A DNA stretch of 64,000 nucleotides, from the NCBI GenBank assembly GCA_036172245.1, contig JAYWIR010000012.1:2232001-2296000 (forward strand), given 5' to 3'. Shown here piece after piece: positions 1 through 64,000 of the stretch. Each line of letters starts with the position of its first letter. Position 1 is the first letter of the stretch. The notes beneath the pieces were generated by a model that ran no database searches, was not told the DNA's origin, and saw only the letters and a list, made by a program, of their open reading frames with translations. The translations under genes were made by a program, and so were the position numbers. This DNA is from Raillietiella orientalis. Lineage: Eukaryota.

Positions 1-291
1 GAGGTATTGGTGGCAAAGACTCATCGTCGCCCCTCCGGTGCTTGGGAAGGGGGGAAGGGGAAGGAAGAAGCCGCGGATTCGATAGAGACGTCACCCCCAC
101 CCTCTCAGACCCATCTCGAATCAACCTCGCCAACGGCCGGAGAGGGCGTGCGGCTCCTCGCTCCCTCGGCGCGCTCGAAGCTGGAGCGGGAGATCCCGGA
201 ATCATCCCGGACACCTCTGCGGGCGCCGAAAAGCTCCCCTGCCTTCCGGACGCGGAGGCTGCTGTCGTCGATCCCCGCTCCCGTCCGGTGA

Positions 292-360
292 TCACCGTGA
301 TGCTGCTGTCTTCTGGCGGAAGTATGCTCGCGGGAGGCTGCGCGTCGCTGACCGTTCATC
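292..360 (-). CDS. Possible next or terminal exon of the Ig gene (truncating or frameshifted)
   Basis: Strong acceptor (T-run followed by catacAG) about 230 nt after the previous donor. The phase-0 reading DERSATRSLPRAYFRQKTAASR* stops before the second Cys of Ig3. Confidence 0.35.
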   Translation of the reverse strand, partial: DERSATRSLPRAYFRQKTAASR

Positions 361-592
361 CTGTATGAAAAAAAAAATCCGGCGGACGTCCTGATTGCTG
401 CGGATTCGAATCCTCTCGCATGGTCTCCCCGGGAAATTGTGTTGCCAGAGCTGCGAGGGAGATGGAGACAACTGTGGGGTGAATTCCCCATCTGCAGTGG
501 AACGCGAGCAGGCGACGTCTTTCACGCACATCCCCCCCCCCCCCGTTAATTAATCTTCCCCGTTGCGGGGACTGGCGGGAGCGCCGCCTGAC

Positions 593-747
593 CTCGTGCG
601 GGTCCGGGATTCTGAGCAGCTCCGTGGATCCCAGCCTCCAGATCATCTCGGCTCCCGGATGGGAGCCTTCGGACAGGCAGGAGGCGTTGAAGCTAGCTCC
701 GGACACCAGCGTCTCCGGGCACCGGAGGCGGACGAAAGTCGGTTTCA
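593..747 (-). CDS. Ig gene exon: N-terminal half of Ig domain 3
   Basis: Acceptor ctgttctttccAG, donor GAG|GTCAGG. Encodes (L)KPTFVRLRCPETLVSGASFNASCLSEGSHPGAEMIWRLGSTELLRIPDPHE (C-x3-GS-x-P-x-A-x3-W). Phase 1 matches the 11632 donor across a ~10.9-kb intron. Confidence 0.88.
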
Positions 748-2809
748 CTGGAAAGAACAGTCAGGAGGAGGAGGAGGGAGGAATGAAAAGAGGGGAGGGG
801 GTGGGATGGTGGCGCTCCATCCCCGTCCTCCAGCGCCCGCGTGGTGTGGGAGGACTGGATACGCTTGGAACGCGCCGGGGATGAAAGGATCCTCTGGATG
901 GAAAACAAACTGATACCTCCCACCGCCACCCCTACCTCCCCTGCGATCCCTCATTCCAGAGTCGGATAGAGGAGCGTCGTCCCTCTCGCCTTTGCACGCG
1001 AGGGCCGCCTCCCGAGAGCACGAGTAGCGCGAAGGTGCAGACTGGGAGACTTCAAACCGCTTTCGACCGCTCGCCTGATCCTTCTGGAAGAAGAGGGGCA
1101 AGGAAGAAGCAAAGGGGACTGCTGCCGTCCCCGAAGGGGCGAAGAAGAAACGAGGGTGCCTGCTGCCATCCCCGGAGGGGCGAAGAAGAAGCGTTGTCTG
1201 CTGCTGCCGGCAGTCCGAGCGTGATATCCCACTCCACCTCCTCCCCGAAGACCCGGATCCAGTGTTGGGCTCTGCTGGCAGTCCGCGGGCCGCTCGCCCC
1301 CTCATTCCGCCGCGGAATAGCTGCTCGTCCGGCGCCTCCCCCAACGGGAGGGATGAACGCTCCGCGCCTCTGCACCTCTTCCTCTCGGAAGGCTGAGACG
1401 GTGCGCAAAGGGCAACCTCGGCCGGGCGCCACGACGGCGACTGCGTTTCAGTGGGTCCTACGCCATCGCTCGCCGGGCAGCTCGGGAAGGCAGTGCGGAC
1501 CAGGATCAGTTTCTCTCCCTGCGAGTGCCACCCGGGGCACCCCAGCGTGCGGTAAGGCCTCCCGGCAGCGCCGAGCGAGAGTCGTCCCTCTCCGTTCCCC
1601 CCGTCTGTACACACCACGCCGTCGTACAGTGCGGCCCAAATCACGATGCGAACAGATGTCCGATCAGAACCCTGTCGCCGAGGAAGACAAACAGCTCCCA
1701 CGGTGCCGTATCTATTTATAGACTTCAATCTGCAGCGCGTTCCCTCCAGAATTCCTTGTTCCCTCTGCAGCTGCACTCGACTCCGCGCGCGGACCGGCGC
1801 CCGTCCGCCCGGCGCGAACCATCCGCGGGAACGGGGAAGGGACAACGCGGAAAGAATCCCTGCCTGCGGTGGGAGGGGAGGAGGAGGAGGAGGGAAGATC
1901 TCTCCAGCTTCTCCGAGAAGGGCGGTGGTGCCTCTCGCGATCGCACCACAGTTCGGGACTCGCTCCGTCTGACCGCGCGGAGGGACTTTTCCTTTCGTGA
2001 GAAAAGTGGGAGTTGCGCGTGTGGGTTCGCTTCCCGCGCGAACCATTCCTGCCTTCCCCCAATTTTCCTTTCGCGAGGAGGAGCGGGAGCGGGAGGAGGA
2101 AGAGGAGGAAGATTGCTTCGGCGCCGCAGATTTAAAACCATGTTGAATCTTAAGAAACTGCTCCGAAGAAACGCCATTTGTCATCCACCTATCGTACGCG
2201 CCGCTGTCTCCAACGCTAAGCCCCCGGTAATGCCCCACGGCTTAAGGACAACGCAATAAATTCGAAAATCGCTGTTATTTACAGCGGACGATAACTGGTT
2301 TGTGCCACTCCCGGAAATACCCAATTTGCCTTGCTGGATTACCCAGCCTGATGCCGAGATCAGGACCAAAATAAGCGTGCCGAATCTACTTTTCGCATTA
2401 GATTTAATTTCTTCGGGAAAAAAAACAGGAAGAAAGGAAAGAAAAGTCGAAGTGCCCGCGCTCGGTCCACATGCGAGGTGGGCAAGCCGAAGAAAAAAAC
2501 GCCCTCGGGAGAGAGGCGCGCGGAAGAAGCCGCCGGCGCCGGCGACCGACGAGAGCGCGCCCCGCCGGAAGTTCGTCCTCCTCCCGAGGGAAGGAACTTC
2601 CCCCTCAGGGGGAAGGGGGAGGGGGAAGAGCAGGAAAGCGCTCTCCGCATCCGCCGGGAGGCCCACACCACGAGCTCGGTTAGGAAGGGGAGGGGAGAGG
2701 GGGGCGTGCTCAGCAGCTGTGCTTTTGCTGAAGCTACCTTCGTGCCGCTGCGACGCGCCTCCGGGAGAGAGGGGTCGGCTTTCCAGAACAAAGGGGCCGC
2801 CGCCGAGTT

Positions 2810-3270
2810 CGGGGAGATGCGACCCGGGACGGGCTCAAGACGAGCCGCACTCGTGCAGGGGACACCTCCCCACCGCGGACGCTCACGTGACGTCCTCCCT
2901 GCTTGAGCACGTGGAGGCAGGCGGTGGAACCTGGAACCGATTCAGAAACCCGCATCCGACTCGGTGCTCCAGGGCAAGTCATCCTTGCGGCGAACGTGTT
3001 TCTTGCAGCGCTCTGCTGTCTTTGCGGGATCGTGGTGCGGCGTGGGAGGCCAGAAGAAGAGGCCAAAATGGAAGGGACGCCATCCACTGGGCGACGATCT
3101 TCTTGAAGACCGCCTCGAGATGGCCCCACCTGGGTAACCTTCGGACAGAACTTGTTAGCATCCTGTTCAGGATGCGGAAGGCGTCTCCCAGCGAAGCGTG
3201 ATCCCATCTCTGGTTCCCCACCCCCTCCACGGTAAAACTTTTCCTACCGCTTTTCTCTTTGTGCTTGTTT
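2810..3270 (+). mobile_element. Family A LINE 3'-end copy
   Basis: GRDAIHWATIFLKTASRWPHLGNLRTELVSILFRM followed by gtgatccc...aaaact...T-rich tract. Aligns by eye with the 22.5-kb, 30.5-kb and 60.4-kb copies. Confidence 0.6.
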
Positions 3271-3412
3271 CCCCACCCCACCCGATTTTCCATTCCCCGT
3301 CGTCGTGGAAACGGACCTCGCCTGCCTACGTACCGATCATGGCAAGTTCCGATCACGTGGTGCAGCCAAGTGTTCCACCACACTTGAACATTTCAGCGTA
3401 CATTTATTATTA

Positions 3413-3471
3413 CAGTCGTACCTCGGTGCTCGTCGGTTTGGGCACTCGTCACGAGTTTCGAGGTACTACTG
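3413..3471. mobile_element. 59-bp miniature inverted-repeat element (Tc1/mariner-pogo-like MITE)
   Basis: 13-bp terminal inverted repeats CAGTCGTACCTCG / CGAGGTACTACTG (1 mismatch). The left flank is TA and the right flank is AA. Confidence 0.65.
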
Positions 3472-6400
3472 AATTTTGTAATAGCAAATGCCCCGGCAAA
3501 ACCGGGAGGAAAACTTGGTGGTCCAGGACGAATCATTGGTAAACGCGTCTTTCGAAAGTATCGCGACGGCTCTGGAAAACGCAATGCAGAAAAAGGGAGG
3601 CAAACGTCCCGGACTCGTCGTGGAATCCCAGGGGTGGCTGAGGGCCGAAGGCAGGAACCGAGTGGGGCACTCGAGAAAAGGAGCTGAGCGTTCCATCATC
3701 CGACGCTCAAAGATGCATCGGTTAGACCCCGCGCCTGGCGGATAACTGACCCTGACAAGGACCGTGACCTCGTCCACGGAGAGGAGGACGACCCCAAAGG
3801 CGGGATGCTGCCGGTCCTCGTGCCAGGCGTGCTGGTGAAATCGCCTCCTGCAGGAGAATCCGTGAGGCGCTCCCGGGCACGGCGTGTCCTCGTTCGCAAA
3901 GAGGTATGCCGCGAGCGCGCAGCGGGATGCTCGGGGCTCTCTCACGCGTGTTGGCGCACGCGCATTCGAACCTGGCGCGCGGGAAGCGACTGGGAGCCGA
4001 AGACGGAGTCAAGGAAGCGCTCTTCGGTCTGCCCGGGAAGCGCTGCGAGCAGCCGAAAAGGGCTGCGTGGAAACCTGCGACAGCGCTGCGGGGACGTGCT
4101 CTCCCTCGCTACAGGAGGAGGGTTGCCTTGGAAGCGGGGAGGTAGCCAAGCACAAAAGTGAGGAAGACTTTCCTTCTTCCTTTCCCTCCCCTCTCTCTCC
4201 CTGCTTCGAAGTTTCCATTGCCGCTAACTCTTCCCGTGGTAATCCCGGCGCACACGGGAGCCTAATCTCTGCGAAGCCTGCAAATTGGGAGAGGGGAGGA
4301 CAGTTGGCAAGCCGCGCACGTACCGCTCCCATCCCTAACGACTTCCAGGGGATACCCGACAAGCATCCGTCTTCCGAAAAAGCTGCGGTCTCGCCACCGG
4401 GTTCGGCCGGCCGGTCGCAACAGTTTACTTGCCTACGAGGATGGCACTTGCGAAAGAAATATGGGGATGGAGATTCTGTTCATGCCGTTATGAGGGAACT
4501 TTATGGAACGAGCTCGGGGTCACCTCGGTCGCCGGCCGGCGTGGGCGGGGAGGAGGGAACGGCTGCTGCGGGAAGGTCGAGGCGTTCCCCGGGATGCGGC
4601 GGACGCGAGTGCACGTCGACGGGGGAAGGGGAGGGGGGAGGGAGTCGAGTGCGGCGGGCAGGACGGCGCCGGGAAGACGAGCCGCGCAGGCGCAGAACGC
4701 GCACGACGGACTCCCGGAGGTTGCCGGAGAGAGGAGTCGCGTAGGTGGTCTGAGGCAAGGGAAGGGAGGTTCCTTGGTTGAACGGAGCCCCATTCAGGAT
4801 GAAGGAGGGGGGACGAGCAGAAGAGGCTTGTGAGAGGCTGCTTGTAGGCAGCTAGGCCAAACGAGAAGCGGGTGCTCGCCCGACGGCCGCCCTGATAGGT
4901 AGGGGGCGCCTGCGCTGGGGCAAAGCGAGGAGGTTCGGGCACGCTCTGTTTTGCCCGCTTACGAACCACCGACTCGGGGTGGCCGGTAAAGCGGCTTGCG
5001 TGCCGGAAGCAGCGCGGCGTGTCGGGTGGGAAAGGAACGAACAGCTTACGGTTCACCTCAGCCGCCGAAGAGTTGGGAAGAGGAGCTCCAGACCAGGCCT
5101 GAGGCTCGAGAGATTTGAGGTTGTCCTATGTCGCTGCTGCGCAAATGCGACGTCTGTAGGGACGGGGTGTAGGCAGCTGCCCCTCGTCCTCAGAGCCTCT
5201 GCGCAATGAGCCGCGCTGGGAACTGGCCGGCTCAGCGAAGACCAACCAGAACCGTCCTGTCTGACGTCCGCCCTCTACTCGCGGCTTCGGCGGTACCCGC
5301 GCCTCGCGCCAGGGATCGGAAAGGGTGGCATGGTAGCCGGCCTGAGCGTCCCAACCCTTCCTTCCCCAAGGCCGGGCCGAGATCACCCCAAACCTACCCC
5401 CTGACGAAATGCCGAGAGAGCATAGCCGGCGGCCGCCGATGCCAAGAGGTGCGGGCGTCAAGAATGCGAAGGACAATCCCTGACCTGCACTGTGACCTGA
5501 CCTTCGGAGCCTCAGGGCACTTCGCTGCCGCAAGCCAGGAAACGAGCAAGTAGCGACGAGTCGCTTTCCGCGATTTCGCTCCAGAAAAGGGGAAGGGGAA
5601 GGGAAGGGGAGGGGAAGGAAGGGAGGGAGGAGAAAAAGAAGATGCAGCCCTCCCTCCCGTAACCGTGGCAATGAACTCGAACCTTATTTTTTGATCTCCC
5701 ACTTTCGGCGAGAGCACGAACCGCTTTCAAGTTCTCGAGGATCCCCCAGTCCACGCAACCAGGATCTCGGGCGGGATCAATAGAGCGAATCGGAAGAGCT
5801 TCGTCCCGCTCGAAGGCTGCGTCGGGCTCCGCCGGTCCTCGTGAGCCGCCTACCCTGCCCCCTCCTCGCTCGCACTCGCGCGCGCGCGGGCTGGCTGCCG
5901 CCCCCGCTGGTGTTTTTGCCGCGTGGGAGCGCCTCTGGAGCGGACGTGATCATGGAGTTCCCCCCCCCTCTCTCCTTCCACTCCTTCCCTGTTTTTTTTC
6001 CTCTCTCCGAGTCCCCCTCGTCCGCCTTTTTTCTGCTCGCTCCGGCCGCGAGCGCGTCCCGAGAGTCTGCAGAGAACCCGCCCCCTCCTCGAGAGGAAGA
6101 GGGAACCTCCACGCGGAATCTGCCTAGGTTCGCAGGAAGGACTCGGCAGCAAGGGGGTCCCCGCTGTCGGGAGCGAGGGAGTGCGAAACCCCAAGTAGAG
6201 AGTGAGGCGGAGAGGCGGGTTTAAGGGGGAGGGGGAGAGCGCCTTGAGCCTCCAGTGTGCGCCCCCTTGCGGCTGCGAGGGGACCCGCGCGGTGCCGTGG
6301 CAACCGCCCGATGATTCACCGGAGCCGAAGCGCTTCTTCGAAGCATGATTGATGATGCTCCCCGCTGATGCGTCTCTCCCCCTTCCCCTTGCCCCAGGAT

Positions 6401-8619
6401 CAGAGCCCAATGCGTTCGAAGATGCTTCCGCGCTCCCAACTTCTCCCGGTCCAGAGGATCGCGCGTCTCCAGGGCGACGGGATGAGCGGCCGCAAGAAGC
6501 GCAGAGACGGAGCCCACGTGGAGCCTCCGGCTCAAACGGCGCCGAAAAGCGTCCCCCGTTCCATCCGCGCTCCTGGATCCGTGAGAAGCCACCAGCCCGA
6601 CGATTCTCCACTGCGGACCCATCTCAAGATGAAGGAGCCGTCGCGTCCCTCGCGCTTGAGGAGGCGGAAGGGTTCACCTGTGCGGGTTCGCCTAACAGGA
6701 AGCAGGAGGGTGACGGCCGCGCAAGGAACGGAGGAAGGCGGGACAGCCAATCCCGCCGGAGGCGGGTCGACTCCTTGTCGCCGGCTTTCGCGAGGAAACC
6801 CCCGAGGGCGAACTCGAGGCAGAAACGTGGGATACCGCTGGGAGGGAGGACGAGCGGGACGGGACGGCTGCGTGGAGAGGTCCTGTTCGGAGCGGACGAC
6901 CTCTGCCAGGTTCGCGAGCCCCCTGTCCCCGACAGCAATTCGAAGGGACTAAAGAGAACGAACCGCCCTCCCGGGAGAGGGGGCTACAGCCAGGCGGGCA
7001 CAGACCGCAAAGCGAATGCTCGAAAATGGCGGTGCCACCTCCAGCTCGTTGGGATGCAGTTCCCGAACGGGATGCCATCCCTTTCCCGCCCGCCCGTTTT
7101 CCCGGGGTTCCGGGAAACTTCGGAAGCGGGAAAACGAGTCTCGGAAGAGGCGCGGAGGGATCCGAGAGGGGAGGCACCGCAGGGCGCGCGAAGAGAGATG
7201 CCAACTTCCGGGATCATCCCGGCGTACTGCCGAATCCTCGTCCGAAAATTCAAAGTTTTTTCGCCTCTCTCTCTCCCCCCCCCCTCTTCTTCCCTCCTTC
7301 CCTTTCCCCCCGACAGGTGGCGCCAGAGACCCCGCGAAAGAAGCGGCGTGCACGAGAAGAACAAGCAGATGAATTTTCCATCCGATTTGCTGCCGCCGCC
7401 TCTGGACATCCAGACGCGCGCCCACCGACCGAGCTCGCGCGCGGCTTCCGTCGGGAACATCCCGGAGAACGCGCGCGCACAACAGGACTCGACTTTAATT
7501 TCAAGGACTCCGGGATCGCTCCAGCCTCGTGAGATTCATACCCACCAAATTCGATAAATTCCGGCTCACGTAAACGAGCCACTCGTAACAGCAGGAACGC
7601 AGCTTCTCTGGTCGGGAAGAGTCTCCGAGAAAGGCAAACACACCGACAGCGGGGGCCACGCCAAAAAAAAAGATTATTATGGAGTGAGAAGAGCATCCGT
7701 TTTTTGCGGGTTGCTAGGGGGACGATCCCTTCGCGTTATCCGGAGCGAGCTCCTGGAATGCAGCCTCCGAAGGACGGATGGGGGACATCCACATGGGAGC
7801 TCTCAACCCGGAGCGGAGGGACATGAAAAGTTCAAACTGGGAGCAAACTCGGATCGCCGTTTTGCTGGAGGAGTCAGTCGGTCAGGCAGAAGGGAAGCGG
7901 ACGAATCATTTCCTTTCCTCCGTTCCCGTCCGCACCTTTTAGTTGATCGCTGGTAACCCCAGGACGAGAAGCACTCTGGAGCAGCGGACAGGAGGGGGGA
8001 AGGGAAGGGAGGAATCGCTGCTCGAGGAGCCTGAAGACACCGCGATCGTTCCCAGGATTTGACCCACGAGAGTAGCGCGTTCGGTTTCGACCACGGTTTG
8101 GGCGCCTTCACGAACCCACTGCTAGCTGTGACCTCCCCCCCCTTCGAAGGAAGCACTAAGAGACAAGAATGGAGTTTTTCCGCTGGGGACAAAAGCCACT
8201 GTAGGGAAGGCTGGCGTCCTTCGACCTCCGGCATCCCCGGGGCCGCCGCTGGTCGCTCACTTGTCACTCCCGAGCTCTCATCTCCAGCTCTTCCCGCCGT
8301 CCGGGCGATCACCTGTCCGCCTGTCCCCTCCCATGGACTGCACTCTCTTTAGACTTCCGGTGAGAGCGGGGATGCACATGGAGGGGTGGCAATCAGCAGC
8401 CGTAGCCTCTGTTGCCGGAATCTTCTAGATGGAGCGCCCCTTGACCCTCTATTCTTCCCTTTTAATGCCAAGGAGATTTGGGAGTGAGCAACGAACAAGT
8501 GTTGGGAGGTCTGGTTGGTTGCTGAGGTCCCGTTGGCTATAGAATAGCGTTCTTTGTGGGCGAAACCTCCCCCACCAAAGCCCCGCTCTTCCACGACGCG
8601 CTTTCAGCGAAGAATGAGG

Positions 8620-8930
8620 AGCCCATCGTTCATTTTTCCGCCCGGAACGCGTCATCCCGAAAGAGCATCGCCCGGGGGGGGGAATCCGGAAGTCAGCCTG
8701 CTGGCTCCTCGTGGACTCTGGAAGGGTGGAAAGGAGGGCTGGCGTCCCGGGAGGGGCATTCGGAATGCCCACACATCCTCCGGAGAGCAAAGGGAAAGGA
8801 CTCGGACCTTCGTCGACCCCCGTCAAACGTATCCGAGGCTCCCAGGAAAGCCGGGAAGAACGGCGGTGCGCCCTTCTTCCTTTTCTCCCCGTTGGATAGT
8901 TCCTTGCTGCTCCTTGGGGGTTGCGACAGC
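8620..8930 (+). repeat. Diverged direct repeat B, copy 1
   Basis: Shares cccggaacgcgtcatcccgaa, cacatcctccggagagca and gaagccgg.aagaacgg.ggtgc.cccttcttcc.tttctccccgttgga with 10690-10995. Confidence 0.9.
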
Positions 8931-10689
8931 AAGTGGGAAGCGGCGACGAGTCTCGCAGACGTCGGAGAGTGCTCAGATGCGACCGGAATTCCCGAACAGA
9001 TGATTTCCGTGTCATCCAATCGTGTGCCGCTGTAGACGTGGACGTGGTACCTCCTTTGGACCAGGCACTGCTCTTTTGGCAACGTCAAGAGCCCTTTACC
9101 AGCCACGCCACAAATGAATTCTATCGTGAAAAAGAGCATGGGGAAGAAGAATCGAGATCGAGGACAAGATGCCTGTGTTCGGGATGGCACTCTGTGTGAC
9201 GCGAATCATCCTCAGGATACCTAATTCCCATCCCCAGGGACGGCGTACTGACAGTGGGACCGGCATGAATCTCTACGCTCCACCCATCTTCTCGCCAAGT
9301 CTTTCTCGGTTAGCGGACCGCATCGTTCCCTATAGTCCAGCGTAGCCGGGACGCGCACGGAATGGCAATCCGTTCGACAGAGCCGCCACCTCGACGGGCA
9401 GCGGAAGTGCCCAAAAGTTGAGCAACGGAGAGACGGGCCGACGCTACTTGAGGTCGAACCAACCCCGGGGCGTGGGACTATTGAAGCAAGCAAGAAGTCA
9501 GCCTTTGAGAGCAATGCCCAGCCCGATGTGTTCCAGGCGCACCCGATCGGGTCATCTTTTGGAGGGTTCCTCGGTACACGCAGAACACGTCTGAATGTAA
9601 AGTGGGGGCCCCTTGTTTCAACTGAAGAGGAACCGGAATTGGAAGATGCGGAAACAACGGGGTGACTTCGCTACACGCTTCGGCATTTTCGGGGACCAGA
9701 CGGCAGGAAGACGGCGGAATGCTCGACAGGAGAGAGACCGCGCCAAAATTTCTTCCCGCACGCCGCCTGTGACATCCCCACCCAAGGGCGCAGCTGGTTC
9801 AGAACAGGGATAGAAGTGGCATGGACAGCGGACCGGCGGATGAAAATCGGCCCTGGATTCATTTCCGCCCCCGGGAAGGAGGTGCGGGTGCGCGCGCAGA
9901 GGTCCACCAAGGGACGCGGACTGGATCGAATGGAGTGGGAACCGCCCCCTCTGCTTTCCTGCCACCGCCTACCGCGGACGCCCTCCCTCCCTGACGCTCG
10001 TGAGAGAGCCTCGCCCTGATGCCGCAACAGGAACCGCGCGCGCCCTCTTCTCCGAAGAGAACGCGACTCCAGCGCCAATTCAAGGTCAAGTGGACTTTCC
10101 CAGTCTACGGAACGCCGACGTCTCTTCTATCCACGACCATATTTTACGGCGCCAGGAACGCGCAGCTGCTGCGCCGTTTGATTTATGGTTGCCCAGTGAA
10201 AATAAATTTGAAAAAGGAGAGAAAAAATCCCTCGTCGTCAGGACAACCGACTGCTCCGACTCGCCTGCGTGATAGAAATTCACCGTCAAGCTGGCATCCT
10301 GGAACACTTCTGGGAATCCTGGCTCTCGAAACAGGAAGACGAAAAAGCGGGATGGCAAGCAACTAGCTCGCCTGGAGAGGCCTGGCCGGACTCCACAGAT
10401 GGGGCGCCTGCAGGGAGAGGGGAGCACATCCCGGAGGGCGCGCGCGCGCGCGCTCCTCAGCACCGCTCGCGGGATACGGGAGCTCCTGGAGCCCCACACT
10501 CCCTCATACAGGGATCTCAGATCTGCCACCCGGATCCTTCGCCCTCTCGTGCCCACCCTCCTTACCGGATCTCCACTTCGCTCCCTTTCTCAGGGCCGGC
10601 GATTCCCTGGCTGGAAAGAGCGTGGTGTCCGCCTCTCTTCCCTCCCTTCAGGGACCCACAACTGGGGTCCCCCCCCCTTCCTGTCCCCG

Positions 10690-10995
10690 AGCCCATTTGC
10701 GTTTCCACCCGGAACGCGTCATCCCGAAGAACGTCTCCCGGGGGGAAATCCTGAAGTCGGCTGTTGTTGGTGCTCTCTGGACTCTAAAGCGTGGGGAGGA
10801 GAGCCGCGAGGTCCGAGAGGGATACTCGGAAGACTCACATCCTCCGGAGAGCAGGGGAGGAAGGACTTGACCCCTCACTGACCCCCACCGAACATATCTG
10901 AGGCTTCTGGGGAAGCCGGAAAGAACGGTGGTGCACCCTTCTTCCCTTTCTCCCCGTTGGAAAGTTCCCGGCTGCGCCTTTGAAGTTGAGGCAGA
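10690..10995 (+). repeat. Diverged direct repeat B, copy 2
   Basis: Same anchors as copy 1; offset about 2067 bp. Confidence 0.9.
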
Positions 10996-11631
10996 AAACG
11001 ACCCCCCGCAGCGTCCTTTGAGCTCTGAGGGACGTCCGTGGTGTCCCTAAGAATTTCGATTCTCAAGGCAGGGGGAAAAGGGAGCAAAGCTGCTGGTATC
11101 CCCTCTCCTTGGTCTCCTACCCTCATGGGCGACAACTACCGCTCTGTCGGCACTGGCTCGGTGTTTGGTGGGACCACCTCCCTACGCAGGCGCCTACAGC
11201 GGACACGGAAGACGCCCACGGCTTCATACTCCGCGAAAAGCACGCACCCAAGAGAGAGGGCAGCCCACCCAAGCCCCACTTCGGTCTCACAGCCGAGGAG
11301 GCACCCTCCATTTCGTCGCAACCAACTCCCCTTCTGGGCCAGCAATCATCCTCAGATCTCCAGTTTCTTCTTCCTCCTTCCTTCCTCCGAAGACGGTGGA
11401 TCGATAGCAGGAGACTAAGATGAACCCCTGCGCTCCACCCAACCTTTGAGGAAGTCTCCCTCGGCTCCAGAAGCGCCCGCATCCACAGAGAGATTTCATC
11501 CCCCTCCCCCTTCGCCACCAGTCAAGCTCAGCCTTACATCACATCGGAGTGACCTTGCGGATGAATCCACGGGCACAGGAGGCGACGACGCTCCCGGCGT
11601 AACCCCCTCTCCTCCCACGCAGAGGACTCAC

Positions 11632-11835
11632 GTAGCATGTCGAGGAGCACGGCGGTCACGATCGGCTCGCTGACATCGTTGTTCTGGGCCGCGCACGCGT
11701 ACGGTCTCCCGAAGTGGTTCCTGGTCAGGTTGTGGATCCAAAGGCTGCTCTCCGTGACGTCGCCACGGCGCTGGGAGGGCTCCGAGCCGACCACCATCCC
11801 ATCTTCCATCCAAGTCAGCCTCGGCGGAGGATCGC
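11632..11835 (-). CDS. Ig gene exon: remainder of Ig domain 2 (C2-set-like)
   Basis: Acceptor tttctctctccccAG, donor C|GTGAGT. Encodes DPPPRLTWMEDGMVVGSEPSQRRGDVTESSLWIHNLTRNHFGRPYACAAQNNDVSEPIVTAVLLDML, with the GG-x-P-x-P-x-L-x-W and C-x-A-x-NN motifs of Sidestep-like proteins. 204 nt, phase 1 to 1. Confidence 0.93.
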
Positions 11836-12188
11836 CTGGGGAGAGAGAAACCCTGTCCTAGAGAAGAAACTGCAGAGGAAGGGACCCGAGCGCGGGAGGG
11901 GGCAAGGAGAAGGCCCCGCGGGTCGGTCTCGAAGCACCCATCTCCCCAGGCATCTCCACCACCTGCCCTTCCACAGAGCCATTTTCCCAGGGGAGGACTC
12001 TCCCGCACCGCGCTCCCGAGCCGAAGAAGCCGCGGGGAGGACGGGGGGGGGAACGGCAGCCGCGCTTTCTTTCCCGGGTCCGGAGGGGTGCTGGCGGAGC
12101 GCACGGGGGGCTCGCGGGACTGAGGGAATGCCGTCAAGGTCACCGCCCACTCCCGGGGTCTAGGAGACAGGGGTCCCCCCCTCCTCAC

Positions 12189-12299
12189 CTCCTTTGCAGT
12201 GGCAGGTCAGGGAAACGTTGTCTCCTTCCCGGAAGGGACGGGTCACATTCCCGACGGCTTCTCCGACAGAGTCCAAAATGACTGGCCGGTGCGGCAGCA
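12189..12299 (-). CDS. Ig gene exon: start of Ig domain 2
   Basis: Acceptor ctctgttccAG, donor G|GTGAGG. Encodes (V)LPHRPVILDSVGEAVGNVTRPFREGDNVSLTCHCKG(G). 111 nt, phase 1 to 1. Confidence 0.92.
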
Positions 12300-12691
12300 C
12301 TGGAACAGAGGTGGCCATCAGCTCCGCGATGAGAGCAACCGGACCGAACCGCTGAGGTCGCTTACGTCGACGGACGACCGCGGACGCGCGAAGCCGCGCG
12401 GCGCACCTTTTCGACGGGTTCCGCAGAACGCGCGCGAGCCCGCCTTCTGCTCCCAACGAGGTGCGTCCAGCCATGGGAAAGCGTATGCTCCCCTCCCCCC
12501 TTCCCTGCCTTACCAGCCTCCGTCCCGGAAAATGGGGATTCCAGACGAGTCTTTCCACGTCCCACCGTCCTCATCTGCGGATCACAAGGTGGGAGGACTC
12601 GTCTGGGATGCTTCCTCTCACACGCAAGGGAAGGGGCTCAGGCAGATGGAGCTTCCCTCTGGAGACGCGAAGGGGGAGGGAGGAAACTCAC

Positions 12692-12897
12692 CGATCACGT
12701 GGGCGTGGATGGTAACGATCTTCGTGGGGACGCTCCTGGTGTCCACCCTGCAACGATAGGTCCCCGAGTCCACGAGCTGCGCGCGGGAGATCTCCAAGCG
12801 CGGGACGGGACTGAACCTGAAGGCGCACCTTCCGTGCAGACCTCCGCTGCCATCCGGGAGGCCTCTTCTGTCAACTTCTGGGACCCTGAGGTCCAGC
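12692..12897 (-). CDS. Ig gene exon: C-terminal half of V-set Ig domain 1
   Basis: Acceptor ttttcttttccAG, donor G|GTGAGT. Encodes LDLRVPEVDRRGLPDGSGGLHGRCAFRFSPVPRLEISRAQLVDSGTYRCRVDTRSVPTKIVTIHAHVI, containing the D-x-G-x-Y-x-C (YRCRVD) motif. 206 nt, phase 2 to 1. This frame is missing from the ORF track. Confidence 0.93.
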
Positions 12898-14078
12898 CTG
12901 GAAAAGAAAAGAGGCGGAGGTCAGCTTTGCCGGCGTCCGGGGGGGGGGGAGAGAATCCGGGCCAATTTGCGCGCGGGATCTCTGAGGGGCTAAGCACGAT
13001 CTTCCCAGGAGCCCGAATACTGCAGGAGGAGTTGGTCGGGAGCGAGTAGAGTCGAGGGTCAGGAGAGCGGACTGGGAGGGGGGAAGAGGGAAAGACAGGA
13101 AAAGAAGGGACCGCTTCGATGGGATGGGAATGCCTCCCGATGGATGGGGCGTCCGCAGAAAGAGATCGAGGACCTTGCCTTCTTGCTCTCCTGATCCCGC
13201 GAGGGATCGGGAACGTCCGGCGGAGCTCTCAGAAAGCATTTCGCGACATGAGGGAACGCCTCGTGAGATCCACGAGATCGATCACAGGACTTCCCACGCG
13301 CGCGTCCCCGAGAGGCGGGAAAGACTCGAGAGATTTTTTTTTTTTAAGATACAGGAAGCAGACCAGAGAAGGAACCCTTCGAAAGAGGAAATGAGGGTAG
13401 AAGGGATCGAGGAGCAGATGGTTGAGAAAACGGAACTTTGAAACCTCGGATGGCGGACACGCGAGAGTCCCTGCTTTTCGGGAAGGTCGCTCGGGACCCC
13501 GTCCTGTAAGGAGGAGGAAAAGCGGGGGCAGTTGACAGCACGACTCTCCTTGATTCCCCCTCCTCTGAGCCTTCGAAGCTGCGAGTGCTCCCCGGAAATC
13601 TTCCTGCGCCTTCCAAAGATCACCAAGGCACTTTTAGGAGGCTCACGTGCGCCCATTGCCGCCTCCCCTTCCCACGGTTCCCCGTGATGGAGTGGGCGCC
13701 TTGCTGCTCTCATTCGAGCAAGGAAGCGCCATCATCCCGGTCCTTGCAAAAGGGAGAAGGGAAAGCCCCAGCAGACCCTCTTTCCTCCTATTCGGAGCAG
13801 GCAGGGCTGATGGTCCAAGTTTGAATCTTTATCTGAGCTCCCTTGCAAACGCCCCTAAATCTGGGAAGGATGGGGGCAGAGTTCAAAGGGGTTGTGGGGT
13901 TGATCAGGAGACTTGGGAAAACCGAACTGCACTGCGGAAGTCCTCCCGGACATGTCCTTTCGTATTTCCCCCGCACCCAGATCGGGACCACTACCTACGG
14001 GAGCGGCCGACCTGCCAAAGAACAAAACGGCAAGTGGGGAAGCACTAGAGAATGGAAGATGCTTTGCTTGTGCAGCAC

Positions 14079-14205
14079 CTGTAGATCGGTGATTCGATGT
14101 CGTCCTTGAACCACAAGATCACACCTTCCCTTCTATGCTGGAGGCTGGCGGCGGATTTGCAGGGGAGGGACAGCTTCCTGTCCAAGATTGCGTAGGCGTG
14201 AAGAT
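14079..14205 (-). CDS. Ig gene exon: N-terminal half of V-set Ig domain 1
   Basis: Acceptor cttgttccatctcttgcAG, donor AG|GTGCTG. Encodes (D)LHAYAILDRKLSLPCKSAASLQHRREGVILWFKDDIESPIY(R). LPC, LWFK and PIY are typical of the Sidestep-family V-set domain. 127 nt, phase 1 to 2. Confidence 0.9.
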
Positions 14206-14559
14206 CTGCAAGAGATGGAACAAGAAAAAGTAGTGAAAGCTCCAAGACCATGATGGGGAGAAGCGGTCTTTTGTCCTGCCTACTCCCTTTTAGCATCCCT
14301 GATTGCTTCCAGAATAAACTGATACTCATTCTGGAGTTCTTGCCTTTTCCCAATCGTTCACGTGGGTGACTCACTTGTATGCGTTCCCATCTTCAGGGGT
14401 GATTCTCCTCTGCACCCTCATTCCCCCTCATATTACTCGGAACTTCTCTGGCTTCAGAGGATCACCTCTTCGTCCCGAAATCCCGAGATAGGTAGTCTGG
14501 AAAAGGAGGGAACGGTAGCAGAAGGTTCAGGGACTACTAGAGTGAAGGGAGGTTTTATA

Positions 14560-15110
14560 GGAATGGTCTTATAGGAACTGCGGCAAGCGGCTTTTGCAGA
14601 AGTCCTGCTTATTCCAGGAATTGAAGCAGTCCGATCTCGAGACAGGAAGTCTTCTCCTCTTTCCTCACCAGCTCTCGCCTCTACTCGCTGACCGCCGTGC
14701 CCCTGGAATCCCTGCCAGTCCAGGCGAACTTTCGATCCATAGCTCCATGCAAGATACGGGATTCCATGCGTTGCGTGCAACGCTCCTCCTCCCTGTCTGC
14801 TTGCCGTCTCCCTATCTCTTCAGCATTTACCATCGACCATGTTTCCTCGACTCGCAGAGTAGGATCCGCTGAGAACTCAAATTAAAAATTCAGATAGATT
14901 CGGGCACTTCGCAGTCGGACCAGAGCAACTCCAGCGGCTCCTTCCCGAGCCCTACTTCCTCCTGGCAAACAGAAATATGATCAGGGAACGAGGTGCTCCC
15001 AGCGCGCCGACAGCTCTCGAAACCATCGTCTTTGGTTTGTTACCCTGGACGGGAAAAACCAGACGGGGGACAGGTGGTCTGAAGGGATGCCTGCCATTCA
15101 CAAACTACGC
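14560..15110 (+). mobile_element. Highly decayed LINE RT remnant in the first intron of the Ig gene
   Basis: Scattered motif-like peptides in the expected order: ETGSL, ANFRSI, LPSPYLFSIY, WTGK..GGL. They lie in different frames and are closer together than in an intact RT. Confidence 0.3.
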
Positions 15111-18100
15111 GAGAGTCGAACCCTGCGGCGCCCTCTTCGCTGACAGGCGGAGGCAGCAGCTCTTCTGAGGATGAAAGAAAACGCTCGGGTTGCTCCGGTC
15201 GTCGTATCATCCTGTGCGAGGGTGTGCTCCTGCGAGTTCAATCCCTTCCTTCCTGCCCTTTCCTGTTTCCCCATCCTCAACTACAGCCGAGATTCCTTAG
15301 TGGCTGAAGAACGCTGCTTACACTACTCCTCGTGAGGAAGGTCGTACCCTCCCTCCGTCTCCGTCTTTAGGTACCTCGGGAGGTCAGCCCACTCGTCTCC
15401 AGCCTAACAGCTCATCCTTCTGCTCCAGACGAGTTTGCCTTCGTCTCACTACATCACTCCCTCCGACAGAAAAGACCAATTCACCTTGGAGAAGATGAGT
15501 CGATAACGTTCCTCCACCTCCCCATCATTGATCTATAGCTCTCATGTAGATGAGTGGCTCATTACTGATGATGCGTGGACTGCAATATGAACTGAGTAAT
15601 TCCTGCAGATGCGTGGTCTCTGAGAGACGGCGCAGTCTCTAATCCCGAGTATGTTCCGTGCCTTCCTCGGATGATGCACGAGGGTGCAGCCTTGTTCCTT
15701 TTCCTGCCTTCTAATCCCAACACCTTGGAACGCTACTACAAACCCATCAACGTGTCTCACCTCCCTGTTCACACCAGCATTCTCGCTTAGGCGTCCACCT
15801 TGCGAGCTACTTCATTCTGGTCGAGTTCTCTTGACCCTGTGCTTCATTCCCCGCTCCCCTGCCTGGCATTTCCTCTGGATCGCGATTTCCTTTCCTCTCC
15901 TACCCTCAACCTGCAGCTGACACAGAGAGAACTTTCGGAACGAATCGCTGCCACCTGCTTACCACCAAATAAAGAAACTAGGATTGCTGAAGCCGGATAT
16001 CTTTCACCTCGGCGATCTGATACAGAAGCTTTTCCCGTGGCTGCTCCGAATCCACTCTTCCCAAGCACTCTTCTTCCTTTGCCCTCCCTTGCCAACCAAA
16101 GGCTCCGAAAATACGGTATCGTCCAGCTCGAGTGCGCATCGGCCTTCACGTGGATCAGCAAACGCTAGAAGCTTGCATAGCATCGCTCTTATGAGGTCAA
16201 CGACGACCGATCTCACCCCCTCCCCCTTTTTTTCCTCTCTAATCTTCTAGCTCTTCTTCCCACTCTTCAGCTACTTCCCACACTTAGCCATCGCTTGCTT
16301 GGAGACATGGGGGATCCACGAAGGCTCCGCTAAGAGAGGAGGAGGAATCCACAGCTCAGCATGGAAAGCCAGAGTACCAATCGAAAGCGCTCACTTTTTC
16401 TCCTTCCGCTGCCTCAGGGAACGAAAGAGAACGTCAAGAGTCCTTCTTCATGAGGAAGGTGAAGATGGACGGGAGAAGCAAAATCGACCTGCTCATGGCA
16501 CCTGCCGCCAAGAAGCGCAGAAGGCATAATTGCTCGTTTCTCACTTGTTAATGCTCTCAGATGCCGAAGAACCCGCAGCCATTTGTGGGAAAGGAGGTAG
16601 ATTAGTCCGATTCCGAGTGAAAAAAGTCTTTCAGACTGGGATGTGATCGTAGGGATATCCTTGGCCAAGCGAGAAAGATCCTGGATGAAAAAAGGATGGA
16701 GCATCCTTAGGTCCTCCAGCTTCGTCGGGGCAGGAGAGCTCATATGCTCCCTAACTCTCCTCTTTTCCACTATTTTTGCACTTTCTGTATCTTCCGTGCT
16801 TTCACAAAGACGCGCGGCTTGATGGCCTCGCATTCTCCTTGGCTTTTCTCTTCCTTCCAGGGAAAAGAGTTCCAGCGTTCAGTCCCAAATTCTCCCAGCT
16901 TCCCGGAAAGAGCTTTTGAGCAAGTGAGGAAAAGGATGTGGAAGGGGTCTCCCGTCTGTGCAAAACTCACTACGTCCTGGAAGAGCAGGGAAATGGAGGG
17001 AACGAATTGTAAGGAGAAGGAAGCGGGAGGGAGGAAGCCTCAACCTGGAGGCCAGTCCCTGGATAGCCGCTCCTCCCCATCGTTTCCCCACGCTCATTTG
17101 CATGAAAGAGTTTTCCAAATCAAACTGCAGTGCACCTGCTTGTGCCTCCCCTTGCGCCTCTCCGCAGTTTTCCTCTTCACTCCCCCTCGGCCTTACCCGC
17201 CTCAATCCTGAGCAGTCGACTTTCATTAACGCGAACGGAAGAGCACGGGATGCCAGTTCGTCCCCTCTTCTTCCTCCGAGACGAATTCTGGGAGCCTAAC
17301 TCGATTCGCCCTTAGACATGCCTTTCCAGCGAAAAGTCCAGCAACCGTAACCATGGAGACAGGCATTTTTTCCGTGAAAGGGGACCGATCCTCTCGCACC
17401 TTTGACATGCGGATCAGCCGACTTTCTGCAGGACTTCCTGTGCGACCGGACAGATGAGAGCGGCCCGCAGAAGCCTTGGTCGATTACAAGAACAGCTCCC
17501 GGGACACAGAGACGGATAAATCAAGGTCGTGGGGAGGAGAATCTTAAGACAGGATGGGAATTGAGGAAGAGTCGTCTCCGTGCGCTTCCGAAAAGTGAAA
17601 GTTTTTCTCCTCCAGAAAGCGTGACAACGAAACGGAACGACTTCATCACCAGCAAAATACGCGCCGGAAACAAACCCTTTCTTCGATTTGGAGGGTCAAG
17701 TGCTAGGGGAACGCTGGGAGAAGACCATGATCCCGATTCGTGGTCACGGGGTCCAAGACAAGACAGGGGAAGTTTGTGGGAAGAAAGGAGGAAGACGACA
17801 GCTTACACACAGAGAAAGGAGAGTCACTCGGCTGCCAGTGAAAGCACTGAAGCGAGGAAGACGGAAACCATTCGAGAAAAACGCCACCTCTGCCCTCGTT
17901 TCCGGCATTCGTTCCGTTTGGACTCCCTGCACGTCTTGCGTCTTGCCAACCGTGTCGCGACGGGACGTCGACAGGGAAGCGGGATCACGCGATTTCCAAC
18001 CCATCCATACCTTAGAATGGGCATCTGAGAAGGGAATGGGAAGGGAAATAAGGAAAGTCTATCAAGGGACCGCTACCTTCAGACATCGATAGCCACAGCA

Positions 18101-18766
18101 GCAGAACGGAGACTGCCCAGTGAGACTCCCCGTGCTCGAAAACTGCCGTGTCCATCCAGGACTCGATGGATCGGGAGAGGGAATACGCCAAACTTACGGG
18201 GGCATCTCGTGGGCTGCTTTGGCGGCGGATCGCAAAGTCAAACGGGACGTTTGCACTCTCCCGTGGCAACCCGATTTGCACACCCGCGAATTCGTCCGGG
18301 TTGGTGGTCGTCGGTCAGGAAAGGTAATCAGGACTTGCAACGATGGCGACACGGACGTAGTTACCGATGGAAGTTGTCACGAAATTAGCCAAACTAGCGA
18401 GAACCTTGCCCGGCGACTTCCTTAGTGACGGGAAAGCACCAAACGGAGCGCATACGCTCCCCGATAGCAACGTAATCCGCATATCCGTCCACTGGGACTT
18501 GGTCCTCAGCCGATGACCTTACCGACAACTCCCGAGACTCTGTCCACAGACTGTGGATGGAGCCTGATGACACACGCCCATGTCGAGGCGTTTCCCTGGT
18601 TGGCTCCGGAACGCGTTCTTCCCCACCCCTCCCCGATTCTCTTCCCGGGTCCACCACCGAGCAGCGCGACCGTCCAAGCACCAGCGCCACTCGGACAAGC
18701 AGTCAGTCAGCGAACGGAAGAGGAAGAAGATGAGGAAAACAACAAAAAAAAAATTTTTTTTTTTAC

Positions 18767-18842
18767 CGGACTGAACAAGGATTTGCGAGCCAGGAATTAA
18801 AATCGTGAGAAGCTTCAGGAAAATCGCCTTCTCGGTTGTCAT
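18767..18842 (-). CDS. Probable first coding exon (signal peptide) of the Sidestep/nephrin-like Ig gene
   Basis: ATG in context ccctgccATGa. Encodes MTTEKAIFLKLLTILIPGSQILVQS (short hydrophobic core) and ends in a phase-1 donor (G|GTAAAA) that matches the phase-1 acceptor at 14205. The link across a 4.5-kb intron is inferred. Confidence 0.55.
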
Positions 18843-21800
18843 GGCAGGGTAGGCGTCTCGAACCGTGGACCACGGGTCATGCACAATTCCATCGATCGTT
18901 CAGGTGTTCAGTGCACGTCCAGGCGCATCCGGGTCCGCACCTTGGCGCGGAGCATGGTCCAGCAGCCGTCCTCAGGGTGCTCGTTATCCCGCTGCTCCCG
19001 CTTCCTTGCAGACGGAGGGGGCCGCAGACAGAAACGTCCCCGGTGCGAAATCCTCGGGACAATTAGCGACGGTCACAATTAGGGGGGCAAGCCCGGCTCC
19101 TGCCGCAGCGAACTCGGGGAAGCGCGAGGCAGGTTCGCGATCGCCTGCTCCCTCGGAGAGCGGCCCCCGCGCAGGCGCAGGCGGCCCCATTGTTGACGCG
19201 AGGCTTCCGCCGGCCGCTGCGAGATAAGGCGCGCTCCGTCGGGGCGGCGCAGCGCGCGGCAGCGCTGGGCGTTCGTTCCGGGAGGAAAACCCTCCTCGTC
19301 CGCAGCCTCCTCCGCGGCGGCGGCTACCCCGGTCGCTGAACGGGAAGGATCCCGGAACGGGAAGGTTCCCCCCATTTGCATTCGAAAAGCGGATTAGAAA
19401 GGGAACGAGCGGGAGCTTCGGAACACGTAATTTTCGGTTCTGGAGAGGGGCGGCGCTGAAAAACAAAGGAAGGAGGAGAGGGAAAAGCAAGAAGGAAACG
19501 TCGGTGTAAACAAGGGCGCGCTCCCCTATCAGCATCTGAGAATGCGTCCGGGAGATTCCCCCTTCGCGTCCTTGATTCCTCCTGGATCTGGTGTGCGGAG
19601 CGTCCCGGCGCTGGAAGGTAAGGACGAGGAAGAGGGAAGGAAGGGAGGGGGGCGGCTTCGCCATCGGGATTTTCGGGGATCCTTGCCGCGGGGTCTTGCT
19701 GGGAGGTGGCCCTCATTTTGGCGCCGGAACGGGCGTGCCTCCCCCCCCCCCGGGCGCGCTCTGCGGGGAACCAACGCCCGCGGAGATCTGGACGCGACCC
19801 GTGACGCTCCAGGAACTAAAAGGGGGAGGGGAGGGGGAACCTTGGGCGGGTTCACTTTGCTTCCCTCGAGCAACGGCTTCGGCGTCCACGAGAAGCGGAC
19901 CTTCTTCTTTCCCCCCACCCCACCCCCTCCACACACACACACACACCTGCCCAGCATCCGACGTGGACCCCGTGTGAGGGTTCGTCCCTCGCTCTGCGGC
20001 TGGCAAGGTCTCCCCTGCTAGGAGGGGCTGCCGTCGGCAAGAACAGGGAGAACCCCTTCCCTCCCCTTCTCTGCCTTTCATCATCCCCGAGATGCCGCCA
20101 GGAACCTTTCATCCGTCCGGGAATGTCCACTCCCGACTCCGGGAATGCGGCCGGCCGGGATTCGGCCCTGCAGCCACGTGAGGAAGCGGCGCTCCTCCCT
20201 CGCCGTTCCAGTAGTAGAGGAGGTGCCATGGACCTCCCCGAACAGTGGGCACTCTTAGGACGCCGTCCCCTTCCTCCGGTCCACTCGAACAGCTTTCGCA
20301 CGCAGGTAATCCGGCCGCTCTCTGGGAACTGCTCCTCTCCGGAGTTCGATGTTGCTCCGGTAGCCTTCCGAAACTACGTGGTGACGCCGAGGGGGGGGAT
20401 GGGGGATCTACTCCCGATGAAGAAGAAATTCCCACGTTCCAGAGGCGCAGGCGCGCGTCCGGGTCCGCATGGAAACGGCGAGGCTCGTCTCCGCTCCAAA
20501 GGCGGCCATTTTGCTCTCTCCCCGTGGCGACGGCTGCACCCCTGGCTTGAGGGATCCCTGCAGCTAGCGGGAGCGCCCTTGTCTTCCCGCCTCGCTCCGG
20601 GAGTCGAGGTTCCTCAGGCGCGGGGAGGTCAGCGGAATCCTCCTCGGTGCTGCCGCCGCCGCGGTCGTCGGACAGCCGTCGACCCGCCGACCGCTCCTCG
20701 AAGGCGGAAGCAGCGGGCGTTTCCGTCCGGCAGAGGCGCTCGCGACCCGACGCTCCCGCCGACTGGCAGCAGCGGCCGAGCCGCGAACTTCCCGGTCATT
20801 CTCGGGCTGGTCACAGCGGTGCCTCCCAGCTCCGCAGCATCTCACACCAGTAAGCGGGCTGCCCGGAAGGGCTGTAGGAAGCCATCGTTCCCCCCCCCCC
20901 CCCCGAGCCACCCGGAGGCTTCGCAGCGGAACGCGCTTTCTCTTCTTACACCACACCCGCGTGCCCACCATTTTGCCGGTGGTGCTCCGGGTCCTCCTTC
21001 GAAACGAGGAGCCCCCACTTGCTTCCCCCACCTGCTACCATTCGAAGGACCCCCCTCTTCCTCCCTCAGTTTTCTGTAGCGCCATGCGTCCCTTCTCTTT
21101 CCGGCGCGAATCTTCTGCGGCGCAGGAGGTGGCCGGGTCGGTGGGTCTCCGAGTCCAACGCATGATACGCACCAGGCCCCCTTCCTCCCGCCACTCCTCT
21201 GCGAAAAATTTCCCGCAGTCTCCCGACGGAGCGTGGAGCTACCGGGGTTCCCGACAGCCGTCTCCGCCCTTCCTCTTCGGCACCTGAGCGCCGCCATCTT
21301 GCGTCCTTCGAAGAGTCACCTGTCCTCCCCACGCGAGATGGCGTTCCGGGAGCCATAGCAGGTCCGGATGCTCGCCCCGAGGGCATTTCAGCCTTCTGTT
21401 CCCGCAGGGCCGGTGATGGGTACGATGCTGACCTCTCCTCGCCTGCTGGAGCGGTCGATCGCCCCAGGAGCGCCGTTCGCTATCACCGGCTCCCCCATGC
21501 CGCGCGCCGCAGGGAGACCTCGAGGCAGACGCAGGCAGGCTGGTTTTCTGGCGGCCATTAAAACCTATTTCCTTCCTACTCACCCACTTCCCTACGAGGG
21601 ATCTTCGGGAAACCAGGACGACGACGGTTGCCCCGCGCCTGAACGCCCTGAGCGGGGCTCTCCCTCCTATCGCGTCACGTGAGCGGGGACCTGCCTGGGA
21701 CGAGCAGCCCTTCCCCAAAGGAGTCGCGCGATCCGGATTCGGGGTGGTCAGAACACGAGGGTGGAACCGGTGGGCCGGAGGCTGGAGAGGCGTCTTCCTT

Positions 21801-22269
21801 CCCATTCCGCTCGGCGCCATCCCGGACCATCTGCCCATTCCGGCATGAGGCGACCCGGAGCGGTCCACTCCCTGCGAGCGAGAGAAGGACGCCTATCCGC
21901 AGAGGCAGCTCGCGATGCGGCGTCGGTCTGGCACCCCTACGTCTCCTCCCGCGTACGGAGACGCCGTGTCCTCGGGCGGCGCAGCGGGGAGCCGGACGGC
22001 TCGGCTCAGAGCTCCACCTACGACGGAGTAGCACCGCCCCACCGGACCGGACGCCCCGGGAGGAGAGACCTCCCATCCTCCAGCCTCCGGAGCCGACCCG
22101 TAATCGATGGCGTCTCTCAGAGCTCAGGGATGCTGTAAACAAGCGTCTTTAATAGCGTTTTCTCTCCGCCGGATTCGCAGCATCCATTATTAACATCTAC
22201 GCGTCCCATTGGGGTTCTGCTGGGATCGATCGCCGCTGCCGCTCCCTCGCTCGGCTCACCTTCGCGCGC

Positions 22270-22812
22270 GCCAGGAGCGCGCCGCTGGGGGGTGTGAGGG
22301 ATGTGGATCCCTCCTGCATCTGCCCGTGGACTGCGTTGCCCCGCGACCGTTACGGGAGCGTGTAGCAGCGACGGCCCTTCAGACTCCACACGGCGACCCC
22401 AGGGACGCCCGGGAGCCCCTCTTCGCGCGCGACGCATTGCCACCGGCCACATCCCCATCGGTCGTTCGCTACCCACGTGGGGTCGTGACGGTCTGGAGCG
22501 GCGCCAGGGGACGCGCCATCCACGTTGCCCTACGCTTTTTGCGGAGGACGGCGAGGTGGCCCAGCCCCTGCAAGAAGATGCGAGAGGAACTCGCCGGCAT
22601 CCTCGAGAGGATGTGGAGGACGGTCTCTGGAAGGTAGTGATCCCTTCCGATGACCCCTCAAAATTTATTCGATTTGTGTTTTTATTTCCCCCCTTTTGTC
22701 TCTACTCTCTGCCGTAGAGGCCACCCTTTAGTGGGACCAATGGCCCTACTATTGTTGTGCTGCTCCGTCTCGCTCCAGGGGATGACCCGCTTGAGGGGGA
22801 ACCTCCGCTCAG
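22270..22812 (+). mobile_element. 3' end of a degenerate non-LTR retrotransposon (family A): CCHC-like knuckle, C-terminus and 3' tail
   Basis: CEGCGSLLHLPVDC (C-x2-C..H..C), then LFARDA..PRGVV..AIHVALRFLRRTARW..REELAGILERM*, then a ~130-bp tail shared with 24279-24406. Confidence 0.65.
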
Positions 22813-24278
22813 GAAACGGGGTAAGGTGGGGAGTGGCAGTTCCCTTTCCCTTCCCTTCCTCCTTTCCCCATCTCTTGCTGAGAGGGAGCTCCCGCTTCTT
22901 GGACTCGCAGGGTCGGCCCATCGGCTGCCTCACGCTCCGGCCCCGGGTTGCGGATCCCGAAAAGGGGAAGCACCCGAAAGGACGCCCTCCAGCAGGAAGA
23001 GGTCCTTTCGGGCGCTTCCCCTTTTCGGGCGATTCCCTTCGGTTGCCGGGAGACGCGTCTGGCGTCTCCCGGCAACCGAAGGGGATCTCTCGAAAAGCCT
23101 CTGGTCCGAGCTTCTCCTCGCGCGTCCCCATTTCCTCGGATGCGTCAGCCGCTGGAGTGCCCACCACGGCGCAGGTCGATCGGTGTGCCTCCTTCCTCTC
23201 GCGGGAAGGGTCTGGCGTGCTGAGGTCGGGCGCTCGCGGTCCCTCGAGTTCCTCTTGGACTCGGGTTCTCCACTGGGAAAACGTCGAGGGGCGTGCAGTC
23301 GCCTGGAAGAGCACCCTCAGGGACGGTCGGCCATTCCTTGGTACCCGAACGGAACGCGCTTAACGGACTTGGGAACGGGCGAGGGTGTGGCCTCGACCGG
23401 ATTTCACGTGGCCTCGAGGCCCCCGATGCCCCAGAGCCAGAGTCATTGCTCGCCGTGAAAGGGCTGTGTGGTTTCCGAGGGAGAGGGGTGAGGTTCCTCT
23501 GATTCCAGAGGGCAGACGAGGGAATCCTCAGGTCGAAAGAGCGGCGGTGACCTCCCGGGCGACCGTCGCGATGTGTGGGGCTTCTGCTCAGGCCCATAGG
23601 GGCTCCGAGAGAGAGCACTCTTCGCTTCTCGCGGAGAAAGAGAAGAGGGATTTTCCCTCTTCGCTTTCTTGCACCCCGTCGGCGCCGTGGCACCAGCAGG
23701 CGCTTTTTCGCGCACGCACTCCGCCCTTTCCTCAACACCATCATGCGCTCCTCTTGCCTTGCCAGGAGCGCGTTTTCCTTAGAGGTGCGGTAGCTCTAGC
23801 CTGGAGCAGCGTGGACGCTCCGGTGCTCTCTCCGGGTCAGGAGCGAGGAACTTGAATGCACGAGATCCGCGCCTTCCAGCGCCATCTGAGCCGGCGGAAG
23901 TTCTGCACCCTGGTCCACCGCACCTGGTCCAGCAGCAGAATCTTTAGGATTCCCTGCAGAGGAATTCTCCCTTGAGCTCCGGGCTCTGCACAGCTTGGGG
24001 GCCGCGGTTTCTCCCCGGCCCTGGAACGGACGAGGAGCCTCTGGAAGGCGCAGGGACGGCGGGATCAAAGCGGAAGCTGACGAAGCTTCTTGGGGCGCGA
24101 GGCATGCAGGGAAGGATCGAAGCCCGGTCGCCGCGGGGGCGCTCATTTTAAAATAAACATGCAAAAAAAAAAGGCGAGGTATGGGGCGGGGAGTAACGTC
24201 GCACGGAGTCGAAGAATCCTTCAGAAATGTCCGAAGTGCCGACGTAGTCGAAATAACGGAGCGGCTGGAAGGAGGAGA

Positions 24279-24406
24279 TTTATTTCCCCCCTTTTGTCTC
24301 TCCTCTGCCGTCGAGGCCACCCTCTAGTAGGACCAATGGCTCTACTATTGTTGTACTATAGCTGCTCGCTCCAGGGGATGACCCGCTTGAGGGGGACCTC
24401 CTCTCA
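24279..24406 (+). repeat. Tail-only copy of the family A 3' UTR
   Basis: Near-identical to 22681-22812 (tttatttcccccc..gaggccaccct..ggaccaatggc..ctactattgttgt..ctcgctccaggggatgacccgcttgaggggg). Confidence 0.85.
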
Positions 24407-26360
24407 GAGGAAGAGTAGAAGATAAATGAAACAGGAACGGTGGATGCTGTGCCTGGGAGGAAAGGGAAGAAGAAGCGATCACCGCTCGTCCCTATGGACC
24501 CTCCGCGTCCTCTGAGGGATGACCGACCAGCTCCTCCCGGGATGACGTCCAAGGTGGGTTTGTCTCGTCGCGATCCACAGACTGCGGAAGGAAGGTGTCC
24601 AGGAGCGGGCAACTTCGCAACCGCTGTGCCCTCTCCCAGTCTCGCAGCCTGGAGGCTGCGGGGCCTCTTCGGGCAGCAGAGGGGCGACTGCTGCAGCGGC
24701 AGGCGGCATGGCGCTCGGCACGAGGAGGAGCTTCACGGCGACTCTGGGGCTGAAGGGGAGGGGCCGCGGAGGAACGTTCCCCTTCCCCCAATTCCTGGGG
24801 GCTTCATGCCATTCACTGGCATGAAGGGGAAGGATTCCACCCCTCTCGCATCCGGCGCAGTTCGGCACTACCCTTCCCCTCGGTCAGTGGGGTTGGGGCG
24901 GAGCGCCTGGAGGTAGGAGTCAGTGGACACCTGGGGGTCGAGGTTACCCCACGATTCGTCCTGGGAGCACTCTTTCTGGAGGAAGTGGAAAGGGATGGAA
25001 AGAAGTGGATCTGAGCCACGCTAGCCGCGGCGCTGTCCTCTCCACGGAAGGGAAACCACACCTACTGGTCGAATTCCCTCTCGTGTGGATTCTCAAAGCA
25101 GGTGATTTAAACCATCAGTTGCCGGAGCGGCGGAATTGGTGGGCCGGTGGGAGACAGACCAGTGGGCGGCGACGCCAGGTGCCCGCGCTGAAGGGCTGCC
25201 CTGCCACCCAGAGGAAGGCTTGGAGATCCCGCCGTCGGGCCTGAGCGGGAGCGCCGGGCATCGTGACGGTCCGCTCCTTGGCGCCCCTGGTCTCCTGAGA
25301 GACCACCACCGCTTTTCCGACTGGGAGGACCGGACGAGGCTGATTATGTGCACAGTTCTTGCTCCCTCTCCCGCCCTTGCAGCCTCGCAGTGGAGGCGGC
25401 GCCTCCTCGGCTCATCAGGACTCTGCGGAGGCGGCTTAACTCTCTGCACGAAGGGATCCTTTACAGCGTCGACTGGGTTCGTCCACCTGCTAATGCCGGG
25501 TGGTCCAGAGGAGGGAACTCCCGGACTTCCGGGAGTTTCTGTATCGAGGGCCTCTGTTCCTCGGGGGCAGTAAGGCACTGCTCGTTCCGCAGGAAGGTTC
25601 CGGACTGAGGGAGGAAGGAGTCGCGCCGCTGCTTGGTCGACGCCACGCGATGCCGCGAGGAAGGGCGCCGACGCCCCCTCGCACCCGACACAGTTTGGCG
25701 TGCCCTGCTTCGCGCATGTCAGTGCATCGTGTTTCCCCCCGGGCATCGAGGGAAACGTTTCTCTGTGGTCCTCTTCCTTCCCTTTCGTCAGCCCAGCGTC
25801 ACTGTGAAGCCCGTGGCAGGAAAAGAGGAAGGGGAGGGGAGGGGAAATGACATGCGAGCCCCTGGCTTCCCGCTTCAGCGGGGATCATCGTCAGCACCCA
25901 AGCGCCAAGTGGAGGGGGCGTAGAGGGGCGAAGTCGCTGGATGGCGATGAATTATTCATTCTCTTCAAACTGATGGAAGGGAGGGATGGGGGAGGTGAAG
26001 AGGGGGGCTTGGGAGAGGAGGGGGAACGCGAATCCTCCGGAGCCGCGCGGGGGTGGGGGGAGGGAGCTTGGAGCGCGGAGGCTTCGGGGAGCAATCGACG
26101 AGGACGCTGGAAGGTGGAAATGTGTTTCCTGGAGTCCGTGCGCGATTGCGCGGGGGCTTCCCCCGCTTCTGGAACTGCGACGGCAGCCTCGGCCATCTTC
26201 CCGGCGCGGCCTGTCGGTCCTCTCTTCCCTCCCTCTGCTTAAGTGGGCTTCCGAACTTTATTGGACGGATCTAGAATCGCTTCCGCTCATTATAAGATCG
26301 TTCCGCCGCGTTTTCCCCCGGCGCTCCTTCCATCAAATGGCTTCGAAGTGGTTTATTTGG

Positions 26361-27000
26361 GGGGGGGAGGAGGAAAGAAAGAAGAGGAAGGAAGGAAGAG
26401 AGGAGGAGGAAGGGAGGAGGAAAAGGGAAGGAGGAGGAAGGGAGGAGGAAAAGGGAAGGAGGAGGAAGGGAGGAGGAAAAATGGAGGAGGAATGGATTTC
26501 CTCTTTCTTCGCCTTTTCTCTTTCTCTTTTGTTCTTTCTCCCTTGAACTTTCTCTCGTCCCTCTTCCTTTCCTCGTTTCTTCTCCTTCTCTTGCTCTTCC
26601 TCTTTCTTTTCACCAGCAGCAGCAACGTCAGCGCCATCATCACCACCGCTTCACTTTATCATCCCATTCCTCCTCCCTTTCCTCCTGATCGTCATGATTA
26701 TCACCTGTACTGTCTCATCCACTACGATCATCCTCGCCACCACCATTAACGACGTTTTGCTGCTCCTCCACCTCATTATCGTCATCTTTATGGTCTTTCT
26801 CTTACCACCGCTGCAGTCTATACTATGGCGTCTCATCCTCACCACTAGCATCACTGTCATCAACAACACTAGCAACAATCTACTCTTTTACTTCACCATC
26901 GCTCAATTCCTCCTGCTCCTCATCACCGTCATCATCATCGCCATCATCCCCGACCACCGCTGCACCGCATCCCCCACTGCCGCCAACATCTTCCTCCCTC
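26361..27000. repeat. Compound low-complexity tract: (GGA/GAA)n, then (TC/TCC)n, then degenerate (CAT/CAC)n
   Basis: Purine tract at 26361-26492, pyrimidine tract at ~26497-26610, then trinucleotide-periodic CAT/CAC/CCT sequence. Confidence 0.9.
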
Positions 27001-30000
27001 TCCCCCTCCGAAGACCCCTCTCACCCGCTGCGAATCATACCGGACACGGATCGAACGATCCACGCTGCCTCGCCCCTTCCCCCCCTTCTTCGCCCAGCCG
27101 CAGCTCTCCCCCTCCTTCCCTACCGCCCCTTCGGGCTGCCTTCCCAAGCGTGCCCGACTGGACCGCTCTCTCCGCCGTAATGAAATCAGGAACTTCATCC
27201 GGATGCTCTTCGCCTCGTGGCCGCCCCGGGGAAGACCGAGTGGCCTACCGGGAAGAGGAGTGCAACCGCAGGCTCAGCAGAGGGAGTAAAGGAAGAGGAG
27301 GAGCAGGAAAGGGAGAAGAACGCCGGGGATAGCGGCGCTCTCGGGGACACGCCTCCAGGAGACGCCCGACACCCATCGCCAGCGAAGGGACATTGGCTGC
27401 TTGAGGCTCTGGGTCGCGGCCGAGGGGTGGCGAGGGACCTTTGATCCAGGAACGAACCCCGCAGGAGGGCGCGCGACAGAAGGCGCGCGGAGCGCCTCCC
27501 GGAGGCGGCAACGAGGAACCGCTTGAGCCGGCACCCGTAGGAGCGATCGATTTCCCAGGCGGGGAAGGGGTAGAGAGCCCCATGCCGCAGTCCAGCGAAT
27601 CCCGGGAGGACGGCGGGCACCCCGGTGGTTTCACCTGGGAGAGGGAGGAAGAGGGGCTCGTCCTCCGGGTGGGAGCCTCCCGAAGGACCCCGCTAATGGC
27701 GAGAACCTCCGGAAGAAGGGAGGAGGAGGAAAGGAGGAAGAGGAAGAAGGAAAGAGAGGAGGAGGAAGAACTCCGAGGAGCTAATGGCGAGGTACGTCCA
27801 TGGAGCGGCCGCCGGCCGACTCACTGTCCAAGGATGACCTGGACGCAGCCTCCTGGAAGGCGCAGGGATTGTCCGCACCGGGGACGTCCTCGGCGGGGCA
27901 GTCAGGCCTGCGGCTAACGGTCGAGGCAGGAGAGCCACAGTTTCGGGGTCGGCCCGCGAGGGGGTCGCACCTGTCCCTCTTCCCAGAAGCAGAAGAGGGA
28001 GGAAGGCCGCTGTCCTCCCCTCCATGGAGGCAGTCCCGGAAGGTCTGCGCTCCCGTCCTTTGATCCCAAAGCAACCCATTGGGATCGAAGGGCTGGTCCC
28101 TTACTCCCCGTTTCCCCCGTGTGGGACTCCAAAGTGCGCGCGACCCGACAAGGAGGCGCAGAGGGCGAAGTGCCATGGTAACGTAAAGAGGGAGGGGGAA
28201 GTGGTCCTCCAGCCGGAGTGCGGCCACCGTCCATCCGTCCACCCCGGCGGGAGCACAAGAGGGATCTTTGCGCCCAGGAAATTAAGAGATCTCTAGGGGT
28301 CGCTCGCCGGAAGGGAAGGAGCGCGCTCGCACAGGGACCGACTCTCTGCGCCTACGAAGCACAGGGAAAACGCGGCGAGCCGGATGAGGCACTCGCTGGC
28401 TCGCGGCCGCCTCCACTCGGAACCTCTCGTGGGCAGCGGCGCCACCGGAAGTCGCGTTCCTCCCTTCGATCCTTTCGGTGCCAGATCTGAGCTGCTGCCG
28501 CCCGAGCCATCATTGGATAAGGGCAGGAAGGGACTCTGCTTGGCGGCCGACCGGCGCCGCGATCAACGGCCGTCGACTTTGCCTTCCGACAATCAGCCCG
28601 CGCAGATTCCCGTGGGCCACCTGATCACCTGGAAGTTCCCCACCCATTCGCTTGGTTCTTCTTCATTTCGTGCTCCCCCTTCTCCTGCCTCCTCTATGTC
28701 CCCTTCGTAGCACCGCTGGGTCCCTTCCTGGAGGAAGTACTCTTGCGGGAAACAACAGGGGACGTGGTGCCGTGTCCTAGGCAACGTGCTGTGCAGGGTC
28801 TTCCGATCTCCAGGGTGATGTAATGGTAGAGTAGAGACGCGCGTGGCTCAACAGTTTGTCCGCAGTGGCCAAAGTCCTCCGTGCCATCGGAAGACTCAGG
28901 GGACCAGAGGGAACCAGTGAGGAGGTAGCCTTCTCGCGGGGTCTCGTCGGTGCTTAGCGCCGAGTCCAAACTTCCTGGTGCTGCAGCCGACGAAGCTGAC
29001 CAGGCCGACAACGTGCCCGCCTCTTTTCGGCTGCAGGGGGAGCGCTCAAAGGAGGAGACCCCACCTTTTCTACGAGCCGACCTGGTTCAGGTCGCAGCGC
29101 CGCTCCGCGCTCGACGGCGCCAGCGAGGCTCGGGCGGTGACAGGAAGAGCAGGGACTTCCGAGGGCCTGGCAAAGAGTTTATGGCTGCGCCAACCAGCTC
29201 CCGGCCCTTCGTGGCTTCCCAGCCACCCCGCTGGCCTGCCTGCGCGCCGTGCGGCAGTATTCAGTCGCCAGCATCTGCCTCGGCGGCCACCGAGTGTACG
29301 GAGAACCTGCCCAGAGGGGTAGTCGTACCAACAGAGCAGTCATATTGGATCCGCTCGGGCACACAATTGGGCAGCGCTTTGCAATCCCATGGTTCCCTCT
29401 ACGGGCTGTAGATGCGTGGCAGGACCCCCCAAAGAGCGGCAAACAGGTCGAGCCCGTCCATGGGCCGCAACTGTCTTTTGCCGCAACGAGGTGACCACGA
29501 AGAGCGCCTTCTCTGCCCCTCCGACTCCCGCATTTCGTTGGCGCCCCTTCCCTTCCCCCTTCTTTTCATCTTTCCTACGAGGCGAAAAGAGGAACAGGCG
29601 AACTCCTCCGGAAAAGCTCTGTGGAGCATGACAGGGTCCCAGGTGGGTCGCTAGGACTTCTTTGACCCGCGATGCCGAACTCGGCTCCAGAAAGACTGCA
29701 AGTGTGGATCCACTGCTGGAGGCCGTCGTTGATGTCCGTCGGTGGAAGAACCACTGTTTCTACTTCCTCCGGATCTGTGCCGAGAATGCAGGCGTCGCTG
29801 AAACCGCAACAAACAGCGGACTGCCTCAAGGATTCTTCGTTCCGCTTCCCCTCCGCAGAAGCATCGGATATCCGGTAGGCAGGTTCATGACAGTCCACAG
29901 AAGGCGGCCGAAACCGCAAATCCCGCCAGTGCGATCAAGTGCCAGGAATGCGTCCCGGAAGAACCGTGGAGGAGACTGTGGGCACGTCGGCCTGTCCGTC

Positions 30001-30339
30001 AGCCTCCCCCTTCGCCGCAGCATCCGAGGTCCACGGCACCTGCCAGGCAGCAGTGGACCACCACCAGGTGGATGGACCGCACGCATCAGCTCGGTCAGGT
30101 CCTGTTCGCCGGGACGAATTCTTCGGCGTCCCGCCGGAAGAGATAGAGATGCCCCCGGCGATGGCTGACAGCAGTAGGCGCCCTGCTGGAATGCGCTGGG
30201 AGCACCGGCTCAACGCGCAGCGCCACCGCCCACGGAGGGGGACCGTGATAACCACGCCAGACGCAGGCAAAAGATGGAGACCTCCCCTTCCCATTCCAGC
30301 CCTGCTAGTGGCCTAAGGCATTCCTCGCGTCCCTCCTTT

Positions 30340-30660
30340 ACCCAGTGCACCACCCTCTCAACATCTTGAGGAACCTCTTTGCGCGGAGCGCCTGGTCTCC
30401 AGATGCCACCGTCGTGGAGCGGTGCTGTCCACGTGGGTGTGTCGTCTCCGGGGACGACGCCGGGAGAGGGCAGCACGGCATTCTTCCCATCATCCTATTT
30501 TTGCGGGTCACAACGAAGTGGCACCACCTGCGCAGCTGCCAAGAGGAGCTCGCCGGCACCCTAAGAAGGAGCACCAAACGTCGCGGGATGCGATCCCTTT
30601 CCCTCTCCCTCCTTCCCGATCCAAACAGACTGGTTTTGTCTTCCTTTTTTCTTATCCCGG
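30340..30660 (+). mobile_element. Family A LINE 3'-end copy
   Basis: LRNLFARSAW..PRGCVV..ILPIILFLRVTTKWHHLRSCQEELAGTLRR, then gcgatccc. The nucleotide run gagga(g/a)ctcgccggca is shared with the 22.6-kb copy. Confidence 0.6.
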
Positions 30661-33600
30661 AACTTCTTACCTGATGTTGCCGACCCCCTCGGCGTCTCTC
30701 AGGCGATGGTCGGACTTGACAAGTGCACGGGACCACCGACTCCACTCTGCACCCCCTGGCGCGAACGGGCGGAGTCAGGGGATTCCTGGACGCGGCTCTC
30801 ACGGGTCTACAGCTCTTCGTCTTGTCTGACGCCTCATGGAGATTCCTCTCTGGGAGGCCCGAAGGGGCACGGAGGAGCGGGCGGGCACACGCGCCGCCAC
30901 CGCTCCCGCAGACGGCGGCGCTGCCTTCCCCGTGGCCTCGCAGCAGCGGCCGCCCCTGGCTAGGTGTGATCCCTCCTGGAGGGCAGCAGCATCTCTTCTT
31001 CGCCTGAGTCGCGACGCAACACAAAGGTCCACCTCTTCGCTGCCTCCCGCGGGGCCACGGGACGGCCAGGGAACGTGAGCCGTACCTTCGCGGCACCCGG
31101 TTATCGGAAGAGCGCGAGTCCTGAAGGAGCTCAAAGCGGAGGTTCTGCCAGAGGCACAAATCCCTCCCCCAGGGACGGAAGATGTGTCTTCCGTGGGGGA
31201 TCCGCTCCCCTGGAAGAAGTTGTTGCCCTCCTTGGTCGGCATTGCCGGCGGAGGCGCTGCTCGAAAGAGGAGAGGAGACGACGATGGCGGCGGCGGCGCC
31301 TGGACCAAGGACTCCTCGCGTGCAGCTCTCCTCTCGCTGCGTTCGGCGATTCAAGGGTGAGCCCCTTGGGGTGCTCGCAGATCACAGGAAGCAGCAAGAT
31401 CCTGCCCTCCTCGAAGGACCCTCTGCGAGCCTCCGCGAACTCCTCCCCCACAAAGGAAAGCCTGCAACGCATCTGTGTGGCCCAGGAGGGCAGCTGTCTG
31501 CAGGAACGCCCGGCGAAGAGTGTGTTGTGGACCCGGTATCACCGGAACGCATCTATAAATAACCGTCGACCCTGAGTTAGCCGTAATCCTGGAGAGTTCT
31601 TTATTCGTAAGGCCTACTTCGTACCAAGCGATATCGGATGCTTCTCTTCGCATCTTCTTGTTCGGAAGAACCAAGGATTTAGAGCCCACTGGATATTTGT
31701 TTTTTGTTTGGTAGGGTAGTGGGATCGGCTACCCTTTCGGTGCTCCCTGTTCCCTTGTCGACCACAAGGGAAACACCGAGGACCCCTGAGCTCCCTCGTT
31801 GAGGGGGTGGGGTGATGACAGGAAGCCTTGGAAGACCCTCCGGGGTCGCTCCCACCTCAGACGGAGAGTGCTGGACCCTTCGCTGACGGGACCCCGGCGT
31901 CGGCCCGCTTCCACGGCGGGATACATCTCGCCGCTGGCTCCAGGACCTCGCCCCGCGACCGGCGGAAGGGATCGGCGCGTCCAAGGAGGCAGTCCACTCT
32001 CTTCCCATTCCGCAGAGATGTTGAAAGCGGTTCCCGTCGCTGCTTCCTCGGTTCATTCGGTTCCTTCACAGGCTGTTCCGCTGGCTCGGTCACCCTGGTC
32101 GCGCCGGGTGGATGGTGTTGCCACGGGAGCTGAAGGTCACGCTCTCCGCTTGTCCTTCCCCTTACCTTTTCCCCATTTCGTCATGGAGACTTCTGGATCT
32201 GCTTTTTCTAGAAAGCTGGTCGAATCCGCGCCATGGGATTCAGCAGACCGACCTCCTCCCTACTCCGCCTTATCTGCCATGTGATCTGAGGCTGCTTTTC
32301 TTGAAATTGCTAATTGTCCATCTTCTTGTGGAAGGGCTACCTTAGGGTAGGGGCGCAGGCGCTTCTGCGGTCTTATCATCTCTCATTTACAGGTTGAAAG
32401 CTCCACTTCATCTTTCCTCTCGCGCTACAGGCGACAAACCACAGGCTCCCAGAGGTCGCCGGCCGTGGCACCACTTTCTTACCCCGCCATTTGCGCCTAT
32501 AGTGCCCCGGGCATGCCCGTCTCCGTGGAGTCTTGGGCAATTTCTGCGGGGCGGGCCACTCTTCGAGGACCGCAGATATCGACTTTCCCCTCCCGAACTC
32601 GCTGGGGGCGCTGCCACTCGCTCCGCCCAAGGACACCGCGTAGAGCCGTTAACTGAAGGCGATGGCGACCTGGCTGAAGGGAAAGCGGGTAGAGATTTCT
32701 ACAGAGGGCCGCAGGGAGGAGGAAGGGATGCTGCGCAGCGAAGGCGCGGGAGGTCGAACGTTGCCTCCGGCGTAGGAGGACGGTCGAAGTGGCCCTTCCT
32801 CCGAGGAAAAGGGGACCGGAGAACGCCCCAGGAGGCGAGCCCTCCACTCCTTCAAACCTTCATCGAAAAATTGGCAGCATCTTTTGTCCACAGCTGTTCC
32901 CTGTCGGCTGCTTCTGAAGACTGTCTTTCGCTGACGACGAGAGCCCCGCCCCCTTCTCCTTCTTCCTCCTCTTTCTTTTCCATGCCCCCTTCTTCCTTTT
33001 TCTTCCTCCTTTCCCCTCCTCCTCTTTCTTCCTCCTCCTCCCTGGTGGTGGTGTGTTAGCTGGCGGTGAAGAGTGAGCGTAAAGACAACGATATTCCAAA
33101 CTCACTGACGTCGGGCACCGAGGGCGTCTTGGGACATCTCATAACGTTCCTTGACACCACTCGAGGAGGACAAGCTGGCCAAGGGGCCCGCGAAAACCTT
33201 GGATTGCTCCTCCTTTCCCAACGTTGGCTCTCCGATGATCTTCGTGTCACTCTGGCTTGCTTCGAGGATCGGCGTGGATCCATCCTGCTCCAGCCACTGC
33301 TCTCCAGAGATTCGTACCTTGCGGTGCCTGCAGCCCAGGAAGTCGGGTTGGCGCAAGACGTCTCTGAGGCGGAAGGATCCTGGATCAGGACCGCCCCCTT
33401 TCCAGAGCCATTTCCCAGCCTGCTGCAGTCGCCAAGGTAACTTGCGTTTTGCGGTGGGCCGCGAGGCTACTGGAGGGAACTCGGGAAACTTCCTCAAGGA
33501 TTTCTGGTTTCGTGGCCCACGGATTCACCACTCCCGGAAAGCGTTCTGGAGGCCGCTTTGTGAAGAGTGCCTCCGGGTTCGAATTTCACCTCAGGGCAGG

Positions 33601-36600
33601 ATCCTCGCTTTACGCTGAATTCTGAGGTCACCTCACTCACCCTTCATGTGGTCAGGCTGCGAAGCCACACCGGAACACACAAAGGAGCTTTGTCCTGGGA
33701 AGAGCGAAGGCAACAAAATGGTGGTTCGTTTCCTGCAGTTGTCCCTGGTGTCCCAGTTGAGGGAGAGGTATTCCGGAGAGCCTCCTCATCCCTCTGGAGA
33801 GAACAAATCTTCCAGACTTATCCACCCCCACCCCCACCCTCTCCGTCCCACACAACCCCTTTCCGTTGGGGTTCTGAGGCAGTGGAGATACCCCGTGTTT
33901 GGGGACTCTCTTAGGCATGAGAGTCCTCCCCTTTCTCTTCCTTTGGTCTTGCGGCAGTATGACCAACTCTGAGCGGCAGTTCCGAGGAGACGGAAGTCCG
34001 TACCCTGGGGGAGGAGCCACGCAGTCGGCAGCTCCTGTGAAGGTTGTACACATACGAACTTACGAACGAAGACTGCCTGAGGTCATGCCGCATGCCAGAA
34101 ATCCCTCGAAGTCTCTTCCAAGCCCTCCCCTCCTTCCATCTCTCGACATGGGTCGACGGCTGCTTCCGGTGCATGCGGTCCACCACAGCCTCCCGTATGA
34201 ATTTCGCATCTCCGTTTCAATCTCCAAGGTTACGCGTCCGCTCCTGCGTCTTCGGCAGACCGGGGAATAATTAGACCGCCGCGCCATGTCGGATTTCGAC
34301 TCCTCCCCCTTTCCTCCCTTCCTTTCCTTTCCTTCCCTCTCAAGCTCTTCTTTTCCCTCGTCCTGGTTCCCCGGTTTACCTGTGTTGATTCTCCGTCTCC
34401 CCACGAGTGAAGCCGTCATCGGCTGAAGATTAGGGAAGGCTGCTGCTCCGGGGCGACAGTGGCGGTTGCTGGAGTCTTGTTTATCTTCCCGAATCGCCTG
34501 CTTAGCAAACGAAGGCACCGTTCCGGGACCCGCGCTCCTCTCCACACTTCGGTAGCGAGCCGCAAGATTGGGGATTGTGTGTGATGATGTCACAGAGGAG
34601 AGGGAGGGGAAGGGGAGGAGAGGCGTTCCGAAGCCACTGCCGGGAAGCCGTCTCTCCTGCCCGGAGTTCTCTCGCAGCCCAGGCCACCTGAGGCGGCAAT
34701 CGGATGCGACAAGAGGGTGCGGAGGGGAAGAGAGTGGGCATAGTCAGGTGTCTCGGCGTGCTTGCGTTACGATGTCATAGTGAGCAGTGTACACGTACAG
34801 AGTACAGAAGGACACCACGATGACAGCTTTTTTTTTTCTGGCAGCGGTAGGGCTGCAAAGGCAGGGAGAGCTTGGGAGGGCACTGTGAAGGGGAGGCAGA
34901 AAAAAGGAGAGACAGGGAGCTCCGCATTCTACAAGGTGCTAAAGGCTGGGTACACCCGGGCGCGGACATCGAACATCTTCTAGAGCATCGCCGAACAATC
35001 GGAGCTTCTTTCCTGTCGCATCCAGCATCAAAACGGCACCTCGCGGGCGTGAGGAATCGCTACAGCAGCCGGCCTTCCCCCGGCTGCTAAAGGGTACGGC
35101 CGCTGGACTGCGCTGGTACTCGCAGTCCAGCGTCAGGCACGTGAGAGATTCCGTCGTCCCACGTTTCCGGGACGCATTCCTTCCCGATCAGTAGTGCCAG
35201 AGTTGGTGGCGACGGCAACACTGATCGGAGGGAAATTCTGGGTTCAAGAACAGGAGTTGCCTCCGTAGAAGAGCACTGGACAACCAGGAGAATAGTGGCG
35301 GCTGTTGTCGCCTCGTGATATCGAGGCGTCCGTTTCCCGAGAGAAGAAGATGGAGAGACTTCCCGAGTTCCACGAGGGAAATGGAAGCACAGACTCGCGG
35401 ATCGACCACACAAGAAGACAAGGGGAGTTCAGCAAGGCGGCCACAGCAAACAGAGAAACAAGAAAACAGCCTTCTTATCCTCTTCTTTCTCATCCTCCTT
35501 CTCTTCTTCCTCCCCTCTTCCTCCTCTCCTCTTCCTCCTTTCCTCTTTCTTCCTTCCTCTTTTTTCTCCCGGAATCTTGTCGGGAGTTTGGATGTCTGGA
35601 TCACGTCGCCGGAGCCCCCTCCCTCATCTCTTCGCCTTCAGTTAAGCGTCCAAGATGGAGTCCGGCCATGTCGGGGGCTGCAGGAAACTGCGAGAACATT
35701 CTTCCGAGATCCTCCTCTCACCCACCCTCTTCCGTCTGCTTCAAGCACGCCTCCCGTCTCTTAAGAGCTCTAGCGGTGGGACTCAGACGCAGCTATAGCG
35801 CTCCTGACCCTCCCATCCCTACTCATCCCCTCCTCTAACATGAGCAAGTCTCAGAAGGGTGGAACGCATTTCAAACGAACTGCAATTTCTCTCGCCTTCC
35901 TTGAAGCCACCGCGTCTGGAACCACGGGAATTCCTGACGGTATGCTGTGCCCCGTGTGGTATTCGTGCACGTTCCTGCGCATGGACTTCTGTGGTTCACC
36001 CCACTACGTGTTCGCCATAGAGGAGACTTCACACGTGATGTGAGGATGGGCTGTTTCTGGGTCATGCTGGGAGAACTCCCAACTGAAGGTGGATTCGTGA
36101 GCTCCCAATCAGCATTTCTTTATAAATCCATGCAGAACTGCCCTATGGACGTTGTCGTCCATGCACGGTCACAAGCAGTTAGCGTTAACGACTCGAGGTC
36201 AGCCGTGATCAAGGGATGCATCCTTCGGTTAGTGATTGCACACACCAAAATCCAGAGGTGACGAGCGGCTCTAGCGAGCACCATCAAGAGGTCGCGTTTC
36301 CAGGAGCTCGCGAAGCGTCACTCACTACTTCGAAAGCAGCGCACAAGCAAGGAAAATGAACGGGAAACGATTTCTGAAACAACCCCTTCACAGGGAGAAA
36401 GTCACCAGAGAGCATCTTTCGGATGTGATTTGGGGTCTCGAGGATTTGCGGGAGCTGCACATCCCTCGTTCTGTTTCTTTTCGCCTTGTTCCCTGCTTCT
36501 TCACGTGAGAGAGCAGCAGCATCCGAAGAAAGCGCCTTCGGGAGAGATTCGGCCGAGAACGCGCAGTATTCGAGTTTTTCGTCTCCTCGCAAAACACCAG

Positions 36601-37989
36601 GGGATGTGGCAAGTCACCAGCAGCAAGGAATCCCCACGGGGCTGCTAAAGGATGTCGAAAAATGGACCGCCGAAAAAGACCTCGGCGGGTTGGCACATCG
36701 AGGAAACACTCCCCGGATAACTCTCATCCCTTCCCCTGTACTGCTCCAGGGAGAATACAAGACCCAAGGTTTCCAGGGGAAAGAAGACAAAAAAAAAACA
36801 ATGAGCAGCTGAAGGGACAAGGAGGAGAATTTCTGCAACGGGAACTCATCCGAAAGGAACCCGAGATAGGAGAGGCCTCTCTTTCCCCTGGCAACCTGCC
36901 CTTCTATCCTTTCTTTTTTTCTTTGCTCCATAAGACTCTGGAATGGCGCTTCGCTGCAGCCTTCTCCTTTGAGAACCATTCCTCCCTCTCCTCTCTCCCC
37001 CTTGCCTCGCGTCTCCATCCAGCCAGTTTCTGGTTCGCTACCGTTTCTGGTACGAATGGAGAAAATACCTCCTGTGTTACCTCCACTTGATCCCCACGGC
37101 AACTGGGAACTCATCGTGGAAGCTTCCGGACCATAAGGCTGGTCTTCTCAAGCGGCCACCAGCAGGAACGAGCCGCGCAAAACCAAGGCGGGAGGAACCG
37201 CGGAGACGTCTTGACGGAAGCGCCTATCGATAGCTCATTGGTTCGCTTTTCTCCCGAAATTCAGGCGCTGTGGAATTGCTTTCCTTCTATCCTTATCCGA
37301 CTAATAGGATCTTCCTACCTCATCGTCCTGGACAGCCATTAGTGGTGCAGTCGGCGAGCTCCGGCTTAGCGCCAGCGCGGACCCACATTCCAGAATGGTT
37401 GCGCGTTTCAAAGTCTCCCCAGTATGCATGCTGAATCCGCACTCTTTCAGCGTATCCGCATTGTTGCGTCGGGACTGCATTGTTTTGGAACGTCTTCATT
37501 GTTGCTGCGCGCCTGCATTGTTGCTATTGCACGATTCTGTTGATTCCACTTCCTGGTAGTTCCCATTCGAGCACTCCTTCCTGAGTGTTCGTTCGCACCT
37601 GGCATTGCCGGGACATTTATTTAAAAGAAACGAACTGAAGTTCATTGGGAACGGAGTTCCTGCAAAGCGTACCAGCCAAACCCATGACAAAGGAAGTTCA
37701 GGAGGAATGACCACCAGCTTGCAGGTCGGTCCCTAAGGGAGTCAGTAGGAGGAGGGTGGGGAACAATCAGTAAGGTGAAAAAAGACGAGAGGCTAGGGGC
37801 AGGGGTCTCTGGTATCAAACACCCCTTACTTCCTAGAGATGGCGCTGAATGCTGGCGATTCCCCTGCCGACTTCTTGAAGATGAGGCCACCTTGTAGCTG
37901 GCCTCAGGGAGGCGGCTGCCCTGCTGGACGGCCTCCCTTCGCAGCGAACGAGACCCCATCACGGAGCGGGTTGCAACGATGGCGCGGAT

Positions 37990-38925
37990 GCAGCATCTCG
38001 TTGCGGCCACGGAGAATTCCATCGACAGCATCGACCACGTCTTCCTCGACGAGCACCTGCGCGCGCGGACGGGTCGCCGCCACAGGAGGCGGTCGAAGCT
38101 GTCGGATCACCACCGAATCGACTTGTAAATGTTGCCCCGCCAGAAAAACTCCCCGTTCTCCGCGTGGCGTATAACGGGGGACTGGATGCGTCTCCCCGAG
38201 GCCGTGGAGCAACTCCGTGGCTTCTTGCGAGGAGCAGCAGTGCAAAGATTCGAGGACTCCGACGCTCTGAAGAGCTCGAGATTCTGCGAAAGATTCCCGG
38301 TAGACCGCCTCCCGACGCTTTCGGCCAGGGCATGCGGAAAGAGCGGGCGTTCTTGCAGGCGCGGCTATGGCAAAGACGGCCAGATGTACGTCGACTGGCG
38401 GAATTTCGAGCAGGGATCGAGCCCCAGGCCTGGCAGTCTAACTCGGCCACTTTGCTGGACGTAAACGGCCAGGAATGCTCGGCCCCACAGCAGGTAAAGC
38501 GCATCTTGCGCAATAACTACTCCTATCTTTACGCAAAGGCACCACTGGAGCACGACTTCTCGCAGCGCCTACTGACAGAAAACGTCCCAGCGTTAGGGGA
38601 GGAGTGGCAACGGCTCGCGGAACCTTCCTCGATTGGCGAAATCTCCAGCGCCATCGGAAAGCTCCAGAAGAGAAAAGCGCCAAGAAAAGACGGTCTGCCC
38701 CCAGAATTTTACCAGAGCTTTGCGGTAGAGCTCGCGTCCCTGGTGCAGAAGATGGAACTGATGACTCGGGAAACGGGAGAGGTTCCTGCCTCGTTCCGGT
38801 CAGCTAAAGTAAGGTTCCTCCCGAAGGGAGGAGACCTAAGCAACATCGGCAACTGAGGCCAATTACTGTTGTAAATACAGATTCCAAGTTGCTAACGAAG
38901 TTGCTCTCTCGCTTGGAATTGGGCG
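37990..38925 (+). mobile_element. Decayed L1/Tx1-like non-LTR retrotransposon ORF2 (end of APE endonuclease, linker, start of RT)
   Basis: IDHVF (38030) and SDH (38102) APE motifs. Then KAPRKDGLPPEFYQSF and FLPKGGDLSNIGN-(W)RPITVVNTDSKLLTKLL RT N-terminal motifs. Interrupted by a stop near 38126, a frameshift near 38270 and a 1-nt deletion near 38855. Confidence 0.88.
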
Positions 38926-41762
38926 GCTCCGAGTTCGCGACCTCGCTGCTCTTCCGGAGACCCGGACCTGGTGGTCGTCTAGAGGCTCTTCAGCCGACAC
39001 TGCCTAGCAGACAATTCCCGGCCGTGACGGGTGGAGGGGCGACGCCGCCGCCTCCGTCCTGGGGTGGTCCTGGAGGATCAATGCACCAACGGGCACAACC
39101 TGCCCCTCAGATTCCTCCCGGAAGGGCTCAGATCCCTACGGTTCGCCTCTTTCCGCGCGCATTCGCTCCTTGCGGGATGCGGCTTCCGCGCTTTCGAAAT
39201 GGAGGCGCGCGTCCGGCCCGGAGGGGACCCCCTCCTTCGAGAAGGGCCCGGATCATGTCCCCGCATCAGGCGTCCCTCAGCTGCTGGCCTCCTTCTTCCT
39301 TCCCCCTTCCATCACCTCGCCCTCATCGACGACCTCGGAGGACCTCGGAGGTGGAGCGGAGGTTCTTCGTTGGTCGCGAGAACGGGCTGGTCATCGTCCC
39401 CGTCAGGGAGGAGGAGACGAGGTGGCCTCCTGAGTACGCTGGTCGACTGAGAACCCATCGCGGAAGCTGGAGGAGTCCTTGCCATTAAACTGGCGTCCCC
39501 CGAGGGATTGTTCGGCACGAAGGGACTCGCTGCGCTACACGATGGCGTGGAGGCGACTCCCCAGCAGGCAGATTCGGCTCAGGGCCTCGAGATTTCCAGC
39601 TCTCCTTGCGAATCGATCTCTCGGGTCATCGCTTCCCAGGATCCCAGCGGATCGACGGCGATCACGCCAACCGGTGCTCCGTTCCTCCCGGGAACGGGGG
39701 GAAGAGAGGGAGGGCCTCGATTCCAGCGCAGCGCAGTTCCGTCGGGGAAGCGGAGGGTGCAGGGAGGTGAGGCCGATCCCACTTTGCCCACTCCGTGGGA
39801 TGCCGGCACCCGTCAGAGGGAGCGTCTCGCAGCATCTTCGTGACCGTGGGGAGAAGAAGAGCACCAAGAAGAACCGGAAGTCAGCCAGAGGCACGCACGC
39901 AGGAGAGACGACGCCCTCCGCTCTGGAGTAGTCTGGGCAATGGCCTCGCTGATGCGAGGAGCCTCTCGATACCACAGCCGGGAGCAGGGGATGAAACGGG
40001 AAGGGAGGGAAGTAGTTCGGAGAGTCCCTTTTCTTGCGCCCCCCCTCTCTCTCTTTCTCTCTTGACCCGGCATCCCGTCCATGAAACGCCAGTAACAAGG
40101 AAATCTTCCGGGATCGGCTGCGCGTGTCTGGCTCGAAGGCTGGGCTCAGTCCTGGAGACCCGCGCAGGGGAAGGGGGGAGAAGGAACAATTTCTGGTTCC
40201 CTGAGGAAGGAGGAGCTTCCAAGGCGCCCGCAGGGCTCAGAAAGTCCTCCTTTCCTTCACGAAGAAAAATTCCTCCGCATCTTCAGCCAGCATCCGGCCG
40301 CCCTGGACTGCGAAACCGCGCGGCGGCTTCGTGTTCACCACCGACCACGAGGTCTCTCGGAGAGCTATAGCCCTGCTACCCACACCTCCTCAGGCGGCAG
40401 CAGGAGGTGGTGCCCCCCCCCTCGCATGGGTGCAGGCGAGGCAGTAGCCCTTCCCCATGACTTCTAGCGGTGGTGCCTCGACCCCACTCCAAAGGACCAG
40501 TCCAGGCGGCCATCTGCGAGGGGGAAGAGAGGAAGGAAGAAGGTCGCCGTACTCTCCTTCCTCCCGGAAAGAATTCTCGGGCAGGCGAATGCGCTCCGCA
40601 GGAGGAAGATCCGGAAGCTCCTCCCTCAGGAGCTCTGCCTCCGGGAAAGTAGAGTCTCTTTCGGGAGCGGACGTAGCGCAGCGCCGCCGCTTCTTGAGAG
40701 CACGCCGGAGCGCGCGGCTGCCGCTTCTGAGACGCCCGGCGAGTGCGTCGCTCGGTCCAGCGCGTCCCTTCCCCTCCTCCTCCTTCTCGACTGCGCCGTA
40801 ATCTCCTGACTCTATAGCCGCCGGGATCGCTCCCTGTCTTCCGCCTCCCTCGAATTTTCTCCTGGATCAGGTGATGCTGCGATCGCTGAGATGAAGAATC
40901 TCCAGCATTTGGGGGAGGAGGGTCTTAAGCGGTTCCTCAGCAGAATTTTCCACCTGATCTGCCTCGGGAGACGGCAAGCCGAAAACTCGAGACGAGGGAG
41001 GGGAGAGAGGGGGAATCGATGCCGCGGTGGAGCCTCCGCGCATGGATGCGCAGGCGAGCGATGGCCTGGTGCCCCTTTCCCCTCTCCTTCCCCCACACAC
41101 ATACACAACCTGACCGGCGGGCCCACCTGGAGGCGTCCCTGGCAAGCGCGCTTTTTACCAAGGACGCCTCCAGGTGGGCGTCCTTGCCCCGCCTTCCCAG
41201 TTGGACCCTGCTCCTGAGGGTCGCCTGGACGTCATCAGAGGACCGACTGAGAGGTGGTGCTATCCGCCGCGACGTCGCCACTACCATCTTGGAAACCGAA
41301 CCTCATGACCGGGGCGATGGGTGGAAAAGCTGAGGGCGACGCGAGAGTCTCTGGCCTTCCCTCGGGTTCAGGAAGAGAGCGTCTCGGTGCACAACCCGGG
41401 GCAGCCTTGGTCTGTCCGCGGAAATGACTTCTCTCGGCGCGGCTCCCGAAGCCAGTCTCCACAAAAACTGGAGCCGGCGAGGGCCCTTCTGCAGTCCAGA
41501 GAGCAGCAGGGAGCGCTCCGCGACCCGCAGTGGCAGGACGCTTTCCCCCCGGCTGCATCCGGCAGCTGAGGGACCCGGTTCCCAAGGAAACGGCTCCGTC
41601 GGCAAGCGAGGGCCGGGAGACCAGCACGGGTACAGCGCGCTCGGGACGGTGGCTCCGCATGGAGCTCATGTCGCCGGCAGTTCGGGATCCCTCCGGCCTC
41701 TCGGCGCGGGAGGAATCCGCAGAGATGCGCCATCCCGTCGCAGGAGCAGACCAAGCGCGACC

Positions 41763-41920
41763 GAGTGACCTCGAGCTCCGCACAGACGTGGTGTCGGCCA
41801 TCGATGGCAGGCCATTCGGGAAAAAAACCCTTTGGCCCGGGGGAGAGCGGCGGTGGGCGTGAAGCTGCATCCCCGCACGGAGACCCACGGAAGGAAAATT
41901 CGAATTCACCTTGGTGATCC
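41763..41920 (+). repeat. Diverged direct repeat C, copy 1
   Basis: gagtgacctcga.ctccgc.cagacgtgg.gtcggccatcga.ggcaggcc.ttcgggaaaaaa.ccctt...gagagcggcggtggg.gtgaa shared with 43852-44020. Confidence 0.9.
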
Positions 41921-43851
41921 GAAAATGAAAGGCGGCTCCGTTCCTGAGGCTCACTCCAGGAGGGAGCGAGTCGCCGCTGGCGGCGGCGGTGAGCTCATGC
42001 CAGGATTCGAAACCGGGACCGACTGACCAGCAGCGGGGGATTTTCGCCATCGCCGGAGACCCCACAGCCCCGCGTTCCTTCTCCAGGTTGGACCTGGCGT
42101 GGCACATAGGCGTCGGCGTCTATCTCTTGCGTCCCGAGGCGGCCATCCAGGTCAACGGGTCCACGGTGTTGTCTCCAGTGGCCAGTGGAGCCACGGACCG
42201 ATCTTCCTGCAGGAGCTGCATCTCGGGGGCGCCATACCCAAACTAGCTTTACGGTTACGAGGGATGCGCCCACGGGCTGCGGATGAGTCCCGCCACGCCC
42301 TTCCCGTCCCTCCTCCACTCCTCCCCGCGCAGGCGAACGGGAATGCCCTGGACATGTTCGAGGACGCCGCCCAGATGCACCGCATCTCCCTCTGCGGGCC
42401 GGCCGACCCCCCGAACCGGCCGTGAGGGAGGGACGCGGGGAGCCAAGTGATCCGCGAGCGAGAACGCCAGCCGTGCACGAGACCCAGCGGGTGAGCGATC
42501 CGGCCCGCGCGCGCACCTTTCCCCGGGAAGCCGACGGGGACGCGAGGGCGGGGATGACCCCGTGCAGATTCCGCCACCTATGCCTTGCAGTTTTCGGGGT
42601 GACAACCGCCGGTGCATGACAGGGTGCTCAGGGGCGGGGGTGTTCTGCAGTAGAGCGGGGGCGCGTCGCGGATTCCAACCCGACACCGTCCATCCGCGCA
42701 CTCGCTCGGACTCGGACTCCGAGAGCGCGTGCTCGCTGTCCCCCCGGATATCTAGTCGGGTGGTCGTTGCGCAGGGGAGAGTCCTCACTGCCCTTGCGGA
42801 GACCGACTCGTGTGGTTGTTCGGAGGGCGTCCCAGCAGGTACCACCCGGCAGGGACGTCCCGGCGGTGCCGGATGGGACGGGAAACGACGACGATGACGT
42901 CCTGGGGGGGTCTCGTCGGGGTGACGCACCAGCTGGAGCCAACCGGCCCCTCGAGTTTCGCCCGTCCGCTGTATTCGGTGTGGTAGGAGATGGCGCCCTT
43001 TATCGCATGGAAGGGGAGTTGGTCTCCGCTCCGGTGCAGTGGGCGCTTCGTGCCTGGCGAGCGGGAAAAGAAGGGAAACGCTCCCACCCCTACTGCATCG
43101 GATGCTGCGCTCCCCTCCCCCCACCCCTTGACCTCCAGAACGGCGCGGATGGCGGATTACCCGGACAGGTTACTGCCCGAATGCGCCGTGCACTTGGCGC
43201 CGTAGCGGCAGCAGAGGTCGGCCATCCACACAGCGGCCCTGCTGATGGAGGCTGCCGCGAGGAGGCCTCGTCGGGATCCAGGAACCGCTAGGGAAATCTG
43301 CGGCACCTCACGGGAGGAGGGGAGCGCTGCGAGCATCCAGCCCTTCCGCTCCCTCACTTTTCATTCTCCCAATTTATTTGCAGCTGTCCTTTCCTCCCGC
43401 TCCTGCCCCATAGAAGCGGCCGACCTACGAGTCGGTGACGCCTCTCCCTAGGGAGCTCCGTTTCTTCCGGTATCCAGTAGGAATCTCCTGCTAGCGCTCA
43501 GTCCAAGGAGATGAGCGTACCGGCGTGACCTCATTCTCATCCTGGTGGTCGCGCCGTGATGAGAAGGCCGACATGTGCTGCCCCTGGGTCGGAGGGCCGC
43601 GCTCGCTGGGGGCAGGACTGGGGAGAAGGGTAGGGAGGGCCAATCAGTGAAAGAGCGGGTAGGGAGTGACGAATCCCGAAGACCCGAGTGGGGACAAGGA
43701 AGGGACGAAAGGGAGGTCAATCCGCGTACAATCGCCCGAAGGCTCCCTGGAAACCCCTCATCCCGAATCGGACCATTTCGACGCCCCGCACGTGGGCTGT
43801 GGCGATCCAGGGCGAAGGCCGCACCTAGCCCTGTGGAGGGCGCGTGCGGTT

Positions 43852-44020
43852 GAGTGACCTCGACCTCCGCGCAGACGTGGCGTCGGCCATCGACGGCAGG
43901 CCGTTCGGGAAAAAACCCTTGGTCGGGGGAGAGCGGCGGTGGGAGTGAAACCACGCCCCCACACGGAGGCCCTCAGAAAGAGTCGGAGGGGCGTGACCTT
44001 CCGCTTCAGGTTCGGAGATC
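43852..44020 (+). repeat. Diverged direct repeat C, copy 2
   Basis: Same anchors as copy 1; offset about 2089 bp. Confidence 0.9.
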
Positions 44021-47000
44021 CCTTCCAGAGGGAGCGTAGGGAGGCATCCACGTTCCGTCGGCTCTCCTGGCTGTTGCCGTGGTGGCGCATCGAAGTCACG
44101 CTAAACGCCCCTCGGGATTCGGAAAGGGGGGTAAGGAAGTCAAAAAGATGCTGACCTCCAGGTCGTCTCGTGAAAAGGGCGGGAGGACCAGGGAACCGAA
44201 TGCTGCGGACCGAAGGGAGTCATCGGCGACCCGCGCCGCGTCCCCTGCAGCCCTCCTGGGAAGCCTCTCGACGTGGGGGGCGCCCTCCTTCCTTCGTCCC
44301 GACGGAGTGGACTGAGGAGGGGATCCGCTAGCGGCTGCCCACCAGCCGGCCTCAGAACACCCCCCTGGAAGCCACGAAGGCCGCTTGGGGGAGGCCTCAT
44401 TGGGGCAAGGTCTCATCCTCCGTTCTCCAAGGAAGGAGCTCCCCCTCTGAGGAAGGGAGTTGCCGGTCTCCGGGGAGGGGAGACCGGGAGATGTGTCTAT
44501 TGACCCGCTCGCTGCGCTGCCCTAGAATGGGCCCCTAGAATGAGGAGGCTGCAAGCCTTTTACTTGAGGGACAGCAGAGTCCAGCGGCAGACGGCGCCAC
44601 CGTTCGTTCCCAGGAGGTCTGGCCGAAGGCAAAGGAATGGTCCCCCCCCCAGAGAGCTTGTCGCGTCGCGAGGAAAGCTCTCTGAAGAGTTGTGAGTCTA
44701 AAGTGTCACCACGGAGATGGACTGCTCTTGAGAGCAGGGAAGGGGTGGCGCTGACCACCCCGGCTCCTCGGTTCTTCCGGGACGCCCGCGGCGGTCGGGA
44801 CGGCGAGGGAGGAGCCACCCCGCTGCATGAAGGCGGAGCGCGCGCTCGCCTTCGTGAGCCATCCCATGGAAGGCGCGTCTCAACTTCCCCCGTCCCTCCT
44901 TTCTTTTCTGAAGGACCCCTCTGCCGAAGCGCCAGAAAGCCCTACTCTCGAGAGCTGCCCCTATGACCAAGTCTAGAGAGCCCCCGCGCGTCCGAGGTCC
45001 TCGGGCAAAAGGAGCAAGCGGTTTCGGAGCCCTCCTCGCGCCGTTTTGATGCGGGGCGTAGCCGGCCTCGGGCTCTCCCACCGAGGCGGAGGCCCCCGTG
45101 TGCGAGGCTGTTTGCTTCCAAGGTCACCACGGGCCCTCGGTTCTTTCGTCTGGGCTCGGATGGGTAAGGGTCACCCCGCCCGAGGGATGGAGACGGGCAG
45201 GGCGACCATCGGGCCTGCCTCCCGCCACTGGAGCAGCCTGCCGTGGATCCCGGAATCTCCAGCAGCGCCAGACGGTCGCCCAAGAGACGCGACCTCCCTC
45301 GCTATCCCACGTGACGCAGGACGGCTGCCGTTGCCACGTGGACTCCCGGAGGAAGCCACACGCCTTGCATCCCCCGCTGGACTGTGGAGATAGTGCCTCC
45401 AGCGAGCTTTCGCGGAGCCTCTCCTGGCCCTCCTCCTGGACTTTTCCGCGGAAGCGGCGGAAACCATCCTGAGCGCCAGCGACCTGGAACCAAGGGGGCC
45501 TCCTCTGCGGGCAGCTCCCCCCCCTTCTGCAAGGACCCCCGCGGAGCCCCTTCCCGCCCCTGCGTCGCGTACGTCTGTTCCGCTTCCCGTAGAGGGAACT
45601 CTTCGGGAGCCACCAGGCGGGCAGCTCAGGGAAGAGGAGTCATGAAGAGGCCTTCGAACCCGGAAAGCGTGAGCCATGCGGGAGCTACGCTCCCTGCCCA
45701 GTATCCTCTCCGCACTTGCTCCCACTCCTACCCGTGGGATCGGAGAGGCCGGGAGACGAGAATGGGGAACGCCCCGAGTCGGTGAGCCCGCTCGTTCCCT
45801 GCCAAGATGACCGCTGCCACGGTGGCAAGGCGTAGGCGTCCGCAACCACCTTACCCTTCGGCGGGCATGCTGCCCGGATCCGCGGGGCGGCAGGAAGGGC
45901 GGGTCGGGTTAGTGGAGGAGGGAGACCCGCCGTCGGGGACGATCCTGCGTCTCCATGGAGATCCTCGCCTCGGCCTCCATCCGGGAGGGAGGGCTCTGAA
46001 TGACGCCTGTAGAGATGACTTCCCTCAGGGGTGCGAGTGCTCGCCCAGGAGATGCAACAAAGGAATGCTCCGAGGAGGGGAGGCTGCGCTCGCATGCCTC
46101 GAGGAGGGGGTAGGATCCGTTTGTCCCCCAGTGTGCCTCGAACGTGCCCACAGAGCGACAAGGGCCGCAGAAGGGTGTCCGGAAATCACAGCGAGGTAGA
46201 GCCGGAAGCCGCTCTAGCGGTCATCGGAGAGACCCACGGGAGAGGGGTGGGACGGCGCCCATCACGACCTTCTGCTCCCTCCGCGCCACCGCCGCGTAGC
46301 AGACTCGACAGGAAAGGCGCTATGCCCCTCCGGGGCGGACCCAGGGGCACCCTGGCAAGGTGAAGACAAGGAAGCTGGGAGCGGCGGCGGAGGCGCCGCG
46401 AGAGAGGAGCGCAGCAGGGTGCGGGCCAGCGGGAGGAGAGGGACGAGGAGTCACAGAACCACACCCTTCCCGCCCGCCTACGAGGTTGGAAATGGGAGGA
46501 TGCAGGCAAAAAAGGCGGCTCATCCGGAAGCACCCTCTGCCTTGATAGACGTAGTGCTGCCAGGAGATCCTCGAAAGCTGGACGGGGATCGAGGAGCCTG
46601 ACACCTGCGTATCTCGGAGCCTCCCGGGCACCGCTGCCTGCTGCACTCGGTTCCCAAAGACGAACCCGGGCAGGAAAGGGGGAGGAGGATGGAGGGTGGA
46701 GTAGGAGGGCGGGCGAGAAACTGCGGCCCCGCTCCACCCACCGACTGTTTCGCACCGGTTCCCATCTCTGTTGCTGGAAGAGGACTGCAGGAAGAGCAGC
46801 GAGAGGACTCATTCGTGAAGGGACTCGCGCCCTTTGCTGCCTTCTGAAGGGCTGCACCAGACTCGTCAGGTCACCTTACCGAAGGCAGCGAGGGCGTTCA
46901 CCCGTCACCTGACCCCTCTTTCCCCCCCTCTTCTTCCTTTCTTTCTTTGCCAGGAGGTTCGCACGCGCGACTCCTGACCGGCCGTCCGGCAGCGAGGAAA

Positions 47001-48348
47001 AGCAAAAGGAGAGTCCCTCTGAAGCCAGAATCCGTGACCAGAGACAAGCTGCAAAGATGCCTGACAGCGCAAGTGGAAGTCAGGCGATCGAAACCCAAGC
47101 GGAAGCGAGGGGAGTAGGGGAAGAGCTCGGATGAGCTGGCCGCATTGCTATCTATTGATGACTTGAAGTACTGTTTCTGTTCGAGTGCAGTTTTTTAATA
47201 AGGCACGAGATGGCACGTGCCTACTGCATTCTCGAAGTCCTCCCTGAATATCGATTTTCAAGACTTTTGGCCTGCTGGAAAGCCACGGGAACCCCGCGGG
47301 TTCCTTTGGCTCTGGAATCCCATAGCGCAATCTGTACTCATCCTCAGGGTACCATTTTATTGCTCTCAACCCTCAGGCTACTCGGGAGAGCGTGGTTCGT
47401 AGCCGCTGAGAGGCGGACGCGTCTTCCAGAGTGGTCCTGCAGCTCCCGCAAAAGAACAGAGGGCGTGCAACCTCCGAGAGTTGGCGAGGGAACGCCCAAG
47501 GGGGAACGACGTTTCTCTCCCACTGCCATGTGGTTGGGTGTCTCGCGGGGAACCCTCCGGAAGGTCACCGCGCGGACGATTTCGCCTCCACCGAGCTCTC
47601 GAAGAGATTCCTTGCAGAGCGTGGGAGGGGCCAAAGAGGATGCGGTGGACGCGAGCCGACTGGAGTCTGCGTCCCACGCGGAGGGGGCGTTTGTCGCCAC
47701 TCCCCTTCCCCGCGCAAGGCGGCGAAGAAGTGCCGGTGACAGCTGGCTGATGGAAGAGCAGGACGGAAAGCGCCCGCGAGCGCTATTCGGGGGGGACGAG
47801 CCGCCGGGAGTCTGTCCGTGGAGCCGACAAGTCGCCCTTTCTACCAGAGGAATCTTCCGCTCTCCGGGGACTCGCGGGAAGGAAGGCACGCGCGGTTGCC
47901 GCAGCCCGAGGCTCCGGGCGTCAGTTGCCCATCCCCAGCAGAGGAAGAGGAGGAGGGCTGCCTTCCAGCGCGCGAGAGACTCGCGGAAAGACCGCGAGAG
48001 GGCAGCAGAGGGCAGACGCTCAGCTGCTGCCGTGGCTCTTCGCTGCGGAGACGCCTGGGGAGGAGGGGGGAGGAAATCGATTTCGACACCACAGGGAAAG
48101 GAGGGCCCGTGGGCAAAGGAGGGTCCCGCTGGCGAGGAAAGTGACCCCCTCCCCCTCCCGCGCGCGGAAGCCGTGGCTCGCCTTGGACGCGACCGAAAGC
48201 TGACCACCGGATTCGAAAGGGCGATCCGGGCGGCCTCTCCCCTCGGCAGAATCTTCTGGAAACGGGTCTTTCCGGTCATTGCAGAAGGGGGAGGGGAGTG
48301 GGAGGCGAGGAGAGGAGGGAAAAGAAGGGGGGGCAGCGCGCGTGGATG

Positions 48349-48528
48349 GAGTTCTCTGTTGTTTCATTAGAATGTGCTACAGATTTTGTTACTACCGCGC
48401 CGGCGCCATCACCAGAGTACACAAGTTGACCTATCTTGCCAATCAACAATCCTAGACATTATTTCAGTACCTATAACCAGTGCATATTTAGTTCTGTTGT
48501 TAGATTTTATAAAAGAATCAGCAATATT
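48349..48528 (-). pseudogene. fabH: Bacterial 3-oxoacyl-ACP synthase III (FabH) gene fragment, frameshifted; putative endosymbiont-derived insertion
   Basis: Translates NIADSFIKSNNRTKYALVIGTEIMSRIVDWQDRSTCVL, then a single T at 48414 where a Phe codon is expected, then GDGAGAVVTKS. This is the FabH signature DW-x-DRSTCVLFGDGAGAVV. The segment is clearly AT-rich with abrupt edges against GC-rich flanks. Confidence 0.9.
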
Positions 48529-51500
48529 TTCGCCTTCTTCCTCCTCCTCTCCCCTCCCTGCCGCGGCCTCCGCCGCGAAGGCAGGGGAGGAAGGAGATGG
48601 CGAAAAAGAGTGGAGGAAAACGCGACCTCGGAGAGCGCCTTGGCGGAGCGGGACACGCGGAGCCAGCGTCGAGGGGAAATCGTTCCTGGGGAGGAAAACG
48701 CGTCCATTCCGGAGCAGCGCCGCCATGGAGACCCCTCCGGCAACTCTGCTCCCGAAGGATGCGTTCCAGGGTCTCGAGATGGGAGGCACTGCTCCCGGTT
48801 TTACGTGGTACCGGCGGCATAAACGCAACCTCGTGAGGACACTTCTACCCCATGTACCTGTCCGCAGACCGAGGACAGGCCCACAGGCCATTCCGCGGCG
48901 CCGAGAGCAGCTCGTCCCCCACGCAGAGAGGGAGGAGGTGGACCAGAGTGTGCTGCGGCCACCATATTTCCCTCTGGGAAATACTGCGTCACGTCCTCTC
49001 CTTCCGGTCGCATCTGTGGCCGGCTCATGTCGCGGGAACCCTGCTGACCCTTAATGATGTCCTCTGACCTCCTCTCGGGCCTCTTCGGATGAGGCCGCAA
49101 GTAGGGTGAGAAAGGGCGACTTGTCTTCCCAGGTCCTCAGAATCATCCATCCCTCCGAGCGGACGATCGCCAGGAGGGACGTTGCTCGCCCTGAGGCTGC
49201 AGGAAATTTCCTCGAGGGCCCAGGAGCTGTTCCGGGAAGGGGCTTCGTCTCGCGGGCTCACTCGCCCTCGTAGTGGAAGGAGGCTGCTGGACCACCAGTC
49301 CTAGACCAGGGCACGGACCGACGACCGGAAGGGGAGGCTCCACGGTAGGGCGGAAACGGTTTCCCGGGGTCACCTAGAGGATTCAGCGTGCTGGGGAGCA
49401 GAGCGCGGGCTTAGCCGGCAGCAATCCCCCATCTTCTCCGTCCCCTCCTCCGGAGATGCCCTGAGGACTGCGACGGAACTCACTGCTGCAAGGCGGGCGA
49501 GGTGGTGGCCAGGGGTCTTCCCTATGGCCGGCATCGGAAGGGTGCCGCGTGATAAACTGTGCTTGATAAACTGACTGTCAGCTCGAGCTAGTGCAGGTCC
49601 ACTGATCTCTAAATTATTAGATCCCTTTTTAGATCTAATAAGTATTTCTATTTCTGTGTTGCAAAGAGTTTCATGGAGTGATCCCAACACGCATTCAAGA
49701 TAAACTTGTGGGATTCCGGTCTTCAAGTCTGTGACCAAGGCGACGTGCTCAAGTCGCTTCTGGTACATATTTTGCTTCATAGTTTCATTTGCAGAAATCT
49801 AATCTCATTTGAATCCGCCCGCTCAGTCTGCTCCGGACACAGCATCTTGTGCGTCTGGTCCCGATGTTAAAGGACAGTTTATGGCTGCATTTCATACAGT
49901 TTGAATCACCCAGGGATACCAAAGATCGTTCACCTTTTTCCGATGTGGAGACACCAACTCCTTCCAATCCATCACGGAGGAAAAACTGGCAACCGGAGAC
50001 TCTCAAGCGAAGTTGCATCTGTCGGGTTGCGCTTCTTGCAGGCATCCCCCCCCTTCGCTCTTTCCCTACCTTCCTTCCATTCTTTTTTCAGGTCTTTTAC
50101 ATTTTATTCAGGTACTCTAAAAATCACATCCTGACCTGCAGAAATATGGCCACCGCTGTAACTCTCCTTTAATTTTTTTTCCAGAGTGCTGAGCTCACAG
50201 ATGTTCCCAGTTTTTAATTAGAAAAACAACTACAAAAAATGGCCGCGTTCTTCCTGCCTGCGTACACATCCGTCTAACAAAATGACCTGTCTTGATAAAT
50301 CGTTACCTTGTACCAATACGTGCCAGACGATAAGAAGCCATGCGGAAGGGGAAATCCCACGTGGATAAACGCGAAGACGTAACAGGACTGAGACCAAACC
50401 CTAGCAACTGAGGAGAAGCCCCGAGTGGAAACGGACAGGAACCGGGAAAGGTGCACAACGTGTTCCAACGTGGTGCTGCTACCTTCCCGGTGCCATTCAC
50501 CGTGCGCACGAAACACCGCGCTTTGTGGTGGTGTTGCCTCGCTGAGTGTACGTGCACGAGGCGGCCTTTCCTCCCTTGCCAAATCCCGCCAGTCTACACG
50601 ACGCTCTCGCTGTATGAAGGCATCTGCCCAGCAGATGCTCGCCAGCCGCCCCGCGGATCCGGTGAATCAGGGTGGTTCGGGGTGGTCTCGGACACGAACC
50701 AGAGTGCAGAAAGAAAAGAACGGGAGCCCCCCGGACATGTCGAGGCAGAAGGCCCCGCCGCTGATGAGACTTCCCCACGTCGCTCGCAGATCGTCCAGGT
50801 TGGATCACTCGCGGCCAGTGGACGTCCGGGTGCACGCCCGAGGAGCACGTGACCAGGAGCGCAGGAATGAAGGGAACAAGGCACCACCGCTGTTGATGGG
50901 ACGTGGGCCCACCCGCCCTCGAAGCCCTGATTCGTCGAGACCCATGAATGCTGAGGGATTTACGCCTGTGGACCTCAGACAGGGCCTATCCTCGCCCCTT
51001 TTCCCTCAAAGTGGGGGTCTACAAGCGTGCCGGGGGAGGTGGAAGCCTCACGGCTTGTGCAGGGACAGCGCTGAACTGCAGGAGGCTGCCTGAGGAGCCG
51101 TTTTGGCACCCGACGGCGCCACGGCTTCCCCGGCGTAGTCCTGATCTGCCTCTGCGAGACGAACGATGCTTCCCGCGTGGGTCCTGGAAATGGGCGGTCG
51201 ATGGTAAAGAGGGGGATGCTCTGCCCCCGGCAGAGAGGTACGGGTGGCGCCGTTTTGCCAGGTGAGAGAGGCGAAGTGCCCTTTCTGTGGTGCTGCAGAA
51301 GAAGCTGCTGGGTAGGCGGGGCGAGAGACCCCCCGCGAAGAAGGACTGCGCTCGTACGAGAGAGACCGCAGCCGTCCGTTCCATTCCGTTCTCTCGCGTG
51401 TGGGTCCCGCTTCGCACGTGCGCATCGCCCAAGAACGTGCTTAAGGAGAACGCAGCGACATCACGTACAGTAACGTAGCGTACGACATAATGTACAGTAA

Positions 51501-54500
51501 TTTAGTGTACGCAAGTTTTTCAATCGAGAGCGTGCTGTGGGTACGCTCATCGACCGAGGAGAGCGCCGACGAAGGAGCGCGCGCCCGAAGGACGCCTCTC
51601 CTCTTACCGCCATCCGGAAAGGCGAGCGTCCGAGTCTTCCTTCCCAAAAATCCGGAGGAACGCACCCTCAACCCTCCTTTCGTCTCGCCTTCTGAACGAG
51701 GCGTCCGTGCCCCGCAGCCGGGCGACCCTTTCCTCCGCCCGCCCTCTCGGCTGGCCTTGCGGTCGGCGAGCTTGGGGAAGTAGTTCCGCCGCCGCCCGCC
51801 CCAGCGGCAGCGCCACCCGCTGCGCGGCGGCCGAACCGGTTCGCCCCTCGAATCCTCTCCCGGCAATCCTCGGACGCAGCTCCTCGTAGTGAGCTGGCTC
51901 TGCGGCGGCGGCGAAGCCGCCAGGGGAACACCACGCTGGGGGGTGGGGCGGTGTGCTACCAGAAACTTCCGAGAGCTAACAAGGCAGGTTCGAAGGGAGG
52001 GGGAGAAGGGAACTCGTCGAGCGGACTTGGGGCGCTGCAACAGGAGCAGTGGGTGGAGCAGGGCGCGCCACGGAGGGTGCAGGCAAAGGACGTTGGGGCT
52101 ACCCCTTTCCAAGAAAGCCCGCAAGAGAATGGGATCCGATGAGATCCGATGACGTCACGGGAGCGTCCCCGGTGACGCAATGGCGGCGGCGGCGGCGGCC
52201 CGCTTCCGCCCCTCAGCGAAGAGCGAGTGCTAGGAAAGGTCTGAGGGCAGGAGTCCTCTGGTCTGCAGCTGCGCTGCCGCATTCTTCCCATCTTCGCTCC
52301 CGGCTCCGCCCAGAGAGTCTTCTCCAGCGGGAAGGAGGAGACGGGCACGCGGTTCGTAACTGATCCAGCACGGGCGCGGGGAAGGGCGCCACACAAAGCC
52401 GTGAAGGTCAAGAGGGAGGGTCTGCCATGCGATTCCCCAGGAGCCGTTTCGGAGAGGTTCCAGCGGGTCGGGCGAACCCATGGCAACGGCTTGACGAAAC
52501 CCAGGACCAGGCTGACGCGCGGACCGGGTTTCCGGGAACCACGCCGCCGCTATTCACCGAGGGGGCGCCCGCCCGCCCACCGGCCAGGGGGCAGAGGGCA
52601 GCCCGTCTTCTTCCTGCGACGGCACCGCCTCTGGTCGGAGTGCAAACCTGACTCGCGAGAGAGCACTGTTGGCACGAGGCGACCTGGAACCGCTGCACAG
52701 GACGATATTGTGGAGGGCAGCGGCCGCCTGGAGTGCCCCCGGAAAGCTCCGCTGCCCGGGTGAGAGGGAGAAAAAGGGGATGCGGTGGAATCTACCTCAT
52801 TCTTTCCAGCTGCCTCGCCCGATGCCTCTTCCCACTCCCACTCTCCTGTCGCAGGAGGCACCAATCGGCCGTCCCGGGTCGACGGATCCGAGCGTTGCCC
52901 AGGCGATGGCGGCGGGGTGTAGCCTCGGCGAGGACTCCCTCCGGAGAGCACCTCTTCTTGCACCGGAGGCTGCACCCGCGTCCTTCCAATCACGTTCCAG
53001 TCCCAGCAGCGCCATCGGCATCCGTGCCGCAGGGACTGGGACGTGATTTTCATATACTATTTTGAGGGGTGGCGAGGAGGTAAGAGGTCACATGTTTTTT
53101 CCTCTGCCCCGACGAGAGAGCCGGACGAAGGAAGCGCGGCGTTCCCGAAGGACGGTTCGGAAGGAGGACTCCTGCGCGTGCAAGAGTCACCCTCCCCACG
53201 AATCCGCGGGGGAGCGCCCTCCGTAGTTCCGCCGCCGTCCGCCACGACGGCAGCTCCACTCGCTGCGCGGCGTCGGTCCGCTCGCCTCACCGTCGTCGCC
53301 GTGGTGCGAGAGCAAGGCCACCCGAAGGGTCCCCTCTCCGGGCGAGAGCCCTGTTCTCTCAGAGGCAGGATGACCACTCTCTCCGGGAATAGGGGCCTCC
53401 TGAGTGCCTTCCGGGCGAGTGCCCACGGCGGCTCGTCAGCCCCGCTCTGACCAACCAGCATCCCGCCGCGTTTCCCGGCTCCTCTCAACTGCCCTACCGC
53501 TTCGGGAAGTCTCTGGATGTTGACACTCTGGGAGCTTCCGGACCGCTGTCCCTTCCTCCCCGTCCCCCCAGGGATCTGCAGCGGCAACCGGAGGTCCTGG
53601 GGGGTGCGTCGGCTGCTTGCTGGTCGTCTTGATCCCGCGCATCTCTCGCGCTCTCCATTCCCGATCTTTGATCTTCCATCCTCCGCAGCGCTGGGATTCC
53701 TCCCTCTCACTCCCGACTCTCACTCCCTTGCCGGGCCTCCCTGGGCTCCCCCAGTGGCTCCCCAGTCCTCGGATTCTAAGAACAAGTCGTGGAGGAACGA
53801 TAAAAGCGATTCTTCCTATCGATGTATGGATCCAGAAAATTCGAATAGGTTTCCTAATGAACCTCAAGAAAATATCAATATCGAAATTGTGATGAGGGAA
53901 CGGGAAACCCGATACGAAAATCCTCCTGCAATCATCATGAGTGGGCCTTGTCTTTTTGCGAGATAACCGGCAGAAGAGACGGAAAGTGATGATCACACTA
54001 CCCAACGTGGATACGGAGTTGGGCCGCCAAGAAACAAAAACAGTCCCTTCGAGTAGGCCACGAGCAAGTTGCAGTGAACGTGGAGGTTGACTTCCTTATG
54101 ATGACCACGTACGGTTGGCTCGAAAGCTTCCGTCCGAAGACGATGATGGGAAGGATACACAAAAGTCGGTCGAAAACGACACGCAAATGGTCCGAACGCA
54201 GCATTTGCAATTTTTCTATTCGTTGAAATTGAATTCAGACTCTTGGAGTGTACTTAGAAAGTGCAAGTGCGTAGATTGGTCTTAAAATTAGCCTCCTCCT
54301 AAAATTAGCTCCATTAAGATTAGTGTCTCCCGGGTGTACTTAGTTTTGCATTCGATGTACGGAGTTCGGTACCAATAACTGCCGTCTTGGGAAGGATCCC
54401 TTCATTATTCGTACTTAGATTTTCATTTGGTGTTTTGTAAAACGACCGGCACTCGTCGCTGCGGTTTTCACAAAGATAGCATTTGCAGATTCCATAAAAA

Positions 54501-56110
54501 AAAAAAATATCCGTGGTACACCTCGCAGAGCATCACTGTAGTAAAACTTGTGTTGTGCGTTTCCTGTGAAAACTTTACTGCATTGAACCCAACTAATTGC
54601 ATTAAGTAGCAGAAACACCAGTCAGTGGCATTATTGGTTTCAATCACAACCTGCAGCTACATAGGGATTTCATTGTATGTGTGGATATATTATGATTAAG
54701 AACCTTTATTTTATTTCATTTTTTTTTTCTAAAGAAACTAAATTGCTTTAATGTATGTCCAAAGAACAAGCGACCAAAGAAATCACCAAATGAACAGCCA
54801 CCCTCCAGTTTGTGTCACTGCTTCAACAGCCTCCTGAAAATGTCCTCCTCCTTTCAAAAGCCTTAACATTGCCAACATGATTTGGTTTGGTTGAGATCTC
54901 TGCAGGAAGGAAAGATTCCCTTTGTGTCCTTTTGCAAACAAAAATTGAGCTTCTCATTTGCAGGGAAGATAAAGTACTTGTGGATAAGAATTATTCATAT
55001 CACTTTCCTGTACTCTTAGTACAGGAGAATAAGTTAGTGGTGATTCATGGTTTGTTGTTATAACAACAGAGTGCCAAAGTAGAGAAACAGTGGCAATTCA
55101 GAAAAAATTCTATTATACTGAATTTAAACTGCTTTCTTTTGTTTTGAAATCTAATATATGCCTTAGAGCATCTGGGCTGTTTCATGAGTGTATGAAACAC
55201 TTAGGGTAGTCATGGATTTGGACCACTCAAGCAGTCTTTTTATCAGGCTTGTGCACAATGGAGTACATCTTCAGTCATCTGTAGCATGCCATAATTTTAT
55301 TTCAAATACAAATTGTATTTAACATGAAACTTAATCCCAAGTCAGGAGTAGCCAAGCCAAATGCAAAGATCTGCCGTGAAAACTTTTACAACTTGCTTTT
55401 GTTTTAAACAGTTACTTAAATCAGTTAATAAATGATTTCATTTTCCACACTGATGACACTGTAAACCAATGATTTATATAAACGAAAGATAATAAAGTAA
55501 AGTTAAAATGTAAAGCACGAATGAAATAAGTTGGAATTTATGTACTTGGGGAGGTAATGTTTATGGATGTGGCAAATAAAAAGCAAACACCTTAACTGGC
55601 TATAAAGAATCTCCCATCGTTGTCATCGTCCGGCAGCAGGGAATATCTCCGGAGGATGCGGCGGCTATTGTCATCAGAACAAAAATGTGTTAAGGTCAAA
55701 GAAAAAACACTGAACCTCGTTTTCTTAGAAGTGTCCTGCCTTGCTCGGAGTGCTTTGGTGGTGCTCCTTCCGCACCAGCGGCAACGAAGTGTTGCCATGC
55801 CGAAACAACTGTTGAGCGTTGAAGAAATCTGTTGCTGCATGCTGCAAAAGAAAAAAAAATCGCTGGTTTCGGGAGATTAATTAAATCTCTTGTGTAGCGA
55901 GTGAAATCTGATTTTGATTAATGCGTTTTATTCCTCTTCCCCTTCGATATACGCCTGCGATTCGTTAACAAAATAAACAGGCTGTGCATAGGCGACTTTC
56001 AAAATCCGGGATGTTACGCGAATGTAATCCAAACCTCTAGCGGTTAATCAAAATCAAAGGCACAGCTGAAAACCATTAGTGTGTTGTAGCCAAGTGGTAT
56101 CTACACTCGC

Positions 56111-56196
56111 AGCCAAATAGTACATGTATTTATAGCCAAATAGTACACGTATTTATAGCCAAGCAGGGTTTGTATTTATAGTCAAACAGCATGTGT
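56111..56196. repeat. 23-bp degenerate minisatellite, about 3.7 copies
   Basis: Unit AGCCAAATAGTACAYGTATTTAT at 56111 and 56134, with degenerate copies at 56157 and 56180. Confidence 0.9.
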
Positions 56197-57620
56197 GCAT
56201 TTAATTGAAAGTGTCAAGGAAAAGCACAAGAACACGGATATCCCGAAGTGTAGTGTATCTGCATTTTTTTTTTATTTTTTCAAGGAGAGGTTGTGGCAAG
56301 GTCCCCATGAAAGAATCCCCATTCGAGTAAGCCAAAGGGCACAACATGAAACATCAACCAGAATTCTGCAAATGTGTAAAAGTTTGACAGGACTGTGTCA
56401 CTTAACAGAGCTCAAAATCCTTTTCGAAAGGAGGATCATGTGATTCATCACGTCACGCTTATTTATAACCTTTTCCGCAAAAACGTTCCTGCTTCCTAGT
56501 GCATACCGTGCATAGAGAGATGCTGGCGTGGGGACGTTGGGGGAACAGCCCCAACAGTTTAAGAATAGTATTCCGAGCAAGAAAGTGTTCGACGAGGAAA
56601 CGCACGTCCGAAAGACGAGATGACAGCGGGGCAGGCTTCCCTGCTTACGGGTGGCGGTGAATCCCGAGTCCCACACACACGCGTGGTGGTAACGATTTCC
56701 GGGTGCTCCGAAGGGTTAAGCAGCATTTCGCGGCTTCGGATCGGGTTCCCGAGGCCTGTTCCGAAATGAGGGAGGGAGGATTCAAACAACCAATAGCGCA
56801 TAGTGGATTGGTTTACTTGAGGGTGTCCGAAGGAAAGGCAAGTTACCGGGGAAAAAAAAAAAAAAGGAAAAACACGCATGAAGCAACTGGATGTAGAAGC
56901 GAATGGTTTAAGCGGAGAAGCAGAACGGGTTTGATTCCATTTGTCCACACGTCGAAGTACGAACTCGCCTTTCGTTCACCTACCAGCATGACCGTCCCGT
57001 AGTCATGCCGCCGCTAAGAATTTTGTTTGATCCGTCCAGATAATTGCTCTGGGATTCCAGCAACCTGGACTCCACGCGGTGCCTTTCGAAGCCTTTGCAT
57101 GGCCGTGTTCTCAGGCGTTGCCAACCGTCCCATTACCTCGGAGATCAGGAACTGCCTCTCGGAATGCCCGCTTTTTTTATTCCGAGGTCAGCAGCAGGAA
57201 TTGTGACATGTCTCGATTCTGCCATGAAACAGTGTATGGAGCGTTCGTAGGGCAGTGTGCGCGCGCGCGCTTACCTGGTTTCTTCTTTTTCGGGGGGACG
57301 ATCTGCCACTCGTTTTTCTCACATTCATCCCGCGTCGATGAGGTAAAAACAATTCGTGTTGCGAACGTCTTGTAAGGTTTACGATGAGCTCTTGCTTAGC
57401 GTACGAACGTAAGTTGTGAACACAGTTGCTGATAAGCACTGCGCTCTTGTCAAGCTGCGCACGAAATACCTCACGAAAGGATATGAACTGTTAAATCATA
57501 CAGAAGAAGAAGGGGAAAAAAAAAATCAGTTAGATAAAGGGATACGCGGACATTAAGAATTAATGGAGGTAGCACGTTCAAATTTACTAATTACTGTATC
57601 ACTAAAGGAATAAAGTCATT

Positions 57621-57670
57621 TCTCTCTCTCTCTCTCTCTCTGTTTATGTTTATATATATATATATATATA
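57621..57670. repeat. (TC)10 and (TA)10 microsatellites
   Basis: Read directly at 57621-57640 and 57651-57670. Confidence 0.97.
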
Positions 57671-58580
57671 AAGAGCGATAATGGCAACAATGAAACACTT
57701 GAAACACGAAAGATTCTCTTTTTCAGGAATGACCAAGTAACATTTCAAATCGACTTCAAGGGAAGGCGGGAAAAAAAATGATGAGCTGAGGTACCATGGA
57801 CAGCAAAGAGTTTTTGGTTAAGGAGACAAAGGAGAATGGCAACCCGGCTAGCTCACGAATAGGAGGAGCCCCGTTATTTGTTTATATGATCTTTCCACAA
57901 GATTTGATCAAAATTTAATGCAACCGTAGCCTTTCGTTCGGGCAAGATGATGCTTTCATGATGCAAATCCGCGTCGCATTTGCCAGTGGCGGTCGCTGAA
58001 GATTCGATGGCACGCGGGTGCTGCGCGCCTCTTTTCCCTCGCACGTAGGAATTTTCAGGGAAACAATTCTTCGCTAATCTTTTCCATCAAATTCTAATTT
58101 GGTTTTCTATTACGTTCTGGTTTCACTGCATGCATGCAGATCCTTCTTTGAGCCTTTGTTCTGCTCAGAATTATGAACGGAATTCCGCATAACCTTTGGA
58201 GGAGCCTGGTGCGCATTTCAGGGGAAGCTCCCCTCATCAAATTCTTGCCCATGTCACACTCTTTTTGAGTAAAGTGTGTTTCATAAAGTGAATTTTCATT
58301 TCTTTTTTCCCACGTGCAGCCATTTCCTTACTTTCTGCTCTCTCCTTATTTCCAACCAGTTGCCTTGGAGTTATTCACTCGCTTGAAACCGGTGATCATC
58401 TGCTTACATCACTGAAATTTATTCCCATCTTCATCAGAGGCGTCCGTTTAATGGGTTGCTACTTTCGTGGAGATTCCATGTAACTCGGAAAGTGGTGGCA
58501 ACTAGGATTTTTTTTTTTTTCTTCCCTTCTTTTCCTTTCCTTTTTCCTTCTAATCTCCCTGGCCTTTTCACACTGTCGCA

Positions 58581-58789
58581 TCTATTTATAGCTTTCCATA
58601 TTGTTGCGTCTATTTATAGCTTTCCACATTGTTGCGTCTATTTATAGCTTTCCACATTGTTGCGTCTATTTATAGCTTTCCACATTGTTGCGTCTATTTA
58701 TAGCTTTCCACATTGTTGCGTCTATTTATAGCTTTCCACATTGTTGCGTCTATTTATAGCTTTCCACATTGTTGCGTCTATTTATAGCT
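58581..58789. repeat. 28-bp minisatellite, about 7.5 near-perfect copies
   Basis: Unit TATTTATAGCTTTCCACATTGTTGCGTC starts at 58583, 58611 ... 58779, head-to-tail with no spacers. Confidence 0.98.
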
Positions 58790-60254
58790 GGTCCGCACAC
58801 AACGTTGCTCGGCTTGGAAAGCGCGGAAGCAATCATGGAAGCATCCATGGAACCAAACAGCAAGGAACACATTTGTCCTCACTCGTGCGATTCTGCGGAT
58901 GTCTCGAAATGCTTTCATAGCATGCGTCTATGACAAATGAACGCTGATTATTCGGCTTTTAATCGATCAACCTGCAAAATATGTAAGGATGCACTTAATT
59001 CAAGAGGCTCCAGTCGTTAGCAAAGCGGAACGGTCAATGAATAAAATTTCCCTCAAGTTCCTTACGGCCGGGAATAATGGATGGCCATCCTGCTTGGATG
59101 AAACAATCCTGCATCGTCAGCGATCGATAGCACAACCAAGGAAAAGGAAACTACATCTCTACGGCATCCCATTCAAACGTTGGCTCGCCGAGAATCAAGG
59201 CTATTAGCCTCCTCCCTTGGCACCTTCGTACTTTGTTTCATTCCTGGTATATCTTTGAGCTTCCAGTCATCTGAAAATGCCTTTGAAAAATTGTGATAAA
59301 AGAGTTGTGTGTGTGTGTGTGTAATGGTCATGTTGTCAGCCCCTGAGCAGATGCCCCTTTTATTACGCAGTTTTGGTCTGCGCTCCTCAGAATGATGAGC
59401 CCAGGCGATGCTGTGACCATCCACGATGTTCCCGGTGCTCTGCGTGCAGCGAGCCAAACCCCCATGCTGCAGCAGCTCCCTCCCTTTCCTGGTACACTTT
59501 GCAGAAGAAGGGAAGCAGGATGAACCAAAAGGTCTTTCAAGGGAACACCAGGGTTGCCTGAGACAGGCCGCTTCTTGGATTGGCCCTTCGAGCGAAGATG
59601 CAGACCTCGGCTCGCCTCGGGGGGAAGCCAGAGACTCGGAAATTTCGGAGGAAACGCCTAAAACTGAGACCCCTTCCCCCTCCCTCTCTCGCCTCCTTCC
59701 TCGACCAGTTCCATCAGTCGATGGCACCGCAGCAAGTGGCACCCGACTGTGAATGCTCGTAGCTGCGCCGCTGATCCGTTGGACGCGAGGACTCCTGGAG
59801 CCAGAGATTCGGGCGCGTTGCGCAGGGCAAGTGAGCGCTGGCGGAGCCGTTCCTCCGCACCGGGCGAAAGCAGCGGCAGCGCACCCTGTGGGAGGCCCCT
59901 AAGCTGCTCTCGCGAACCCACGAGGGAGGGAAGCGCGCTCACCCTCGATCTCCCATCAGGGAAGCAGAGGAGAGGGGGAGATGAGTCCGCGGGCGAAGGC
60001 CGACGGCGGCGCGGTGCGCTCCGCCGAACGCTGCCTGGGGGTGGCAGCACGAGGAGGTCCGCCCTCTGCAAGAGGGGAAGGGAGGGCGCTCTTGTCCAAG
60101 GGTAGACAGAGAAAAGACCTGGGCTGGCACACGGACGCTGCTGCAAGATGGCCCGAGGATGATTATCACCCGGCTATGTCGGGGCATTTCTTACAAAAGG
60201 TGATGAAAATGCATCTGCGTAGTAGGACCCTTGGTTCTACACGTGCAAGAAACC

Positions 60255-60560
60255 TGCTGAAGAGAGGTACTCAAGCGGGCAACGTGGGGGTTTAGGCAGC
60301 ATGGTAAAGAATAATACAAAATAAACAAACAAAGCAGGGGAGGGGAATTTTCACACGGAAGGGGGTCACAGAATGCTGCCAGGCGTCCTCTGCATCCTGG
60401 ATGCTGGCAAGTTCTCGCCTTTCCTGCCCATATCTCGAAGATCCACACCCAGCGGATGGCGTCCCTGCCATTGCAGCCTCTTCTTCCCGAGTTCCAGGAG
60501 GTCAAGATCCACGAAGACCGCAGAGAACTGCGAGGGGCGCACGCGCATGGCAGCAGTGCG
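60255..60560 (-). mobile_element. Family A LINE 3'-end copy (inverted)
   Basis: Minus strand reads NGRDAIRWVWIF, then tgtgaccccc..aaaattccc..T-rich tract, then the tail motif cccgcttgag..acctc shared with ~22786 and ~24382. Confidence 0.6.
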
Positions 60561-63500
60561 GCACCATGCACCAAGAGGCGCTTGGAAATGTTCCTGGAAC
60601 CGCCCTCCGGGATTCCTAGGATCGTCTCAAGGCGACCCCAAAGGGGTCGCCTTGAGACGCATCAGCGCAGTCCAACAGCAGGTACGGGAGGGTCTCCTTC
60701 CTCCCGCACTGAGCGTCCACGCTCCCCCATGTCCAGTGACGAAGACACGCTCTGCACGGGATACCCCCATGCAACGCCAGCAACGCCGACTCCTGTCACT
60801 TGAGGGAGAGGGCTTGACTGCTCCAGCATTCTGGGGGAGGCCATTCACCTCCTCCGGAAGGATGCCGAGCAGCTCTCCCTAGCGTACAAATCCGTGGGAT
60901 GGGACACTCGGGGCCTCAGCGTTCGTGACCCCCCGAGTTGTCCACCCGCTCAGAATTTTCTTCTTTGCGGCTGTGGCACGTCACTTCCCACCTTGTTGGG
61001 ATTACTCTATCCCTTGCGTCCCTTAGGGAGGACAGCATCAGGGCAAGGGATCGAGGTCCTGTGGGATGATGGAACCCTTTTAAGTTCTTTTCTGCCTTCG
61101 CTGCTTCCTTTCCAGCTTTTTTTTTTGATTCGCAATCCCTTAGGAGCCGTCACGCGCCTGGCGGTTTACTCAGTCCTTTGACACGGTCCACGCCACCTGA
61201 GAGTGCGTGTGACTCTCCAGTTGAGGAGACAACCCAAGAGGGACGACCCTACGAATCCAGGAAGGCTTCAAGGAAGGAGTTCCTCCCTCCCACGCCTGGG
61301 TGGAAATCCCGAAGGGAACCCCGACCTGGTTGTCTCCGATGGGAACCCCGCAGGGAACCTCTTCTCCCTGATTCTCTTCGGAAGGACCCCCAGAAACTAG
61401 CCTCTTCTCGCACCCTCCTCTGGAAAGAACCCTGAAGAGACGCTTCCCGATTTCTCCGAGGAGTGCACCACGAAGGGAGCAGCGCGCTTCTTAACCCTCT
61501 GGACAGGCACTGACCAGCTCCATGGAAGGCGATGGAGGGTTGCCCTCGAGGGTGTGAAGGGGTAGCTTCGTTTTTACAATCGGAGGGGAACCCGAGACTC
61601 TCTGATTCCTGGAAGAACTCCCGTCCAGACCAGTCAAAGAGGGAATCCAGGAGCTTCCGGCTCCCACCTGTGCCGCCGCACCCGAATAGGCCAACCAGCG
61701 CCATCCCGGGGGATGGACTCGAAACCCACGGGAAGCACAGCCCATTTCTCGATGTTGCCCCTTCCACGGGAAGGATTCGAACCTGCGACTCCCGGTGCCG
61801 CGGCCGAAACCTTGTGGTGTTCCGTTCTTTCCCGGCGTGTCCCGGGCAATCGCGGCGCCGCTGCCGCTTCCGACGGGGAAGGGGGGGGGGGACTGTTGCT
61901 GAGGGTCCTCGGGGGCGGTTGCTCAGGATGATGAGGCCCGAAAAGGCGCAGTCAAGGCGAAGAGATGTCGGAGCCCCCGAAGAGCGGGCGCAATTCCTCG
62001 TCTCCCTCGGTGGGGAGCCGAGCCGCCCTTCCTCCCCGTCCAGCGCGTAGGACTCCGTTCTTCGTAGGTGGAGGACCCGGACGCCTCGCTCGTGCTGCCT
62101 CCTGGTCAGAAAGAACGCCTGGGAACTGGCGCGGTAGCGCGCGCGATCTCCCGGGGGTGCCGCGACTCGCCGACCAGCTGCGCCGGGGGACGGCGTCGCG
62201 CTCCCACCACAAGCATGCGGAGCGGCCCAGGGAAGCCCTTGCGACTGCCCTCCGAACTGCTGACCTCCGACCTCTCGCGCGCTCGAGGGCACGAGAACCC
62301 CGAGATGCCCCCCTGCGATCTGACTAGAGTCCCTTCCCCCCGCCGCATCAAGGGCGCCCTCCTCCTGGAGTTCCTTCGGAGGTCACGCCCAGGGAGACCA
62401 CGCGGGAAGCTGCGTGAGCCGCGTGCGGGTAACGCGAGCCGACGCGGGGCGCCACCCGCAGAATCCGGGCGGCCGGAAAGCAAAGGGCGGGGCGGAGAGG
62501 CGGAGGGAGGGCTCCTGACGAAAACACGAAAATCTCTTAAAACCTTGGAGCCCGACCAGCATCCCGTCCGGAGATCTGGAAAATCTCCTCCCTTGGAAAC
62601 GAACGGGCGCCGGTTGTCTTCGTCAGAAGAACGCCCGCCGGGCGACGCGCGCGGAGCTCTCTCGCTGGGTGGTACCCCTGCACCCCACCCCAGTCCACCA
62701 GTCTGGCGGAGGAGGAGGATGTTCGGCTGCGCGCGCCAGCGCCAGCGAGGGAGCACTCTCTGCGCGGGGGAGAGCATTGCCTTTGGCGACCGCTGTATTC
62801 CTCCTCGCACTCCCGCCGCCGTCGGGAGCTCCTCCCCCGGCTGGTCCAGATCGGGGCGCGCACTCTGGACCCCTCCTCCAGCTCTTCCCGCCCGCACCGC
62901 GGAAGCGCGCTGGTGGCACTCCCTGCTCCTCCTTTCGGGGTCCCTTCAGCAGCCGAGCGCCCGTGCTTGGTAAATCGCCATGTCCCCGGGGAGGTGCGCG
63001 CACCTTCCGGGTTTCCCTTGCGGTCCTGCGCACTTCTCTTGCGCCGGCCGGGTGAGAGGGAAAAGGAGGGGGGGTCTCTCCCACCCCCGGAAGACCTCCC
63101 CATCGGAGAGCAAGAAGGCGCCGTGCTCCCCTTGACCGTGATCCATCCGTCCGGTTGGGTCTCCCCTTCGAATGCGCGCTCGCTCGCTCGCAGAAGAAGG
63201 GAGAGAGAGCGAGGCGTTGCTGGGAGACCGGGCCACCACCGGAGGCGCTGGACAGGGGCGACGCGGGTCCCTTCTTTCCCCTTCTTGGGTCGGACGGGGT
63301 CGAGCGGGAGGCCAACGAGTGGAGCCACCCCCTACCCTCCTCCGGCACGCCCCCCTGGGATGATTCCCGAAAGCTGCAACGACGGTCCAGCTGGGACCGG
63401 GGCTGTCCCAGGCTGCGACGCCACCGGGGATATCCAGGACGAGGGCGCGAGGGCGCCTGCGACATCCCACCGATACTGTGGCTTCCCTTGCGCTGCGGAG

Positions 63501-64000
63501 CGGGCGAGGAGGACTTCCGCCATTTTGGATCTCCGGAAACGGGGTTCTCCGCTCCTTTCGGGAGCTGCCCAGATTGGCTGGAGAAACCGCATGAGGTCTC
63601 TGCTCCTCCCAGGAGGTGAAGGGTCGGCGGGATTCACCCGCCTCCCCGCCGAAGGGGAGTGGGAGCCAGCAGCGTTGACCCTGTTGGCCCTTCTCCACAA
63701 GGCAACGCTGCTGGGGCGCATTGACTGTGCCATCGGGGAGGCATCTTAAGGGAGGTGTGGGAAGGTCCTGGAAACTGTGTCTCCCCCCCTCCCGCATTTC
63801 CCGCACGTCCGGGGGGGGGAGGCACGGGCGCGCGTCGAAGAGGGAGAAACGCGGGCGAAAGGAGTTCGACCATGGGCAGCTGGGGACGGGGCAGTGGGGT
63901 TCTCCGGAGTGGAGCGGCGGACGGGGGGTGGAGGGAGCGTAAAAGCTCAGGGAGCAGGTCCAGAGCACTCCTCGCCGTTTCCCCAGGAAACGGGCGCGCT

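Follow-up and report, generated by a model that had tools for sequence, protein, structure and literature searches.

The window, the whole 64-kb stretch of DNA that was analysed, contains an AT-rich island of 180 bp at 48346..48525 on the minus strand, and a Wolbachia origin of this island is strongly supported. The island is a fragment of fabH, which encodes beta-ketoacyl-ACP synthase III, as shown by blastn, tblastx, a match to Pfam ACP_syn_III and GC content. It corresponds to approximately residues 121-184 of a 326-aa Wolbachia protein. We consider it probable that the fragment is a genuine, small and non-functional nuclear Wolbachia transfer (nuwt). Real chromosomal integration, the mechanism of capture and its timing are what we infer from the assembled sequence. 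Nuwts are a well-known phenomenon, and only its GC-rich host and its unsampled donor lineage make this one unusual.

The island has sharp edges. Its GC content is 37.8%, versus 67.6% in the 500 bp on the left and 64.0% in the 500 bp on the right, and the outer bounds of similarity to Wolbachia are 48346/48347 and 48524/48525. The first-pass annotation had described a sharp-edged AT-rich insert of about 180 bp at 48349-48528, and the bounds determined here agree with it within 3 bases. Translation of the minus strand from 48531 to 48415 gives ENIADSFIKSNNRTKYALVIGTEIMSRIVDWQDRSTCVL. This first reading frame (48415..48531), seen in the translation and in alignments with FabH chains in PDB, consists of EN followed by IADSFIKSNNRTKYALVIGTEIMSRIVDWQDRSTCVL, and the opening two codons (EN) are located at or outside the junction. 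A lone T at 48414 follows, after which the minus strand 48413..48339 translates to GDGAGAVVTKSVAHSNETTENSIHA. The second reading frame (48339..48413, minus strand) consists of GDGAGAVVTKSVAHSNETTENSI followed by HA, and it includes the 8-codon insertion that is found in the 326-aa forms of Wolbachia FabH. The translation is identical to the FabH peptide that had been given at first pass. All 17 aligned Wolbachia fabH sequences have CTN TTT GGT at the point where the frame shifts, and the window has CTC T GGT. Therefore, the frameshift is a 2-nt deletion in a Phe codon, as had been claimed, and the T at 48414 is what remains of this codon. The codon belongs to the FGDGAGA motif, and the deletion removed two T from a run of three.

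The match to FabH is well beyond chance. Frame 1 alone matched Pfam ACP_syn_III (PF08545) with E 3.8e-11 and 43.2 bits (cutoff 24) at profile positions 15-51 of 80, so that the significant FabH match expected from the annotation was indeed obtained, and blastn gave E of about 1e-63 to Wolbachia genomes. In addition, frame 1 aligned with approximately residues 119-158 of FabH chains in PDB (best E 7.8e-9). What is kept is about 64 of 326 codons. We take the Cys-His-Asn catalytic triad to be carried by the motifs AACSGF, HQAN and NTSAAS. Alignment with a functional 326-aa Wolbachia FabH (P0002) placed the Cys of AACSGF 9 residues upstream of the first kept residue, and HQAN and NTSAAS downstream of the last one. 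Neither the triad nor the C-terminal domain (PF08541, ACP_syn_III_C), both of them parts of the functional full-length enzyme, was found in the fragment, and Pfam searches of ORFs and tblastx revealed no further FabH-like piece in the 64-kb window. Thus, the fragment resembles the functional protein in its identity (84% protein, 89% DNA), in the DRSTCVL(F)GDGAGA motif and in the lineage-specific insertion, but differs from it in being short, in its shifted frame and in the absence of the catalytic Cys, His and Asn and of the C-terminal domain. It is dead and non-functional, since it is truncated and frameshifted and retains none of the catalytic residues. We see no plausible function for it in the host.

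Database searches revealed where the fragment came from. For the protein search, we bridged the frameshift by reading CTCT as L, which gave the query P0001, and 520 proteins matched it at E<=0.001. The best 120 of these 520 were Wolbachia FabH, except for two entries labelled Rickettsiales or Rickettsia endosymbiont and some unnamed entries. Among the best 120 of 520, the top matches were 326-aa forms with 80-84% protein identity over 91-95% of the fragment, and their named sources are Wolbachia of lice, bedbug, sheep ked, Brugia and Mansonella. The stretch KSVAHCNETTEHS is missing from the forms of 318 aa, which belong to supergroups A and B; their alignments cover 97% of the fragment with 67-68% identity, or 75% of it with 86% identity. 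When the search was performed with a 213-aa ORF spanning the right junction, non-Wolbachia FabH showed only 52-64% identity. At the DNA level, blastn gave matches to the fragment in all of the 60 Wolbachia species genomes searched; the five closest showed 88-89% nucleotide identity across 178-181 nt (lowest E 1e-63). An intracellular alphaproteobacterium (Wolbachia/Rickettsiales) had been proposed as donor at first pass together with the expectation that blastn and blastx would place Rickettsiales fabH at the top, and the top matches were in fact Wolbachia fabH. Because the best DNA match is 88-89% and the 326-aa forms match best, the donor was a Wolbachia with the 326-aa form of FabH, which is known from sources named as bedbug, louse, filarial and pseudoscorpion Wolbachia, but none of the 60 species-level genomes searched lies close to this donor.

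The affinities of the fragment within Wolbachia are mixed. The half in frame 1 is nearest (87%) to a metagenome-assembled genome (MAG) and to a form from the pseudoscorpion Atemnus politus, which have SFIKSNN in common with it, and the second half resembles forms whose named sources are Wolbachia of louse, sheep ked and bedbug. The fragment has SFIKSNN, otherwise seen in one MAG and in the form associated with the pseudoscorpion, together with an insertion region like that of supergroup F. Its divergence from all 60 species-level Wolbachia genomes is 11%. In a tree built with the full-length fabH genes of 31 genomes, it joined deep among the lineages outside supergroups A and B with weak support (30-62), so that it was assigned to no supergroup, and its terminal branch was 0.107 versus a median of 0.026. 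Scans of metagenome contigs for exact patterns (the deletion site with 0-2 extra bases, and the SFIKSNN stretch) gave 0 matches. We also observed that a protein labelled as coming from the spider Nephila pilipes (P0124) is a 302-aa FabH of the Wolbachia type, which is due to either contamination or transfer.

Next to the question of origin is that of how long the fragment has resided in the host. Compared with 17 Wolbachia sequences, the window has 7 unique substitutions, a count from which one column was dropped as an artefact of gap placement. Five of the seven are nonsynonymous, and they are distributed 3:2:2 over the codon positions; the columns that vary among Wolbachia are distributed 24:16:43. 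When a wider set of proteins is considered, two Wolbachia forms also have one of the unique changes (Leu to Phe). The median dN/dS between the window and the 17 Wolbachia sequences was 0.37, a slight overcount since one nonsynonymous difference is the gap artefact, and that among 135 Wolbachia pairs was 0.19 (5-95% range 0.10-0.43). The raised value is thus near the upper end of the range between Wolbachia sequences, and it fits relaxed constraint but is not decisive. The GC content of the insert equals the mean of the 17 orthologous Wolbachia segments (38.0%, range 34.1-41.8%). Furthermore, 4 of the window-unique changes are GC-to-AT and 3 are AT-to-GC, and no drift was observed toward the 64-68% GC of the host. 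Since the base composition is Wolbachia-like and has not drifted, most of the 11% divergence probably arose in the unsampled donor lineage. For the same absence of drift toward the host, the insertion is probably comparatively young. Apart from the truncation, only the 2-nt deletion is a lesion that clearly sets the fragment apart from a living gene. The idea of the first-pass annotation that the fragment decayed after integration was therefore only partly sustained: the truncation, the deletion and the mildly raised dN/dS agree with it, but the Wolbachia-like GC content without host-ward drift does not, and the evidence for decay inside the host is thin.

Both flanks are non-Wolbachia DNA of the same kind (64-68% GC, CpG observed/expected of about 0.9) and are unique in the window. 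The window contains 0 N, and in this assembly host-like sequence lies on either side of the insert. An imperfect purine/pyrimidine inverted repeat is centred on the insert. Its purine-rich left arm (48304..48328) and pyrimidine-rich right arm (48533..48557), found by repeat search and folding, are 25 nt long and 80% complementary. When the flanks were joined in silico without the insert (60+60 nt), they formed a hairpin centred on the insertion point with -33.6 kcal/mol; 169 control sites with 60-nt flanks gave -19.9 +/- 4.7 kcal/mol, and 1.2% of them were as low. The signal was not significant with flanks of 40 nt or 80 nt, where 16% and 14% of controls, respectively, reached it. A more extended palindrome or a duplication of the flanks was also considered and rejected, as only short matches of <=38 nt were found. 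The hairpin is equally compatible with capture at a fragile site and with a region that is hard to sequence or assemble. We also compared the 213-aa ORF across the right junction with a collection of 5.8 billion proteins, in which none covered the host part; all 84 matches covered 17-29% of the ORF.

The window has 60-68% GC over most of its 64 kb, a CpG observed/expected ratio of about 0.9 and almost no recognisable coding sequence. Such a composition is unusual in animals, and arthropods do not typically have 60-68% GC. No match was obtained when the 64-kb window was scanned with Rfam and for tRNA genes. Among 147 ORFs of at least 151 aa there was no meaningful Pfam match besides FabH; one match to Octopine_DH (E 0.0087, below the cutoff) was discarded as chance level. 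Therefore, the window is not part of a bacterial genome and is gene-poor. A further 121 ORFs of 70-150 aa in regions of lower GC gave only sub-threshold, low-complexity Pfam matches. A scan for 3-base periodicity led us to immunoglobulin (Ig) exons and to the remnant of a retrotransposon. An Ig-domain half-exon is located at 11537-11857 on the minus strand (C2-set_2 23.6 bits vs a cutoff of 21; Ig_3 E 1.3e-6), and a weaker one at 12621-12920 on the same strand; both are assigned to an Ig-superfamily gene. The half-exon carries LWIHNLTRNHFGRPYACAAQNN, and an earlier part of the domain, EGDNVSLTC, apparently lies about 300 bp upstream, around 12170-12230. With the Ig exon as query, a word-based search of proteins gave no hit. 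At 37885-39488 on the plus strand we recognised by eye a degraded, stop-broken remnant of ORF2 of a non-LTR retrotransposon (LINE). It has the motifs DGLPPEFYQSF and RPITVVNTDSKLLTKLL, which precede the reverse transcriptase domain, and it gave no significant Pfam match. The Ig C2-set exons and the LINE remnant indicate a metazoan host, and animal host DNA is modestly supported. In the Atlas clusters nearest to the Ig exons and the LINE remnant, members are most commonly Arthropoda (score 0.95), which gives leads and not proof. An arthropod host is thus plausible; the arthropod context named at first pass draws on these distant features, and nothing arthropod is visible near the insert itself.

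Several other features of the window were noted. The strongest 3-base periodicity, at 26365-27050, comes from low-complexity repeats of the GGA/GAA and CTT/TCC types, and its strong part at 26651-27050 was attributed to such repeats and not to a recognisable gene, as the translations look like simple repeats. An AT-rich block of 5 kb (38-41% GC) at 54131-59080 has neither a Pfam match nor similarity to Wolbachia in blastn or tblastx. A tandem repeat at 58564-58789 consists of 8.1 copies of the 28-bp unit CTTTCCACATTGTTGCGTCTATTTATAG with 96% matches. As for other Wolbachia DNA in the 64 kb, blastn against the five closest genomes gave nothing else with E of 0.07 or below, and when the window was compared by tblastx with a complete Wolbachia genome of 1.25 Mb (G013), matches at E<=0.01 were confined to 48346-48525. 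A 25-nt match to three Wolbachia genomes at 49088-49112 (E 0.08-0.14) had no support from tblastx and was taken as chance.

Several explanations other than a small nuwt have to be weighed. FabH occurs in plastid-bearing eukaryotes and the upstream flank stays open in frame, so one might think of an exon of a native, organelle-targeted host FabH, or else of a transfer from a bacterium other than Wolbachia. We give this hardly any credence: the fragment is 89% identical to Wolbachia at the nucleotide level and contains the Wolbachia-specific 8-codon insertion, the next best non-Wolbachia proteins reach the 52-64% given above, the frame is shifted in a piece that is the only FabH-like one in the window, and a long upstream open frame is a usual by-product of DNA with 65% GC. 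A problem of the assembly or library deserves more attention, though we regard it as unlikely. It supposes that a Wolbachia read, or a piece of one, from a live symbiont was misbuilt into a GC-rich, hairpin-prone stretch, whether by gap filling, by polishing or because a molecule was chimeric or amplified, and that the 2-nt deletion is a sequencing error. The piece is about as long as one short read, its base composition is exactly that of Wolbachia with no host-ward drift, and the deletion falls in a T run, which is a context of sequencing and assembly errors too. The flanks are low-complexity purine/pyrimidine tracts that form the quasi-palindrome (-33.6 vs -19.9 +/- 4.7 kcal/mol in the 169 controls, with 60-nt flanks), and hairpin-prone low-complexity sequence is prone to drop-outs of coverage. 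Moreover, no protein in the collection independently covers the host side of the right junction. Nevertheless, this would need two wrong joins in the consensus, with host sequence on both sides, gap-free and with 0 N, and the AT-rich insert and GC-rich flanks share no words that could mislead an assembler. On reading, the junctions have no adaptor-like sequence, and the palindrome signal is lost with 40-nt or 80-nt flanks. The five nonsynonymous changes among seven and the raised dN/dS are also somewhat easier to reconcile with a dead copy than with a living gene.

The fragment might instead be what is left of a larger and old Wolbachia insert, or of a nuwt that was carried by a transposon or duplicated, and that later deletions trimmed. 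Large nuwts are described as fragmenting with time, as in the roughly 1 Mb of the lungworm (PMC4046930), and the long terminal branch (0.107 vs a median of 0.026) would suit such an age. We nonetheless find it quite improbable, as there is no other Wolbachia remnant in the 64 kb (tblastx at E<=0.01 with one complete genome; blastn with five genomes), no drift of base composition toward the host, and no repetition of the flanks in the window. A more specific scenario, which we put forward tentatively and regard as doubtful, is that the fragment is a fossil left by a Wolbachia lineage that is extinct or has not been sampled, and that it was captured in the middle of a hairpin-prone quasi-palindrome in an exceptionally GC-rich, CpG-undepleted arthropod genome. 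If this were true, the fragment would document an infection, since lost or replaced, of a host lineage in which Wolbachia is not known, and fragile inverted repeats would be implicated as places where symbiont DNA enters.

The reading that we prefer, a genuine small nuwt, may be explained as follows. Wolbachia in germline cells would release DNA, and end joining may then ligate it into a double-strand break, in the same way as with mitochondrial DNA inserts. A 180-bp piece from the middle of fabH would thereby have landed in non-coding, GC-rich DNA on a chromosome of an animal that is probably an arthropod. In the NUMT/NUPT type of capture, short organelle DNA is end-joined at chromosome breaks, with sharp edges and without target duplication. 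Capture by end joining is probable here too, and the case differs from NUMTs and NUPTs in that the donor is an intracellular bacterium and not an organelle.

Known nuwts provide further comparison. In Brugia malayi, a transfer of 227 Wolbachia genes and gene fragments is reported (PMC3849323), and nuwts in 22 filarial genomes are described as genomic fossils whose evolution is neutral and accompanied by small indels (PMC12693587). The fragment resembles these in being a piece of a Wolbachia gene with host-like flanks; according to those reports, filarial nuwts are mostly non-functional and mark present or past infection and the supergroup of the donor (PMC3849323, PMC12693587). Unlike them, it is a single 180-bp piece in 64 kb of an arthropod-like and unusually GC-rich host, and its junctions are those of the assembly. 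In the lungworm Dictyocaulus viviparus, nearly 1 Mb of Wolbachia-like fossil sequence is reported from the nuclear genome (PMC4046930). Degraded Wolbachia sequence is read as a history of infection there as it is here, but our fragment is one small piece with little sign of long residence. Drosophila ananassae shares with it the donor genus and the direction of transfer, whereas the inserts described in that fly are large, near-whole-genome and multi-copy (PMC4299567), versus 180 bp of one gene. Judged by titles and abstracts, a literature search revealed no paper on a nuwt of fabH, which says little because catalogues of nuwts are mostly in supplements.

These results have consequences for the assembly and for the host. 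Hosts with one nuwt often have many, and the assembly is thus flagged for a genome-wide screen for nuwts. If the fragment were an artefact, reads of a symbiont would have entered the assembly, and decontamination would be needed. The past infection proposed at first pass and a current one would both fit the fragment. Real junctions would mean that a Wolbachia with the 326-aa form of FabH is, or once was, present in the host lineage; this form lies outside supergroups A and B, which are dominant in insects. The fragment would then be a heritable marker with which the infection may be dated and typed, as described for filarial worms (PMC12693587).
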